DNA of 64,000 bases from Patescibacteria group bacterium (GTDB lineage Bacteria; Patescibacteriota; CPR2; UBA1875; CAIMLA01), in contig JBGSPL010000001.1 of NCBI GenBank assembly GCA_041738615.1, positions 226,164 through 290,163 on the forward strand, read 5' to 3'. Below, in pieces: positions 1 through 64,000 of the stretch; the stretch's first letter is position 1, and each line of letters begins with the position of its first letter. The notes below the pieces were generated by a model. The model saw only the letters and a program-made list of their open reading frames with translations, made no database searches and was not told the origin of the DNA. The position numbers were made by a program, and so were the translations under genes.

Positions 1-1055
1 ACCGTAAAGTTACCCAGATCATCTACCGGCATATAGAAATCAATTCCATGTTTTCTGGCTACGATATTATCTTCTACACCAAAAGCAGGGGCTGTATGCA
101 CTATACCTGTACCGTCGACAGTAGTTACGTGATCGCCATCTATGACCACAAATGCCTTTTTGGGGTTCCTGTAAAAGTTAAATACGGGCTTGTAGGCTAT
201 CCCGACAAGGTCTTTACCAATGAATTTATCAGTAACTCTAAAATCACCGAGTTCAGTTGCGTAGGACTCAAGTCTTTCGCTCGCGAGAATAAATTTACCA
301 CCCCCAGTTTCCACCTTCACATATTCAATCTTTGGTCCTACGGAAAGAGCAAGATTGCCAGGTAGAGTCCAAGGAGTTGTTGTCCAGGCAAGAAAATATG
401 TACTGGGTTCATCTACAAGCTCAAATTTGACCGTAACAGCCTTGTCGCGCTTGTCTTTGTAGCCTTGACCGACTTCAAAGTTTGATAGAGGGGTAGCACA
501 GCGTGGACAATATGGCATTACTTTATGTCCCTCATACGCTAAGTCCTTCTTGTGAAGCTCAGAAAAGGCCCACCAGACGCTTTCCATAAACTCTGGGTTC
601 ATTGTGAGGTACGCGTTTTCCATATCAATCCAGCGGCCAGTACGGGCAACTATCTTCTGCCACTCCTCAGCATAGTTAAGCACCTTAGAACGGCACAATT
701 CATTGAATTTATCGATACCCAGCTCTTCGACTTGATCCTTAGTTTTGATATCGAGTTCTTGCTCAACAATGTTTTCGATAGGTAGTCCGTGGGTGTCCCA
801 GCCCCAGATGCGTTCTACTCGGTAACCTTGCATCGATTTATAACGAGGTATCACGTCTTTAATTGTACCTGCAAGTAGATGTCCATAGTGAGGAAGTCCG
901 GTTGCAAAAGGAGGGCCATCATAAAAGGAGAACGATTTATCTTCGGATTTCTCAGAAACAGATTTCTCGAAAATATGATTATCGTTCCAGTATTTCAGGT
1001 TTGCGGTTTCTAGCTTTGGAAAATTTTGTTTCGGGTCTACCCTCTTCATTGCCAT
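1..1055 (-). CDS. ileS: isoleucyl-tRNA synthetase, N-terminal portion (gene continues beyond window start)
   Basis: Reverse-strand translation from ATG at 1055 gives MAMKRVDPKQNFPKLETANLKYWNDN...GPPFATGLPHYGHLL...WDTHGLPIE and continues with class I aaRS (IleRS) sequence to position 1. No stop falls inside the window, so it is absent from the ORF track. Confidence 0.85.
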   Translation of the reverse strand, partial: MAMKRVDPKQNFPKLETANLKYWNDNHIFEKSVSEKSEDKSFSFYDGPPFATGLPHYGHLLAGTIKDVIPRYKSMQGYRVERIWGWDTHGLPIENIVEQELDIKTKDQVEELGIDKFNELCRSKVLNYAEEWQKIVARTGRWIDMENAYLTMNPEFMESVWWAFSELHKKDLAYEGHKVMPYCPRCATPLSNFEVGQGYKDKRDKAVTVKFELVDEPSTYFLAWTTTPWTLPGNLALSVGPKIEYVKVETGGGKFILASERLESYATELGDFRVTDKFIGKDLVGIAYKPVFNFYRNPKKAFVVIDGDHVTTVDGTGIVHTAPAFGVEDNIVARKHGIDFYMPVDDLGNFT

Positions 1056-1066
1056 ACCTACTCCTA

Positions 1067-1262
1067 TACAACAAAAACCACACTGCCTCAGGTGCCCTCT
1101 CGGGCGGTACCAACCTGATTCTGTGTGGATACTTACTTACTGACATTACGCTGTCACGGCGCCGAGGTCTATTAGGCCGAAGCTGTTCTTCTCGGGGCTC
1201 GCGGGTGATAACCGCTCATTCGCCTTGTAGGTATTTTAGTACAAAAATCTATAAATTACTAC
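1067..1262 (-). promoter_or_regulatory. putative T-box riboswitch leader of ileS (Ile specifier AUC)
   Basis: Minus-strand leader contains a T-box-like sequence AAUCAGGUUGGUACCGCCCG (rc of 1101-1120). A short hairpin GCGG-UUAUCAC-CCGC (rc of 1201-1215) presents AUC followed by A. A hairpin CCACACAG...CAGUGUGG followed by UUUUUGUUG (rc of 1067-1128) lies just upstream of the SD UAGGAGUAGGU and the AUG. Confidence 0.5.
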
Positions 1263-1287
1263 CAGTTTAATGTAAAATACCCTGGCT

Positions 1288-2604
1288 ATGGAAACCAAGC
1301 TAAGTAAAAACGAAACCTACGAAGTTGTAATTGAAAAAATCGTTCCTGAGGGAAAGTCACTTGCTCACATCGAAGGCAAGGTTATTTTTGTTAATGGTGG
1401 CTTCCCTGGGGAAAGGGTCACTGTACAAATCTACAAGAACAAGAAGGGCTACTCAGAAGCCAGACTTGTTGAAATTTTAGAAGCCTCCAAGATACGAATT
1501 AAACCCCAAGAGGAGCACTATTTGATATGTTCTCCTTGGCAGGCAATCCCCTACGAGCAGCAAATCGTTTTCAAAAAAGAGATTCTGGATGAAGCCTTTA
1601 TGGCAAATGCAGGAACCAAATTAAAGTTAGACGAATTCTATGAGTCAAAAGAAGAGTATGGATACCGAACCAAGTTAGAGTTTAGCTTTACCGAAAACGC
1701 CGACGGTAAAATTGCACTCGCCTTTCACAAACGCGGAGTCAACAACGAGTACGAAATCATCGAAGGCTGCGAACTAGGCTCTGAAAGGATGAACCTCGCA
1801 GCCCAGAAGATTACAGCACTTCTGAATACCACTCCAGGAGTTGTAGCCAAGGGGCTAAAGAGCTTGGTGATTCGCGAGAGCAAAACTACCGGGAAAATCA
1901 TTGCCGTCCTCTACTATAAATTTAAAGAGTTTGAGATAGGAATTAGACTAGCCGACCTTGGTGGCTCGGTGGATAGCTTATTTATTGCCTACTCTACAAT
2001 CAAGTCTCCAATGTCTGTTATCACTGAGCTCAAACACTCAGAAGGTGAGGAATACCTTGAGGAAAAGGTTCTTACGGCTTCTATTCGTTACCCATACGAC
2101 GGTTTCTTCCAAAATAACCTGCCGGTATTCGAGAAAGCTCTAGAAGAAATTCGTAATGCCTCTTACGAGTGCAAGAAAATCGTCGAGATCTACAGTGGGA
2201 CGGGTTCCATCGGGTTCAATCTAGCCGACATGGCAGAGGAACTGGTAGGTATAGAAATTGTACCTTCTGCGGTGCGTTACGCGGGTGTAAACAAGGACCT
2301 AAACAAAATAACCAACTATTCGGAGATCGAGTTACCCGACCACAAGATTCAAACTGAGCATCTCGCAGGCACTGATATTTTGATTTTGGACCCGCCAAGA
2401 GCCGGGGTGCACCCCAAGACGCTCAGGCATATTCTTGAAGCTAAACCAAAACGGATTATCTACCTTTCTTGCAATCCAGTGACCCAAGCTCGAGACTTCA
2501 AAGAGCTAAAAGAACTTTACAATCTTTCTAGGGTTTGCGCTTTCGACTTTTACCCAAATACCCTACATATGGAGTCTCTGGTTATTTTAGACATCAAGGA
2601 TTGA
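1288..2604 (+). CDS. 23S rRNA (uracil-5-)-methyltransferase, RumA/RlmD family (TRAM plus SAM-MTase)
   Basis: 438 aa. N-terminal TRAM-like region (KSLAHIEGKVIFVNGGFPGERV). C-terminal SAM methyltransferase motifs (ILILDPPRAGVHPKTL, IIYLSCNPVTQARD). Confidence 0.75.
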   Translation: METKLSKNETYEVVIEKIVPEGKSLAHIEGKVIFVNGGFPGERVTVQIYKNKKGYSEARLVEILEASKIRIKPQEEHYLICSPWQAIPYEQQIVFKKEILDEAFMANAGTKLKLDEFYESKEEYGYRTKLEFSFTENADGKIALAFHKRGVNNEYEIIEGCELGSERMNLAAQKITALLNTTPGVVAKGLKSLVIRESKTTGKIIAVLYYKFKEFEIGIRLADLGGSVDSLFIAYSTIKSPMSVITELKHSEGEEYLEEKVLTASIRYPYDGFFQNNLPVFEKALEEIRNASYECKKIVEIYSGTGSIGFNLADMAEELVGIEIVPSAVRYAGVNKDLNKITNYSEIELPDHKIQTEHLAGTDILILDPPRAGVHPKTLRHILEAKPKRIIYLSCNPVTQARDFKELKELYNLSRVCAFDFYPNTLHMESLVILDIKD

Positions 2605-2636
2605 GTACGTTTGTATAAACTATTTGCTCAAAGGCT

Positions 2637-2894
2637 TCAAAGTAATTTCGAAACCACCGCAATTAGAATTTCTATTATGAAATAGATCACCAGCGGGGAA
2701 AGGTCAATTACTCCACCAAGTGGTGGGATAACCTTTCTTAACGGTGCCAGAATCGGCTCTGTGGCATTGAAGACGAAAAGCCGAAGACGCATTAGGCTCG
2801 CTGGTAGGAAGCTGAGGATTATTCTTGCAAAGAGCAGAGCAAGAAGTGCGTTTGAAAGCAAATATAGGAAGTTAAGGACGTACTCCTTATACAT
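2637..2894 (-). CDS. YggT-family small membrane protein
   Basis: 85 aa, two hydrophobic segments. The GGVIDLSPLVIYFIIEIL motif is typical of YggT/Ycf19. Confidence 0.55.
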   Translation of the reverse strand: MYKEYVLNFLYLLSNALLALLFARIILSFLPASLMRLRLFVFNATEPILAPLRKVIPPLGGVIDLSPLVIYFIIEILIAVVSKLL

Positions 2895-3147
2895 TTCCTG
2901 CCTTGTATCTCACTTCAGAAAGCGCGGGCACACTCCCCTGCCAGAGCTCGATGTAAACTCCATTGTCGGTAGTTACAAGTACTGCGGGCGCGCTGTAAAT
3001 GTCATAAAGCTCTATCAGTCCCTGTGAATCCTCTGCTTCCCATTCCAGCTGAGTCACCAAGTACCCTTCAGCAGATAGATCCTCGCCAAGCCGCGTTGCC
3101 TCTCGGCTTTCTGGGCTTTCATCTCTTGTTAGTATACTCACTTTCAT
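2887..3147 (-). CDS. small hypothetical protein (thioredoxin-like fold suspected, no CXXC)
   Basis: 86-aa ORF. Its start overlaps the glmS stop (ATGA at 3147-3150). No recognisable catalytic motif. Confidence 0.35.
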   Translation of the reverse strand: MKVSILTRDESPESREATRLGEDLSAEGYLVTQLEWEAEDSQGLIELYDIYSAPAVLVTTDNGVYIELWQGSVPALSEVRYKAGNV

Positions 3148-3149
3148 CG

Positions 3150-4973
3150 TTACTCCACCGTTACACTTTTGGCCAAATTTCTTGGCTTATCTACATCCAA
3201 TCCCTTAGCTACCGCAACATAGTATGCAAAGAGCTGGAGCGGTGCTACGGCGAGCAGCGGTGTTAGCATTTCGAGCGTCTTTGGGATATAGATTACATCG
3301 TCAGCCACTCTAGCTGCTTCTTGTGCTCCTTCTGTTGTAATTGCTATTACCCTACCGCTGCGGGCCTTAATCTCTTCGACATTAGAGATGTTTTTCTCGT
3401 AAACGCTGTCCTCTGGAATGATAGCAAAGGTCGGAAAATCTTTGTCGATTAGAGCTATCGGTCCATGCTTCATCTCCCCAGAAGCATAACCCTCGGCATG
3501 GATATACGAAATCTCTTTAAGCTTCAGGGCACCCTCTTCTGCGAGAGGGAAGCAATACTTGCGTCCGAGGTACATAAAGTGGTCGTAATCTTTGTACTTA
3601 AGAGCCAACTTCTCAATTTGCTTCGTGTTCTTGAGTACTGCGCTGAGCAGCTCTGGCAGCTCTAAAAGCTCGGTGAGAATTTTGTTACCCATCACCTGGC
3701 TCATTCCGCGCTGTCTGCCGAGCATCACGGCAATGAGGACCATTACGGTGAGCTGCGAAGTAAATGCCTTTGTTGATGCGACAGCTATCTCGGGGCCGGC
3801 ATGGTTGTAGACACCGGCATCTGTCTCGCGTGCAATGGTGGAACCTACTGCATTTACGATACCTAGAGTTAGAGCACCTTTCTTCTTCGCCTCTCTAATT
3901 GCCGCTAATGTGTCCACAGTTTCGCCAGATTGACTAACCGCAAGCACAATTGTGCGTTCGTTAATTATAGGTTTTCGATAGCGAAATTCGGAGGCATACT
4001 CCACTTCCACGGGGATACCGGCATATTCTTCAAAGATGTATTCCCCCACCATTCCTGCATAACGTGCTGTACCACAGGCAATAATGATAATTCGATCTAT
4101 ATCCCGCAGTCTTTCGCGAACATCTTCGAGTCCACCGAGCTTTACGTCGCCTTCCTCAAGTAGGATCCTGCCTCTTGTGGAGTTTTTGATTACCTCTGGC
4201 TGTTCCATAATCTCCTTGAGCATGAAATGGTCGTATCCACCGCGCTCGGACTCCTCGAGTGTCCATTCAATCTCGGACAAACTCCCGTCTATTGGGTTCT
4301 TCTCTGTGTCATAGAGCTTATAGCCATCTTTGTTGATGTCCACGATCTCGCCGTCGTTTAAGTAGATCACCTTATTGGTGTGCCCGACAAAAGCGGAGGC
4401 ATCAGAGGCCACGAAGAACTCATTGGCACCAACACCGAAGATCAACGGACTTCCCATCCTCGCCGCCACAATCCGCTCTGGTTCATCAGCGTGGATTACT
4501 GCAATACCGTATGCGCCCCTAACTTCCAAAAGCGCTGCTTGGACTGCCTCGAGCAAATCACCGGAGTACAGTTTCCCGATAAGGTGAGCTAGCACCTCTG
4601 TATCAGTTTCTGACTTGAAATGATGCCCTTCAGCAAGCAACTGCTGCTTGATCTCTTGATAATTCTCAATGATACCGTTGTGAACAAGCGCAATCTTCCC
4701 GTCCTCTGACAGATGAGGATGAGCATTACCTTCTGTCGGTTCCCCATGGGTAGCCCAGCGTGTATGACTAATCCCTACGGTGGCCTTACCCCCTGTCTTC
4801 AGCTTCTTTTCGAGCTCCGCGATTCTGCCCACTGCCCTTACCACCCTGACTTCGCCCGATTCTACGACTGCTATACCGGCCGAATCATAACCCCTGTATT
4901 CCAGCCTCTTTAATCCTTCGAGTAATATATCGTTAACGTTCTTTCTCCCGACATAACCGACAATACCGCACAT
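3150..4973 (-). CDS. glmS: glutamine--fructose-6-phosphate aminotransferase
   Basis: 607 aa starting MCGIVGYVG (Ntn amidotransferase Cys1). Two SIS domains. C-terminus ...KPRNLAKSVTVE. Confidence 0.95.
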   Translation of the reverse strand: MCGIVGYVGRKNVNDILLEGLKRLEYRGYDSAGIAVVESGEVRVVRAVGRIAELEKKLKTGGKATVGISHTRWATHGEPTEGNAHPHLSEDGKIALVHNGIIENYQEIKQQLLAEGHHFKSETDTEVLAHLIGKLYSGDLLEAVQAALLEVRGAYGIAVIHADEPERIVAARMGSPLIFGVGANEFFVASDASAFVGHTNKVIYLNDGEIVDINKDGYKLYDTEKNPIDGSLSEIEWTLEESERGGYDHFMLKEIMEQPEVIKNSTRGRILLEEGDVKLGGLEDVRERLRDIDRIIIIACGTARYAGMVGEYIFEEYAGIPVEVEYASEFRYRKPIINERTIVLAVSQSGETVDTLAAIREAKKKGALTLGIVNAVGSTIARETDAGVYNHAGPEIAVASTKAFTSQLTVMVLIAVMLGRQRGMSQVMGNKILTELLELPELLSAVLKNTKQIEKLALKYKDYDHFMYLGRKYCFPLAEEGALKLKEISYIHAEGYASGEMKHGPIALIDKDFPTFAIIPEDSVYEKNISNVEEIKARSGRVIAITTEGAQEAARVADDVIYIPKTLEMLTPLLAVAPLQLFAYYVAVAKGLDVDKPRNLAKSVTVE

Positions 4974-4995
4974 CTTTGGCTCCTTATTACAACTT

Positions 4996-5032
4996 TTATT
5001 CTAACACAAAAGGAGCGCTCTTTTTAAGCGCT
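4996..5032 (-). terminator. intrinsic terminator hairpin between the DUF4097-like gene and glmS
   Basis: AAGGAGCGCU-UAAAAAG-AGCGCUCCUU stem-loop. On the minus strand it is followed by UUGUGUUAGAAUAAAAGUUG. Confidence 0.5.
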
Positions 5033-5041
5033 CCTTGGTAG

Positions 5042-5977
5042 TTAATACGTGGCGATTTCCAAATTCGTAAGTCCTGATCTTAATGTAATGTCATATTTGG
5101 AAAGACTAGACTCATAGTTGGCACTTTTCTTTTCCATCTCCCCGTTTACAACCTGGGAACCGCCAGGAAAGCTAATGTTGGTAAGACCGCTATTCGAGAC
5201 TGCCCTGTACCCCACATCCTTAGGAACCAGGAGTTTGTAATTTGAAGCGCCACTTTCAATCTCTATCTTGTGAGCGCCATTTTCGGACCCCAGTCTGATC
5301 TGCGAGTTCACAGCTCCGGACTTGACTACTAACTTTTCTAATCTGGCTTTACTAAAATCGAGTTTTTCATTTGCAGCACCGCTGCGCAAAGTAACCGTTA
5401 GGGGCAAATTTCGATTGACTAAGATTTTTACGCTCCGTTTGGATACGTTCCTCGGTATTACAAGAGGGTCAAAGTCTGCCCTTCTGCTGCCCTTATCAAT
5501 TTCTGAGATTACTAACTTTGCCACTCCATCGGTAATGTCCCTACTTACACTGATGCTACCAGTCAAGTTTCTACCCTCGACAAAAACATCGTCAACTAAG
5601 CTTTGCTCTTCTGTCATCTCGTGGACATCCAGAGCCACTGCGCCGGTGTCCACAGTGAGTTCAATTCTTTTTTCGAGAGCTTCCAATCTCGTCTGAGTAG
5701 TTTGTACGGTGTCCTTTTGATTGGTACCCACCAAGCCCAGCTGTGAAGGTTGGTACAAGGCGGCTGCAAAAGTTCCTACTAGGACCAAAAAGCCAACCGC
5801 GGCAAAAACCCAGCGGTCTTTGAGGATGAAATTTAAACCGAGAAGGATTAATGCCACTGGCCAAAGAGTAATTAGCACAACTAGTGCGCTCTCTGATACA
5901 TAGCCACCTGAGACAGCCAGGTATGTGCATCCTAGTAATATCCAGAAAATTCCCCAGAGAAGTCTTCCTGATTTCAT
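5042..5977 (-). CDS. membrane protein with DUF4097/LiaG-like putative adhesin beta-strand domain
   Basis: 311 aa. N-terminal TM helices (LLWGIFWILLGCTYLAV, VVLITLWPVALILLGL). C-terminal repetitive beta-rich region (VTLRSGAANEKLDF...GSENGAHKIEIESGASNYKLLV). Confidence 0.6.
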   Translation of the reverse strand: MKSGRLLWGIFWILLGCTYLAVSGGYVSESALVVLITLWPVALILLGLNFILKDRWVFAAVGFLVLVGTFAAALYQPSQLGLVGTNQKDTVQTTQTRLEALEKRIELTVDTGAVALDVHEMTEEQSLVDDVFVEGRNLTGSISVSRDITDGVAKLVISEIDKGSRRADFDPLVIPRNVSKRSVKILVNRNLPLTVTLRSGAANEKLDFSKARLEKLVVKSGAVNSQIRLGSENGAHKIEIESGASNYKLLVPKDVGYRAVSNSGLTNISFPGGSQVVNGEMEKKSANYESSLSKYDITLRSGLTNLEIATY

Positions 5978-5985
5978 AAACGCTC

Positions 5986-6216
5986 CTACCTGTTAAAACT
6001 CCTAAGCACGAGGGACAAGCCAAGAACTATCAAGACGCCTGGCCAGAAGTACTGCCAAAGATTTATATCCACAAATGACTCTGCGACGAGTATGCCCCCT
6101 ATAGAGATAAGGACAAGGCCCCAAAAGACGCCCCCCCGGTCACTTTTCCGTTCGATACGAAAGTTGCTCTCTCCTACGACTTCTGCTTCTACTGTTTCCG
6201 TTTTTTTTGTAGCCAT
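5986..6216 (-). CDS. small LiaF/LiaI-like membrane protein
   Basis: 76 aa, two TM segments (GGVFWGLVLISIGGILV, WPGVLIVLGLSLVL). Lies between the PspC gene and the DUF4097 gene with 8-9 bp spacing. Confidence 0.5.
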   Translation of the reverse strand: MATKKTETVEAEVVGESNFRIERKSDRGGVFWGLVLISIGGILVAESFVDINLWQYFWPGVLIVLGLSLVLRSFNR

Positions 6217-6225
6217 GCAGTCCTC

Positions 6226-6672
6226 CTATTTCTTTTTTAATGAGTTTGCCAAAATAACTGCCCCGATAAGGATTATCCCTACTGGCCAAATAAATCTTGC
6301 GATTGAAACGCCCAGAATAGTTCGCACTAGAAGCAAGGTGCCAAGTAGCAATATCAGGACTCCGACCCAAGCGGCCACGTCATTATTTTCGACTTGAATA
6401 CCTTTTGCGGCGTTCTTTATATCTGACGCCACCCTATCTGCTTGCGCCTTGATCTCATCTGCGCCAGTCGCTCCATTTTTGCATTTAGGATCCTGCGGTA
6501 TTAGCAACCAGGCAGCAACATACGCTAGAAAACCAAATCCCGTCGTCAGAATAACGAGTGCAAAAATTAGACGAGTTAGCGACGGGTCAAAGTCATAATA
6601 TTCAGCGACTCCTGCTGCCACCCCACCCAAAACTTTATTGTCGCAAGATCTGTATAATGTTTTTGTAGCCAT
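6226..6672 (-). CDS. PspC-domain envelope stress protein
   Basis: 148 aa. N-terminal PspC motif RSCDNKVLGGVAAGVAEYYDFDPSLTRLIFALV, followed by a TM helix. Confidence 0.7.
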   Translation of the reverse strand: MATKTLYRSCDNKVLGGVAAGVAEYYDFDPSLTRLIFALVILTTGFGFLAYVAAWLLIPQDPKCKNGATGADEIKAQADRVASDIKNAAKGIQVENNDVAAWVGVLILLLGTLLLVRTILGVSIARFIWPVGIILIGAVILANSLKKK

Positions 6673-6750
6673 ATATCCAAGCTCCTTATTTATCTTTGTG
6701 TAGCTATATTATACACCCTATCCCAAGTTATCGTGAACAACCACCTTGGT
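6673..6750 (-). promoter_or_regulatory. putative extended -10 promoter of the pspC-like operon
   Basis: Minus strand GGTGTATAAT (TGn plus TATAAT), 24 nt upstream of the pspC ATG. The -35 is weak (TTCACG). Confidence 0.35.
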
Positions 6751-7422
6751 GACATATCTTTCCATGATCTTGGCGATCTCTCCGAGTTCCTCTAACGTGA
6801 AAGCTTGCTTCGTCTCTAGGTTTTTATCATAAGTGATTTTGGAGCGAAACCCCTGCACTGTGTAACGCTTTGCGCCGCGCAGTAGTTCACCAACTTTGTG
6901 GAAATCCGATATCTCGTGGTAGTGAGGCAAGACGGTAGTTCGGAAATCGTAATCGATACCAGAGTTCATAATCAGTGAGATACTTCGTTTGATGCCAGAG
7001 GTACTTTTGTATCCACAAATCTTTTCATAACTTTCAAGTGGCCCCTTGATGTCCATAGCGATGTAGTCTACCAAGTTCTCAGAAATCGCAGATTTTAACA
7101 TATCTGGATTGGAACCGTTTGTATCCAGCTTTACCAGTAGCCCCTTGTCTTTGATCTTCCGCATAAACTCGAGTAGGTCGGGTTGGAGCATCGGCTCACC
7201 TCCCGTAATCACCACTCCGTCTAGCTTCCCTGCCCTCTTATCTAAAAGGTCGAGTATTTGCTGCTCCGGGTACTCGTTGCTCCTCGCAGCCCACTCGATA
7301 GGGATCAGATCCGGATTATGGCAAAACCCACAACGAAAGTTGCAGCCCTGTGTGAACACAACGGCTGCAACTTTGCCGGGGTAGTCAATAAGACTTGTTT
7401 TGACTAATCCCGCGATTTTCAT
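6718..7422 (-). CDS. nrdG: anaerobic ribonucleoside-triphosphate reductase activating protein (radical SAM)
   Basis: 234 aa with GCNFRCGFCHN (CxxxCxxC radical-SAM motif). Confidence 0.9.
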   Translation of the reverse strand: MKIAGLVKTSLIDYPGKVAAVVFTQGCNFRCGFCHNPDLIPIEWAARSNEYPEQQILDLLDKRAGKLDGVVITGGEPMLQPDLLEFMRKIKDKGLLVKLDTNGSNPDMLKSAISENLVDYIAMDIKGPLESYEKICGYKSTSGIKRSISLIMNSGIDYDFRTTVLPHYHEISDFHKVGELLRGAKRYTVQGFRSKITYDKNLETKQAFTLEELGEIAKIMERYVTKVVVHDNLG

Positions 7423-7431
7423 TTACTCACC

Positions 7432-7590
7432 ACATCCGCAAGTGCGGAATTCTACGCGGTCAGCGTACTCGGCCTGTTTGCCCTCGTTCCACTGATTTAC
7501 CGGGCGGATATAACCGACTACTCGAGAGTAGACTTCACATTTTGTTCTTCCGGCCTGAGCTGTTGCCTCTGTTGGTGTCATAATGTCCTC
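7432..7590 (-). CDS. stand-alone glycyl-radical segment of class III RNR (NrdD C-terminal module)
   Basis: 52-aa ORF MTPTEATAQAGRTKCEVYSRVVGYIRPVNQWNEGKQAEYADRVEFRTCGCGE. It carries the NrdD glycyl-radical consensus (RVVGY...WN.GK..E...R). Its own SD AAAGGAGG lies 7 nt upstream. Too short for the ORF track. Confidence 0.6.
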
Positions 7591-7643
7591 CTTTTTACCC
7601 GTCCGTAGCCTTGGCGCGAGCGGGTTGTTTTTGTTATCTAATG

Positions 7644-9758
7644 TTAATTAATTGCTGGTACTTTGTCGATGCTTAGTTGTTCTACGTAGCCTGTTTCCTG
7701 ATCACATATTGGGCAGAAGACGTGTTCACCCTTAAGATATCCGTGCTTCGGGCAGACCGAGAAGGTTGGTGAAAGGGTGAAGTATGGTAGATGGTAGCCC
7801 TCTGCGACCTTGCGCACCAAGCTTTTAACCGCTTCGATGTCATCTAGCCTCTCACCCATAAAGATATGCAGTACGGTTCCTCCGGTATATTTGGTCTGTA
7901 GTCCATCCTGAAGGTCTAGGGCCTCAAAGACGTCCTCTGTGAACCCTACGGGGAGCTGTGTTGAATTGGTATAGTAAGGCTTGGCTTCCATTCCCTTATA
8001 CGCTGGCATGTTTGCTACCTCGATATCCTGATATTGCTCGGTGTCGCGCTTGGCGAAACGGTAGGTAGTGCCTTCCCCTGGTGTGGCTTCTAGATTATAA
8101 ATGTGTCCGGTTTCTTCCTGATAGTTCGCGATACGGTCTCTCATGTAGTCCATTACCTTAACGGCGAATTCGTGGCCCTTCTTGGTGGTAATGTCTTCTT
8201 CTTTACCCAAGAAGTTTTTGATCGACTCGTTCATCCCCAGAAGTCCGATTGTAGAGAAGTGATTTTCCCAATACTTACCAAAGCGTTTCTTCACGTCTGC
8301 TAGGTAGATTCTGGCAAATGGGTAGAGGCCCATATCCATATAGCGTTCAAGGTTCTTACGCTTGATTTCCAGAGACTCCTTGGAGAGATCCATGAGGTGT
8401 GCGAGCTGGTCGAAATACTCTTTCTCACTCTTTGCGTTGTAGCCAAGGCGTGGCATATTGATCGTTACTACACCGATACTCCCTGTCAGTGGGTTGGCTC
8501 CGAAGAGACCACCGCCACGTTTGCGCAGTTCTCTGTTATCGAGACGAAGTCGGCAGCACATGCTGCGGGCATCGTCTGGGCTCATATCAGAATTGATAAA
8601 GTTCGAGAAGTAAGGGATCCCGTATTTTGCTGCCATTTCCCAGATAGGATCCAGGCTCTTGTCGTCCCAGTTGAAGTCCTTGGTGATATTGTAGGTTGGG
8701 ATTGGGAAGGAGAAGATGCGTCCGCTAGCGTCGCCCTCTAGCATTACCTCAGCGAATGCCTTGTTTACCATGTCCATCTCTGCCTGGAAATCCTTGTACT
8801 TTTCTTTCTGTGGCTTACCACCAATAATGACGTTCTCTTCTGCCTGCTGCCCAGTAGGGATGAGGTCCATGGTGATATTCGTAAATGGTGTCTGAAAGCC
8901 TACTCTTGTCGGGATATTCATCCCGAAAACGAACTCTTGCATCGCCTGTTTTACTTGCTCGTAAGTAAGCTTATCGTAGCGGACATATGGTGCGACTAGG
9001 GTATCAAAGCTAGATAAAGCTTGCGCCCCTGCGCTCTCGCCTTGCATAGTATACATAAAGTTTACAACCTGGTTCAGGAGGGCCTTGAAGTGTTTTGCTG
9101 GCTTCGAGTTGATCTTGCCTGGGACACCACCAAAACCTTTGATCATCAGGTCTTTTAAGTCCCAACCGCAGCAGTATGTTGCTAGGAATCCCAGGTCGTG
9201 TATGTGAAAATCAGCGTTTTTGTGAGCCTCTCGGATCTCTGCCGGGTACATCTTGTTTAGCCAATAACGTTCGGTAATCTGTGCTGCAATGAAGTTGTTT
9301 AAACCCTGAAGGCTATAGGTCATGTTGGAGTTTTCTTTGACGTACCATGTATCTTCGCCCAGGTAGTCTTCCATCATCTTGTCACTGTCGAGTAGTTTGG
9401 TCTGGCGTAGCTCCTCGTGCTGCTTACGATAGATAATGTAGGCCTTTGCTGCTTCCTCGAAGACAGAGTCCATGAGTACATGCTCTACAACGTCCTGAAT
9501 TTTTTCGACTGTAGGGAGATGGTTTGCGTCGAACTGCCTGTTTAGAATGTCCACGACCTTCTGGGCCATCTTCTCAGCAACTTCGTGGCCATACTCGTGA
9601 GTAGCTTCACCGGCCTTCTCGAGCGCTCGTACGATTCGCTCTGGCTCAAACTTCGTAAGCGTACCATCACGCTTCTCAACCTTGGTAAACTTCTTCTTTG
9701 CCAGATGCTTCTTAGATAAACCTAGCTGCTCTTGCTGAATTTCATCGGTTACGGCCAT
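7644..9758 (-). CDS. nrdD: anaerobic ribonucleoside-triphosphate reductase large protein (ATP-cone plus catalytic barrel plus Zn ribbon; glycyl-radical tail absent)
   Basis: 704 aa. N-terminal ATP-cone, class III RNR core, C-terminal CPKHGY...CPIC zinc ribbon. It ends right after the ribbon (..DQETGYVEQLSIDKVPAIN). Confidence 0.9.
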   Translation of the reverse strand: MAVTDEIQQEQLGLSKKHLAKKKFTKVEKRDGTLTKFEPERIVRALEKAGEATHEYGHEVAEKMAQKVVDILNRQFDANHLPTVEKIQDVVEHVLMDSVFEEAAKAYIIYRKQHEELRQTKLLDSDKMMEDYLGEDTWYVKENSNMTYSLQGLNNFIAAQITERYWLNKMYPAEIREAHKNADFHIHDLGFLATYCCGWDLKDLMIKGFGGVPGKINSKPAKHFKALLNQVVNFMYTMQGESAGAQALSSFDTLVAPYVRYDKLTYEQVKQAMQEFVFGMNIPTRVGFQTPFTNITMDLIPTGQQAEENVIIGGKPQKEKYKDFQAEMDMVNKAFAEVMLEGDASGRIFSFPIPTYNITKDFNWDDKSLDPIWEMAAKYGIPYFSNFINSDMSPDDARSMCCRLRLDNRELRKRGGGLFGANPLTGSIGVVTINMPRLGYNAKSEKEYFDQLAHLMDLSKESLEIKRKNLERYMDMGLYPFARIYLADVKKRFGKYWENHFSTIGLLGMNESIKNFLGKEEDITTKKGHEFAVKVMDYMRDRIANYQEETGHIYNLEATPGEGTTYRFAKRDTEQYQDIEVANMPAYKGMEAKPYYTNSTQLPVGFTEDVFEALDLQDGLQTKYTGGTVLHIFMGERLDDIEAVKSLVRKVAEGYHLPYFTLSPTFSVCPKHGYLKGEHVFCPICDQETGYVEQLSIDKVPAIN

Positions 9759-9796
9759 TTCGAATTTCCCCTCTCCCTGTTTTTTGCTTATTTTTA

Positions 9797-10261
9797 TTAT
9801 TTCTCGTTTGTTTGATTCTTGATATCCTTGAGTGCCTCGGCGAATGCCTCTACAGTCTCGAATGATCTATAGACGCTTGCGAAGCGGAGATAGGCGACTT
9901 CGTCTATCGGTAAGAGTCGCGACATAACCGTCTCTCCTATTTGTGTGGTGCTCACCTCTGTCTCTCCTGTAGAGCGTAGGTCCTTCTCGATTCCCGAGAT
10001 AAGCTTTTCGGTTACCGAATCGTCTATAGGACGCTTTTCTAGGGCTCTATAGATGCCTGCAGCGAGCTTTTCCCTCACAAACGGCTCTTTGGTGCCGTTA
10101 CGCTTTACTACCGTCAGAGAGGGCACTTCCAGGCGCTCATATGTCGTGAATCGGAATCCACAATTGGCACACTCTCTGCGCCTTCGTATTGCGGGCTCGT
10201 TATCCATGTCCCGCTTCTCGATTACGCGGAGACTCTCGGACTTACATTTGGGACAAATCAT
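9797..10261 (-). CDS. nrdR: transcriptional repressor NrdR
   Basis: MICPKCKSESLRVIEKRDMDNEPAIRRRRECANCGFRFTTYE (Zn ribbon plus ATP-cone). Start set at ATG 10261 with SD GAGGAAAGG. The longer track ORF starts at an upstream in-frame codon. Confidence 0.85.
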   Translation of the reverse strand: MICPKCKSESLRVIEKRDMDNEPAIRRRRECANCGFRFTTYERLEVPSLTVVKRNGTKEPFVREKLAAGIYRALEKRPIDDSVTEKLISGIEKDLRSTGETEVSTTQIGETVMSRLLPIDEVAYLRFASVYRSFETVEAFAEALKDIKNQTNEK

Positions 10262-10346
10262 ATATTCCTTTCCTCGATACCTTATCGGGATCAGTCTAGA
10301 TATCGGCATACATACGCTAGATGTAGCGTAGCTCATATATGATAAG

Positions 10347-10364
10347 ACACCACATGTGTGGTGT
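10347..10364 (-). promoter_or_regulatory. NrdR-box-like perfect palindrome upstream of nrdR-nrdD-nrdG
   Basis: ACACCACATGTGTGGTGT, an 18-bp perfect palindrome about 85 bp upstream of the nrdR ATG. It resembles the NrdR box acaCwAtATaTwGtgt. A weaker second site ATCCACAAATATTAGGGG lies 31 bp further at 10378-10395. Confidence 0.5.
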
Positions 10365-10465
10365 CAAGCATTTTCTTATCCACAAATATTAGGGGCTGTT
10401 TGTGCTTGAAATGGACTTTTCCACAATACTTTATCGACAGGTTCTCTTATGAACAAGTACAAAAA

Positions 10466-10495
10466 AGAGGCCTAGTGGCCCCTTTACGTTTGAAA
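10466..10495 (-). terminator. possible terminator downstream of ftsZ
   Basis: Minus-strand GGGGCCACUAGGCCUC followed by UUUUUUG. Confidence 0.35.
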
Positions 10496-10524
10496 ATTGT
10501 TATTTGAAATTTGAGAATTAACGC

Positions 10525-11628
10525 CTATTCCATCCTCTTTCGGATAAAAGTAGGGATCTCCCAGTCGTCGTCGCCATTCTCATCGTTATTTGCATCTCGC
10601 TCTGGCTCCAGGCTCACTGGTCGTGTGCCCAGATCAAGTGGCTGATGGCTCATTCGTGGAGATAGTGGGTTGTGCATCCCTTCAAAGCCTGTAGCGATCA
10701 CAGTAACAGTGACTTCACCCGTAATATTCGGATCAATTACTGCACCAAAGATGATGTTCGCTTCTGGATCTACTGCGTTGGTAATAACCTTTGCTGCTTC
10801 ATCGATTTCGTACATACCGAGATCCGAACCACCAGTTACGTTGAAAAGAACACCCTTCGCCCCATTGATAGAGAGCTCGAGTAGTGGCGAATTGATAGCC
10901 TGCTTGGCGGCTTCCATAGCTCGATTCTCGCCATTACCGCGGCCGATACCCATAAGAGCCGAGCCAGCGTTCGACATAATAGTCTTTACGTCAGCAAAGT
11001 CGACGTTTATGAGTCCGCTATCTGTAATGAGATCCGAAATACCCTGGACACCCTGTCTTAGAACATCGTCAACTACAGAGAAAGCGTCTAGAAGGGTAGA
11101 CTTCTTGTCGACAACCTGCAAGAGTCTGTCGTTAGGAATAGTAATCAGTGCGTCAACTTGGTCTTTGAGGCTCTCAATGCCTTCCTCGGCAACGCGTTTG
11201 CGCTTTTCGCCTTCGAAACCAAAAGGTTTAGTGACTACACCAACGGTAAGAGCACCTACTTCTCGTGCAATGTTTGCAACGATTGGGCTTGCCCCGGTAC
11301 CTGTACCGCCGCCAGCACCATAAGTAACGAAAACCATATCAGCGCCCTTTAAGGCTTCGTAGATTTCTTCACTGGTCTCTTCGGCAGCTTTCTTTCCAAT
11401 TTCTGGATCAGAACCAGCGCCGAGTCCCTTGGTCAGGGCTTTACCGATGTGCAGCTTCTTGTCAGCTTTTGACTTATGAAGAGCCTGAGCATCCGTATTG
11501 ATTGCAATAAACTCCACACCCTTAAGTCCGGCCTCAATCATGCGATCCACACCGTTACCACCAGAGCCACCGACTCCGACTACCTTAATCCGTGCAAACG
11601 TTTCCATACTTGGTTTTACTTCGCCCAT
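10525..11628 (-). CDS. ftsZ: cell division GTPase FtsZ
   Basis: 367 aa with the GGGTGTG tubulin signature ([18 protein letters not shown]) and an acidic C-terminal tail ending [14 protein letters not shown]. Confidence 0.95.
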
Positions 11629-11699
11629 AGGGACCTCCTACTAACATAAATTTTAACAAAAGTATTGTACATATTTATTGTTCAAAAGTAAATATCAAA

Positions 11700-11734
11700 G
11701 TAGGGTTTGTACAAAAGCTTTGTACAAACCCTAC
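11700..11734 (-). terminator. perfect 16-bp hairpin between ftsA and ftsZ (attenuator or partial terminator)
   Basis: GTAGGGTTTGTACAAA-AGCT-TTGTACAAACCCTAC. On the minus strand it is followed by a U-rich stretch UUUGAUAUUUACUUUUG. The TTGTACA heptamer occurs three times in this intergenic region. Confidence 0.5.
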
Positions 11735-11751
11735 TTAAATTAACAAAAATA

Positions 11752-12984
11752 TTATGGTAGAAATACTCGGAATATTTCCTTCAACCGACCATATATTGTC
11801 GAAACAGTCCTGCTACCACCCTTATTTTCCTTCTCTTCATAAGAGTATAGTAGCAACCCTACGGCAGTGGAAAATGATGGATTGTAGACCTTTTCGGTGA
11901 GCCCACCGAGTGAATGTGGCTTACCGATATTTACTGGAAGTCGAAAATAAGTCTTTGCTAAATCTTCTATCCCAGCAAGCTTAGCGCCACCGCCTGTGAG
12001 GATAATGCCTGCAGGTAACAAGGTGTCGTATTTGATCTTGCGGAGTTCATCCTGGATGAGTCTAAATATTTCTTCTGTACGGTCCTGGATGATCTCAGCG
12101 ACGTGCTTCGTGGGCACGATTCCCTCTTCGTGAATATCAATAACCGAGAGATCTACCTTGTTCGTCTCTGGAACCACCTCTGCCACGGCATAGCCGTATT
12201 TCTTCTTGACCTTTTCGGCTACATCTACTGAAGTCCTAAGGCCAATGGCAATATCGTTTGTGATTGCGGCAGCACCAATTGGGAAAACCTTGGTATATAG
12301 AATGCTATCTTCGATTATAACAACCATCCCTGTTGTGGCCGCTCCTATGTCTACAAGCACACATCCGAGCTCTCGTTGCCTCTTGGTAACGGCTGCTTTT
12401 GCGGCCGCAAGTGGTGACACAATCGCATCCTCGATGCCTACTCCAGCTTGGGTGACTACTTTTGACAAGCTCTTCATCGCCTGAGACGAAACTGCAATCA
12501 AATGGGTTTCTACCTCGAGACGAACACCGTTCATACCAAGTGGCTCCTTGACCGGATCACCATTATCTACCATGAAGAACCGGGGAATTACGTGAATAAG
12601 TTCCTTGTTTGCCGGAATCTGGACTGCCTGTGCGGCGTCCTCCGCTCTTACGATATCATTCTTGGAGATTTCTTGATCTGGACGGGCAACGGCGACCACT
12701 CCTCGTGAGTTTGTGGAACTGATATGACCGCCGTTTAGGTTTACTGTGGCAGAAGCTATCTGAGAACCCGAGATACCCTCGGCCATCTCTATGGCCTCCG
12801 ATATCCCGCTGACAGTCTCTTCTAGCTCTGTAACGACGCCTTTTTTGATTCCAGTATTGTACGAAGTTCCCACGCCGATAATACTAAGAACTCCCTCTTC
12901 ATCAGGAGTGCCCACTACCGCGGTAATTCTACTAGAACCAACGTCAAGTCCGACGTAATACTCTTCTTTTTTTGCCATCTTCAC
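11752..12984 (-). CDS. ftsA: cell division protein FtsA
   Basis: 410 aa, actin-fold ATPase (YVGLDVGSSRITAVVG...DIGAATTGMVV). Confidence 0.9.
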   Translation of the reverse strand: MKMAKKEEYYVGLDVGSSRITAVVGTPDEEGVLSIIGVGTSYNTGIKKGVVTELEETVSGISEAIEMAEGISGSQIASATVNLNGGHISSTNSRGVVAVARPDQEISKNDIVRAEDAAQAVQIPANKELIHVIPRFFMVDNGDPVKEPLGMNGVRLEVETHLIAVSSQAMKSLSKVVTQAGVGIEDAIVSPLAAAKAAVTKRQRELGCVLVDIGAATTGMVVIIEDSILYTKVFPIGAAAITNDIAIGLRTSVDVAEKVKKKYGYAVAEVVPETNKVDLSVIDIHEEGIVPTKHVAEIIQDRTEEIFRLIQDELRKIKYDTLLPAGIILTGGGAKLAGIEDLAKTYFRLPVNIGKPHSLGGLTEKVYNPSFSTAVGLLLYSYEEKENKGGSRTVSTIYGRLKEIFRVFLP

Positions 12985-13057
12985 TTACTGTTATCAATAA
13001 ACTAGCGCGTTACTTAACTTTGATATTATATACAAACTTTGCTGGTCGGTACAAGCC

Positions 13058-13801
13058 TTACTTGCGAATCTTGGTCAAAATCTCCGGGCCCTCTGGGTGA
13101 ATCCAGACTGTATGCTCAAAGTGGGCCGATAAACTGCCATCCTCCGTTCGATATGTCCATCCGTCTTCATCGACGACTACTTCAAAGCTTCCTACGGTTA
13201 CCATGGGCTCAATAGCAAGCGCTGTATCTGCCACTATCATGGGCCCATCTGTTTCTCTCCCATAGTTGGGGATAAATGGCTCCTCATGAACCCTCTCGCC
13301 TATAGCGTGACCCACTAGAGCCCTCACGACTCCAAAACCGCCGCCCTCAACTTCTTTTTGCACTGCATGGCCAATGTTTCCAATGTGTTTACCCATTCGC
13401 GCTTTAGCGATTCCCGCCATTAGCGAATTCTCAGTCACTGCCATCAGTCTATGGGCTTCCGCTGAAATATTCCCGACACCAAAAGTAATTGCGCTATCGG
13501 TATGGTACCCACCGTACTCTACGCCAAAATCCAACGAAACCAAGTCACCCGAGTTCACTTTGCGCTTACCAGGAATGCCATGCACTACCTCGTCGTTTAT
13601 AGAAACGCAAATTGCTGCAGGGTATCCCTCGTAGTTCAAGAATGATGGTTTCACCCTATGTTTTAGGCAAAGCCGCCTCGCGAGATCATCCATCTCGCCG
13701 GTTTCCATGCCCACATATGTCTTTTCCTTGATCTCCTGCAATATCTGCGCCAGTATCTGACCGCCAATACGCATCGCATCTAGTTTATCTTGCTTGGACA
13801 T
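13058..13801 (-). CDS. map: methionine aminopeptidase type I
   Basis: 247 aa with the pita-bread metal ligands (ICVSINDEVVHGIPG, DFGVEYGGYHTD, HAIGERVHEEP). Confidence 0.9.
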   Translation of the reverse strand: MSKQDKLDAMRIGGQILAQILQEIKEKTYVGMETGEMDDLARRLCLKHRVKPSFLNYEGYPAAICVSINDEVVHGIPGKRKVNSGDLVSLDFGVEYGGYHTDSAITFGVGNISAEAHRLMAVTENSLMAGIAKARMGKHIGNIGHAVQKEVEGGGFGVVRALVGHAIGERVHEEPFIPNYGRETDGPMIVADTALAIEPMVTVGSFEVVVDEDGWTYRTEDGSLSAHFEHTVWIHPEGPEILTKIRK

Positions 13802-14414
13802 ACCCTAGTTTCTCCTTGATGTCAGCCGCAACATCGGCGATTGACTGATCACCGTTTACTTCGGTCAGAATACCCTTGTTCTGATAGTAGTTGACCAGTG
13901 GGAGAGTGCGCTCTAGAAAAGTCTGTACACGACGCATAATAGCCGCTGGGGTGTCGTCTTCTCGTTGCACTGGTCTGCCCCCACACTTCGCGCACTTCTG
14001 GGCACCTAATGGAATGTTTAATCCACAGAGAGCACACACTCGGCGGCTAGAAAGCCTCTCGATAATGGTCTCTTCTTCGAGCTCAATGTAGATTACAGCG
14101 TCCAGAAGGCGATTGTTGTGAGCCAGAACCTCGTTGATTCCCTCGGCCTGATGCATGGTCCTAGGGACGCCATCAAAAACAACCATTTTCTCGGCTGGAA
14201 TCTCTTTGAGTAATCGATCGATGCTTTCGAGGATAATCTTGTCGTCAATCAATCCACCCGTGTCTATAATCTCACGAATCTTCTTATTCTTTTTACCAAG
14301 CTCTCTCGCTATATCCCCACCCGAGATTACCGCTATATCATAATCTTTTGCGAGCTCGGCTATCTGTGTGTCTTTGCCACTCCCTGGTGGCCCAATAACA
14401 ACTATTTCTTTCAT
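13785..14414 (-). CDS. adk: adenylate kinase with zinc-binding LID
   Basis: MKEIVVIGPPGSGKDTQ P-loop. LID cysteines CALCG...CAKCGG. Confidence 0.9.
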   Translation of the reverse strand: MKEIVVIGPPGSGKDTQIAELAKDYDIAVISGGDIARELGKKNKKIREIIDTGGLIDDKIILESIDRLLKEIPAEKMVVFDGVPRTMHQAEGINEVLAHNNRLLDAVIYIELEEETIIERLSSRRVCALCGLNIPLGAQKCAKCGGRPVQREDDTPAAIMRRVQTFLERTLPLVNYYQNKGILTEVNGDQSIADVAADIKEKLGYVQAR

Positions 14415-14824
14415 CGTTCAATCCCCTCCATCTGTAAAATTTTCTTTTCAACTTCTTGCATCTCCGTTTCTGTAACTTTGTCTGCATGGTCAAAGCCATA
14501 AATATGCAAGATGCCATGAACGGCCAGTAGCGAGACCTCGGCGTCTAGCGTTTTGCGCACGCTTCTCGCCTGATCTCTAGTATAAGTATAACAAATAAAG
14601 AGCTGGCCGACGAGCGGGTCGTCTGAAATATTAAAACTCAGAACGTCTGTCGGAGCATCTATGCCACGATAGCGATGGTTTAGCGCTTTCATGACGCTAC
14701 TCGAGACGAACTTGAGCTCAATCTCACCTTCTTTTACTGGTAAATAAGAAAAAGCAGCCTGAGCCACTCTTCTTACCCCCTCTATATTCGTCTTGTAGGT
14801 GTTTCCTACAACTGTAAATTTCAC
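14411..14824 (-). CDS. ybeY: rRNA maturation endoribonuclease YbeY
   Basis: 137 aa with HGILHIYGFDH zinc motif. Confidence 0.85.
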   Translation of the reverse strand: MKFTVVGNTYKTNIEGVRRVAQAAFSYLPVKEGEIELKFVSSSVMKALNHRYRGIDAPTDVLSFNISDDPLVGQLFICYTYTRDQARSVRKTLDAEVSLLAVHGILHIYGFDHADKVTETEMQEVEKKILQMEGIER

Positions 14825-15264
14825 GAAAGCTTTTCCCTAACTATGGTCGAAACGGTCTTACCGTCTGCGGCCCCTGCGGCCTTGCCCATGACGGCCTGGA
14901 TTACCTTACCCATATCGGCGGCGCTTGTGGCCGCGAGCTCAGAAATTGCGTCAGAAACGATGGCTTCTAGCTCGGCAAGAGACATCTTGGCTGGTAAATA
15001 CAGCTCGATCAACGCGAGTTCTGCCGCCTCTTTGGCCGCAAGCTCTGGACGATTTCCGGCATTGTACTGCTCTATAGAGTCACGTCTTTGCTTGGCTTGC
15101 TTCTCTAGCACTGCGATAGCCTCGGCCTCGTTGAGCTCATGGCCAAGGGCAATTTCAGAATTCTTGATTGCGCTTTTTAGCAACCGAATAATCGCTGTGA
15201 GTTCAGTATTCTGAGACTTCATAGCGTCCTTAAGGTCAGTATTCAGCTTATTTACGAGATCCAT
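14821..15264 (-). CDS. GatB/YqeY-domain protein
   Basis: 147 aa, all-alpha, YqeY-like (LKSAIKNSEIALGHELNEAEAIAVLEKQAKQRRDSIEQY). Confidence 0.8.
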   Translation of the reverse strand: MDLVNKLNTDLKDAMKSQNTELTAIIRLLKSAIKNSEIALGHELNEAEAIAVLEKQAKQRRDSIEQYNAGNRPELAAKEAAELALIELYLPAKMSLAELEAIVSDAISELAATSAADMGKVIQAVMGKAAGAADGKTVSTIVREKLS

Positions 15265-15483
15265 TTAGAATCCTTTCAGGAGCATACTGCGATTCTTGGC
15301 ACTCTTTCTAGCGGTTTTACGAATCGCGATTTCGCGTGATTCCCTCTTGGAAAGGTCCTTTTCGAAGTGTTGCTTCTTTCTTGCCAATGGCAAATTGCCG
15401 CTCTGTTGAACCTTGCGGTTAAAGCGTCTTAGCAAACTATCGAAATTTTCGTGGTCTTTTCTAACTACTGCTTGCAGTGTAAC
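15265..15483 (-). CDS. rpsU: 30S ribosomal protein S21 (non-AUG start)
   Basis: rc translation ..TLQAVVRKDHENFDSLLRRFNRKVQQSGNLPLARKKQHFEKDLSKRESREIAIRKTARKSAKNRSMLLKGF. SD TAAGGAGGTGA precedes it, but the only in-frame start-like codon after the upstream TGA is CTG at 15477. Not in the ORF track (<60 aa from an ATG). Confidence 0.7.
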   Translation of the reverse strand, partial: VTLQAVVRKDHENFDSLLRRFNRKVQQSGNLPLARKKQHFEKDLSKRESREIAIRKTARKSAKNRSMLLKGF

Positions 15484-15545
15484 TCACCTCCTTACATGGA
15501 AAGTAGGCAAATTGTAGCACAAAATGGGCCTACAGTAAAGGATTA
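15484..15545 (-). promoter_or_regulatory. promoter of rpsU (extended -10)
   Basis: Minus strand TTGTGCTACAAT (TGn-TACAAT), about 25 nt upstream of the SD. Overlaps the 3' end of the HIT gene. Confidence 0.45.
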
Positions 15546-15938
15546 GGCAGCTACCAATCCCCTAATCTTGTCCGCCATCGTGGCCAGATTTGCCTGGGTT
15601 TCTTCGTGCTGATTATGAAAATCAATATCTTCAGTAGTATCCATTGGCAGCAGGTGAATGTGGGCATGGTCTAGGTCAAATCCCGCTACCACTAGCCCAC
15701 ATTTCTCGGCTCCTGCAGCAGTCTTCACGGCCGTAGAGAGCTCCTTGGCCTTTAGAAAGTACTCTGCGTAAAGTCCGTCCGGAATCTCGTAGACCGTGCT
15801 GTAGTGTTCTTTTGGAATTAGGATGGTATGTCCCAGTCGAATTGGATTAATCTCCAGGAATGCCAAATATTTATCGTCTTCATAGACTTTATGAGCTGGG
15901 ATTTCTCCGGCTACAATTTTACAGAATATATCTAACAT
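15543..15938 (-). CDS. HIT-family hydrolase
   Basis: MLDIFCKIVAGEIPAHKVYEDD...HAHIHLLP histidine triad. Start chosen at ATG 15938 (SD AAGGAG). The longer track ORF extends upstream into the promoter region. Confidence 0.8.
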   Translation of the reverse strand: MLDIFCKIVAGEIPAHKVYEDDKYLAFLEINPIRLGHTILIPKEHYSTVYEIPDGLYAEYFLKAKELSTAVKTAAGAEKCGLVVAGFDLDHAHIHLLPMDTTEDIDFHNQHEETQANLATMADKIRGLVAA

Positions 15939-15981
15939 ACTAGCTATCTCCTTAAATAATAATTTTAGCACATTTCTACCC

Positions 15982-16064
15982 TTGACATAAATAGCACCTT
16001 GCAGTACAATTACTTCTTGTGGCGTATAAAAAGACTTGACAAATTGCAAGTCTTATGCTACAAT
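15982..16064 (+). promoter_or_regulatory. two tandem near-consensus sigma70 promoters
   Basis: TTGACA(15982-15987)-17nt-TACAAT(16005-16010) and TTGACA(16036-16041)-17nt-TACAAT(16059-16064), the second with TGn. Both face the secreted transglycosylase gene. Confidence 0.6.
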
Positions 16065-16151
16065 ATACCGTTCCATTGAAATGGAGCGGTGATCCGAACT
16101 ACAAAGGTTCTGATCGTCTGGAGTGGAGAAAGAGAGGTTCGTTCATACCTA

Positions 16152-16835
16152 ATGGACAAGAAAACTATCACAGCCATGCTGCTTGCCTTCATGGTAGTGA
16201 AAACGCCAGTTACCCTGGCCGAGGCTCAGGCTTACGCCCAACCTCAAATCATAGAGGCAAACGCCGCCAGTGAGGCGCATATCACTGAAAACATCAAAAA
16301 CACAATCGATAAAACAAATACATTAACAACAGAAGAGAAAGCTGCGGCCGTCATGGCCCAGTATCACAAACAGTTAGAGGAAGAGGCTATTCGTATCAAG
16401 GCCGAGGAAGAGGCTCGTCTCACTCGTGAGAACGTTTCCCGTACTCAGTCCCTTGTATCTGCCGGTCTATCCGCTGAGTTTGTGAATCAGTACGTCAAAG
16501 CTTCTGCTCAGTATGGTGTCCCTTGGCAAGTAATTGCCGCCGTCCACTATACCGAGACTGGCCAGCGCGGTTCCACTGTAGTTACCAGTTATGCTGGTGC
16601 TCAGGGACCTATGCAGTTCATGCCATCTACCTTCGCCGCTTTTGCGGTCGATGGAAATGGTGACGGGGTTACAGACATCAATAACGTCGACGACGCTATC
16701 ATGTCTGCCGCCAACTACATGGCTTCAAACGGTGCCGCTTCGGGTGACGTTACGAATGCTCTATATCGTTACAATCACGATATGGGCTACGTATATCACG
16801 TCCTCGGTATCGCTCAGTCTCTCGGATTCAAATAA
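16152..16835 (+). CDS. secreted lytic transglycosylase (SLT/MltB-like domain)
   Basis: Signal peptide MDKKTITAMLLAFMVVKTPVTLAEA. C-terminal region GPMQFMPSTFAAFAVDGNGDGVTDINNVDDAIMSAANYM is typical of lytic murein transglycosylases. Confidence 0.65.
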   Translation: MDKKTITAMLLAFMVVKTPVTLAEAQAYAQPQIIEANAASEAHITENIKNTIDKTNTLTTEEKAAAVMAQYHKQLEEEAIRIKAEEEARLTRENVSRTQSLVSAGLSAEFVNQYVKASAQYGVPWQVIAAVHYTETGQRGSTVVTSYAGAQGPMQFMPSTFAAFAVDGNGDGVTDINNVDDAIMSAANYMASNGAASGDVTNALYRYNHDMGYVYHVLGIAQSLGFK

Positions 16836-16837
16836 CA

Positions 16838-16866
16838 AAAAGCCCCCAGTGATGGGGGCTTTTTGT
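16838..16866 (+). terminator. rho-independent terminator
   Basis: AAAAAGCCCCCAGTGATGGGGGCTTTTTG. Confidence 0.8.
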
Positions 16867-16876
16867 ATAGTAATAA

Positions 16877-17191
16877 TTAGTATCTGGTAGTGATTGGGTT
16901 CTTCGGTATTCCCACAGCCACTTGATGCAAAAGATAAGCGAAGAAGTCATAGAGTCCCGCAAAGAGAGTACGTAGAACTGGGAAAGCCAGTGGCAACAAG
17001 ACGACTAGTAGTAACAGAAACAACCAGTGAAATCTCACTAGAACAAAGAAGGCCATCGCAAGTGAAAGTAAGACGATAAGGGATACTATCCAATGCAAAG
17101 GGGTTGGAAAGATACCCAAGAAACGTTCATAAACCGGTGTTATCGTGGTGATTCCCGAGAGATTCATTACGGTCATTAGATCGACATTCAT
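16877..17191 (-). CDS. hypothetical small membrane protein
   Basis: 104 aa, three hydrophobic helices. Confidence 0.45.
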   Translation of the reverse strand: MNVDLMTVMNLSGITTITPVYERFLGIFPTPLHWIVSLIVLLSLAMAFFVLVRFHWLFLLLLVVLLPLAFPVLRTLFAGLYDFFAYLLHQVAVGIPKNPITTRY

Positions 17192-17207
17192 TCACCCTCC
17201 TAAAGTA

Positions 17208-18482
17208 TTACTTAAGTTTGTTTCGTAACTCCGCGCTTACCTTGTCTACCGGAATTGTCTCCTGGTTTCCCGAAGCCATTTCCTTTACAATCACTGTCCC
17301 ATCAAAAGCTTCTTTCTGTCCCATAAGAAGTGTGTATCTAGCGCCCACCTTGTTCGCTGCCTTCAACTGTTCCGAGATAGCACCCTTATCCAAGCAGCCC
17401 TCGGCATCAATGCCTGCAGCCCAGAGCTCGTTCATCAGACGAAAACATTTTTTGCGCGCTTCATCGCCGAGCTGCGCTACGAAGACGTCCGTTTTCTCGT
17501 CAGTAGTTATCTCGATACCCTTAGCGAGAAGTAGCTCTACAGTTCTATCGAGGCCTCCTGCAAATCCGAGTGCTGGTGTAGCCTTTCCACCTAGCTGTTC
17601 GATCAGGGAATCGTATCTGCCGCCTCCGCCCAGGGAGTTCTGTGCGCCTTCGGATTCGCTCCAAAATTCAAAAACAGTACGTGTGTAGTAGTCTAGGCCT
17701 CTTACTAGTCGCGGATTAATCTCATATACAATACCAATCTCGTCCAAGTATTCCAGGACCACACTGAAGTGGTCGTGACAATCCTGACATAACGAGTTGA
17801 TAATCTGTGGTGCTTCCTCTGCTAGCTGTGAGCAAGCTTTCTTTTTGCAATCCAGGAGTCGAAGAGGGCTTGAGACCAAACGTTTCTTGCAATCCTCACA
17901 GAGCTTCTCTTCTTGAGTTTTATAGTATTTTGTCAGCTCCCCCAGATACTTTGGTCGACATTCAGTACAACCGATGCTGTTGATCTGCATCCTGATGGAA
18001 TCCCCCAGTCCTAACTTGTCGTATACGCGGTAAGCAGTCGTAATAACTACGGCATCCGCAATCGGGGCCTTGTCCCCTATCATCTCAAAACCAAACTGCC
18101 AAAACTCACGATAACGGCCAGCCTGAGGTCTATCGTAGCGATACATCGCCTCAAGATAACTTAGCTTCACGGGCTGAGCCCAGGATTGCATCCCATTCTG
18201 GAGATACGCACGGACTATTGAGGCGGTACCCTCTGGTCGTAGGGTAAGTGAATTGTCCGAGCGGTCTGTGAAGGTATACATTTCCTTCTCCACAATGTCT
18301 GTACCCTCACCTACGCCACGTACGAAAAGCGCCGTATCCTCAAAAACTGGGGTCGAAATCTTCTGAAAGCCTGCGCCTCTCGTAATAGTATAAAAAACAC
18401 GCTCGACATAATCATAGTATGCCTGCGTCTCTGGTAGGATATCCCTAGTACCTCTGGGGTTCTGAATAATTTTCTTTGACAT
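17208..18482 (-). CDS. hisS: histidyl-tRNA synthetase with Cys-rich insertion
   Basis: Class II motifs (LRPEGTASIVRAY, GGGRYD). A 60-aa insertion carries 8 Cys (CTECRPKY...CEDCKK...CKKKAC...CQDCHDHF). Confidence 0.9.
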   Translation of the reverse strand: MSKKIIQNPRGTRDILPETQAYYDYVERVFYTITRGAGFQKISTPVFEDTALFVRGVGEGTDIVEKEMYTFTDRSDNSLTLRPEGTASIVRAYLQNGMQSWAQPVKLSYLEAMYRYDRPQAGRYREFWQFGFEMIGDKAPIADAVVITTAYRVYDKLGLGDSIRMQINSIGCTECRPKYLGELTKYYKTQEEKLCEDCKKRLVSSPLRLLDCKKKACSQLAEEAPQIINSLCQDCHDHFSVVLEYLDEIGIVYEINPRLVRGLDYYTRTVFEFWSESEGAQNSLGGGGRYDSLIEQLGGKATPALGFAGGLDRTVELLLAKGIEITTDEKTDVFVAQLGDEARKKCFRLMNELWAAGIDAEGCLDKGAISEQLKAANKVGARYTLLMGQKEAFDGTVIVKEMASGNQETIPVDKVSAELRNKLK

Positions 18483-18524
18483 TGTTACTTATTTTTATCA
18501 CAAAGGACGGGCTCGGTAAAGCCC

Positions 18525-20258
18525 CTATTTTTGCGCCTCTCGTATATCAATCACCCTAAACTCTGGTGTTTTACGGTTATTCCATTCATTGAGCTCCAGA
18601 GTTACTGCTAAATCATATGATTTCTCTGCTTCAAAGGTCGCCTGTTCGCCATATCCGAAAGCTATCCCGGATAGATTGATTCCTCCTTGTTCGATAGTGA
18701 GCTTTAGATGTACAGCGGGGTTTCCTACCAGTCGATAGTCGGCAATCCTCGCACCCATTATGGCAAAAACTGGCTTCTTGTTACCCCGGCCGAAGGGCTC
18801 TAACAAAGAAAGTTGCGATATAAATTCTTGAGTAATTTCTGTGTTCAATATGCTTGTATCTATCTCTATCTCTGGTTGTAATTTCTCCACCTCAATCTTC
18901 TCATCTGCAATCCGTACAAGCTCTTCATTTATTAGGACAAATTTGTCCTTTTTTAGACTAAAACCGGCTGCGAAGGCGTGCCCCCCGAAATGCTCAAAAT
19001 GAGTACCAATTGTAGCTAAGGCTTCGACTACATTGAAACCCTCTACCGACCTCGCTGAGCCCTTGATGGTATCCCCTAGATCCTCCGCGATTAACATCGG
19101 CCGCCTAAATTCGTCAACCAGCCTAGAGGCAACAATCCCCACCACCCCTGAAGGCCAGGTCTCATTTGCGAGCAAATAGATACTTTTCCGCGAAGGGTCC
19201 TTGGCTATGATGTCTCTAGCCTCTGTCACTATCCGTTCTGTAAGCTCTTGTCTCTCCAGGTTGATCTCGTTGAGATCAACCGCAATCTTTTGAGCTGCCT
19301 CCAGGTCCTCAGAAAGCAATAAATCAAGCGATTTCTTGGCGTGTTCTAGCCGACCCGAGGCATTTAGGCGTGGGCCCAGTAGAAAACCTACCTTATAGCT
19401 ATCTATTGACTCCACAGCCACTTCGGCCGTAGCCGAGAGAGCCTGAATGCCGACCCTTCTGGTCTTTCGAAGTACTTTTAAACCATAGTTCGCGAGAATC
19501 CGGTTCTCTCCCGTAAGTGGCACGATGTCACAGATTGTTCCCAGTGCTACGAGATCTAGAAGCCACTTCTCCTGCCCCAGGGGCAGCTTTTCTGTAAAGT
19601 GCGTCTGTATCGCCCTCGCGAGGTAAAAGGCCACTGCAACGCCTGCTAGCTCGTACAGGGGGTTATCTGGATCCATTCTCTTTGGATTTATCACCGCCAC
19701 AGCTTCCGGTAGGGTAACTTTGCCCTTTTCGTCTAACCGTAGTGTGTGATGATCCGTAACCACGACATCAATCCCTACGGTTTTAGCGTAAGCCACCTCC
19801 TCGATACTGGTAACCCCGCAATCCACCGTAATCAAAAGGGTAATACCCTCACTCGATAACTGTTTCAGGGCTTCGTTATTCAAACCATACCCCTCGTCCA
19901 TTCTAGAAGGAATGTATGTTTGCACGTCTACATCGATGGACTTAAAGAAACTATATAGTACTGCGGTGGCCGTCACTCCATCGACATCATAGTCGCCATA
20001 AATTGCTATCTTCTCCCCGGCTTCGATTGCAGCCACGATGCGGTCGACTGCCTTTTGCATGTCTGGAATCTCAAAGGGATCTGTGAGCGCCTCGAATTTA
20101 GGATTCAGAAAGGCCGCAGCCCCTGTGTCTGTATTAACCCCCCTTATTTGCAGCAACCTCGCAAAAACCGCCGAATAATCCGCAATATCAAGCTTCTTAC
20201 CGCCTGCTTCTGCAAATTTCCAAACTTTCTCTGATTGATAATCTCGTACTCTTGCCAT
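18525..20258 (-). CDS. recJ: single-stranded-DNA-specific exonuclease RecJ
   Basis: 577 aa, DHH and DHHA1 motifs (IYGDYDVDGVTAT, VVVTDHHTL, GGHAFAAG). Confidence 0.85.
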   Translation of the reverse strand: MARVRDYQSEKVWKFAEAGGKKLDIADYSAVFARLLQIRGVNTDTGAAAFLNPKFEALTDPFEIPDMQKAVDRIVAAIEAGEKIAIYGDYDVDGVTATAVLYSFFKSIDVDVQTYIPSRMDEGYGLNNEALKQLSSEGITLLITVDCGVTSIEEVAYAKTVGIDVVVTDHHTLRLDEKGKVTLPEAVAVINPKRMDPDNPLYELAGVAVAFYLARAIQTHFTEKLPLGQEKWLLDLVALGTICDIVPLTGENRILANYGLKVLRKTRRVGIQALSATAEVAVESIDSYKVGFLLGPRLNASGRLEHAKKSLDLLLSEDLEAAQKIAVDLNEINLERQELTERIVTEARDIIAKDPSRKSIYLLANETWPSGVVGIVASRLVDEFRRPMLIAEDLGDTIKGSARSVEGFNVVEALATIGTHFEHFGGHAFAAGFSLKKDKFVLINEELVRIADEKIEVEKLQPEIEIDTSILNTEITQEFISQLSLLEPFGRGNKKPVFAIMGARIADYRLVGNPAVHLKLTIEQGGINLSGIAFGYGEQATFEAEKSYDLAVTLELNEWNNRKTPEFRVIDIREAQK

Positions 20259-20299
20259 ATATTAAGTATACTTGAGTTCTAAACCATTTAGGAGACTTT

Positions 20300-20788
20300 A
20301 TGACTGACATGCCAAGCCCCCACCATAATCCTGAAGATCATGTCCCACAAGACTTGCAAGAGACAGCTAACGACATAGGCGTCGGCATGAAGCTAGACGG
20401 AAAAGGCGCTTTTGTAGAGTATTCCACCGCTCCCGACCGATTTCCCGCACCAGAGAAGGTAGTCTATGAAGCACGCAAAAAGAGTGAGAATCTTCCTGAA
20501 GCCTCTGAGGAGGATATCAGGGACTTTTATAACGAGTTTGCACTAAACGCAGACGAGGTTATAGAGGATCTTGAAGAAATCGTTTATGGTTATACGTGCC
20601 TCAAGGATTCGTACTCTCTTCTCTACGGCCGATATGACCAGCTCGACATACTACAGAAACCAGAAGCCAAAAGGAAGCTCATCGAATCCGATGAAAGAAT
20701 TCAGAAACTGGAGGCCATGTTCGTGGTTCTCAAGAAACTCGCCTATGGGACTGAGTGGTTTTCGCAGATTCCCGAGTCCAGAGGATAA
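20300..20788 (+). CDS. hypothetical acidic protein
   Basis: 162-aa ORF with SD GGAGA upstream. No recognisable motif. Confidence 0.45.
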   Translation: MTDMPSPHHNPEDHVPQDLQETANDIGVGMKLDGKGAFVEYSTAPDRFPAPEKVVYEARKKSENLPEASEEDIRDFYNEFALNADEVIEDLEEIVYGYTCLKDSYSLLYGRYDQLDILQKPEAKRKLIESDERIQKLEAMFVVLKKLAYGTEWFSQIPESRG

Positions 20789-21676
20789 CTATGCTCTCTT
20801 TCGCTTTGCTTTCAGCTCCTGCCAAGTCACAAGCAGAGGGCTCGCATTTAGGATAGATGAATAGCTCCCCGAGAGGACTCCTATTACAAGCGCAAGTACA
20901 AAATAACGTATGGAGCTGCCACCAAAGATAAGCAGCACCAGCAAGATAATCCAGACCAAAAATGAAGTATTAATCGTCCTTGGCAACATTTCGTATACAC
21001 TCACCGAAACTGTGTCTTCAAAGCTGTCGTAAGAGCCCTTGATCAGGTTCTCCCGAATACGGTCGAAAATGACGATAGTGTCGTGAACCGAGAATCCGAT
21101 AACAGTAAGGATCGCCGTAATAAAGAGTGGATCCACCTCGACGCCAAAGAAGTGCCCAAGTAATGAGAAAATACCGAGAACCACTAGAGCGTCGTGAAGA
21201 AGCGCCGTCACAGCCACTAGACCAAACTCGACTGAGTTGGCTGGCTTAGGGACTTTACGGAAAGAAAAGGCGATGAAACAAATAATCACCGCTGATGCAG
21301 CGAATACAAGCAGGATAGAATTCCTGGTAATTTCCTGCGAGATAGAAGCCCCAACCGTATCAACCCTGGTTTGCTTGGCGCCAGAGACATCCTTCTCTAC
21401 TGCTGTCTTCAGAGATTTCTGCTTTGCTTCGTCTACCGTCTTGGTTCGCAAGATCAGTCCATCTTGGGAAACCGTTACGACAAAGTTTTCCACTTTCTGC
21501 GCCTTCGCCACCTGCTCGAGCTTCGCCTTATCCTTGGTCCCGCTAAATTCCAGCTGTGTACCACCAGTAAAGTCAATTGAGGGTTTCAGCCCCCATAGAA
21601 GTAACGAGAGAGTACCAGGAATTATAATTACTAGGGAGAGGATATACCACCATTTACGAAGTTTTATCAGATTCAT
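20789..21676 (-). CDS. secF: protein translocase subunit SecF
   Basis: 295 aa, 6 TM, immediately downstream of secD. Confidence 0.9.
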   Translation of the reverse strand: MNLIKLRKWWYILSLVIIIPGTLSLLLWGLKPSIDFTGGTQLEFSGTKDKAKLEQVAKAQKVENFVVTVSQDGLILRTKTVDEAKQKSLKTAVEKDVSGAKQTRVDTVGASISQEITRNSILLVFAASAVIICFIAFSFRKVPKPANSVEFGLVAVTALLHDALVVLGIFSLLGHFFGVEVDPLFITAILTVIGFSVHDTIVIFDRIRENLIKGSYDSFEDTVSVSVYEMLPRTINTSFLVWIILLVLLIFGGSSIRYFVLALVIGVLSGSYSSILNASPLLVTWQELKAKRKRA

Positions 21677-23088
21677 TACTTATTTCTCCTAGTAAACATT
21701 TTGCTCAAAGAAAAACGTGTTTTCGAGGGTTTTCCCGTTTGATCTTCCCCTTCCACGTTAAATAGCCAATTATTACTCACAAATTTGTGACGTGCGATAA
21801 GCTCTATGAGCGCCCTAGTCCCGAGAAAGGTGGTAATGAGTCCAACTATGATACCGAGCGCAAGCACGATAGCAAAGCCACGAATGCTGCCGCCGGCATA
21901 CAAAAGCAGCGCGCAGATGATGAGACTGACGATATTGGAATCTCGGATGCTGCTCCACGCCCTGTTGAAGCCGAGGTTGTAGGCGTGATCAAAATTTCTT
22001 CCGTTCCGCATTTCTTCGCGAATACGCTCAAAGACGAGTACATCAGTCTCCATAGACATACCGATTGAGAGTATCAGACCAGCGATGCCACCCATGGTGA
22101 GCGTAATTCCAAATATTTTAAAGAGTGCCAGGGTGAATACTAGATACAAGGCCAGCCCCAAAGTCGAGAATACTCCAAGTAAACGATAATAAAAGATCAT
22201 GAAAAGCGAAACCACTATGACTCCCAGGATACCAGCAACGATACTAAGACGGATGGATTCCTGGCCCAGGGTTGCCTCTACCGTACGCTGCTCAGCAAGC
22301 TTAATAGGTACTGGTAGGCGTCCTGCGTTGAGCTGAATAGATAAATTCTTTGCCTCCTGCAAGGTAAACTTCCCTGTGATCTGAGCATTACCGCCAGATA
22401 TTTGGGCGTTTACATTTGGCGCTGAGACCAGAGTTTCATCCAAATAGATGGCTAGTGGTTTACCCACGTTACGTCCTGTGATTTCCTCGAATTTCTTCGA
22501 GCCCTCGGCGTTGAACACTATGGAGATATATGGGGCACCAGTTGTTTGATCAAAGGCAACCGACGAGCTCTTGAGCTCGGCCCCACCTAGGTCCGTTTCC
22601 GTGAAGCTACTGCCGTCTGCGTTCGATTCCTTGAAAGCGAGCTTCGCCGTTTTCCCGATGATATTCATCGCCGAGTCGGTATCCTTAACTCCAGCGAGCT
22701 CCACCGTCACTCGATACTCATTGCCATTCTTACCGGTATATACCACTGGCTCCGAGACCCCAAAGGCATTTATACGGTTCTCAATCACCTTTTGCAGAGA
22801 GGCCAGAGCACTGCTGCGCTCGCCAGATGCAATCTTGCTCATGTCTACTGTATACACCAAGTGGCTACCGCCCTGTAGATCAAGGCCCTCCTTGATATCT
22901 AGGTTATTATCAAATTTAAATAAGGTACCGTCCTTCTTCACGTTCACAAAAGGAAAGGACTTTTGAGTCGCAAACTTTGGTTTTGGTAACGAAAAGTGCA
23001 CTCCTCCTGGCCAATCTACCCCTAGTGCGAGGAGTAAAAAGATGACTAAAATAGAGACTCGAATCCAGTTGCGGCGTTTACTTTTCAT
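21676..23088 (-). CDS. secD: protein translocase subunit SecD
   Basis: 470 aa with periplasmic domain and C-terminal TM bundle. Confidence 0.9.
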   Translation of the reverse strand: MKSKRRNWIRVSILVIFLLLALGVDWPGGVHFSLPKPKFATQKSFPFVNVKKDGTLFKFDNNLDIKEGLDLQGGSHLVYTVDMSKIASGERSSALASLQKVIENRINAFGVSEPVVYTGKNGNEYRVTVELAGVKDTDSAMNIIGKTAKLAFKESNADGSSFTETDLGGAELKSSSVAFDQTTGAPYISIVFNAEGSKKFEEITGRNVGKPLAIYLDETLVSAPNVNAQISGGNAQITGKFTLQEAKNLSIQLNAGRLPVPIKLAEQRTVEATLGQESIRLSIVAGILGVIVVSLFMIFYYRLLGVFSTLGLALYLVFTLALFKIFGITLTMGGIAGLILSIGMSMETDVLVFERIREEMRNGRNFDHAYNLGFNRAWSSIRDSNIVSLIICALLLYAGGSIRGFAIVLALGIIVGLITTFLGTRALIELIARHKFVSNNWLFNVEGEDQTGKPSKTRFSLSKMFTRRNK

Positions 23089-23186
23089 ATCAGTGGTATT
23101 CCTTTTGTTAACTGATAACTATCTTAATACATAGACCCGCCTTCAGTCAAAGCGAACTAATCGTGAATTTCTGGTAGAATAGAGCT

Positions 23187-25157
23187 ATGAAATACTACAA
23201 AGTTGCGCCACTTACCCATCTTGCGAATACGGACGGACTGCTAACTTACGCTTCCGATTTGGTTTTAGCTGTGGGGAGCCTGGTCAGCATCTCCCTTCGC
23301 AATGGCAAAAAACAAGCAATTATAATTAACGAGACCGAAAAACCCAGCTTTGAAACCAAGGAAATATCTGCCGTTATTTCGGAAATACCTGTAATTGACG
23401 AAGCACGTATACAACTCGCAGAATATATGTCTATCGAGTATTTTTGTACCTTGGGCGAAGCGCTTGCAGCCATCTTGCCTGTTACCTTCGGGAAGAAACG
23501 CAGAGTCGCGGCCGATTCCCAGGTGACAGAAGAGGCCCCAGAGAAGAGCCTGAAACTATCAAAGGATCAGGACGGAATATTTCGTTCAATTATTACTAGT
23601 AAAAATAGCAAGCCACATCTACTATTTGGTGTCACTGGTTCTGGCAAAACCGAGATTTATCTCCAACTCATAGAGAAGCTCCTTTCGGAAGGCAAGGGAT
23701 CTATCGTTCTCGTTCCCGAAATATCTCTTACCCCGCAAACCGTGACTCGCTTCAAAGCACGTTTTGGAGATAAGGTCGCCCTCCTTCACAGTAACCTCAA
23801 GGAGACGGAGAAATTTCGTGCATGGCAGGAGATAGCAAGCGGAGCGAAAATGGTGGTGATCGGCCCGAGAAGTGCCCTCTTCGCACCCGTAAAGAACCTC
23901 GGCGCAATAATCATCGACGAGGCACATGAAAGCAGCTACAAACAAGATAGTACGCCGAGGTATCAAACGGTAAAAGTAGCAACCGAGCTTGCCCGACTTA
24001 CTAGTTCTGTACTCCTTCTCGGCACCGCAACACCCACCATTGAACAAATGTATCGCGCTGAATCTGGCAAGCTGCATCTTCACGTTTTGAGTAACAGAAT
24101 TGTACAAGCAGCTATGCCAGAGGTAGAAATAGTCGACATGCGAAACGAATTTCAGTACGGAAATCGCAGTATATTGTCCGAAACTCTGCAAAAGGAGATT
24201 AAGGACACTTTACTGCGCAAAAGGCAGGTACTTTTGTTTCTAAATCGCAGAGGTATGAGTACTTTTGTTTCCTGCAGGGAGTGTGGTTATGTCGAAAAGT
24301 GTCCCAATTGCGATATACCACTCACTTTCCATTACGGCGACCTTTCGATGCGCTGTCATCACTGCGAACATCGTGGGACGGCTCCTACGGTCTGCCCCAA
24401 ATGTACTAGCCTAGCTATTAAATACTTTGGTTCAGGAACTCAGAAGGTAGAGGTAGAGATATGTAAGCTTATTGGCAAAGAAACCAGGATTACCAGAATG
24501 GACGGCGATACGACAAGTACGCGTGAATCGCATTCAGACATTTTTGAAATCATAAAGTCCGGGAGTACCGACATAATCATTGGGACCCAAATGGTTGCGA
24601 AGGGTTGGGACCTGGGTAACATCGACCTCGTAGGAATCATATCTGCTGATGCGCTAATCAACCTGCCCGACTATGCTGCAAACGAGCGAGCCTTTGGGCT
24701 AATGCTTCAAGTTGCTGGTAGAACAGGCAGGGGCCAAACTCGTGGTAAGGTGATTGTCCAAACTTATAACCCAGATCTGGATATCTTTCGCTATCTGGCG
24801 AACCACAAATACAAAGAGTTTTATCAGCATACGCTTGGAGAAAGAGAATCTCTCGGCTATCCTCCCTTTTCAAAACTGGTAAATTTGTTGTATAATGACG
24901 CGAGTAATGAAGTGGCAAAAGCAGAAGCGGAACTACTTGCCCCAAAGCTTGTAAAAGCGTTTCAGGACACCGAGATTGAGGTGGCACTAATCGGTCCTGC
25001 ACCCGCCTTTATCCCCAAATTACGCGGTAAATATAGGTGGCAAATCACGCTAAAGATTAAGGATACTGGTATGCCCAACTCACGACTCTTGTATAAACTT
25101 ATTACCCAAACAATCACGAAAGGCTGGGTCATAGACGTTGATCCAAATGGTATCTAA
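23187..25157 (+). CDS. priA: primosomal protein N' (PriA helicase)
   Basis: GVTGSGKTE Walker A. DEAH-like DEAHE. Cys-rich zinc module CRECGYVEKCPNCD...CHHCEH...CPKC. Confidence 0.9.
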   Translation: MKYYKVAPLTHLANTDGLLTYASDLVLAVGSLVSISLRNGKKQAIIINETEKPSFETKEISAVISEIPVIDEARIQLAEYMSIEYFCTLGEALAAILPVTFGKKRRVAADSQVTEEAPEKSLKLSKDQDGIFRSIITSKNSKPHLLFGVTGSGKTEIYLQLIEKLLSEGKGSIVLVPEISLTPQTVTRFKARFGDKVALLHSNLKETEKFRAWQEIASGAKMVVIGPRSALFAPVKNLGAIIIDEAHESSYKQDSTPRYQTVKVATELARLTSSVLLLGTATPTIEQMYRAESGKLHLHVLSNRIVQAAMPEVEIVDMRNEFQYGNRSILSETLQKEIKDTLLRKRQVLLFLNRRGMSTFVSCRECGYVEKCPNCDIPLTFHYGDLSMRCHHCEHRGTAPTVCPKCTSLAIKYFGSGTQKVEVEICKLIGKETRITRMDGDTTSTRESHSDIFEIIKSGSTDIIIGTQMVAKGWDLGNIDLVGIISADALINLPDYAANERAFGLMLQVAGRTGRGQTRGKVIVQTYNPDLDIFRYLANHKYKEFYQHTLGERESLGYPPFSKLVNLLYNDASNEVAKAEAELLAPKLVKAFQDTEIEVALIGPAPAFIPKLRGKYRWQITLKIKDTGMPNSRLLYKLITQTITKGWVIDVDPNGI

Positions 25158-25700
25158 ATGGCAAAAAAGATTCTCACTATCCCCAAGGACGAAACAACTC
25201 TACGCACCCAATGTGCAGAGATAGAGAAAATTGATGACGATGTAAGAGAGCTAGCAGCCCAGCTTCTGGAAACTTTGCGCACCAGCGAACGTCCCGGGGT
25301 TGGTATAGCGGCGCCACAAATTGGCGATACTAGACGCATGGTTATAGTGGAGTCCACCGGTTGGAAGAATGATAAAGATGAAATAGTTGGAGTCATTGCA
25401 CTCCAAACTCTTATCAATCCTGAAATTACCAAGTTTTCTGAGGAAAAGGAAGAACGTTTCGAGGGCTGCCTCAGTGTTCCGCTAAACAACGGCTATGTGA
25501 CTCGACCGAAGAAAATCAAGGTCACCGCCGTCAATCTGGACGGTGAAGCGGTGAACATTAATGCATCGGGTTTCCTATCTCGAGTCTTGCAGCACGAGAT
25601 AGACCACCTAGACGGGGTGCTCTTCACCGATAGAATCACTGACAAAACCAAATTGTTAGCAGTTAATGAGCCTACCGATGAACGTGAAACAGAATACTAA
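25158..25700 (+). CDS. def: peptide deformylase
   Basis: GVGIAAPQIG, EGCLSVP, QHEIDHLDG motifs. Confidence 0.9.
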   Translation: MAKKILTIPKDETTLRTQCAEIEKIDDDVRELAAQLLETLRTSERPGVGIAAPQIGDTRRMVIVESTGWKNDKDEIVGVIALQTLINPEITKFSEEKEERFEGCLSVPLNNGYVTRPKKIKVTAVNLDGEAVNINASGFLSRVLQHEIDHLDGVLFTDRITDKTKLLAVNEPTDERETEY

Positions 25701-26613
25701 GACTATATTTTTGGGCACGCCTGATTTTGCAGCCACTTCCTTACAGGCGCTATACGACCTTGAATATGAGATTATCGGTGTTTTTACTCAACCAGACCGA
25801 CCTAGCGGTAGAGGTCAACAAATTTCCAAATCAGCAGTAAAAAACCTTGCCGAATCGCTCGGACTCCCAATGTTTTATCCAGAGACAAAGGCAGAGCTTA
25901 CTGCCCTAGTAACCCAACTACATCCAGACCTGGCTATAGTTGCTGCATACGGAATAATCATTGAGCAAGCAGCGCTAGATGTCCCCGAACACGGTTTTAT
26001 TAATGTTCACGGCTCTCTACTACCTAAATATCGCGGTGCCTCACCTATCGCAGAAGTCATACTCCAGGGTGAATCTTCTACTGGTATCACCATCATGCAT
26101 ATGGATGCCGGCATGGATACCGGCGCAATTATTAAGGAATTTCCGCTAGATATAGAAACAGACGATACCACCGCGTCACTCACGGGTAAAATGGCAACGC
26201 TGGGGGCCTCGGCAATTACGGAGGTGATTCCTGCCTGGATAGCTGGTAACCTGACCGAAACAGCACAAGAAGAAGCGGATGCTACATACTGCAAAAAGAT
26301 TTCAAAAACGGATGCTCATATCGATTGGCAAGAGTCTGCGGAGATAATTGCCCGGAAGGTCAGGGCATACTATCCTTGGCCAAAAGCATATACCAGTGTC
26401 GAGGGAACTCGTTTTCAGCTGCTACAAGCACTCGTTTCGGAAACTACAGATTTAAGGCCGGGTGAGATTTCCTTTACCACTAAGGAGACACACATTGGTA
26501 CAGGTTCCGGAGATCTAAATGTCCTAAGGATTCAGCCTGAGAGCAAAAATCCTATCTCTGGTAAAGAATTCGTCAACAACTACCCCGGCCTGGACTCAAA
26601 AAAAGCTATCTAA
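25666..26613 (+). CDS. fmt: methionyl-tRNA formyltransferase
   Basis: 315 aa. N-terminal formyltransferase domain (IFLGTPDFA...NVHGSLLPKYRGASPI). Overlaps the def 3' end. Confidence 0.9.
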   Translation: MSLPMNVKQNTKTIFLGTPDFAATSLQALYDLEYEIIGVFTQPDRPSGRGQQISKSAVKNLAESLGLPMFYPETKAELTALVTQLHPDLAIVAAYGIIIEQAALDVPEHGFINVHGSLLPKYRGASPIAEVILQGESSTGITIMHMDAGMDTGAIIKEFPLDIETDDTTASLTGKMATLGASAITEVIPAWIAGNLTETAQEEADATYCKKISKTDAHIDWQESAEIIARKVRAYYPWPKAYTSVEGTRFQLLQALVSETTDLRPGEISFTTKETHIGTGSGDLNVLRIQPESKNPISGKEFVNNYPGLDSKKAI

Positions 26614-26641
26614 AAAGCCCCTCTCGGGGCTTTTTTACTTT
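26614..26641. terminator. bidirectional terminator between fmt and the response regulator
   Basis: AAAAAGCCCCTCTCGGGGCTTTTTT. Confidence 0.8.
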
Positions 26642-27036
26642 TACTCTTGGACAAACTTGCCGGCAAGTACTTCCTTGATCTTATCTACCACCTTAGACGG
26701 AGTAAACTGGCTCTTCACAATGTACCCAAGTGCGCCAAGCTCCAGGCCTTTTTGGATATGGTCCTCCTGACCCAGATTACTCATAATGAGAATCGGAGTC
26801 GTGGCAAGCTCTGGATCCCCCTTGATTGCCTTTATTACGTCAAAACCATCCATCTCGGGCATTAGGATATCGGTGAGCACGATGTCTGGATGTAATTCCT
26901 TAACTTTCTCTATGCCGATGCGGCCATTATCGGCCACCTGGACGTCAAAACCGTCGAGGCTCAGCTTGAGCTGATACATTTTAGAAATGTAACGATCATC
27001 CTCTACAATCAATATTTTTGCTGGAGTATCTGCCAT
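26641..27036 (-). CDS. orphan single-domain response regulator (CheY-like receiver)
   Basis: 131 aa, KILIVEDD...LTDILMPEMDG...TPILIMSN. No kinase gene adjacent. Confidence 0.8.
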   Translation of the reverse strand: MADTPAKILIVEDDRYISKMYQLKLSLDGFDVQVADNGRIGIEKVKELHPDIVLTDILMPEMDGFDVIKAIKGDPELATTPILIMSNLGQEDHIQKGLELGALGYIVKSQFTPSKVVDKIKEVLAGKFVQE

Positions 27037-27090
27037 ATTCCCCCCTTATAACTAAATTATCGGGCCTAGGGGCCCTATGTGTCAATGTTT

Positions 27091-28050
27091 TTAGATTACC
27101 GTGACTTGCCCTGCGTTTTCGGAGATAGAGCCCGCAAAAGTTAAACCCGATGCCTTCACGTGCCCACCGCCTCCTAGCTGTCTCGCTAACCTTGCGACAT
27201 CCATTGCCTCATCTCGCGTTCTGAAACTCACTTTCATAAGTCCTGGTTCTTCTTCGGTAACCAAAACGACCAGCTTGGCTCCTTTTACTTGATTGAGGTA
27301 ATTTACGATACCCGACATGGCATCGCCAGAGATCCCACAGCTTGCGATGTCGTCGTATGTTAGATAAGTACTCGCTGCATGATATTTCTTATTTAGATTG
27401 AGCCTCTTCATCGCGAGACCCCAGAGCTTCAAGACGTCGACTTCCGAGCCTCCAAATAGTTGTGCCATTACCGCCTTTTGCCTGGCTCCGCGCTTTAGCA
27501 GCTCTGCTGCAACCTCTAGAGAATGCTGGGTGGTGCTCTGGTTTTGAAAACTAGAAGTGTCTGCCACGATCCCAGCGAGAAGTAGGGTAGCGATGTTCTT
27601 GTCCACCTCTACACCGAGTTCTCGAATCACTTCATATACCAGCTCGGAGGTGGAAGAAACGGACTCATCTCGCCAAGATACTGTAGCTAGTTGCTCCAAG
27701 TCCCCTGCCGTGTGGTGGTCTATATAGACACTGTTTTGCGCTGCCTCTAGATATTTATGAGCCAGGTCAGGGTCTACTGCCCGAGAGACGTCCGAGGTGT
27801 CCAAGACCACAAAAGTATCAAACCCTTCGTGAGCTGCTTCTGCTATTTCGCCCGTATAGTAGTAGAACAAAAACTCCAGGCTCTCTGGATACTTTTCCGT
27901 GGAAACAATTTCTACCTCTTTGCCCAATGCTTCCAGCGCCATTGCTAAGGCAAAAGAGGCTCCAAAGCAGTCCACATCCCCTCTCTTGTGGCCCATTATG
28001 ACCACCCTATTTGCATTCTGGAGGGTTTTTGATACGGCCTGGGCGTTCAT
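27091..28050 (-). CDS. DHH/DHHA1 phosphoesterase, NrnA-like oligoribonuclease/pAp phosphatase
   Basis: 319 aa with GHKRGDVDCFGASFAL, DHH and GGGGH motifs. Confidence 0.7.
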   Translation of the reverse strand: MNAQAVSKTLQNANRVVIMGHKRGDVDCFGASFALAMALEALGKEVEIVSTEKYPESLEFLFYYYTGEIAEAAHEGFDTFVVLDTSDVSRAVDPDLAHKYLEAAQNSVYIDHHTAGDLEQLATVSWRDESVSSTSELVYEVIRELGVEVDKNIATLLLAGIVADTSSFQNQSTTQHSLEVAAELLKRGARQKAVMAQLFGGSEVDVLKLWGLAMKRLNLNKKYHAASTYLTYDDIASCGISGDAMSGIVNYLNQVKGAKLVVLVTEEEPGLMKVSFRTRDEAMDVARLARQLGGGGHVKASGLTFAGSISENAGQVTVI

Positions 28051-28376
28051 TATAGGCTTTCGTCTATGATCTTAGAGATCTTTTGTGCGTAATCGCCTGA
28101 CTGGTCAAGGAGAAAAGTGATGCGAGGTATGTTCTTCATCGTCAAAGTCGAGTTCAAATGTGTCTGAATCTCTCGCGTATGACGCCTCAGCTCTGCTATC
28201 GCCGAACCTCTGGCATCACCAATATAGCCAATCCAGACCTTCGCATTACGAAGGTCTGGGGTGCTCTCCACGGCTGTTATGGTCACTAACCCCTGCTGCC
28301 CCCGTAGATGCTCCTGAATATACGCACCTACCTCATGCTTTATCTGCTCATTCACTTTGTATAAACGTTCGCCCAT
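28050..28376 (-). CDS. rbfA: ribosome-binding factor A
   Basis: 108 aa KH-like. Immediately downstream of infB. Confidence 0.85.
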   Translation of the reverse strand: MGERLYKVNEQIKHEVGAYIQEHLRGQQGLVTITAVESTPDLRNAKVWIGYIGDARGSAIAELRRHTREIQTHLNSTLTMKNIPRITFLLDQSGDYAQKISKIIDESL

Positions 28377-28383
28377 CTTGGTC

Positions 28384-30168
28384 CTAGATCTTTACATCGA
28401 TAGTTTGTTTTTGCTCTTCTACCGTAAAGGCGACAATAACGTCTTTGGGCAAAATCTCAACCTTACCGTCGATTCCAAGCCCACATTCGGTACCAATCTG
28501 GCAAAAAGGAACCTCGTCCTTGCCCTTGTGCACACTAGCCACCTTGATCTGAGCAATCTCTTCCTCGCCACGCATTACCTTCGCGTGAGCTCCTTTATCG
28601 ATCTTGCCCTCGGTTACTTTACCTCCAGCAATAGTTAGCTTCTTGGTAGTCGAGAATACCTGTAGCACCTCTAGCTTACCCTGGGTCATTTCCAGGCGAA
28701 TCGGTGGCAATAAATCTTCCAGTGCTTTCTTGATATCATCGAGGAGCTCGTAAATCACGCGATAGCTTGATATCTTTACACCCTCCGCCTTCGCAAACTG
28801 CTTTACCGAAGGTGAAGATTGTACGTTGAAGGCTATTACTAGCTTGCTTGCAGTAGATGCCATCATCACGTCACTCTCGGTGACCTCACCGACACCACCC
28901 GACACCACCTTGGCCTTCACACCGGCCGTACTGTATTTATCGAGTGCTGTCTCAATAGCATCTAGAGAGCCCTGAACGTCGGCTTTTACTACAATTGAAA
29001 GCTCCAAGACATCACTGGCTGCTATCGATGAAGTTATGGACTCGAGGTTTATTTTCTTCACATTTGAGTACTTTTTGGCGCCCTGAGCTTTTTTGTAATA
29101 CTCTGCTGCGTCCCTAGCTTCTTTTTCATCACAGAGAACTGTAAACGGCTCTGCAATCTGAGCTACGTCCTTGATACCCGCAATGCGGACTGGCATACCA
29201 GGGATAGCTTCTTTTTGCTTGCGAGCCTTGTAGTCTTCCATCGAGCGGATCTTGCCATAAGTCTCGCCTATCTGCACACAATCACCGGTTCGCAAAGTAC
29301 CGTTAATCACGAGTATCGTGGCCACGGGACCTCTGCCTTTATCAAGATGAGATTCGACTACAACACCGCTGGCTAGAGCCGAGAAATCTGCCTTGAGATC
29401 AAGTATTTCAGTGACTAGGATAATCATTTCCAGCAAGGCATCGATGCCAACCTTCGTTTTTGCTGAAACTTCAACACAAACCGTCTTGCCACCCCACGCC
29501 TCTGGGACATGTCCGATCTCAGCGAGTTGCTGATAGATGCGCTGGACATCAGCACCAGGTTTATCGACCTTATTGATTACCATAATCATTGGGGTATCGG
29601 CTTTCTTCGCGTGGTTAATCGCCTCTAGGGTCTGAGCCTTTAGGCCATCGTCAGCAGCAATTATAATCAGGGCGACATCAGTAATCTTGGCGCCGTGCGC
29701 ACGCATCTCTTCGAATGCTGAGTGACCAGGAGTGTCCAGAAAAGTAATGCGGGTATCGTTCTTTGTTACCTGATAGGCACCCATATGCTGAGTGATACCG
29801 CCGGCTTCGCCGCTGACGACATCAGTCTCTCGTATAGCGTCCAAAAGCGAGGTTTTGCCATGGTCAACATGACCCATTACGGCAACTATAGGAGCTCTTT
29901 TTTCTGTCCTCTTCGCAAGTTCTTCTGGAGAACATGAAGGAGACGTAGGGCTAGCGCCATTAGTTTTGTCTTCCTCCTCGGCGACAGTCTTCCCCATGTA
30001 TTCTGCAATAATGGCCGCTGTCTCGAAGTCGACATTCTCATTGATGGTCGCCATAATACCGTTTTTCATCAGCTCCGCTACAACAGAAGCCGCTGATACC
30101 TCTAGCTTCTTTGCTAGGTCTCCCACGGAGATAATCTTTGGTAGATGTATTACTATTTCTTCACTCAT
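28384..30168 (-). CDS. infB: translation initiation factor IF-2 (short form)
   Basis: 594 aa with a GHVDHGKTSLLD G-domain. The N-terminal extension is short. Confidence 0.95.
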   Translation of the reverse strand: MSEEIVIHLPKIISVGDLAKKLEVSAASVVAELMKNGIMATINENVDFETAAIIAEYMGKTVAEEEDKTNGASPTSPSCSPEELAKRTEKRAPIVAVMGHVDHGKTSLLDAIRETDVVSGEAGGITQHMGAYQVTKNDTRITFLDTPGHSAFEEMRAHGAKITDVALIIIAADDGLKAQTLEAINHAKKADTPMIMVINKVDKPGADVQRIYQQLAEIGHVPEAWGGKTVCVEVSAKTKVGIDALLEMIILVTEILDLKADFSALASGVVVESHLDKGRGPVATILVINGTLRTGDCVQIGETYGKIRSMEDYKARKQKEAIPGMPVRIAGIKDVAQIAEPFTVLCDEKEARDAAEYYKKAQGAKKYSNVKKINLESITSSIAASDVLELSIVVKADVQGSLDAIETALDKYSTAGVKAKVVSGGVGEVTESDVMMASTASKLVIAFNVQSSPSVKQFAKAEGVKISSYRVIYELLDDIKKALEDLLPPIRLEMTQGKLEVLQVFSTTKKLTIAGGKVTEGKIDKGAHAKVMRGEEEIAQIKVASVHKGKDEVPFCQIGTECGLGIDGKVEILPKDVIVAFTVEEQKQTIDVKI

Positions 30169-30195
30169 TTCGCCTTCTTTCTAATATCAAAGCCC

Positions 30196-30238
30196 CTCGC
30201 TTGTGGTTGGTACCGACGACAAGGGGCTTTCTCTGGAT
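30196..30238 (-). terminator. stem-loop between rpsA and infB
   Basis: AAGCCCCTCGCTTGTGG...CGACGACAAGGGGCTT, an imperfect long hairpin in the 105-bp spacer. Possible attenuator. Confidence 0.35.
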
Positions 30239-30273
30239 TCGTAAATCATGGACAAACGTGGGCTACATTTGTC

Positions 30274-31464
30274 CTAAGCCTCTGTTGTCTCAGCAGCGAC
30301 AGCTTCTTCAGTCTCTGCCTTTACTGCTTTTTTGGTGGATTTTTTCTCTGGCTTTACCTCTGACAAAGCAGCAACTGCTGATTTTTTGGCTGCCTTCAGT
30401 GACAAAGCTATCTTGTGAGTCGCCTTGTCTATGTTTAGGATTGTGAACTGATACTTCTTTGCAGCCTCTACAACATCGCTAGGTGTAGCAACGTGGCCAT
30501 CGCCAAGCTCTGAAATGTGGACTAGAGCCTCGATGTTGTCATGGATACGTACAAATGCACCAAATGGTGTAATGCGAGTGACCTCGCCCTCTACCTTGTC
30601 GCCAACCGAGAATCCCTTAGCAGCCTCAGCCCAAGGATCATCAGTAAGACGTTTGATAGACAGTGAGAAACGATCGTTTTCGATACCGATAATCTCGGCA
30701 TCGACTTTGTCGCCAACCTTATAGATTTTTCCTGGATCAGAGATACGCTCCCAAGAGATCTCAGAAATATGGACCAGGCCTTCAACGCCGTCTACATTAA
30801 CGAAAACTCCGAAGTCGACTACACCAGTAACTCGACCAGCAACCTTATCCCCGATAGCAAACTTGTCGAGCACCTTAGTGATCTCGCCCTTGTTAGCTGC
30901 CTTCTCAGAGAAGATGAGCTTGTTTTCACGTTCGTCAGCGTCTAGAACGATTACGTTCATTGGCTTCCCGATAAGCTCAGCGAGTCTTGCCTGGATCTCA
31001 TCCTTATCAGCAACGCGTGGATATTTCTCGGTCGAAAGCTGTGAGACTGGCAGGAATCCGCGGATTCCTTCTAGCTCTACTAGCAAACCACCCTTGTTGG
31101 CATCCATTGGAGAAACTTCTACCATCTCGCGGTCTTTTGCCATTCTGGCAAGTACAGACCAAGATTTCTCTTTGGAGGCACGTTTCATCGAAAGTACGGC
31201 ATAGCCGCCCTCAAACTCTGGCTCGACAACAGATGCCGAAACTAGTGAGCCCGGTTTCATGTCCTCTGTAATCAGACGACGATCGTTTAGCTCTGGACCA
31301 ACGATGAGGCCCGAACCGTATTGACCGAGGTCTACCCAGACACCATTACGGTTCGCAGATACTACAGTACCTTCGACAGTGTCATTCTTTTCTAGTGTTT
31401 TGAAAGCGTCTTCATGCTGAGCAAGAAGCTCTTCCATAGTCATTTTTGTCTCTTTGGACATCAT
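30274..31464 (-). CDS. rpsA: 30S ribosomal protein S1 (4 S1 domains)
   Basis: 396 aa with repeated S1/OB motifs. Lys/Ala-rich C-terminal tail. Confidence 0.8.
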   Translation of the reverse strand: MMSKETKMTMEELLAQHEDAFKTLEKNDTVEGTVVSANRNGVWVDLGQYGSGLIVGPELNDRRLITEDMKPGSLVSASVVEPEFEGGYAVLSMKRASKEKSWSVLARMAKDREMVEVSPMDANKGGLLVELEGIRGFLPVSQLSTEKYPRVADKDEIQARLAELIGKPMNVIVLDADERENKLIFSEKAANKGEITKVLDKFAIGDKVAGRVTGVVDFGVFVNVDGVEGLVHISEISWERISDPGKIYKVGDKVDAEIIGIENDRFSLSIKRLTDDPWAEAAKGFSVGDKVEGEVTRITPFGAFVRIHDNIEALVHISELGDGHVATPSDVVEAAKKYQFTILNIDKATHKIALSLKAAKKSAVAALSEVKPEKKSTKKAVKAETEEAVAAETTEA

Positions 31465-31574
31465 ATACTCCTAAGTGCGCAAAAATTTATCCACCCAAGA
31501 CCTTGTGTCCCAGACGGATAGGCGCGGCAGGCTTTCTACTCCTACCTTAGATGTAGTGTTATTATACTAAATTT

Positions 31575-32138
31575 TTAGCTTGCCGTAAAGGGTTTGTAGG
31601 CACCTTTTTGGGTATATTTTACAGATTTACGATATATCATAAAGCCTACTGCCACACATGCCAGTCCAAATGCGCCAAATACGTTTTCCTTCGGACCACT
31701 TGTAGATAGAGCGCCGTTTGCCTCTGTAGTGCCACTTGCAACGCTCTGTGGTGCTGTTACGGGAGCTGTAACCGCAACGACTACAGGCTCTATAAGAGAT
31801 CTTGTGATGGTAATCTTCTTGCTTTGGGTAGAGTACCATTTGGCGGTGGTAAGATCAACAGCCTGAACTCCTTGCTTCAATTTTACAGTGTATTTGAAGC
31901 TACCATCCTTCTCTGGCGTAACACGCTTACCCTCAATGCGCAATGTCGCCTTTGGATCAACCTTTCCGCTGATTTGGTAAGTATCTTTTGTCGTCGTGAT
32001 TTCGGTGGCACCATCGACCTCGAGCTTGGGAGGATTCTTTAGGTTCCCATTCATCAGCATTACACCAAAAATAGCGAGGGCGAAAAGCACCATCAGAATC
32101 AGCGGAGTCGCAATTTGTTGTAGAATAGTTTTCTTCAT
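31575..32138 (-). CDS. hypothetical exported protein with N- and C-terminal membrane anchors
   Basis: 187 aa. N-terminal TM. C-terminal FGAFGLACVAVGFMIYRKSVK hydrophobic segment plus basic tail. Promoter TTGAAA-17-TACAAT lies immediately upstream, giving a very short leader. Confidence 0.5.
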   Translation of the reverse strand: MKKTILQQIATPLILMVLFALAIFGVMLMNGNLKNPPKLEVDGATEITTTKDTYQISGKVDPKATLRIEGKRVTPEKDGSFKYTVKLKQGVQAVDLTTAKWYSTQSKKITITRSLIEPVVVAVTAPVTAPQSVASGTTEANGALSTSGPKENVFGAFGLACVAVGFMIYRKSVKYTQKGAYKPFTAS

Positions 32139-32828
32139 TCTTTCCGCATTGTACCACCAAAGGTCAATTCTTTCAATTCTAGCTCGTACTCAAAAAGCGT
32201 ATCCCCGACAAGCAAAGAGATTGACCAGAGCTCCCCTTCCGCGACCTGCAAAATACAGCGAACGACGAACTGAAGGATTATCTCAAAAAGTAATGTTTGA
32301 ACTTAGTGAGTTTTACTTTTTGAGAAAGAGTGAGGGAGGAGCGACACTAGCGATTTTGCAAGGAGTCGGCAGTTTTGCACCGCTTTTGCTGCCAAAAGCG
32401 GTAAAAGTAATGCTACCCATCGATATCAATCGAAATGACAGGAATAAAAAAAGACGCTAGCTCTGGTCAGGGGTACGTAACCCGTTGACGAGAAATCTGG
32501 CGTCCTTTATCCTGGCCACAAACTAGTTATGTCCAATAATCAAAAAGAGGGTCAACCATTCTTGGCTCAAGTATCGGGGAAGAAGCATGGGATCAATGTA
32601 ATTGATGTATCCCGCTTTTTGAGACGCGGTACGCGTCCTTCCTATGACCTTTTGGCGCAAGCTCAGTAAAGCCCTCCAACAATGTATAAGTTTTTAAGGT
32701 GTAAGCTACTTTCGTAACTTACAGACATATTGTACTATGTGGGTTTGCTTTTGTCAAGTACTTTCTTCGCCACCTGTGGATAACTTATGAATACAGCCCA
32801 TTTCTGTGACTTTTGTACTTGTTTCTGC

Positions 32829-32834
32829 TATAAT
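32829..32834 (+). promoter_or_regulatory. -10 box (TATAAT) 9 nt upstream of the U32 peptidase ATG (leaderless start)
   Basis: GCTATAATCTAGCAGTTATG. No SD between the -10 and the ATG. Confidence 0.45.
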
Positions 32835-32843
32835 CTAGCAGTT

Positions 32844-34052
32844 ATGAAACCAGAACTGATACTCCCAGGAGGAGACCTAGAAAGAGTCAAGATTGCATTC
32901 ACCTATGGTGCCGATGCCGTGTATGTCGGCATCAATAAGCATTCTTTGCGTAAGGCGGAGGTTCGCTTCGACGTTGCAGAGGTGGGAGAAGCAATCAAGT
33001 ATGCCCACAGTATCGGCAAGAGGCTTTTCGTTACCTTCAATATCTTCGCACACAACCATCAGTTAGATGCGATTGCAAAAGACATGGAGGCAATCGCTGA
33101 CTTCAAACCCGATGCCTTCATCATGGCAGATCTTGGAGTAATCAATCTCGCGAAACAGGTAGCTCCCAATGTGCCGATTCATGTATCTACTCAGGCAAAT
33201 ACCGTCAATATCGAGGACGTAAAGTTTTGGCGAGACTTTGGTGCCAAGCGAGTAGTACTCGCACGTGAGCTAAGTCTTACCGAAATCAAAGAAATTCATG
33301 ACGCCGTACCAGATATCGAGCTCGAGGCCTTTGTTCATGGCTCTATGTGCATCAGCTACTCTGGACGTTGTCTCATGAGTAACTACATGACAGGTAGGGA
33401 TGCCAATAACGGCGAATGTGCTCAGCCATGCCGCTGGAACTACAACGTTTATCTAGAAGAAAAGAACAGGCCGGGAGAATACTTCCCTGCAGAAGAAACG
33501 GAAACCGGCACCAATATCATGAGCTCCAGAGACCTCTCTGCTATCGAGCTTTTGCCCGAAATTCTTGAGGCTGGTGTCTTGGGACTGAAGGTTGAGGGAC
33601 GTAATAAGAGCGAATATTACTTAGCTACCGTCGGCTACGCTTACCGACGCGCGCTAGACGCGATTGAACACAAGGATTATACAAACAAACTTAAACTTGA
33701 GTCTATAGAGGAGCTGCAAAAGGTCAATAACCGAGATTATACTACGGGTTTCTATCTCGGAGACGCCAAAGAGGGCGAGACCTATGAAGGCCGCGCCCCT
33801 ATCCGCAATTGGGATTACGTAGGACAGTTTATAGACAACAAAGGTACGGTAATTGTGAAAAACAAAATCTCTGCTGGGGATGAAGTCGAGATATTAACCC
33901 CAGAGAACAACCACCTCGAAAAGGTGGTCAGTATCACGGACCTTACCAGCAAAGAGCTTACTGAGGTTAACCCCGGCAAATCAGATCAGCAGGCGATCAT
34001 AGGGCTTTCCAAGGGATATCCGGCCAATACCTTTATCAGAAAACAAATATAA
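32844..34052 (+). CDS. peptidase U32 family protein (RlhA/TrhP-like RNA hydroxylation enzyme family)
   Basis: MKPELILPGGDLERVKIAFTYGADAVYVG and the ...CQPCRW Cys cluster typical of U32 collagenase-like proteins. Start at ATG 32844. Confidence 0.8.
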   Translation: MKPELILPGGDLERVKIAFTYGADAVYVGINKHSLRKAEVRFDVAEVGEAIKYAHSIGKRLFVTFNIFAHNHQLDAIAKDMEAIADFKPDAFIMADLGVINLAKQVAPNVPIHVSTQANTVNIEDVKFWRDFGAKRVVLARELSLTEIKEIHDAVPDIELEAFVHGSMCISYSGRCLMSNYMTGRDANNGECAQPCRWNYNVYLEEKNRPGEYFPAEETETGTNIMSSRDLSAIELLPEILEAGVLGLKVEGRNKSEYYLATVGYAYRRALDAIEHKDYTNKLKLESIEELQKVNNRDYTTGFYLGDAKEGETYEGRAPIRNWDYVGQFIDNKGTVIVKNKISAGDEVEILTPENNHLEKVVSITDLTSKELTEVNPGKSDQQAIIGLSKGYPANTFIRKQI

Positions 34053-34101
34053 TTATGCAAAGAGGTTCATACCCAAACGGATATGAACCTCTTTTGTTTC
34101 G

Positions 34102-35340
34102 CTAGTCTCCCCTCTTCCAGGCGCTTTGAACGACAACTGAAAGGGTGAGAACTGTCGCAGAAGCGAACCAAGCGACGGCGATGCCGTAGTTTTGGGAGAG
34201 TAGTCCGCCTACTACAAGGCTGATGACCACGCCGACTTCGGCAGCCATGGAAAGAATCGAGAGAATCGTTGCCCGCAGGCTTTCCTCCCCGTCTACCGAG
34301 ACTCCGTTTATCGCAGATTGCCTTCGCATGGTCATACTTTGGCCACTACAGCTATTACCCGCCTCGGCGACAAGCAGAGCTGCAAGAGCCCAGTAGTACT
34401 GCTGGGATAGCGCGAGAATAATCACAGCTACTGCCGTGACGTAGGTTCCCCAGAGGGTAATCTGTTCGTCGCTGTGCTTTCTCGCCATGCTCCTCGAGAG
34501 AAAAGCACCCACAAAGACCGATGCCTCGATGAGTAACCAAGCGAAGCTCAGTCCAGTCCACCCATTCCCACCGGCCAAGTTCTTTATGAACGGGCTCCAG
34601 TACATGAAGAGTGGCATCATGGCCATCCCAGCAAGAAACGAAAGCACCAGTTGCTTCCTAAGCTCCACGGATGAAGCTATCTGGGCAAGGGCCCGCCTCA
34701 TGGCAGGCAACACGAGCTTATGGCTTCCCTTCAGCGCTTTCTCTTGCTTATCGTTTCTAAGGAGCTTATAGGCAAACACCGACGAAATCACCACTCCCAT
34801 AGCCGAGGCAAACCACGGCAACGAAAGGTGGATGGCAGCGATGCCCGGTCCGATAGCTCCTCCGATGGCACCCGAAACCCTCACCACTCCCTCTTTCAGC
34901 AGTTGAGCATTTCGGTTTAGACCCAGAGTTTCGACAGTCGTCTGACCCTCGTCTTCTGCGTGCAATGCCACAGTTTCCCAGAGATGGGCGTCGGTACATC
35001 CCGACGCAAAGGTATAGGCGACAGCGAGGATGAACTCGGCTGCAGCAAAACCTATGAAACTATGTGCCAGCGCGTAGGTCAGAAACCCGACCACTTCTAG
35101 GGCGTTCGCCAACAGATACGACTTCTTGCGGCCGATGATGTCGGCGATAGCACCCGTCGGAGCCTCCAGGATGGGGATAGTCACGTGATAAACCAGGTTT
35201 ATCATCGCAATCTGAAAGAGATTCAGACCTCTGCTGAGCAGAAATACCGAGTAAACCGCAAACATGAACGAGTGCGACAACCGATTCGTTCCCAGCACCA
35301 GCAAGATACGAAAAACTTCTTTCTTCACTTTTTCCGACAT
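34102..35340 (-). CDS. MFS transporter
   Basis: 12 predicted TM. Start at ATG 35340 (MSEKVKKEVFRILL, SD GGAGA). The track ORF extends further upstream. Confidence 0.8.
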   Translation of the reverse strand: MSEKVKKEVFRILLVLGTNRLSHSFMFAVYSVFLLSRGLNLFQIAMINLVYHVTIPILEAPTGAIADIIGRKKSYLLANALEVVGFLTYALAHSFIGFAAAEFILAVAYTFASGCTDAHLWETVALHAEDEGQTTVETLGLNRNAQLLKEGVVRVSGAIGGAIGPGIAAIHLSLPWFASAMGVVISSVFAYKLLRNDKQEKALKGSHKLVLPAMRRALAQIASSVELRKQLVLSFLAGMAMMPLFMYWSPFIKNLAGGNGWTGLSFAWLLIEASVFVGAFLSRSMARKHSDEQITLWGTYVTAVAVIILALSQQYYWALAALLVAEAGNSCSGQSMTMRRQSAINGVSVDGEESLRATILSILSMAAEVGVVISLVVGGLLSQNYGIAVAWFASATVLTLSVVVQSAWKRGD

Positions 35341-35431
35341 TTCTGTCTCCTTTCTTGTGCCCACGCGATGGCAATGGGCGGTTATTAGGTACCAGATCAA
35401 CCAAGCTCCCTGTCCCACGTGAAACAAAAAA

Positions 35432-35452
35432 CCTCGGCTGATCTAGCCGAGG
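35432..35452 (-). terminator. terminator hairpin upstream of the MFS gene (downstream of the sortase locus)
   Basis: CCTCGGCU-GAUCU-AGCCGAGG. On the minus strand it is followed by UUUUUUG. Confidence 0.6.
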
Positions 35453-35689
35453 TAAATAAGTGTACGTTTATACTAAAATATTAGTAGTTCGACTCCTTTC
35501 TTACCCAGGCTAGACCACGATCTGCGATGGCAGACACTGTAGCATAGTTGCCCATAGAGAATAGACCTGTGTTCTGAACACCAGTTTTCTTCGGGGACAA
35601 ATTGTGGGTAAGATTTCTCATCTCACATTTTCCTTTATTATAGTGATTATTTTATCACATTTCGTATATATGTAAATAGCTTTCCATTT

Positions 35690-36316
35690 CTACTCTGTCT
35701 CTTCCGCTGTCACGGCTAGTCGCTTCCAATCAGTTCCTAACGGCCAACAGGTTAGAAGGGTTAGATATTTCCCATCTTGATGACTGTTTACATACGCCGT
35801 ATCGGAGGCCTCTATTTCACGACTTTCGACTACATTATACGTATACTTATTGTTGTTTCGGTAAATGATGATGGGGTCAGCGACATTAAGCCTGTTTATG
35901 GTAGCAAAGATATTTGAATAATACCCAGGTACGATGCTGGAGCTATGCGCAGTCAATACCACGTTACCAACCGTGCCTACCTCTGCAGTGCCAGGATAGT
36001 GGTTAATCGCCCTATCTAGATTCGCATTCATGTCATCGATGGTCGTTGGGTACTCTATCTTGCCCACAACATCCAAAGATGGTATTTCCAGGCGATTTGG
36101 TTCGTTCTTCCACTTACTATTATCAAATTGCTGGATGTTCTTTGATGGATTAAATCCCAGGTTTCTCTCTAGCCCATCGTAGTTTATCGCTACCCACAGA
36201 CCCACCAAAACAAGGGTGACCATAGCGAGACTCAGGATTAGGTTTATCCAGCTGAATCGATACTTTGCCAGTTTGAGCTTTCTAAGAAAGCGTATTTTGT
36301 ACCTGCTTATGTCCAT
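35690..36316 (-). CDS. sortase family transpeptidase
   Basis: 208 aa. N-terminal TM anchor. Catalytic His (LTAHSS) and TLLTC Cys motif (LTLLTCWP). Confidence 0.8.
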   Translation of the reverse strand: MDISRYKIRFLRKLKLAKYRFSWINLILSLAMVTLVLVGLWVAINYDGLERNLGFNPSKNIQQFDNSKWKNEPNRLEIPSLDVVGKIEYPTTIDDMNANLDRAINHYPGTAEVGTVGNVVLTAHSSSIVPGYYSNIFATINRLNVADPIIIYRNNNKYTYNVVESREIEASDTAYVNSHQDGKYLTLLTCWPLGTDWKRLAVTAEETE

Positions 36317-36358
36317 GGAGCTATTATATCAAAATAGGCGCCAGTCGGCGCCTATTTA

Positions 36359-38599
36359 CTAACTTTCCCAAACCTTCTTTTTCCGAAAGATACGCCTACG
36401 ATTCATTACTACATAGCCAGAACCCGCCATCACTAGTAGGTAAAACAGGGCAGTGATACCAGTCTTCGGTAGAGAAGACAAGGGCGTTGAAGCTGAAGCT
36501 AGGCTAGCCACATTCGCTAGGTAAATACTGTTGTAACCTTCTGCGGAGACATCACCATATGCTAGCATGCCCTTTGAGAGATACAAATTGCCGGGTTGTG
36601 GTACGGTGGTGTTTAGGACGATGGTACCCAGAAGCGCATTGCCAGACAGGCTGAATATGTTGATCATCGAGTTACTAGCTGCCAGAGCTGCTGTAGGGCT
36701 AAAGAAATCAGCTATTTGATTCATGAACCCCCCATTGTAGCCCATCTCCTCTGGTATTTTATACTCGTCCCAGATAAGTGTATCACCTTCCAGTACTATA
36801 TTCATCGGCATATACCCTTCTTTAAGAGCAAGAGCTACTTCCCTGATTGCCCCTGTAGAAATAGTGTATATGTATATCTTGGTATCATCGTACCAGTACA
36901 CACTATCCCCCGATATTTCTGGTCTATGCTGATTACCACCCATACGGCCATATCTCGCGACTCCGGCCTTCATGGTGATCAATCTGGACTGGTCTAGATC
37001 ATAAAGCAAGAAATCGCCTGTTCCAGCTGTCACGTTATCCTCTCTAAAGGCAACGTACCTACCATCTGTGGATGTTACAGAAATGAAGTTTTCTGTAGTG
37101 TAGGGAAAGGGCGTTACCTGACCATCCGATATGCGATAAACACTAACCTCTTCGGAATTATCTAGGTTTATCTTTTCATATATAACCCTGTTCGCTCCAA
37201 CGCTTAGGCCAATGAACTTATCGTCTTTTGCTACCACGGTTCTTTGTCCAGTCTCGAGATTATATAGGGTTATACAACGATCGTCGTAGTTGTCTTGATC
37301 TGGGTTCTCTACAAGTTCTGTGTAGAGGATATATTTACTTTTATCCGTAGCGTAACCCATTGGTTGAGCGTAGCCGACTGCGGCTCCACTGATCTTCGTT
37401 TGCTGCTCAGTCTTCTTGTTATAAGCGTATATCTCATAGTATTCACCATTCCGCTTATCCTCCCAGACTACAAAGTCTCCGACCGTTTTGGCGTTTACGC
37501 GGTCTAGTGAACCAGTATTGAAGCCATAGATATTGGTCTGGCCACCTACTACTCTAGTCCAGAAGGAGTAGCCTTGCGCGAAGGTCACATGGTCGTTTGT
37601 GGAATCATTAACAGATGAGGAAACCAGTGTAGACACAATAGTTGGTGTGTTATTGGGGCCCCAGGCAAGATTAGGTGTCACTACGCGCACTCCACCCCCC
37701 AGCGTACCATCTGCATTCAATGTCTGTAGATAAGTTAACGCATCCGGGATGCTACTATTGTACTGATAACTAGGCAGAAATTCCCGGTTTCCAGTGGTTG
37801 TAATCTGCCGAATCTCATCTAGATTGAAGTTATAGTAGTAAATATCACCATTTCCAGTAGCATTACTTTCGTAGTAACCCATATATCCCACGCTTACAAA
37901 GCTCTGGACTTGAGTGGCTTTTTCTACTGGGTCGCCAGTCGTCTTATCGATAGCATACAACTTTTCATCTCTGATGTACTCGATATCCTGCCCGTTCGAG
38001 TTGTAATTAGCCTCGTAGACAACCGTATTACCGGCATCAATTACACTAGTGTTGTAATGATCGGTGACGTATTCGATTTTTACTAGATCAAACGCCTCGC
38101 CATTCGGCTGCGACACAACAACATCACAAAACATGGGATAATCAGAGTTCGCAGGATTTAGCTGATCCTCAGCCAAAACACAGAGCGGGTTACTATTACC
38201 CGTAGTAAAACTATAAAGATATATGTCATAACCTGTCGTAGAGTCTGTATATCGAGAGTAAATCACTCCGTAGAAAGAATTCACAGAATCGGAAACAAAC
38301 TTCATCGATTGAACGTCGCTACCTAGCAGCTCAGCTGGCGCCTCGGAATCTTGTATGTCGCGAACGTACATATCAGACTTATTTGTACCGTCATTATGAG
38401 CTAGGTAAACAAGTGCATTATTGTGGTATATAGGAGTATGCCCAGACTCTACGTCCTCTGCATATAACACCTCACCCGGCTTACCGGCGTAATATGGCAC
38501 TTCTTCAGATTTTACGGAGGTTTGCGCACGAACCAATAGCATTGGGATAAGGAATGCACCTAGGGCTAGAGTACTAATTACCTTTTTGTTTATCTTCAT
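36359..38599 (-). CDS. LPXTG-anchored surface protein with TolB/PD40-like beta-propeller repeats
   Basis: 746 aa. Signal peptide MKINKKVISTLALGAFLIPMLLVRAQT. Repeated DIYLY/GDIYYY/EIYAY/KIYIY blades. C-terminal LPKTG plus hydrophobic segment plus RRRIFRKKK. Confidence 0.8.
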   Translation of the reverse strand: MKINKKVISTLALGAFLIPMLLVRAQTSVKSEEVPYYAGKPGEVLYAEDVESGHTPIYHNNALVYLAHNDGTNKSDMYVRDIQDSEAPAELLGSDVQSMKFVSDSVNSFYGVIYSRYTDSTTGYDIYLYSFTTGNSNPLCVLAEDQLNPANSDYPMFCDVVVSQPNGEAFDLVKIEYVTDHYNTSVIDAGNTVVYEANYNSNGQDIEYIRDEKLYAIDKTTGDPVEKATQVQSFVSVGYMGYYESNATGNGDIYYYNFNLDEIRQITTTGNREFLPSYQYNSSIPDALTYLQTLNADGTLGGGVRVVTPNLAWGPNNTPTIVSTLVSSSVNDSTNDHVTFAQGYSFWTRVVGGQTNIYGFNTGSLDRVNAKTVGDFVVWEDKRNGEYYEIYAYNKKTEQQTKISGAAVGYAQPMGYATDKSKYILYTELVENPDQDNYDDRCITLYNLETGQRTVVAKDDKFIGLSVGANRVIYEKINLDNSEEVSVYRISDGQVTPFPYTTENFISVTSTDGRYVAFREDNVTAGTGDFLLYDLDQSRLITMKAGVARYGRMGGNQHRPEISGDSVYWYDDTKIYIYTISTGAIREVALALKEGYMPMNIVLEGDTLIWDEYKIPEEMGYNGGFMNQIADFFSPTAALAASNSMINIFSLSGNALLGTIVLNTTVPQPGNLYLSKGMLAYGDVSAEGYNSIYLANVASLASASTPLSSLPKTGITALFYLLVMAGSGYVVMNRRRIFRKKKVWES

Positions 38600-38710
38600 T
38601 TTCCCTCTCTATAAACATTAACTTACTATAATAGTAATCTATAGAGTTTCCATGTCAACAACTTTGTGTAAATTATTTGTTCAGGTAAGATTAATGTCAG
38701 CCCAGAAATA

Positions 38711-38778
38711 CAAAAAAGACCCGTTTTCACGAGTCTTCGAAAAAGTCAGGTATAGAAAAAGGACTCCTTGCGGAGTCC
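38711..38778 (-). terminator. tandem terminators after 5S rRNA
   Basis: GGACUCCGCAAGGAGUCC plus UUUUUCU, and GACUCGUGAAAACGGGUC plus UUUUUUG, on the minus strand. Confidence 0.6.
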
Positions 38779-38788
38779 TTGATCATAA

Positions 38789-38904
<116 letters not shown>

Positions 38905-39030
38905 AGTAGTGTGCATCACAAGGAGACACACTACTGTCTGGAAACTAAAAGTTTCCAGAATATAATGAATGAAAGGTACGAATTGCCAGTCAACACTTTA
39001 TACTCAGCACGAATGCCGAATATAAAGTTA

Positions 39031-42076
<3,046 letters not shown>

Positions 42077-42356
42077 TCGTTCATTTTAGCATTTGAGTAA
42101 CTCTTTGGATTTGTTGTTCTTACGAACAACGGGTCTTTTGAGTTAATTTTTTTGTCTTAACATTGCAATAATGTTATTTAATGACCGTTGACTGGCAGTT
42201 CATAACTGCCATTCGTTTACCCTATTTTCTACAAATAGATTTACTTTGGGATTTCAATCTATCTGGTATTCACTTGTCAAAGTTCATATCCCTTTCGGGT
42301 ATGTGCCTCCGAGCAAGCTCGTTGGCACGTATCCGATTGTGATTTAGGCTTTAAAA

Positions 42357-42385
42357 AAACCGCCTTGTTTGGCGGGACGTCAGCA
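42357..42385 (-). terminator. possible terminator after the AT-rich membrane-protein gene
   Basis: Minus strand CGUCCCGCCAAACAAGGCGG plus UUUUUUUAAAG. Confidence 0.4.
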
Positions 42386-42507
42386 CAATTATAACTAGAC
42401 GTTTACAGTTTCCCGCATTTCTTAGCTAAATATTGTGTTATCATCGTCCCCATCCCTATTAGTGACTTGAAAATTGTATCAAATATATCAATTGTATGCA
42501 AGTGTTT

Positions 42508-43239
42508 TTATGTGGAAATATTCATATCAGGATTTGTAACTGGATCATGTGAATTCTGAAGAAATTGAACAAACCTGTTACCTTTTTCGGTAAGGCTAAC
42601 ATTAAATCCATCATTAGCGATCAAATTAGAGCTTTGCAAGGCGTTAATGATGGCTATTCTTTCTGCGGCCTGGTTGTTAATCTCAGGAGGTAAATAAAAT
42701 GTAGCATAAAATTCTCGAAGAGAAGTATTACCTGAAAGGAACGATATTAAGGCACGCTTCGAATTCATCACCAGAAAACCATTTGCTAAATAGTAAAACT
42801 CATAACGTTCCACGTTGTTCGAACCACTAACGGCGACCGAACTTTCTGATACGCCTTCGGTTGTTCCAGCCTCAGTCTGGGTAATTGTACTTAAAGAATA
42901 CTGACGACCCGCCTTATCAACCCAAGTAAGTTTATTGGTATTTTTCAAAAAGTTTTCAATTGGCAAGGCAAATTTTGTTAGAATTATCAACATAATTGTA
43001 AAAAAGGATAGCGGCCAAGAGTTCATAACCACAATGAGTATCTCCTTGAACGATAACCATACCCGAGAATCTATACTTGTCAAAAAATCTAATATGTTCC
43101 TGCTAAACAGGAAGATAATAAACAAGAGAGTTATAGTAAATGCGGCTTTGTCTTTCATGGGTACTTTATACTCTAAATGATTAAAAATGTCTACCATGTT
43201 CCAAAAATATTCCGGACAAGTTTTTCTGCCGTGAAACAT
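42508..43239 (-). CDS. hypothetical membrane protein (AT-rich gene)
   Basis: 243-aa ORF, about 33% GC, two TM helices near the N-terminus. No motif recognised. Confidence 0.45.
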   Translation of the reverse strand: MFHGRKTCPEYFWNMVDIFNHLEYKVPMKDKAAFTITLLFIIFLFSRNILDFLTSIDSRVWLSFKEILIVVMNSWPLSFFTIMLIILTKFALPIENFLKNTNKLTWVDKAGRQYSLSTITQTEAGTTEGVSESSVAVSGSNNVERYEFYYLANGFLVMNSKRALISFLSGNTSLREFYATFYLPPEINNQAAERIAIINALQSSNLIANDGFNVSLTEKGNRFVQFLQNSHDPVTNPDMNIST

Positions 43240-43252
43240 TTTTGTTTCACAA
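43228..43252. repeat. 25-bp repeat copy 1 containing palindrome GTGAAACA-TTTT-TGTTTCAC
   Basis: GCCGTGAAACATTTTTGTTTCACAA, identical to 47695-47719. An extra GTTTCAC half-site follows at 43255-43261. Confidence 0.7.
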
Positions 43253-43352
43253 TTGTTTCACGCTACCAGGGTGTCAGCCACAATCTGTATTTTTTGCTAT
43301 CCATGCGGTATAATCACACTGTTTCTCACATATCTGCGACCTGGAGGTCATC

Positions 43353-43886
43353 ATGTACCAGAGACTTGTCCGTAGTTCGGACGTACCTATCACCGATGCG
43401 CAGAGGAAGTCGCTCGGCAACTGGGCCTTGGTCCGCTACTTCGGCTGGGGATTCGGACTCATGATCGTCCTGATACCCCTCAACTTCGTGGCCGTCCTCA
43501 TCAACCGGCTACTGGGACGAGCAATCCCTCCGAGCGGGGTTTGGTTCTACATCGGAATGATTCCATTCTGCCTGGTTTCGGCTCTCGTCGGCACCTACGC
43601 GCACTACCGCATCCGGCAGCTGCCGTGGTGGCGCGCACCCGAGCCAACTGAGACAGAGAAGGCGAGGGACACGTACCAAGACACGGCCGGTGACGTCTGG
43701 ATCGGGTTTGGTATCGCCTTCTTCGGTACAATCGCCGGTCTCTTCTCCGGCGTCTACTGGTTCTACCTCGCTATTCCTGCTGGAGCCGGCTGGAGCTGGC
43801 TTGTCTACAAGTCGGCCAAGGCGCAGTACCAGGAGTATCTGAGGTTGAAGCAGGAAGAACAACGGGTCCCCACTGCCGCTACGTAG
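43353..43886 (+). CDS. high-GC hypothetical membrane protein (4 TM)
   Basis: 177 aa, about 60% GC in a 45% GC context. SD GGAGGT 5 nt upstream. GC-rich hairpin plus T-run terminator at 43895-43960. Confidence 0.55.
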   Translation: MYQRLVRSSDVPITDAQRKSLGNWALVRYFGWGFGLMIVLIPLNFVAVLINRLLGRAIPPSGVWFYIGMIPFCLVSALVGTYAHYRIRQLPWWRAPEPTETEKARDTYQDTAGDVWIGFGIAFFGTIAGLFSGVYWFYLAIPAGAGWSWLVYKSAKAQYQEYLRLKQEEQRVPTAAT

Positions 43887-43991
43887 CGGTCAACGCGCCC
43901 AAGGCGCACGCAAGAGTACTACCGTACGACGGCGCTGCACTTTGGGCGCCTTTCGTTTTTGCCCTTACATAATCATGAGACTCCATGACCT

Positions 43992-44039
43992 TGAAATATT
44001 TACTCCCCCACATACGTATTACAATTACAGGCGTATAAT
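43992..44039 (+). promoter_or_regulatory. promoter region of ECF sigma gene: ECF-type TGAAAT-N17-CGTA plus TATAAT 6 nt before the ATG
   Basis: TGAAAT at 43992-43997 and ACGTAT about 16-17 nt downstream resemble the SigW/SigE-type TGAAAC-N16-CGTA. TATAAT at 44034-44039 leaves only 6 nt before ATG 44046 (leaderless). Confidence 0.4.
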
Positions 44040-44045
44040 CTATTT

Positions 44046-44615
44046 ATGAGCAAAGAAAAAGAAACTGATGAACAACTAGCGGTAATGCTCCAAAAAGGCA
44101 ATAAAGATGCCTTTGGGCAACTTATCGACCGCTACGAACCCGCTCTCCTGCGCTATACTCACCGCCTACTTTCTGACCAAGATGCCGCTGAGGACGTCAC
44201 ACAAGAAACTTTCCTCAAGTCCTATAGAGACATCCAGGGTTTTGATCCAAATCGAAAGTTTAGCTCGTGGCTTTATCGTATAGCCCATAACCAAGCTATA
44301 GACGCTATCCGCAAAAGGAAAGGTACGGTAATACTAGAAGAGGCAGAGAGTATCGCCTCAGAAGAAGATATACACGACGATATCCAGAACAGACTAGACA
44401 AGAAGCATCTGAGAACCAAGCTAGATACCGCTATCGCCAAGATACCCACGAAGTACCGTGAAACGGTGATACTACGCTTCTATGAAGAGAAAGAATATGA
44501 CGAGATTGCCGAGATACTCCACCTTCCTATTGGTACCGTCGGAACATATATATCTAGAGCAAAAGCAGAACTGAGAAAACAATTAACTGAAATTAATATA
44601 GAGGATTACCTATGA
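44046..44615 (+). CDS. ECF (sigma-70 family, group 4) sigma factor
   Basis: 189 aa with region 2 (DVTQETFLKSYRDIQGF...SWLYRIAHNQAIDAIRKRK) and region 4 (REKEYDEIAEILHLPIGTVGTYISRAKAELR). Confidence 0.85.
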   Translation: MSKEKETDEQLAVMLQKGNKDAFGQLIDRYEPALLRYTHRLLSDQDAAEDVTQETFLKSYRDIQGFDPNRKFSSWLYRIAHNQAIDAIRKRKGTVILEEAESIASEEDIHDDIQNRLDKKHLRTKLDTAIAKIPTKYRETVILRFYEEKEYDEIAEILHLPIGTVGTYISRAKAELRKQLTEINIEDYL

Positions 44616-45103
44616 GCGAGCTAAAGAACAAACTTTTGAAAAAAATCGAGAGCGAAGACCTGAAGATGAGGTCACGTGGCTTTTTTGTCTTTACTCGGGC
44701 CCTTATCGAGATTGCGCTAGTAGCGATATTGGTAGCTACCATATATCTAGTAAACCTAGCGATCTATTTGCCCAAACGAGGACTAGGACCCATTCGACCG
44801 CAAGCATTCCGGATAAATATGTTGCTCGATATAGTACCTTGGCACTATCTGATCTTCGGAGCTATCGGACTAGGGGTTTCTTTTTGGCTGCTATACAGGT
44901 TCACCGGAACCTACAAGAAACACTATCTAGTAATGGTGGCTGTAGTATCAATACTAGTACTATTATCTGGGGCTCTACTCGCCTTCAGCAATCTGAATGA
45001 ACGATTCGAAAACAGACCACATATGCGCGGCCTCTACATGATGGACGATCCTAGGCTTGGACCTGGCAGAGGTATGGGACCAGGATTCAACAGATTGAAA
45101 TAA
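44612..45103 (+). CDS. putative membrane anti-sigma factor (translationally coupled to the ECF sigma)
   Basis: 163 aa. Start overlaps the sigma stop (ATGA). Two TM segments. C-terminus RGMGPGFNRLK. Confidence 0.55.
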   Translation: MSELKNKLLKKIESEDLKMRSRGFFVFTRALIEIALVAILVATIYLVNLAIYLPKRGLGPIRPQAFRINMLLDIVPWHYLIFGAIGLGVSFWLLYRFTGTYKKHYLVMVAVVSILVLLSGALLAFSNLNERFENRPHMRGLYMMDDPRLGPGRGMGPGFNRLK

Positions 45104-45169
45104 ATTCCATCGGCGCACCGTATTATATATAGAGGTGCACACTCTAAAGAAACTAATCAAGGAGAGACA

Positions 45170-45676
45170 ATGAATAAGAAACAAATAATCGCCGCAACAG
45201 CCCTAATAGCTGGAATCGGTCTAGCAGGAGCCTACGGCATCCAAACAGCAAAAGCTGCTACCGACACAAATAGCTTCCCACCGATGATTCAAAAAATGGT
45301 AGAGAAATTCAATCTAAACACAGACGAGGTTTCGAAATTTGTAAACGAAGATCGAGAAGCCAGACAAACAGAACGAGAAGCTGACTTTGAGAAGAAACTT
45401 GCTGATGCAGTGACTGCCGGCAAGATCACAGAAGCTCAAAAGACAGCTGTCCTCGCCAAGCACGACGAACTGCAAACGAAGAGAGAAGCTCTAAGAGACC
45501 AGAACAAGGAAGATAGAGAAGCTCATCGTACAGAGATGCAGGCCATACACACTGAGATGCAAGATTTCCTAAAAGCCCAAGGTATCGACGAATCAGTCTT
45601 GCCTACACCAAAAGGTCCACAAGGTGGTGGAATGGGAATGGGCGGCGGCATGCACCGCGGTTTCAACCGACAATAG
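45170..45676 (+). CDS. secreted LTXXQ-motif (CpxP/Spy/ZraP-like) protein with Gly/Met-rich C-terminal tail
   Basis: Signal peptide MNKKQIIAATALIAGIGLAGAYGIQTAKA. KITEAQKTAV is LTxxQ-like. Tail GGGMGMGGGMHRGFNRQ. Confidence 0.6.
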   Translation: MNKKQIIAATALIAGIGLAGAYGIQTAKAATDTNSFPPMIQKMVEKFNLNTDEVSKFVNEDREARQTEREADFEKKLADAVTAGKITEAQKTAVLAKHDELQTKREALRDQNKEDREAHRTEMQAIHTEMQDFLKAQGIDESVLPTPKGPQGGGMGMGGGMHRGFNRQ

Positions 45677-45692
45677 GAACTGAATATACTAA

Positions 45693-45725
45693 AGAGCTCT
45701 ACGGAGCTCTTTTTTTGTGGCGAGA
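45693..45725 (+). terminator. rho-independent terminator of the sigma module
   Basis: AAAGAGCUCUACGGAGCUCUUUUUUUG. Confidence 0.75.
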
Positions 45726-45858
45726 AATTATATCAAATCTACCCGATAGGCAGAAGTTTTTTGTTAACGAGCATTATATACAAAATGTGAAAAGCCCCGC
45801 AGGGCGTTTCAGTAACGAAACGTCCTTTGGGGCGCATTAGTTGGATACGGAACAGCCT

Positions 45859-46524
45859 TTACTGTGGCTGTTCTTCTATGACTGGTAACCTGGCAGGAAG
45901 ATCCGGATTTGCCTTAAAGAACAAGGAAAGCCAGATCGCGAATGAGACAATGACGAGGATGATAAAGATCATCCCCCAAATCATGTACAGTTTGCTGTTA
46001 CGCTCTTCCCTTCTCTCTCTCGCTGCCTCCAACCTCGCGCTTTTGGCCCGGGCTGCCTTTTCGGCTGGAGTGGAGTAGTGCCAATGGGGTTGATGTGAGA
46101 TTCCTCCGCTGTAGCTACCAGCGGGAGCCGAGCCCCCACTGGTGCCACCAGAAGGAACGTAGTCTCCTCCGTAATTCCCGTAGGAACCAGACGGAGAGTA
46201 GGTAGATCCTCCACCAGCAGCCGGACTAGACGAACCGTCGGGCGGTCTATCCAGACGAGCAGCCACAGAACCAGCCACCGAAACACCGTACTCGGTACCG
46301 CTTCGGCTATCCCATGGCATTTGAGCCACATACTCCGAGTGGCCACCGGGTGAGGTTACCGAAGTGTTGCCAGCGAAGTTGGTACTGACGCTAGCAACCT
46401 CTTTGCCAACACCCCCAAGTAATCCTGGTTCGTGCACGGAGACGCTGCCATCTATCTTCTCAATGCCAACGCTCGTGACGTTGCCGAAGAAATCCTTCGT
46501 TACGGTCTTATCTCCCCATGCCAT
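45859..46524 (-). CDS. high-GC hypothetical protein, Gly/Ser/Tyr-rich with C-terminal TM anchor
   Basis: Start at ATG 46524 (MAWGDK..., SD GGAGGTG 6 nt upstream). About 60% GC. Low-complexity GGSTYSPSGSYGNYGGDY. One TM near the C-terminus. Confidence 0.5.
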   Translation of the reverse strand: MAWGDKTVTKDFFGNVTSVGIEKIDGSVSVHEPGLLGGVGKEVASVSTNFAGNTSVTSPGGHSEYVAQMPWDSRSGTEYGVSVAGSVAARLDRPPDGSSSPAAGGGSTYSPSGSYGNYGGDYVPSGGTSGGSAPAGSYSGGISHQPHWHYSTPAEKAARAKSARLEAARERREERNSKLYMIWGMIFIILVIVSFAIWLSLFFKANPDLPARLPVIEEQPQ

Positions 46525-46735
46525 CGTGAGCACCTCCAACCTTCTTGTCCAAGGAACATATAATGATTGGCGTATTTATACCACGAAAAGGAGTAAATTG
46601 CAAGTCTACAAAAGGCCATTGATCTTACCACGGACAAGATTATTCTGTTCAAAAAGGAAAACTTGTGCTAGAATGCTCGCACGTAATGATGGTATGGCCA
46701 CAAGTGGCTGATTTGACAACTAGATTGGAGCTGGC

Positions 46736-47599
46736 ATGGACACTGAACTGCTAGACGTCACTGATTTCGAGCGCATCGGTGGTGGAAAGACCAAGGACAT
46801 CTTCCTCGACCCTTCGTTCCGAGGTTACGTTCTCATCCGAAGCCGCGACGACATCAGCGCCGGAGACGGCGCCCGCAAGGACACCATGACCGGCAAGGCC
46901 GAACTCGCCACGACGACGACCGTGAACAACTTCCGCTATCTCGACTCTTGCGGCATCTTCAACCACTACGTCGCTGGGGTCGTGGACCCGGTAACCTTCC
47001 GGGCTCTCGAGTGCACACCGATTCCGATCGAGTGCGTCGCGCGCCGGTATTCGGCAGGCGGCTCGTATCCCAAGCGCGTTCCCGGCATTCCCGTCGGCCA
47101 CCGCTACGACCACCCGGTCGTCGAGATGTTCTGGAAGCAGGACGTCGGCGAGTACACCGATCCGTTCATGGTCTTCGATGCCAAGAAGGGGTTCTTCGAG
47201 CTTCACCCGGCCCAGGAGCCGACTACGGCAATGAACGTCCTGTCGACAATCGCAGCGAACGAGATCCCTGGCTTCGAGAAGTTCGCTGACCCACTCCAAC
47301 TGATCGCGACCATGGAGATGATGACCGACAGAGCCTTCTGCGCCCTCGAGAGGGCCTACAGGATGGTCGCTCTCACGGTCGTCGACATGAAGATCGAGTT
47401 CGGACTCGACAACGCGGGCGACGTCACGATCATCGACGTCATCGACGCCGACTCGTGGCGCGCCTGGGTCGACGGCGACCCGGAGAAGGCAGTCGACAAG
47501 CAGTTCTTCCGGGATCACCCGGACGAGCCGGCCGACACCTCGCTCCCCGCCTATCGCTACGTCGCCGAGAAATCCGCACAGATTCTCGAGCTGCCCTAG
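46736..47599 (+). CDS. purC: phosphoribosylaminoimidazole-succinocarboxamide (SAICAR) synthase, long form (high-GC gene)
   Basis: 287 aa with GGGKTKDIF, MTGKAELATTTTVNNFRYL, IPIECVARRYSAGGS and VVDMKIEFGLDNAGDVTIIDVIDADSWRAW. About 62% GC. Native-looking AT-rich promoter (TGCTAGAAT) upstream. Confidence 0.85.
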   Translation: MDTELLDVTDFERIGGGKTKDIFLDPSFRGYVLIRSRDDISAGDGARKDTMTGKAELATTTTVNNFRYLDSCGIFNHYVAGVVDPVTFRALECTPIPIECVARRYSAGGSYPKRVPGIPVGHRYDHPVVEMFWKQDVGEYTDPFMVFDAKKGFFELHPAQEPTTAMNVLSTIAANEIPGFEKFADPLQLIATMEMMTDRAFCALERAYRMVALTVVDMKIEFGLDNAGDVTIIDVIDADSWRAWVDGDPEKAVDKQFFRDHPDEPADTSLPAYRYVAEKSAQILELP

Positions 47600-47622
47600 C
47601 GGCATCAAGCAGCCATCACTAC

Positions 47623-47656
47623 GAAGGGGCGGTTTCCAATTGGAAACCGCCCCTTC
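47623..47656. terminator. perfect 14-bp stem terminator between convergent genes
   Basis: AAGGGGCGGTTTCC-AATT-GGAAACCGCCCCTT, followed by CTGCTTTT. Confidence 0.8.
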
Positions 47657-47694
47657 TGCTTTTATAGAGATAATAGCCTCGAATACATATAATG

Positions 47695-47719
47695 GCCGTG
47701 AAACATTTTTGTTTCACAA
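47695..47719. repeat. 25-bp repeat copy 2 (same as 43228-43252)
   Basis: GCCGTGAAACATTTTTGTTTCACAA. Lies between two terminators in a convergent intergenic region. Confidence 0.7.
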
Positions 47720-47783
47720 AAGCAAAGAGCCCACGAATTCAGATGAATCGTGGGCCCCCGCTTTGACTTGAATCTGGGTGCTG

Positions 47784-48186
47784 CTACGCGCTGAGCAGCA
47801 TCCTTGCGTCCGGGCTGTTCTGGGTGAGTATCTCGAGGACAGAGGTCGCGAGCATCGGGTCGTCGGTGACTACAGTGACGGTACCGTCGCGGCACAGAAA
47901 GAGATCGGCTACCTTGCCGTAGATCCTGAGATTCGCGTACTCGGTTGGGCCGACGTGAACCATACGCGCCTCGTACTCGGAGTCGATGACGTAGCCCTCG
48001 GCCTCCCAGTGATAGTCGATCCCGGCGACGTTGAATGCGTCCGCGATGGCATCCATGTAGCGTCGCCCGCGAAGGTTAACGTAAGCCCTAGCCCTGCCGC
48101 TAAGGAGTCCCATCAAACGACGGGGACCCCTCCCAACACTGAGCTCGAAGCCAGGTGGCAGACCATCCGTGATCGGGAAATGCATG
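47784..48186 (-). CDS. high-GC hypothetical protein
   Basis: 134 aa from ATG 48186 (MHFPITDGLPPGFE..., SD GAGGAGAG). GC3 about 75% on this strand. Hairpin plus U-rich terminator at 47724-47760. The track ORF extends upstream into AT-rich DNA. Confidence 0.5.
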
Positions 48187-48353
48187 GTAGCTCTCCTCTC
48201 ATGTGGCGAACTGGATTCCAGAATGTCAAAGCGAACCTTGAGCAAGGTGGTGACCACCTTGCTTGGGAACGTAATATCATAATACTTTTCAGCGCAAATG
48301 TCAATCCACACCCAGGTGTGCTCTGGTGATTTGCCAACCGAAGTTGGGGAGAA

Positions 48354-49934
48354 CTACTTCTTCTTGGAGCCCTTCCTAGGACGCTTGGCTTTGTGTTCCG
48401 CAACCTGCTTCTTGAGCTTGTTCTCTGTTCGTCTATCCGATACCCACTTGAGGCCCCACAGGGCAGCAACACCGGCGAGTGATGATAAGCCGATAGCTAG
48501 AGCACCGTTTAGCGACGAGTCCGCGGTTTTCTCTGCACCTGTGAACTTTGGATCTACTAAGTTGATTGAAGCGATTTTCGACTTGTCAGACAAAAGCTTT
48601 TGCGCGAGCTCGGTAATCTGCTCTGGATAATCTCGACCAATTTCTGGCAACTGCAAGAGTGCAGATAGCTCTGCGTCCACCCCTTCACCAAGGTCAATCA
48701 GCCCAAACTTCTCTGGCTCTGCCGCGATAGCAGCTACGAGCTCTTTAGCAATCCATTGGGCGCCCCCTCGGTAAGAAAACTCGGAATATTCCGAGGATCC
48801 CCAATCTAAAATCCGCGACAGTGAAGCCGACTTTTTCTCGGTAAACATGAGCTCCCCGAGCATACCCATAGTTTCGTCACGGACACCCTCGGCAGATTGG
48901 GCCTGCATAAGCTCCAGGGCGCTCGTGGCAGCCGCTACCTGGTCCAACCCTAGCGTCTCCTCGTTCTGATAAAACAAGTGCCCCATTTCGTGTGCCACAA
49001 CTCTGGTAGGCACCTCTACATCAAAATCTTGAATATAACTCTCGGAAACAAATGAACCGAGCTGCATAGCTAGCACTTGTCTTTCCTCTACTGTCTTTCC
49101 TGCCTGCATTATCTTTTCCGCTCGACTCTGAATATCGAGTAAGCCCTCTGACCCTATTCTCTCCTTGGTCTCCTGTATTTGTTGCTTCTTCTCGGCGGCC
49201 TCGGTGTCAGCACCTTCTTTGTAGATAAGGACCGACTTGTATCTAGTTTGCCCTTCTAGTGGGGCCGTTGTCTTCACGCTGCTGATGCCCTCGCCATCGA
49301 GTACTAGTGGGCCGATATTCACAAGCGGAACCATCCTATCGCCGACTGCTGTCTCCACTACCGTATGCTTTGCCGACTCTACACTAAAGAAATTTGTGAT
49401 AACCCCAAAATAATCCTTGCCGGTTTCATCTGCGGCGATGGCCAAGACAGACTTGGCAAAGATGCCATACTGAGCCATTGCCTCTGGGAATCTTCGCTGC
49501 ATCACTTGTTTGTACTGTTCGGGACTAAAAGGAGTTTCTTCGTGCAAGACTTGTGCGACTGCCTGGTAAGCATCCTCGTGTGCTGCCGTTTGTTCGGCTG
49601 TAGGGGTCACAAATCCTGCGACTGTCTCCTGGCTATCGGCCATACCATCTGCAGCCACTAGCCTCTGGTATTCTTCTATCGCTGCTATCGCACTTTTTGC
49701 TTCTGCTGTTATCGGCTGCTGTTCGACCGCAAAGTCGATTGGCTTCATGGTTTCTTTGATATTCTCTACAATAACTTCATTTCCGCGAAACTCTGTCGAT
49801 GCCTCGGCACTTGTCGGTTTCTCTAGAGCCTCGGCAGCTACTGCCGCCGCTGTGCCGGCAACCCCCTGTAAAAACTGCCTCCTGGTTATTCCTCGTTCAT
49901 CTTCTGCATGATTCTCGGCCATGGTGCGCTCCAC
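48354..49934 (-). CDS. Tat-signal zinc metallopeptidase-like protein (HEMGH) with C-terminal TM anchor
   Basis: N-terminal RRQFLQGVAGTAAAVAA twin-arginine motif. VVAHEMGHLFYQ HExxH. C-terminal hydrophobic helix plus KKQVAEHKAKRPRKGSKKK. Confidence 0.6.
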   Translation of the reverse strand: MERTMAENHAEDERGITRRQFLQGVAGTAAAVAAEALEKPTSAEASTEFRGNEVIVENIKETMKPIDFAVEQQPITAEAKSAIAAIEEYQRLVAADGMADSQETVAGFVTPTAEQTAAHEDAYQAVAQVLHEETPFSPEQYKQVMQRRFPEAMAQYGIFAKSVLAIAADETGKDYFGVITNFFSVESAKHTVVETAVGDRMVPLVNIGPLVLDGEGISSVKTTAPLEGQTRYKSVLIYKEGADTEAAEKKQQIQETKERIGSEGLLDIQSRAEKIMQAGKTVEERQVLAMQLGSFVSESYIQDFDVEVPTRVVAHEMGHLFYQNEETLGLDQVAAATSALELMQAQSAEGVRDETMGMLGELMFTEKKSASLSRILDWGSSEYSEFSYRGGAQWIAKELVAAIAAEPEKFGLIDLGEGVDAELSALLQLPEIGRDYPEQITELAQKLLSDKSKIASINLVDPKFTGAEKTADSSLNGALAIGLSSLAGVAALWGLKWVSDRRTENKLKKQVAEHKAKRPRKGSKKK

Positions 49935-50055
49935 TTATAGCAATATTTTACCCTTCTATATGTAATATTCAAAGCTGTTTGGACAAACTTCTATAAAGCA
50001 AAGTGCCCGCCTCCCACGGGCTACTCTGAAGTAGTGGTGGAAGTACGGGCACGTA

Positions 50056-50667
50056 CTAGGCGGGATCCTTCTGGAAGGTGAGCTGTTTCTCTTGCCCATT
50101 CCAGATTCTCACCCAGTTCTCGCGGTGGAGCCAGATGACCATAGCCCCCATCGCGAATGCAATCACTGCTGGCCAGGTCTCCAGGGTGTAGAGGTAGACC
50201 AATATCCAGAAAAGGCCAGCGATGGCGGTAGAGCCGATGGCAACGACCCTCGTGAGCGCGACTGCGAGCACGAAGATCACGAGCAGTACTAGAGCCACCG
50301 GCCACATCTGGTAGAAGAGCGCTCCAGCTCCGGGTGCGATCCCCTTGCCGCCCTTCCAGTGGAGGTAGAACGGGAAGGTGTGACCAGCGATGACGGACAT
50401 CATGATCAAGAGCATGATGGAAGCTGATGGGTGTTTCAGGACCGTGGCAGCGAGCCACATAGCCAGGATACCCTTGCCGGCGTCCAGTAGAAGGACGGCT
50501 AGCGCCGGCTTCCACCCCAGTACCCGATACACGTTGGTAGCGCCGAGATTACCGGAGCCAGACTCTCTGATATCGGTGCGGTAGAACACCTTACCGATTA
50601 CGAGAGCCCAAGAGATGGTACCGATGGCATAGGCCAGTGCGGCACATCCCACGTAGCTGAAAACCAC
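50056..50667 (-). CDS. plsY: acyl-phosphate:glycerol-3-phosphate acyltransferase PlsY (high-GC gene)
   Basis: GSGNLGATNVYRVLG and LLLDAGKG motifs. Start placed at GTG 50667 (SD AAGGAGGTG 6 nt upstream), because the longer track ORF would overlap fabK. Confidence 0.8.
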   Translation of the reverse strand: MVFSYVGCAALAYAIGTISWALVIGKVFYRTDIRESGSGNLGATNVYRVLGWKPALAVLLLDAGKGILAMWLAATVLKHPSASIMLLIMMSVIAGHTFPFYLHWKGGKGIAPGAGALFYQMWPVALVLLVIFVLAVALTRVVAIGSTAIAGLFWILVYLYTLETWPAVIAFAMGAMVIWLHRENWVRIWNGQEKQLTFQKDPA

Positions 50668-50707
50668 TTGCCCACCTCCTTGGGTGGTAGGAACGATGGT
50701 GCGGACC

Positions 50708-51676
50708 CTACTCGCCTTCGGCAAGAGCTTGGTTCGCGCCTTCGTAGATGCGGTCGACGATGGCAGCTGCAGGCTCGATAGCGTGGATGTGACAGGCCAC
50801 CTGGCCACACATCACACTACCCCACACCGTGTCACCCTGCTTCATCGCTTTCTCGAGGGCGCCGTCACCGAGGGCAGCCTTGCCATCCTCATCTCCGGCA
50901 GCCTCCAGCTCTGCGAAACGTTCCGAGAGTGCGTTCACGAGGACGCGCACGGGTCGATGGCCGATAGCCTTGGGCGTGTATGTGACTGTAGTACAGTCGC
51001 CCTGTGCCGCAACGATCATCTGCTTGACCTCATCTGCGATCTCGGTCTCCTCGGCTACGAGGAAGGCCGTCCCGACCTGAACGCCTTCGGCGCCCGCGAG
51101 GATTGCCTTCGCTGCACTCTGTCCGTCGTAGATACCGCCCGCGGCGATAACCGGGATACGGCCAGCGACAAGGGCGATGATGTCCGACAGGATGTCGAAC
51201 AACCCGTGATTGCCGATGTGACCGCCGGATTCGAGCCCCTCGACGATGAGAGCATCGACCCCAAGCTTCAGCCAGTAGTTGGCCCACTTTACCTCAGCGA
51301 CCAACGGGATCACCTTGACCCCAGCGCTCTGAAGCAAGGATACCTTGTCCTGACGAAAGACGCCGGCGCCAATCGTGACCGCAGTGACTCCACCTTCCTC
51401 GATGAGGACATCAATGAGAGCCTGCGCTTTGACTGCGTCGACTGCCATGATGTTCACCCCAAAGGGCTTGTCGGTAAGACCCTTGATCCTGCGGATTTCA
51501 TCCCGCAGTTCCTCGGGGGTCATTCGACCCGTGGCGATGATGCCAAAGCCGCCAGCATTGCTGACGGCTGCCGCAAGGGTGGCCGTAGAAACACAAGCCA
51601 TCCCTCCCTGTAGCACTGCCTTCGCTATTCCGAGCAACTCGCAGATGCGAGCGCCCCATTCGCGTATTCGTGCCAT
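50708..51676 (-). CDS. fabK: enoyl-ACP reductase FabK-type (NPD/nitronate monooxygenase family flavoprotein, high-GC gene)
   Basis: 322 aa. LLGIAKAVLQGGMACVSTATLAAAVSNAGGFGII, GVNIM, IAAGGIYDGQSAAKAILAGAEGVQVGTAFL. SD GAGGAGAGGAG. Confidence 0.75.
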   Translation of the reverse strand: MARIREWGARICELLGIAKAVLQGGMACVSTATLAAAVSNAGGFGIIATGRMTPEELRDEIRRIKGLTDKPFGVNIMAVDAVKAQALIDVLIEEGGVTAVTIGAGVFRQDKVSLLQSAGVKVIPLVAEVKWANYWLKLGVDALIVEGLESGGHIGNHGLFDILSDIIALVAGRIPVIAAGGIYDGQSAAKAILAGAEGVQVGTAFLVAEETEIADEVKQMIVAAQGDCTTVTYTPKAIGHRPVRVLVNALSERFAELEAAGDEDGKAALGDGALEKAMKQGDTVWGSVMCGQVACHIHAIEPAAAIVDRIYEGANQALAEGE

Positions 51677-51877
51677 GCCGAACTCCTCTCCTCGAGAGCC
51701 AATGGTCTCTAAACTGTCAATGAACCCCCAAGTAATCTATCGTTGGGAATTGGCTGGATTATACCCTAAAACCAAGCTTTATTCAACGAAAATATCGCAG
51801 AAACGCAAACACTCCGCCCCGCAGGCAGTACAACGGAGTGTTATACGCCCGCAAAGCGGAGTGGTAATAGAGGGCAG

Positions 51878-52645
51878 CTATTGAGCAGCCCAGACACGGT
51901 CACGGAGTGTCCGTGCAGCAGTGGGGATGTAGTTCATAGTGATGACATCGGCAGGAAGCTCCAATCCCTCAAAGCAACCTACGCTGCACGCCCGGAGCGC
52001 CATGACACCGCTGAAACCGTCGGCGCTGAGCGCTTTCAGGACATCCGCCCCCTTGATCCCGTCGTCGAGGCAACACTCGGTGAGGACGCCGGCCAGATGG
52101 CAGTCGTGGTGCGTGATGCGCGCTTCCTGAAGACTCGATACGGCGTAGACCGACAGGTCTCCCAGGTATCCGCGATACGCCTCCAGAGCTTCTGCTCGGG
52201 CAACAACCATGACGGCGGGCTTCACCAGCAACTCAAAGACCCCCGGGTGAGCGGTCTTCCAATCACGCCAACGGGTGTACTGGCCCTCCATGCTATCGAG
52301 GAGCTCGAGCAGGGAGAGAGCACTGTGTTCCGCCGGATTCGGGAAGTAGGCAGCGGGGTTCTCCCAGGTGTACTTCTTGTAACACCAGTCGCCCTCCCCC
52401 CTCTTCCAGAAGGTTACCGTGTTGGCGCAGGGCCCACCGATGAAAGTGCCCTGAGGAGTAACCACCTCCATCTCCTTGGCAGTGCTGCCCCAGGCGGGTC
52501 CCTGGCAGATGTACTCCACGAAGGAGCGAATCTGCCTTGCCTCTTGGGCAGTCACTTCAACGGAGCCAGGAAGCAGCGTAGCGATGTAGTCCGGTCTTCC
52601 AGGATCCTTCACAGGGATCCCCAGCTTTACGAGGTGCTCGTGCAT
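51878..52645 (-). CDS. high-GC Cys-rich hypothetical protein
   Basis: 255 aa. GC3 highest on this strand in sampled codons. Hairpin AACACTCCG...CGGAGTGTT downstream. A competing 281-aa plus-strand ORF is judged less likely. Confidence 0.4.
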   Translation of the reverse strand: MHEHLVKLGIPVKDPGRPDYIATLLPGSVEVTAQEARQIRSFVEYICQGPAWGSTAKEMEVVTPQGTFIGGPCANTVTFWKRGEGDWCYKKYTWENPAAYFPNPAEHSALSLLELLDSMEGQYTRWRDWKTAHPGVFELLVKPAVMVVARAEALEAYRGYLGDLSVYAVSSLQEARITHHDCHLAGVLTECCLDDGIKGADVLKALSADGFSGVMALRACSVGCFEGLELPADVITMNYIPTAARTLRDRVWAAQ

Positions 52646-52839
52646 ATTTCTAGCCTTTCTCTCGGCGTAAACTGCAAGTCGACGATATTATACGACGAAA
52701 TACCGCTTTCTACAAGCATAAGATGACACATCGGCGGGATAAGCCTAGTAATGGCAATAACGCAAAGGCTTCACTTTTTTCCTTAATTGGGCTATAATCC
52801 AAGCGGTTCTTTTGTATACATGCCGACACTGGGGGCGCT

Positions 52840-53238
52840 ATGAGCGAGAAACCTTTGACCCGTAGCGACATCGTCAGGGAAGGAAGGTGGCTGCTGATCC
52901 TCATCTGGATCTGGCAAGATGAGGCAGACATCGACAGGTACTTCGAGCTGGCTCGAATTCTCTTCGGGATGATCTTTGTGGAGCACAACACGGGCAAGCT
53001 TGCCGACCCACTGCTCTGTCGCCCGAGTTGGGCAAACCTGCCTCTTGCCAAGGCCGTCTTCGTACTCGCCAAGGCACAAGGATTCCAACGGGGCGAAGGT
53101 AGCCAGCTGGCTACCAAACTCTGCCACGCCAAACATACCCACAACCACTACCCCGTCATCAATCTCATGGTGATACAGGGAGTGCACCCCCGGGTGGCGC
53201 CTCGCCACGTTCCCCATCTCATCGCCTTGGTCGCCTGA
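52840..53238 (+). CDS. high-GC hypothetical protein
   Basis: 132 aa. GC3 about 70% versus GC1 about 55% on plus. Perfect TATAAT at 52786-52791 in the AT-rich upstream region. Competing minus ORFs rejected. Confidence 0.4.
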   Translation: MSEKPLTRSDIVREGRWLLILIWIWQDEADIDRYFELARILFGMIFVEHNTGKLADPLLCRPSWANLPLAKAVFVLAKAQGFQRGEGSQLATKLCHAKHTHNHYPVINLMVIQGVHPRVAPRHVPHLIALVA

Positions 53239-53336
53239 GAACCGCAGCGCCACTGGCGCACAGTCTCCCGCAAAGGAAGCGCCGTGCACCACTGGCGCTT
53301 CATCATTTGTCCAAAATTATGATAAAATATAGCCAT

Positions 53337-53816
53337 ATGAAAACTCTAATCACCTATGCCAGTAAATATGGCTCCACCAAGAAGTGCGCTCAGATGGTAG
53401 CTGCAGGCCTTATCAGTGAAGCTGATCTTGTAGACCTAAAGGAGTCCATCATAGTCGACCTAGATAAATACGACACGGTTGTCATTGGAGGCTCAGTAAT
53501 GATGGGTGTAATTCAGCGTGAGGTCCGCGAGTTTCTAAACAAATACGAAACCAGGCTGCTAGACAAAAAGCTGGGACTCTTTATTTGCAATATGCGGACC
53601 GATGAGGATGCGCAAGCTGAGATCGAGGTTGCCTACCCCAAGATCCTAAGGGATAAAGCGACGGCTGTAGAATACTTTGGCGGCGAACTAAACATGGAAA
53701 AACTGAGTAGATTTGATAAATTTATCATAAAATCAGTTACTAAGGAACGCGAGAATCTCTCTGCCCTACTTGAGCCAAACATAGACCGTTTTATCGATAA
53801 GATGAACCAAACCTAA
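53337..53816 (+). CDS. flavodoxin-like protein
   Basis: MKTLITYASKYGSTKKCAQMVA...VVIGGSVMMG flavodoxin fold. Start at ATG 53337. Confidence 0.7.
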   Translation: MKTLITYASKYGSTKKCAQMVAAGLISEADLVDLKESIIVDLDKYDTVVIGGSVMMGVIQREVREFLNKYETRLLDKKLGLFICNMRTDEDAQAEIEVAYPKILRDKATAVEYFGGELNMEKLSRFDKFIIKSVTKERENLSALLEPNIDRFIDKMNQT

Positions 53817-53884
53817 GAAATTTCCCGACAAAATAACATCCTAAAATTCTATAGAATATTAGGATGTTATTTTACGATAAGTAC

Positions 53885-54151
53885 TCAGAATCCAGTGAGT
53901 GCGCGGTAGAAGAGAAAGGCAGTAATAGCCAGGAGTACAACAAAGACAGCTGTGCGGAAAACATAACTATAGGCGAAAAGGAAACGTAAGTAGAATATTA
54001 CAAAGGCAATCCAAACCAAAACTCCGACAAAGAAAAGTACCACCAGTCCCGCCCAGAAGGCAAAGAACGCCAATACCAGGATAGCGATTACAATCATCAC
54101 ATATAGTAGAAACCGAGAATCTTGGCGCAATTTGTTCAAGAAATCTTTCAT
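53885..54151 (-). CDS. small membrane protein
   Basis: 88 aa, three hydrophobic helices. Adjoins the Yip1-like gene (shared ATG/TGA boundary at 54151). Confidence 0.4.
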   Translation of the reverse strand: MKDFLNKLRQDSRFLLYVMIVIAILVLAFFAFWAGLVVLFFVGVLVWIAFVIFYLRFLFAYSYVFRTAVFVVLLAITAFLFYRALTGF

Positions 54152-54990
54152 TACTTTGCTTCCTTCTTCTTGGGTTTCTTCTTTGCTGCTGGCTTTTGTG
54201 TCACCACGGCAAGACCATCATAGGCTTTTAGCCCCTGATAAATCTGATAGAGGAAATATCCATGAAAGGCGAGAGCAATGAAGTCCTGCATCCAGAGAAT
54301 GAGGAGTGTATCCAATACATAAAGTACCAGTGCCAACTTGATAGCACCGCGGCTGCCCTCGTTTGCCTTCTTGCCCAGCATGTAAAAGATAGAGGAAAAT
54401 GCCACACTGAGACCCACTACTATTGCGTTTACCGTCAGCGCGTCATAGCCCGCGCTTCTAAACGCGATTCCGAAAGCGTCGAAGATCATGCTGATGCCAA
54501 GCCCTATGACGAAGGTAACGCTAGGGTAAACAATAGAAATCAAGGTGTTGACGACCGAAAAGATACCGATCTGCATTAGGACGTTTGTCCCACGGAAATA
54601 GCTATTTTCGAGCTTTATCTGGCCAACGGTCTTCGTAATCACCTCATCATCACCAGGTGCTGCTACTTTTGAAGGTTGAACTGTTGTCACAGAGCCCGCT
54701 GGGACCATTGGCGAACTTTTCCCAAAAATCATAGCAAGACCCTGGGGCTTTAGCTTACTGGCTCCCATAAACATATAGGCAATAAAGAAGCCCATGCGGA
54801 CCAGAAGATAGAGTAGCGCAAATATGGAAACCACGAACATGAAGTTTTCGTAGGCGCCACTACCCTCCATGAGCCGGTCGATGTTAGTCACAATGATAGT
54901 CAAAAAATAGATCGCAAACAGATCTACAAATATTCGTTTGCTGTTCTTGAGACTATAGAATTCCTTTAGCCGTTGCCATAATGTGTTCAT
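54151..54990 (-). CDS. multi-pass membrane protein, Yip1-domain-like
   Basis: 279 aa, 5-6 TM, Lys-rich C-terminal tail AAKKKPKKKEAK. Confidence 0.5.
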   Translation of the reverse strand: MNTLWQRLKEFYSLKNSKRIFVDLFAIYFLTIIVTNIDRLMEGSGAYENFMFVVSIFALLYLLVRMGFFIAYMFMGASKLKPQGLAMIFGKSSPMVPAGSVTTVQPSKVAAPGDDEVITKTVGQIKLENSYFRGTNVLMQIGIFSVVNTLISIVYPSVTFVIGLGISMIFDAFGIAFRSAGYDALTVNAIVVGLSVAFSSIFYMLGKKANEGSRGAIKLALVLYVLDTLLILWMQDFIALAFHGYFLYQIYQGLKAYDGLAVVTQKPAAKKKPKKKEAK

Positions 54991-55039
54991 AGGTTTCCTT
55001 AATTAACATTTATTAACTAACAAATATCTTGGACTGAGC

Positions 55040-55849
55040 TTACGCCTTTTTGTGCCAACCTTCAATATCAATTATGTGAAGCGCGTTGGTTTCAGCCACA
55101 TACAAAAATTGGGAGGCTTGATAATCACTAAAATCAAAGTTAAAGCCATGCTTTTCAAAATATTCCTTGAGTCGTACTGCAGCACCCGTTATCCGCCGGA
55201 CAACATCGCTCTTTTCCGCTAGAAAGTCGGGGTTACCCTCACCTGAAACGATCCTCTGCTGCAGCTCCCCTATCGTTTCTGCACCAGGAATATACTCATA
55301 GGCAACATATTGTTTGGCTGTGTGCTTTTCGTCTACCTTCCGACTTACCACTCCAAAGATGGGTTCCGCCAAGGCAATATCGGAGAATCCTGAATCAGCA
55401 ACGATCCCCCTGTACTCCTCCGAATCTGCGAGGGTCTTGATCTCACTAGCCAACTTTAGTTCGTTCAAAATGCTGTGATGTGCGTTCATACCGCGGAGTA
55501 TCTTGCTGTCGTGCTCGGTCTTCTCCTCGGGTGCTTTGCTCCTCCGTTCCAGATAGGGCCTATTTTGCACCTCCGTGAGTCCACTGGATTTCTTTTGCTT
55601 GATGAAAATCTCAGAACCACCATCGACGGCAGGCAAAAGCGTGAATCTGCCGGTCTGGGGTTTATTCCCAGCCGTTTCTAATCCGTCGAGTGTATTGTTA
55701 GCGGCCATAGAAACAACCTCGACCATAGCCTCGTAGTTTTCGCTACTGTGTTTCCCAAGCGGCATTACGGCATCTACATCGCCAAAATGATAAATCTTGT
55801 TCGTTTGTGCAGCTGGATCTTGCTCCGGTTTACTCTGTATCTCTGGCAT
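55040..55849 (-). CDS. hypothetical protein, possible kinase-like fold
   Basis: 269 aa. C-terminal ALHIIDIEGW resembles the catalytic loop region of APH/choline-kinase-like proteins. Weak. Confidence 0.45.
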   Translation of the reverse strand: MPEIQSKPEQDPAAQTNKIYHFGDVDAVMPLGKHSSENYEAMVEVVSMAANNTLDGLETAGNKPQTGRFTLLPAVDGGSEIFIKQKKSSGLTEVQNRPYLERRSKAPEEKTEHDSKILRGMNAHHSILNELKLASEIKTLADSEEYRGIVADSGFSDIALAEPIFGVVSRKVDEKHTAKQYVAYEYIPGAETIGELQQRIVSGEGNPDFLAEKSDVVRRITGAAVRLKEYFEKHGFNFDFSDYQASQFLYVAETNALHIIDIEGWHKKA

Positions 55850-55861
55850 TTCTCTCGTTTC

Positions 55862-57037
55862 CTAGTTTCTTTGCAGTTTTGCGCTATCCAGCTTTGTTAG
55901 TATTTCAGAGCTGAAAGTATAGACTGTACCCTTATTCGCATTATATCTTTCCTCGGCCAGAGAGATAAGGTTCTCGACCAGCTCCACGCCTGAAACACCC
56001 ACTGAGCGCCAATTGTGGTCATAGAGCCCACCGGGAAGAGTATTGACCTCATTTACGTAAACCTCACCCTTCTTGCCTTCTATTAGAAAATCAACCCGGG
56101 CAATACCCGTACACCCGAGGGTACGATAGGTCATCTCTCCATACTTCAGGACCTTATCGGCAAGTTTCTTGTCTATAACTGCCGGTAGCTCACTATATTT
56201 TCCGTTCAGACTACCGCCACCACCAAGCTTCTTACCACCAGAAAGGTACTTGTCCGAAAAATCAAAAAACTCAGTTTTATTTAGTGGCCGCTCTATGTTG
56301 GCAAACTTCACAACGTCGTTGCCCATCATAGGGAGCGTAACCTCAATCAGGTTTTCCACCCCTTCCTCTACAAGGACTTTCTCGTCGTAATGCAGCGCCA
56401 CCTCTATAGCATTTTCGAGTTCCCCATATGTTTTTACCTTCGAGATAGCGATACTGGAGCCCAAATGAACGGGCTTCACAAATAGCGGCAATTTGAGCTT
56501 CTTAGCACTACCAAGTAATTCCTTGTTCTTTGCTGCCCAATCCGCGCGAGAAAACCACACAAAAGGCACCACCGGCACGCCCTCGGTTTGCAAAGCTTGC
56601 TTCGTGAGAGCCTTGTCCATCGCCACAGCAGAGGCAATGAGGTCACAGCCCACAAATGGTACATTCGCCATTCTCATCATCCCCATGAGACTCCCGTCTT
56701 CGCCGTAGGTGCCATGAAGTGCTGGAAAGACCACATCAATTTTCTGCTGCCTGGCCTTGATTCCGCCAGACCAGACGAGTGTAAAACCGTCATCAAAGGA
56801 GAAATGCAACTTCTTGAGTTTACCGATCTTCTCGTCAATATCCTCCACTTGAAAGTACGAAAAATCATTCATTGCAGGCTCTGAGTACCAGGAACCGTCC
56901 TTGGCGATATAGACCGGCACCACAGTATACCTCCCGGTTGCCTGTAACGAGCTGATTATCGGATAGTGTCCCGTAATGATAGAAACGTCGTGCTCTGCAC
57001 TTCGCCCACCGAATATTACTGCAATTGTCTTCTTCAT
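55862..57037 (-). CDS. ddl: D-alanine--D-alanine ligase
   Basis: 391 aa ATP-grasp. IAVIFGGRSAEHDVSI, FPALHGTYGEDGSLMGMM. Confidence 0.9.
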   Translation of the reverse strand: MKKTIAVIFGGRSAEHDVSIITGHYPIISSLQATGRYTVVPVYIAKDGSWYSEPAMNDFSYFQVEDIDEKIGKLKKLHFSFDDGFTLVWSGGIKARQQKIDVVFPALHGTYGEDGSLMGMMRMANVPFVGCDLIASAVAMDKALTKQALQTEGVPVVPFVWFSRADWAAKNKELLGSAKKLKLPLFVKPVHLGSSIAISKVKTYGELENAIEVALHYDEKVLVEEGVENLIEVTLPMMGNDVVKFANIERPLNKTEFFDFSDKYLSGGKKLGGGGSLNGKYSELPAVIDKKLADKVLKYGEMTYRTLGCTGIARVDFLIEGKKGEVYVNEVNTLPGGLYDHNWRSVGVSGVELVENLISLAEERYNANKGTVYTFSSEILTKLDSAKLQRN

Positions 57038-57061
57038 ATCGCCTCCTTCGGCATAATTATA

Positions 57062-58492
57062 TCATCTGTACTGATCTGGTAAGTCCGTAGATAAGAGCAC
57101 CACGTCGCCTTTTACGGTAAGGTGGGGTAGCGCCCTGTGAACTGCAACCGTAGACTCATACCACAGGACTTCGCCCTGGTAGCCAGAATCCTTGAGCCCC
57201 TCTGCAACTATTTCTGTCATCGATGTTCGGACAAACAAGACCTTGTCTATCTTGGCTGCAGTAATTTCCCTGGCAATCTCTAGGTGCACTTCTCTGTTTT
57301 TTGCCCCCATCTCCACGAGGCCTGAAGTAACGTAAAATTTACGGTGTCCCTGGAGGTCGGCGAGGAAATCGATAACAGCTCTTGCCCCATCGGGATTACC
57401 GTTGTAGCTATCATCTAGAATGTAGATGTCATCCTTACTGCTGGTTAGCTCTAACCGCCTCGAGAAGGGCTTCGTGGCTGCAACCCCTGCGGCTAATTGC
57501 TGATCAGTGACCCCGAGGGTATGCCCTATTTGCATAGCAGCCACTAGTGAGCCCACCAAATGAACTCCGAGTAGGTCGGTATGTAAATCCAGAGTCTCGG
57601 CTCCATTTTGTACTGTAAAGTTCGTCCCGGTAAGGTCCGATGTGGCCGCTGCTACTTTGTAGTCGCCACAACCAAAACCAGAGTAAAACATATGGCTCCC
57701 CCGCCCCGCTGCCTTTGCTAGTTTGTTTTCGGCATTGATATACAGTGGTTTCTTCCCGATGCTGTCTGCGAGTTCAAAGATTGTAGCAACGGTTTTCTCA
57801 ATAGACCCAAACCTCTTCAGATGCGACTCATTTACACCGGTAATGACTCCAATGTCAGGACAAATAACTTTTGCAAGCCTAGCCACGTCACCGGGATAGT
57901 ACTCGCCTAGTTCAAAAACGAGAACCTCTTCGTCTCCTTTGAGGGTTTTCATAAAGTTATGGATGCCAAGTAAGGTATTGATACTCCCGCCAGGAGCGGC
58001 GACGACTTTACTGGATGAAATCACAGTCCGCAGTATTTCCCGCATGGTGGTCTTGCCGTAGCTACCAGCGATGGCGATCTTTACCCCTGGGTGCCCAGCG
58101 ATCACCTCCTTGAGTTTCTTTGCAATCGCTAGCTCGTACGGTTTCTGAATTAGATACTTGATAGTAAGAACTGGGATCGTGGCGAGATAAGGGAGCAAGT
58201 ATGGGATTGCAACGATGCCAGCAAGCGGCCAGTACCCAAGTGTAGGGAAGAAACTAGCTGTTGCTGCAATCACGGCGAACAACATGGCCAAATACTCTAG
58301 CCAGATTGCACCCCATATCACAAGGGCTTTCTTCGTCTTGTCGAGCCGCTCCACGTTCTCTACCTTCCTAAAGTTCGCTACCTTAAAGTACCATTCGAAG
58401 TAGTCGCCAAGATAGTATTCACTCGCCTGCAACATATATGTGAGCGACCGGGGGTAGCGAGGGCTAAAACGAGAAAGAGTTCGTCTTAACAT
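57062..58492 (-). CDS. murF: UDP-MurNAc-tripeptide--D-Ala-D-Ala ligase MurF with about 110-aa N-terminal membrane extension
   Basis: Mur ligase P-loop IAIAGSYGKTTMREIL. Three hydrophobic helices precede the MurF core. Confidence 0.85.
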   Translation of the reverse strand: MLRRTLSRFSPRYPRSLTYMLQASEYYLGDYFEWYFKVANFRKVENVERLDKTKKALVIWGAIWLEYLAMLFAVIAATASFFPTLGYWPLAGIVAIPYLLPYLATIPVLTIKYLIQKPYELAIAKKLKEVIAGHPGVKIAIAGSYGKTTMREILRTVISSSKVVAAPGGSINTLLGIHNFMKTLKGDEEVLVFELGEYYPGDVARLAKVICPDIGVITGVNESHLKRFGSIEKTVATIFELADSIGKKPLYINAENKLAKAAGRGSHMFYSGFGCGDYKVAAATSDLTGTNFTVQNGAETLDLHTDLLGVHLVGSLVAAMQIGHTLGVTDQQLAAGVAATKPFSRRLELTSSKDDIYILDDSYNGNPDGARAVIDFLADLQGHRKFYVTSGLVEMGAKNREVHLEIAREITAAKIDKVLFVRTSMTEIVAEGLKDSGYQGEVLWYESTVAVHRALPHLTVKGDVVLLSTDLPDQYR

Positions 58493-59238
58493 AAGAAATT
58501 CCTAATCTCGGCTACCACATCGGCGGGATTTTCTTGGTGCACAAAGTGTGTAGCCCCTGGTATGACAATAAATCGCGAGCCTACTATCAATCCTGACAAT
58601 TTCTCGCCATCTTCTTTGGGAGTCGAGGTATCGTTCTCCCCCCAGATTAACAAGGTTGGAACCTTAATCTTTGCGGCGTACTCTCGCAAGTCCTCCTTGA
58701 TTGTCAGGAGAAAATTTTCTCTAAGTGCACCCGTATCTAGGTAGTCACTACCGATAGCCTTATAAAAACGCTTTTTGATAGTATTCCTATAGAATAAAAA
58801 TGGCGGCATAAAAGTAAGCAGTCCAAAGATCTTCGCGGCTGTTGCAACCGAAAGATTTCGCAACGATTTGCCCTTTGCTATTCCTGCAGAACCGATAAGT
58901 ATCAGCTTTGCCGTCTTGAACTTGCCCGTCGAAATACCCTTGATTGCCACCCTGCCGCCAAATGAGTGCCCAAGTATCGCGTATGGATCAAGGCCTAGTT
59001 TATCGATAAAATGATTTACAAAACTTACGTATTCCGAAATCCCCCAAGTCTCTTGTGGTTTCTCAGTTCCACTAAACCCTGGCATATCTAGGCGCACTAC
59101 ACGGTACTTTCCTGCGAGTTCAGCGGCTATTGAATCGAAGGTATGAAGATTGTCCATCCAACCATGAAGCAACAGGACGACTTTCCCCTTGCCTTCGTCT
59201 AAGTATTCTGTAGCGAGTTTATCGACAATTATCTTCAT
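58486..59238 (-). CDS. alpha/beta hydrolase
   Basis: HGWMDN oxyanion region. GHSFGG nucleophile elbow. Confidence 0.8.
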   Translation of the reverse strand: MKIIVDKLATEYLDEGKGKVVLLLHGWMDNLHTFDSIAAELAGKYRVVRLDMPGFSGTEKPQETWGISEYVSFVNHFIDKLGLDPYAILGHSFGGRVAIKGISTGKFKTAKLILIGSAGIAKGKSLRNLSVATAAKIFGLLTFMPPFLFYRNTIKKRFYKAIGSDYLDTGALRENFLLTIKEDLREYAAKIKVPTLLIWGENDTSTPKEDGEKLSGLIVGSRFIVIPGATHFVHQENPADVVAEIRNFLC

Positions 59239-59341
59239 ATTTCCAACTAATTATAGCATAAGGCCATAGATAGAGACATTCTTTACTTTTGCCCTTGGGA
59301 GTGGTATAAATTTATGCATCGACAAGATTCGATGCGCATGT

Positions 59342-59593
59342 GTGCGCAAGAGGGGTAGGGGATGTCGTATGGCGCGAAGGGCATGCACTTGCACTACAGG
59401 GGAGGCCTGTGACGTGTGCGACCCGCACGGTTCGATCCGGAGGGAGATTCGCGAACGCAAGGTTCGCATCGCCGACATGCTGGCTGGTTTCTACGGAACC
59501 GACACTCATGAGGTGATTCAGGCTTTCGGTCATCAGCACAGCATCTTCCACGACGAGTCCGCCGTAACCCAGATGGTCACCGCCGGAAACTAG
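59342..59593 (+). CDS. high-GC small hypothetical protein (83 aa)
   Basis: Arg-rich N-terminus, Cys cluster CTCTTGEACDVCD. About 62% GC. Confidence 0.4.
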   Translation: MRKRGRGCRMARRACTCTTGEACDVCDPHGSIRREIRERKVRIADMLAGFYGTDTHEVIQAFGHQHSIFHDESAVTQMVTAGN

Positions 59594-59604
59594 GGAGGTC
59601 GGCT

Positions 59605-59769
59605 ATGTGCCAGCTCGGTATGTGCCTACCCCTTCTTGGGGTCTATGACGTCACAAAGGACGGGGACCGCGAACCGCAGGCTCAGATCGACGAAAGCGGA
59701 GAGTGGGCCACCCAAGCAGCTCCCACAACCGCAGACGACATGGAAGTCGACCTCGGCGACGAAGAATGA
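59605..59769 (+). CDS. high-GC small acidic ORF (54 aa)
   Basis: SD GGGAGGTCGGCT immediately upstream. MCQLGMCLPLLGVYDVTKDGDREPQAQIDESGEW... Not in the ORF track (<60 aa). Confidence 0.35.
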   Translation: MCQLGMCLPLLGVYDVTKDGDREPQAQIDESGEWATQAAPTTADDMEVDLGDEE

Positions 59770-59781
59770 GGTGATACTTCC

Positions 59782-59970
59782 ATGGCAAGGAAGAAGAAAC
59801 ACCACCTGCTCGTAACGCCGACGAAGGCTGTCTGCAGCTGTTGCGGCTCCCGACTCACTCGGCACTCAAGAGAGTGTCCCAAGTGCGGTCCGCTCCGCGG
59901 ATGGCGCTGGGCCGGCAAGAGCGATCCTCCGAAGATCGGAAATCCACTGCATTTCCTTGGCCGGGCGTAA
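59782..59970 (+). CDS. high-GC small zinc-ribbon protein (62 aa)
   Basis: CSCCGSRLTRHSRECPKCGP (CxxC...CxxC). Lys-rich N-terminus. Confidence 0.45.
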   Translation: MARKKKHHLLVTPTKAVCSCCGSRLTRHSRECPKCGPLRGWRWAGKSDPPKIGNPLHFLGRA

Positions 59971-60005
59971 CCTTTCGCCAGTCCAAGAAGACAAGTCACA
60001 CATGC

Positions 60006-60047
60006 GAAGGCCGCGACCCGTTAGGGTTCGCGGCCTTCCGCTTTTAT
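60006..60047 (+). terminator. strong GC-rich terminator after the zinc-ribbon ORF
   Basis: GAAGGCCGCGACCC-GTTA-GGGTTCGCGGCCTTC, 13 of 14 bp paired, followed by CGCTTTTATC. Confidence 0.7.
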
Positions 60048-60144
60048 CAATTATGTATCGTTTATCAATATTATGAATGGGGCCGCAAGCGCGCCCCCAT
60101 CCTTGATGGTTATGCGCTTGCGGCCAGGAGTCGTACTGTGGCTG

Positions 60145-60585
60145 CTAGGGGTGAGATGAATTGACGATATCAACCACCTCCGAAGCTCCCCACAGCAGCA
60201 ATTCCTGAAATGCGGGGTCCATGATGCCAATCGATTGCCAGTACTTCACGATATCGAGATACTCGCCGAAGTAGTCCAGGATGAGTCGATGAAACTCATC
60301 CAAAAGCCCAGCCACTTCCATGCCATGATCCAATACGGCCTCGCCGTTTAGGATATGGCACATAGTGACTGCCGCCTGCCGAGAATCCAAACCGCTAGGT
60401 AGCGGCATGCGTAACGGCACCGGATGCTGCTTGATGACGGCCCATTTGCCTTCGCTGACCTCTTGGGGAACATACTGAGCGTCGGCGTTGCCCGTCTCTA
60501 TCAGGCTGCGAAGCTTCTTCGCAAACCTCTCTAGCTCGATCCTCCTGAAGAGTTCTCTTTCTTCGCCAGCCACATCTAACACCAC
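60145..60585 (-). CDS. hypothetical protein (moderately high GC)
   Basis: 146-aa ORF. 12-bp perfect inverted repeat GGCCGCAAGCGC...GCGCTTGCGGCC at 60083-60127 downstream. Confidence 0.45.
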   Translation of the reverse strand: MVLDVAGEERELFRRIELERFAKKLRSLIETGNADAQYVPQEVSEGKWAVIKQHPVPLRMPLPSGLDSRQAAVTMCHILNGEAVLDHGMEVAGLLDEFHRLILDYFGEYLDIVKYWQSIGIMDPAFQELLLWGASEVVDIVNSSHP

Positions 60586-60679
60586 CTATCAATGTACGGG
60601 CCACCGCAGTGGCGTGTCTCCTAGCTGGCATCCTACCCTCAAACGAAACATCTGTCAACCCTAATGGGTAACTTTTAGG

Positions 60680-60796
60680 CTAGACCACTTCGTCCTTTGT
60701 TTTACGGTGTAGTTCCACTTCCTCGTAGTCCTTTTCCATATATATAGCCAATATAGTTGTAAGAATAATCCCAATTCCAATGTATAAAATATCCAT
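60680..60796 (-). CDS. candidate 38-aa single-TM peptide
   Basis: MDILYIGIGIILTTILAIYMEKDYEEVELHRKTKDEVV. SD GAGGTG 4 nt upstream. Confidence 0.3.
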   Translation of the reverse strand: MDILYIGIGIILTTILAIYMEKDYEEVELHRKTKDEVV

Positions 60797-60915
60797 GTGC
60801 ACCTCGATTATCAAAATAATCCAATTTGGTCATATAGTGGGCAATAGCGACAATAATTACCTCATCGCCGCTATGCCCTATACTTGATTTCCGTCGTTTT
60901 CTTTCTCTTGCGCTT

Positions 60916-61080
60916 TTAGTATTCTTGCTGAACCGAGCGGATAACGTTACTCATAAGTCGGCTACATGCCTCCAGCTCCCCGGCTACATGAAAGTGACGA
61001 TGATCATCCATTATATTTTTTGCGTCCAAGATATCAAGCTGCGCCTGATCAAGTATTTCAATTAGTCTATTTTTACTCAT
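60916..61080 (-). CDS. small ORF B (54 aa), tandem paralog of ORF A
   Basis: MSKNRLIEILDQAQLDILDAKNIMDDHRHFHVAGELEACSRLMSNVIRSVQQEY. RBS context AAGGGGGAATACTATGAGT is nearly identical to that of ORF A. Confidence 0.45.
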   Translation of the reverse strand: MSKNRLIEILDQAQLDILDAKNIMDDHRHFHVAGELEACSRLMSNVIRSVQQEY

Positions 61081-61091
61081 AGTATTCCCCC

Positions 61092-61262
61092 TTAATATAC
61101 GCTGTTTTGTGTCTCTTCGCGGATATATCCGATAATCATATTTATCGCGGTTATCTCGCCACTCAGTTCCTGGAGCTGCTTTTCCCTTAGGACCTCACCG
61201 GCTCCTGCCAGGTTTATCCCGGCTTGGCAAAGATGTTGGATTGCCTTGTCTTTACTACTCAT
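61092..61262 (-). CDS. small ORF A (56 aa), tandem paralog of ORF B
   Basis: MSSKDKAIQHLCQAGINLAGAGEVLREKQLQELSGEITAINMIIGYIREETQNSVY. RBS context TAGGGGGAATACCATGAGT. Confidence 0.5.
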   Translation of the reverse strand: MSSKDKAIQHLCQAGINLAGAGEVLREKQLQELSGEITAINMIIGYIREETQNSVY

Positions 61263-61738
61263 GGTATTCCCCCTAATCTTCTTAATGTATTTCACTTGTC
61301 CAGTCGACCATGGACTCTATAGTAATCTTATTTTGGGGGTCGTAAATAGCACCCTATGTTGGACTATAGGTGTCGCTCAAAATATGGGAATGAAGAACTT
61401 CTGAATCCTCGTGATTACGCTGCGGGTTTCGGGTGTGTGGCTTCCTTTTGTAGGTTCTAGTTGGTCTATCATCGTACCAAAGATAGAACATACTTGTCAA
61501 TAGCTGAAAGCTGTGGAAATCAAATATTTGCAATCTTTAACCTTTGCGGCAGCAAAAGAATTTTAACTATTTTTGGATTACTGCAACACGGTAATTTTGG
61601 AACCAGAATGCAGCCCGGGATAAAGCCTTCCATTAACTAAAATTATGCAGCAATCTTATGCGTAGACCTTGGAATAACAATACAACAAAAAGAAGCATTA
61701 CTGCTTCGCCACATTTTCTCTTCCTTTATTGAGGTTGC

Positions 61739-61760
61739 CCGGCCCCTTGGGGCCGGGCAG
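61739..61760. terminator. GC-rich hairpin downstream of the M23 peptidase gene
   Basis: GCCCGGCCCC-TTGG-GGCCGGGC. No U-tract. Confidence 0.4.
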
Positions 61761-61774
61761 GTTGTAGGTACATG

Positions 61775-62281
61775 TCACTTGCGTTTGGGAAGCAGTTTGA
61801 GTGGGTTCTTGGTGTGCCAGTTCACCCACATTTTCGGCCCAATCCCAAAGTGGAGATGGACCGTCTTGGTTAGCCCGGTTTTGCCCATCTTACCGAGCAT
61901 TTTCCCTTGCTTGACTCTCTGCCCCTTCTTCACGCTCACCTTGGAGAGGTGGGCATAGATGGAATAGAGACCGTTCTTGTGCCGGATGACAACGTAGTTG
62001 CCATAGCCTCCACCCTCGTTCGAGGCGCTGTGCCGAGCCTTGCGGTTTACGGCAACCACTTTGCCCCCACGAGCGGCGTAGATCTTGGTGCCTTTCTTGT
62101 TGGCGATGTCGATGCCGTTGTGGCGCCGCCACTCACCCGTGACAGGCTGGTGGCGCATCCCCGGCTTGGATATGACCTTGCCCTGTGCGGGCCACTCCCA
62201 AATGGAGGCTGAAGCCACCGATGGTAAAGCCATGATGCCAAGCAGAAACACGGTAAATACGTAACGTTTCACGCTTTCCAC
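61775..62281 (-). CDS. secreted M23 (LytM/lysostaphin-type) peptidase, high-GC gene
   Basis: Signal peptide MESVKRYVFTVFLLGIMALPSVASA. HNGIDIA, GYGNYVVIRH and VHLHFGI motifs. About 57% GC. Confidence 0.8.
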   Translation of the reverse strand: MESVKRYVFTVFLLGIMALPSVASASIWEWPAQGKVISKPGMRHQPVTGEWRRHNGIDIANKKGTKIYAARGGKVVAVNRKARHSASNEGGGYGNYVVIRHKNGLYSIYAHLSKVSVKKGQRVKQGKMLGKMGKTGLTKTVHLHFGIGPKMWVNWHTKNPLKLLPKRK

Positions 62282-62514
62282 CTTCTCCTAAGAGAGTCGA
62301 TGCAGACAGGTACATGAATCAACCAAAATATGGTCGACTTGTTACAATACACTATATATGCCCATGTGTCAAGGGTTGAGTGTCGATCCAGCTTGGGCGC
62401 AATGCAATGAGGCACTTAGCCGCGTACTGGATTGTCTTTAAAAAGAATTAATTAGTTGGTGAAGCATTGCCTGTGTAGCGCCGTAGATTGGAGTCTTCTA
62501 AGGTGTTAATCGGG

Positions 62515-63306
62515 CTATTCGAAGTCCCCTTCAAACACATGCGTCTCGGGTTTATTATCTAGACCCTGGGCAGATGTTTCCTCGGTTATTACTACCCTTT
62601 TATAATCACGACTGTCTTTAGCTGATTCGTAAGTCAAGGTATAGGTGTCTGAATTTTTCGTCATTTTACCAGTCGAGAAGAATGAGAATCCCTTGACTAG
62701 CCAGCCCTCAAAAAATTTACCCGTAGCGGGGTCAGGACTTTTTAATATCACGGTGTGTAGGAATTTTCCATCCAGATAGCTCCTGGTTGCAGAAGCCGTC
62801 CCCGTGTAGCTGTTTACTGCCTTAAGGTTGATTTCGATAGGGTATCCAGAAGTTAGCCAAGGACCATAATTACCCTCAAGCCTATAAACATTAGGGATTC
62901 CAGCATCTATCAATTTCTGAGCACCAGGGATAGAGGCGCTGTCGACGTGACAATAAACAAGATAGGTCTTTTGCTTGTCCAAGGTAGTAACTGCCTTGTC
63001 CAGTGATCCGTCCCCCACATAGTAATTAACCGCGCCGGGAAGATGACCTTTATCAAACCTTGGCGAAACATCAACGATAACTAACTCGGGGTTTTCTTGG
63101 ATTAATTTATAGGCATCCGCCGGTCCAACGTCTTTGTACTTATTGTCTTGGGCTGGTTCTGCCGTAACAACCTCATCTTCGGTTTTTGTTTGTATTTGAT
63201 TACTACTAACGTACCAATAGGCCAAACCAGCTATAAGAACAGCAAATATAGCTATTGCTACAATTATAATAGTTTTCTTGTGATTTTTATTGTTTGCGTC
63301 TCTCAT
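62515..63306 (-). CDS. membrane-anchored rhodanese-domain protein
   Basis: Start ATG 63306 (SD GAAGGAGA). TM helix IIIVAIAIFAVLIAGLAYW. Rhodanese motif YLVYCHVDSAS. Confidence 0.65.
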   Translation of the reverse strand: MRDANNKNHKKTIIIVAIAIFAVLIAGLAYWYVSSNQIQTKTEDEVVTAEPAQDNKYKDVGPADAYKLIQENPELVIVDVSPRFDKGHLPGAVNYYVGDGSLDKAVTTLDKQKTYLVYCHVDSASIPGAQKLIDAGIPNVYRLEGNYGPWLTSGYPIEINLKAVNSYTGTASATRSYLDGKFLHTVILKSPDPATGKFFEGWLVKGFSFFSTGKMTKNSDTYTLTYESAKDSRDYKRVVITEETSAQGLDNKPETHVFEGDFE

Positions 63307-63436
63307 AAAAATCTCCTTCTGTTTTCTATAGTATACCTCATGCCCATAGCTAGGGGCAAAACCCAAAGTATGTTAGTCGGATCCGACCCCCCTGAGTTTA
63401 CGTATCAAAAAAGCCACCAGATGGTGACTTGCTTGA

Positions 63437-63459
63437 TGGTGGACCCGACAGGACTCGAA
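63437..63459. repeat. 23-nt duplicate of the tRNA-Ala 3' end (att-like scar)
   Basis: TGGTGGACCCGACAGGACTCGAA, identical to 63612-63634 inside the tRNA. The sequence diverges immediately after. Confidence 0.6.
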
Positions 63460-63611
63460 GGGCGCCGTGCCCTATTTGCTGAAATCCTTAAGTCAGTTTT
63501 GTCGGAAAACCAATGCGATACCCATACCAATACTTAGTAGATACGCTTACTTCGCAGATTCTCTCCGCCGAGACAAAAAAAATATCCCAGTCAAAAGACT
63601 AAGATATTTTT

Positions 63612-63687
63612 TGGTGGACCCGACAGGACTCGAACCTGCCACCTCCTCAGTGCAAATGAGGCGCTCTACCAGATGAGCTACGGGCCC
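63612..63687 (-). tRNA. tRNA-Ala (anticodon UGC), CCA encoded
   Basis: rc GGGCCCGTAGCTCATCTGGTAGAGCGCCTCATTTGCACTGAGGAGGTGGCAGGTTCGAGTCCTGTCGGGTCCACCA. Cloverleaf with G3:U70 and a TGC anticodon loop. Confidence 0.9.
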
Positions 63688-63697
63688 ATGAATGTGT

Positions 63698-63955
63698 TTA
63701 CTCGACTAGTATGGAACCTGCCGGATTAACTATGGCGTAATATATCCAATCCCCAAATCCGAACATTACTAGCAAGGAAACAATAAAGATAATGACTCCA
63801 ACAAAGCGGACAAAAGTATATGTACCTGCGCCACCCATATAGCGCTCTGCGAAACCTATCGGTCCGGTAATCTGCTCTACGATGTACCTGGTATAGATAA
63901 TAATAACTATCCCAGACGGTACGCCGATGAGACCAAAGATTATTTTTCCGAACAT
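63698..63955 (-). CDS. hypothetical membrane protein
   Basis: Start likely at MFGKIIFGLIG. Two TM helices. The upstream in-frame GTG gives the longer track ORF. Confidence 0.4.
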   Translation of the reverse strand: MFGKIIFGLIGVPSGIVIIIYTRYIVEQITGPIGFAERYMGGAGTYTFVRFVGVIIFIVSLLVMFGFGDWIYYAIVNPAGSILVE

Positions 63956-64000
63956 ATACCCTCTCTTTCCCTCGAGTAACAAATAGTGACTAGGCACTAG

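Follow-up and report, generated by a model that had tools for sequence, protein, structure and literature searches.

How Patescibacteria are supplied with membrane lipids is an acknowledged open question (PMC11665869, PMC7242380). Members of this group, Saccharibacteria included, are described as being without lipid synthesis, and their route of lipid uptake is unidentified (PMC11665869, PMC10939385, PMC7242380). In one Saccharibacteria genome phospholipid metabolism was inferred to start from imported phosphatidate, and the PlsY step was suggested, again from one genome, to be missing in Saccharibacteria (PMC6031116). Among the closest described systems are isolated lipid genes in other bacteria of this kind: Nealsonbacteria have PlsY and PlsC without PlsX (PMC7242380), and Minisyncoccus archaeiphilus carries scattered FabK, FabG, FabA-like and AccC genes (PMC12281837). 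Acquired cargo in Saccharibacteria and other Patescibacteria includes the arginine deiminase system (PMC8764695), respiratory operons (PMC11665869) and a lysophospholipase (PMC12455944), and lipid-related gains have already been discussed. The literature that was searched held no prior report of the acquisition of PlsY or a FabK-type enzyme in Saccharibacteria or Patescibacteria. The locus described here, a plsY gene next to a gene for a FabK-like protein, resembles the Nealsonbacteria and Minisyncoccus cases in the isolation of its lipid genes in an ultra-small, host-dependent bacterium with incomplete fatty-acid synthesis, and raises the same question of the source of acyl-phosphate or ACP. 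It differs from them in that the pair is strain-specific, compositionally foreign, located in a Saccharibacteria hotspot and includes a distinct, divergent FabK-like subfamily. With the arginine deiminase, respiratory and lysophospholipase cargo it shares the gain of a single metabolic function by a reduced-genome epibiont; the pair itself is known from a single MAG.

The two genes have the same orientation within the 64-kb stretch of DNA that was analysed (the window) and are separated by a spacer of 40 nt (50668-50707). Each is preceded by an SD site, GGAGAGGAG at 51691-51683 for the FabK-like gene and AGGAGG at 50680-50675 for plsY. An earlier interpretation made from the letters alone (the sequence-only reading) had described this layout, that is, co-orientation, a 40-bp gap and an SD for each gene, and its coordinates proved exact; the public annotation of the 293,425-bp contig lists the identical 203-aa PlsY and 322-aa protein. 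Since promoter-like and terminator-like sites lie at either end and each gene has its own SD, we infer that the FabK-like gene and plsY are transcribed as one unit, for which the proposed order is promoter, 75-nt leader, FabK-like gene, 40-nt spacer, plsY and terminator (Table 1). The −10 box and leader of the FabK-like gene align with those of its L001 relative, and the similarity between the two leaders exceeds that of 1000 out of 1000 shuffles. Three of the six base pairs in the leader hairpin are maintained through changes on both sides, in a comparison of only two sequences. The leader had no match in Rfam. A 14-nt match of the leader to position 46411 showed no extension, is compatible with chance and was set aside.

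Table 1. Position of the gene pair, its putative signals and the surrounding features in the window.
Feature	Position	Strand	Remarks
Variable region, 11.3 kb	42553..53882		23S rRNA gene to conserved 88-aa gene near ddl
purC-like cassette (SAICAR-synthetase family), GC3 0.84	46666..47672	+	same hotspot; separate foreign-looking block
High-GC block B, ~3.3 kb, 0.57-0.62 GC	49995..53250		plsY, FabK-like gene, two ORFs without assigned function
Terminator-like hairpin GCCCGTGGGAGGCGGGC, then ACTTTGCTTT	50005..50021	-	35 nt past plsY stop
PlsY (acyl-phosphate:glycerol-3-phosphate acyltransferase), 203 aa	50056..50667	-	GTG start 50667, stop 50058-50056
FabK-like FMN oxidoreductase, 322 aa	50708..51676	-	ATG 51676, stop TAG 50710-50708
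5′-leader hairpin UUCCCA...UGGGGG	51725..51749	-	also in leader of L001 FabK-like relative
Sigma-70-type promoter-like site, TTGAAT-17 nt-TATAAT	51758..51786	-	upstream of FabK-like gene; consensus matches 10/12
255-aa ORF in block B, GC3 0.72	51878..52645	-	
Putative 132-aa ORF, GC3 0.72	52840..53238	+	right edge of block B; gene status uncertain

PlsY matched PF02660 from end to end (positions 1-164 of 164, E = 1.4e-44, 152.5 bits) and scored 148.3 bits against TIGR00023, for which the cutoff is 137.2, over model positions 8-194 of 196; it also matched the Aquifex aeolicus enzyme of known structure (PDB 5xj5). In the latter, Ser35, Thr41, Arg45, His92, Gly102, Gly103, Lys104, Gly105, Ser142, His177 and Asn180 are functional residues that form the glycerol-3-phosphate phosphate clamp and the 'phosphate hole' for acyl-phosphate (PMC5700162). 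All are conserved (11/11) as S38, T44, R48, H96, G106, G107, K108, G109, S146, H181 and N184. The PlsY family is polytopic, with seven membrane helices; in a Kyte-Doolittle scan hydrophobic stretches extend over most of this protein, a pattern that may suit such a topology but that does not allow the helices to be counted reliably. Judged by its sequence, PlsY is an intact, standard enzyme, and the earlier call of this gene was sound in that the score lies above the equivalog cutoff and the functional residues are kept. Its activity is most likely the transfer of an acyl chain from acyl-phosphate to glycerol-3-phosphate, giving lysophosphatidic acid. Compared with the PlsY of the PlsX/PlsY/PlsC pathway, it shares the full-length, above-cutoff match and every residue for substrate binding and positioning, but the gene lies outside the usual der-plsY-gpsA context, in which its nearest ordinary homologue is found. 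Its nearest homologues are 44-48% identical, and there is no plsX, fak or plsC gene nearby.

The FabK-like protein matched PF03060 (E = 3.6e-57, 194.7 bits), a model that takes in FabK as well as nitronate monooxygenases (NMOs). In a phmmer comparison with solved structures the five validated FabKs were the best matches (153-205 bits), whereas PA1024 reached 124 bits and NMOs no more than 111. The AF2 model of the protein (pLDDT 90.7) was closer in Foldseek to FabKs (TM 0.88-0.93, rmsd 1.5-2.2 Å) than to the NMO/PA1024 branch (TM 0.75-0.88). Because its scores of 124 bits or less compare with 153-205 for FabK and its TM values are lower, membership of the nitronate monooxygenase/PA1024 branch was rejected; clustering with NMOs, which the sequence-only reading had named as the outcome that would count against FabK, was seen neither in sequence nor in predicted structure, both of which group the protein with FabK. 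His153, within ESGGHIG, aligns with the catalytic His144 of the S. pneumoniae enzyme and His145 of the F. nucleatum enzyme, and His240 aligns in HMMER with His228 of the latter, a placement that MAFFT shifts by one residue and that falls in an AF2 loop of low confidence (236-240); the catalytic His144/145 and the second active-site His of FabK have been described (PMC12921513, PMC9260719). The FMN segments AAGG and QxGT.F are kept as well, in line with the flavin enzyme that had been proposed.

Measured against FabK proper, the protein nevertheless falls short. Its score with TIGR03151 (288.5 bits, E = 5.8e-86) is 165 bits below the equivalog cutoff of 453.1, whereas FabKs from FAS clusters and validated FabKs gave 481-523 bits, those of S. 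pneumoniae, C. difficile and T. maritima 501-503, and a truncated F. nucleatum sequence 422. Altered residues occupy 14 of the 83 columns that are invariant in nine FabKs, and 27 of the 115 columns conserved to at least 90% in 35 FabKs are lost, as against a median of 2 and a maximum of 9 in ordinary FabKs. The pocket and invariant positions examined (GAG-N-P, MAW, GHIGxLTT, GTRF and EC.IH) contain the changes W to C28, N-P to V106-F107, T to L159, R to A204 and H to A214, and small insertions follow GAG and precede IPVIAAGG. Identity to any FabK is 40-47%, while FabKs are 49-64% identical among themselves across phyla. Set beside FabK (TIGR03151; PDB 2Z6I, 7L00, 5GVH, 9PL0 and 4IQL), the protein is thus alike in its TIM-barrel fold, FMN segments and both His residues, and unlike in scoring 288 bits where FabKs from four phyla score about 500, in its 27 changed columns, in being encoded outside any fab cluster and in having one known relative. 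Of the earlier designation as FabK, the nearest family and the catalytic His stand; full membership does not, given 288 bits against a cutoff of 453 and the lost conserved positions.

An exhaustive HMMER search of 1.84 billion cluster representatives recovered just one related cluster, P0002 (352 bits); the match ranked after it scored 205 bits. The two proteins are 57% identical and their genes 65% identical at the nucleotide level, with synonymous sites saturated, and P0002, the sole relative, has 21 of the same 27 losses. A metagenome scan with the alignment of this two-member subfamily found nothing above 48% identity and was flooded with ordinary FabKs through the generic KxLTDKPF pattern. 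The P0002 gene has a GC3 of 0.82 between low-GC neighbours and a homologous −10 box and leader; it is monocistronic, with its own terminator, and its 2-kb contig contains neither plsY nor fab genes but instead a desulfoferrodoxin (superoxide reductase) gene upstream and a gene for a TipAS-domain protein downstream. In a neighbour-joining tree the subfamily sits on a long branch surrounded by near-zero internal branches, and for this reason no sister group or donor is claimed. The FabK-like protein is a divergent, very rare, two-member offshoot of FabK rather than a housekeeping FabK. With its TIM-barrel fold, FMN segments and GGH His kept and several substrate-pocket positions changed, it most likely still reduces activated C=C bonds with NAD(P)H and FMN, outside any FAS II cycle, the predicted type of substrate being an enoyl-thioester, and the pocket changes could mean that this FabK-like enzyme has moved off acyl chains altogether.

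Both genes are foreign in composition, with GC of 0.583 and 0.606 and GC3 of 0.74 and 0.69, compared with a GC3 of 0.40-0.57 for about 40 of some 55 other genes and a GC of 0.478 for the window as a whole. The high GC reported for the pair is real, but the stretch is bigger than two genes and continues to about 53,250, with two more ORFs (block B in Table 1, whose edges are approximate because they derive from a 400-nt sliding GC window). The four adjacent ORFs of the block have GC3 values of 0.69-0.74, and GC in the intergenic promoter regions is native-like. The 255-aa ORF is followed by its own hairpin and T-tract at 51840-51801, spotted by eye and unflagged by the scan; it had no match in Pfam, NCBIfam, PHROG or PADLOC, and its single-sequence AF2 model (pLDDT 35) was unusable and was discarded. 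Another high-GC block is found at 45.8-48.3 kb and is separated from block B by a gene of native composition (48354-49934).

Every relative of the flanking Ddl belongs to Saccharibacteria, which supports the assignment of the probable host to the Saccharibacteria (TM7), a reduced-genome lineage, as the reduced genome of the sequence-only reading had implied. L005, which is the closest relative, has a Ddl of 93% identity and reaches about 99% in tblastx over the 23S region. It keeps 16S/tRNA-Ala, murF, ddl and the 88-aa gene, followed by 3.4 kb of unrelated genes in place of the variable region and then by 23S-5S; in tblastx synteny, L005 6516 to 9952 corresponds to window 53882 to 42553. The pair is absent between ddl and the 23S gene in each of the three relatives with sequence over the site, L005, L013 (Ddl 83%) and L002 (Ddl 75%), and the cargo of this hotspot is different in every relative examined. 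The nearest homologues of the pair lie outside Patescibacteria, at only 44-48% identity, the best named matches of PlsY being uncultured Actinobacteria and Coriobacteriia, and those of the FabK-like protein MAGs of Desulfotomaculales and Actinobacteria. The horizontal acquisition that had been proposed is borne out by foreign codon-position GC, absence from the site in three relatives and nearest homologues outside Patescibacteria. These findings support a real, strain-specific acquisition of foreign DNA, and since the pair is missing at this site in three relatives, we infer that the event was a gain and not a loss.

The comparison with Actinobacteria and Firmicutes that the same reading had suggested produced weak affinities without resolution, and no donor lineage can be named. 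A simple, recent transfer from one high-GC donor fits poorly with the high GC3 of both FabK-like genes and their shared AT-rich leader. Pfam scans detected no integrase or transposase in block B, neither direct nor inverted repeats were seen on its two sides in a repeat search, and the only tRNA of the window, at 63.6 kb, does not mark it. Scans of viral contigs gave no sign of a phage vehicle: the one match was a FabK of 44% identity, and PlsY was absent.

Within the window, Pfam scans of about 55 ORFs revealed no Fab, ACP, PlsX, PlsC, Fak/DegV or CdsA gene, in agreement with the earlier statement that no other fatty-acid genes are present there. With no acyl-phosphate source, PlsC, ACP or CdsA in the window, PlsY may have no substrate, or the genome may hold more lipid genes than assumed. 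Two further points of the sequence-only reading find less support. The pairing of plsY with the FabK-like gene is not conserved: P0002 has no plsY, and the nearest ordinary homologues occupy two separate loci, that of the FabK-like protein (P0003) lying in plsX-fabH-fabK-fabD-fabG-acpP-fabF. The building of phospholipids from scavenged chains would depend on a supply of acyl-phosphate and on another acyltransferase, and the window contains genes for neither. Since P0002 has the promoter-leader-gene unit and no plsY, two cargo genes were probably brought together locally here, rather than inherited as an obligate two-enzyme module. What was acquired is a PlsY and a FabK-derived enzyme, which may or may not work together as a lipid module. 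With its PlsY, the cell could draw on scavenged fatty acids to make the backbones of phospholipids, in place of importing finished lipids. With moderate confidence, we favour as the best explanation a two-gene unit acquired at a hotspot, consisting of an intact PlsY and a divergent FabK-like enzyme that probably do not form an obligate module.

It is unlikely, though plausible, that PlsY is functional while the FabK-like protein has a redox role unrelated to lipids, for example in detoxification of the NADH:quinone or nitroalkane type or in defence against oxidative stress, and is linked to plsY only by chance. Active-site changes common to both members of the subfamily would agree with such a role, as would the desulfoferrodoxin and TipAS-domain neighbours of P0002, and the NMO/FabK fold family also hosts the NADH:quinone reductase PA1024 and the dehydrogenase/isomerase FabX (PMC8626469). 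However, FabK is clearly nearer (186-205 bits against 124 or less for PA1024 and NMOs), the FabK-type GGH His and the second His are both present, and the P0002 neighbourhood, being one 2-kb contig, is weak evidence.

We regard as quite unlikely a true FabK enoyl-ACP reductase that forms with PlsY a module for building or remodelling lipids, possibly completed by more FAS II or PlsX/PlsC genes elsewhere. FabKs are the closest characterised relatives in both structure and sequence, the catalytic His and FMN segments are in place, the genes are co-oriented and 40 nt apart, and the nearest ordinary homologue is found in a plsX-fabH-fabK cluster, which points to a lipid-related ancestry; scattered FabK, FabG and FabA-like genes are also known from another, cultured patescibacterium (PMC12281837). 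Against this stand the score 165 bits under the FabK cutoff, where Thermotoga, Streptococcus and Clostridioides FabKs reach about 500, and the loss of pocket and invariant residues, most of them also lost in P0002. The 64 kb contain no ACP or other Fab gene, P0002 stands alone without plsY or fab genes, and acyl-ACP, the product of FabK, is unusable by PlsY without PlsX (PMC10146087).

A more far-reaching proposal, which we consider very unlikely, takes the FabK-like gene, together with its promoter and leader hairpin, both conserved, as a self-contained cassette that encodes a new class of FabK-derived enzyme and is passed among host-dependent bacteria of low GC. Joined to the acquired PlsY, it would provide one lineage of Saccharibacteria with a host-independent entry into phospholipids, the leader acting as a cis-regulatory RNA. 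Activated scavenged or unsaturated acyl chains would then be reduced and afterwards esterified to glycerol-3-phosphate, and the leader RNA would sense a lipid or flavin signal.

That both genes are neutral passengers, foreign DNA that a naturally competent organism took into a recombination hotspot and that now lies unused and bound to decay, is highly improbable. The variation of hotspot cargo among all relatives examined would be expected of passengers, and the absence from the window of partner genes for either enzyme and the long branch of the FabK-like protein would also be compatible with them. Yet both ORFs are full length relative to the family models, with no frameshift or stop, PlsY retains 11 of 11 functional residues, and the SD sites, promoter and terminator are all in place. 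The two FabK-like copies, at 57% identity, moreover have in common 88 of the 115 columns and 8 identical derived residues, which argues for purifying selection.

The pair has been seen in a single assembled genome, and its link to the Saccharibacteria flanks rests on that assembly. This and an abrupt GC change might suggest an assembly or binning artefact, in which DNA from an organism of higher GC became attached to Saccharibacteria sequence, but next to no weight can be given to it. The block lies inside a contig of 293 kb and is flanked on either side by rRNA and core genes of Saccharibacteria, the native-composition gene at 48354-49934 lies between the high-GC blocks, and the intergenic promoter regions have native-like GC. 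At this same hotspot, four independent JGI assemblies of another Saccharibacterium have the purC-like cassette as well, so that such cassettes are real in the lineage.

Returning to the favoured two-gene acquisition, the gain of an intact PlsY by a Saccharibacterium would amount to a natural experiment. If acyl-phosphate and a further acyltransferase are provided by the rest of the genome, phosphatidic acid could be made from free fatty acids and not from stolen lipids, and the cell's demands on its host would change. The FabK-like protein may represent a new specificity in a family of drug-target enzymes. The practical weight of both points is limited by the single uncultured genome and by partner genes that are not in view within the window.

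Nine ORFs of the variable region without assigned function had no PHROG match, and neither did a 746-aa ORF outside it (36359-38599). The sole PADLOC match was a weak one (WH_III-A, E = 2.8e-4), to a 243-aa ORF at 42508-43239. The purC-like cassette is 83% identical in nucleotide sequence to that of L013, whose flanking ddl-murF DNA is only 68% identical.

The reading of this DNA from sequence alone had placed a phospholipid acyltransferase gene (plsY) and a FabK-type enoyl-ACP reductase gene side by side, and its placement of both ORFs was exact, with start and stop positions, the shared minus strand and the 40-nt gap all confirmed in the sequence. The alternative longest ORF for plsY starts at 50808 and overlaps the FabK-like gene by 100 nt. 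This start was rejected because the PlsY domain opens just 11 residues past the GTG at 50667, AGGAGG lies 7 nt 5′ of this GTG, and the public gene call gives an identical 203-aa protein. GGAGAGGAG was found 6 nt 5′ of the FabK-like ATG, giving each gene its own SD site, as had been proposed. Together with a promoter-like site, a terminator-like hairpin and a separate hairpin ending the preceding ORF, these signals read as those of a predicted two-gene transcription unit.

Features of the window and of L001, the contig carrying P0002, a close relative of the FabK-like protein (L013-L016, four JGI assemblies of a Saccharibacteria relative)
Feature	Position	Strand	Remarks
5S rRNA gene	38788-38903		
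23S rRNA gene	39031-42074		
ECF-type sigma factor (Sigma70_r2 plus r4_2) and 163-aa ORF	44046-45103	+	4-nt overlap
purC-like cassette	46666-47672 (gene 46736-47599)	+	counterpart L013 9929-10938, also L014-L016
526-aa protein	48354-49934	-	near-native composition, between two high-GC blocks
GC-rich hairpin, then T-rich tail	50021..50005	-	3′ of plsY; sequence prediction
plsY	GTG 50667 to 50056	-	203 aa
FabK-like gene	ATG 51676 to TAG 50710-50708	-	322 aa
-10 box and roughly 75-nt leader	51677-51765; L001 565-656		homologous, alignable
Promoter-like site TTGAAT-17-TATAAT	51786..51758	-	5′ of FabK-like gene; sequence prediction
Hairpin and T-tract	51840..51801	-	closes preceding 255-aa ORF; read by eye
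Alpha/beta-hydrolase (Abhydrolase_1/6, Hydrolase_4)	58486-59238	-	directly upstream of murF-ddl
tRNA-Ala	63612-63687		
P0002 gene	L001 (JGI 3300038998, 2-kb contig) 657-1598		between desulfoferrodoxin and TipAS-domain genes

Against the PlsY equivalog model, whose cutoff is 137.2 bits, the 203-aa protein scored 148.3 bits across nearly its full length; it matches the solved Aquifex PlsY and keeps all of Ser35, Thr41, Arg45, His92, Gly102, Gly103, Lys104, Gly105, Ser142, His177 and Asn180, the residues of the Aquifex enzyme that bind glycerol-3-phosphate or acyl-phosphate (PMC5700162). The protein is accepted, as judged by its sequence, as the PlsY it had been called. Its nearest homologue with genomic context lies in der-plsY-gpsA, a common arrangement, and the window gene is thus separated from its usual neighbours.

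The FabK-type assignment of the second protein held in part. Clustering with nitronate monooxygenases had been named as the result that would tell against it, and FabKs were instead closest in both sequence and predicted structure. Among solved proteins, the highest sequence scores (153-205 bits) are to the FabKs of F. nucleatum, C. difficile, S. pneumoniae, T. maritima and P. gingivalis, against 124 bits or less for PA1024 and nitronate monooxygenases, and an AlphaFold model (36 homologues used, pLDDT 90.7) superimposed on FabK structures with TM 0.88-0.93 and rmsd 1.5-2.2 Å. The catalytic histidine (His153 in ESGGHIG; Sp His144, Fn His145) and a second active-site histidine (His240) are present (PMC9260719, PMC12921513), as are the flavin segments IPVIAAGG and QVGT.F. 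However, the protein scored only 288.5 bits on the NCBIfam FabK equivalog model (cutoff 453), compared with 501-503 bits for experimentally studied FabKs (Streptococcus, Clostridioides, Thermotoga) and 481-523 bits for five FabKs from its own match list, one of which (P0003) lies in a plsX-fabH-fabK-fabD-fabG-acpP-fabF cluster. Identity among FabKs of four phyla is 49-64%, but only 40-47% to the FabK-like protein, which deviates at 27 of 115 columns each at least 90% conserved in 35 FabKs (median for the FabKs 2, at most 9). The GAG-Asn99-Pro100 loop has become GAG-Val-Phe with a one-residue insertion and Pro119 has become Ala, positions that the F. nucleatum structure paper sets in or beside the ligand pocket, and otherwise invariant residues are altered as well (Trp to Cys28, Thr to Leu159, Arg to Ala204, His to Ala214). 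These comparisons set the protein apart from ordinary FabKs. Its most likely chemistry would be to reduce an activated double bond with NAD(P)H and FMN; that it acts on acyl chains can be suggested only tentatively.

P0002, at 57%, was the sole protein above 49% identity in a word-indexed search of 5.8 billion clusters, and again stood single (352 bits, next 205 bits) when 1.84 billion representatives were searched exhaustively with HMMER. Of the 27 lost positions, 21 are lost in P0002 too, 8 of them with the identical replacement. In a neighbour-joining distance tree the two proteins sit on a long stem with no firm attachment point within the FabK-like radiation, the nearest neighbours by distance being FAS-cluster FabKs. 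That two proteins at 57% identity have derived residues in common points to selection on a putative modified function rather than to decay. The P0002 gene (GC3 0.82) lies between low-GC3 neighbours (0.34 and 0.48) and is directly followed by a terminator hairpin. The alignment of its leader with that of the window gene scored 29 locally (16 ± 2.1 in shuffles) and 55 globally (28.8 ± 5.0), neither score being reached in 1000 shuffles, and a small hairpin is kept through three double substitutions. No match to the leader was found in Rfam. The hairpin is a lead, a candidate RNA element seen in two sequences, and the leader may be cis-regulatory or part of a mobile cassette. Since no plsY lies beside the P0002 gene on its 2-kb contig, where promoter (predicted), leader and gene form a stand-alone unit, the linkage to plsY is specific to this genome and does not speak for two enzymes conserved as a module. 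A true FabK yields acyl-ACP, which PlsY needs PlsX to use, so that any biochemical link between the products of the pair would be indirect even at best.

When the Ddl protein was searched against GTDB genomes, one for each species, the seven loci retrieved (44-93% identity) all belonged to Candidatus Saccharibacteria or Saccharimonadia, and the host is therefore a member of Patescibacteria. The window holds compact housekeeping genes (ftsZ/ftsA, secDF, infB, priA, hisS, nrdD/nrdG/nrdR, murF, ddl) and many ORFs without family match. Patescibacteria have been described as unable to synthesise fatty acids and lipids and as reliant on host bacteria (PMC11665869, PMC10939385, PMC7242380), and in one Saccharibacteria reconstruction phospholipid metabolism begins at imported phosphatidate (PMC6031116); this literature and the Ddl relatives support the reduced genome that had been supposed. 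The high GC noted for the pair was confirmed but belongs to four ORFs rather than two, spanning about 3.3 kb (roughly 49,995-53,250; block B) at 0.57-0.62 GC versus 0.478 for the window, with GC3 of 0.74 (PlsY), 0.69 (FabK-like), 0.72 (255-aa ORF) and 0.72 (132-aa ORF); GC3 is 0.40-0.57 in most other window genes (about 40 of 55).

In L005, the closest available relative (93% identity in Ddl and, by tblastx, about 99% over the 23S region), 16S/tRNA-Ala is followed by a hydrolase gene, murF, ddl and two small genes, and a 3.4-kb stretch of low-GC genes then leads to 23S-5S. This stretch is unrelated to anything in the window, where its equivalent is an 11.3-kb hotspot (42,553-53,882). A second relative (L013-L016, JGI assemblies, four in number and independent; Ddl 83%) carries about 4.8 kb at this site and a third, L002 (Ddl 75%), showed no match there; in all, plsY and the FabK-like gene are absent between 23S and ddl from the three relatives covering the site. 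The best PlsY matches reach 44-48% identity and, where named, belong to groups outside Patescibacteria, among them uncultured Actinobacteria and Coriobacteriia; besides the one at 57%, those of the FabK-like protein are FabKs with 44-49% identity from Desulfotomaculales, other Bacillota and Actinobacteria MAGs, taxon names existing for a minority of homologues. Composition, synteny and homology agree with the horizontal acquisition originally proposed, and gain in this lineage is the economical reading, loss from three relatives being the alternative. An assembly chimera is unlikely, as block B is internal to a 293-kb contig, a native-composition gene (48354-49934) stands between the two high-GC blocks, and the adjoining high-GC purC-like cassette recurs at this hotspot in another Saccharibacterium, where it is present in each of four independent assemblies. 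Block B is marked by neither an integrase or transposase nor a tRNA target or flanking repeat; the natural competence of Saccharibacteria (PMC11665869) would offer a route for its entry. Block B is very probably a real acquisition with both gene identities as described here.

In known systems acyl-phosphate is supplied by PlsX from acyl-ACP or by the FakA/FakB kinase from free fatty acids, and lysophosphatidic acid, the product of PlsY, is next acylated by PlsC (PMC10146087). No partner genes for the pair are visible in the 64-kb window. An incomplete pathway has precedent, since PlsY and PlsC occur in the absence of PlsX in other CPR bacteria, which show an enrichment in lysolipids (PMC7242380). 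A scavenged fatty acid would be the only sensible acyl supply in an organism without fatty-acid synthesis and, if a Fak-type kinase is encoded, PlsY would let the cell build its own lysophosphatidic and phosphatidic acid; the case for a function in lipid salvage here is evenly balanced. The kind of event is already known from Saccharibacteria and other Patescibacteria, in which an arginine deiminase system (PMC8764695), respiratory genes (PMC11665869) and a lysophospholipase (PMC12455944) were gained horizontally, and stray lipid genes are documented in CPR (PMC7242380, PMC12281837). A literature search found no report of a PlsY or FabK-type gene in Saccharibacteria; what is new is this cargo and the divergent FabK-derived subfamily, which, on the basis of one uncultured genome, bear on the open question of how these bacteria obtain their membranes.

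The window has no linked 16S-23S operon. The 23S and 5S genes (38788-42074) lie 21 kb from tRNA-Ala, which marks the 3′ side of a probable 16S locus cut off by the end of the window (segment 63612-64000), with murF-ddl and the variable region between; L005 keeps this split with a shorter spacer of ~9 kb. The alpha/beta-hydrolase upstream of murF-ddl is kept in every Saccharibacteria locus examined (L002-L008, L013) and could be a native lipid-scavenging enzyme, because Hydrolase_4 proteins include lysophospholipases and monoacylglycerol lipases.

The purC-like gene is an orphan, divergent member of the SAICAR-synthetase family (PF01259, 135 bits; TIGR00081, only 76 bits, cutoff 190) with GC3 0.84. 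High GC marks it in both genomes, and its identity to the L013 counterpart is 84% (aa) and 83% (nt), compared with only 68% for the flanking ddl-murF DNA; the cassette looks to have moved, by exchange or acquisition, separately from the core genome. A purine-pathway enzyme is odd in this lineage, which is not known to make purines. An exact 25-nt direct repeat (GCCGTGAAACATTTTTGTTTCACAA; palindromic core GTGAAACA-TTTT-TGTTTCAC) occurs at 43228-43252 and 47695-47719, 4467 nt apart, with about 0.01 matches expected by chance. Copy 1 takes in the beginning of ORF 42508-43239 (start codon, first four codons), and copy 2 leaves a 14-codon stub; the repeat could bind a regulator, or be a recombination scar on either side of the sigma-factor/purC-like segment. 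The 163-aa ORF overlapping the ECF sigma factor has no family match and is a possible anti-sigma factor; both lie in the variable region missing from L005. GC is raised (0.53-0.60) at 45800-46735, where the only long ORF (45859-46539, minus strand) has flat codon-position GC (0.55, 0.54, 0.56), atypical of a real gene, and this stretch may have decayed to a remnant or may belong to a cassette as non-coding DNA. The 526-aa protein, without family match, has a twin-arginine signal (RRQFLQGVAG), a HEMGH zinc-protease motif, a C-terminal membrane anchor and a lysine-rich tail, and is possibly a metalloprotease, either secreted or at the cell surface. Also missing from L005 are segments 35686-38711 (a sortase and a 746-aa protein without family match) and 59970-63494 (3.5 kb, with a high-GC M23 peptidase at 61775-62281, GC3 0.73, a 146-aa ORF, GC3 0.65, and a rhodanese-domain protein); with ORF 43353-43886 (GC3 0.75), these show a genome peppered with small inserts of foreign composition.
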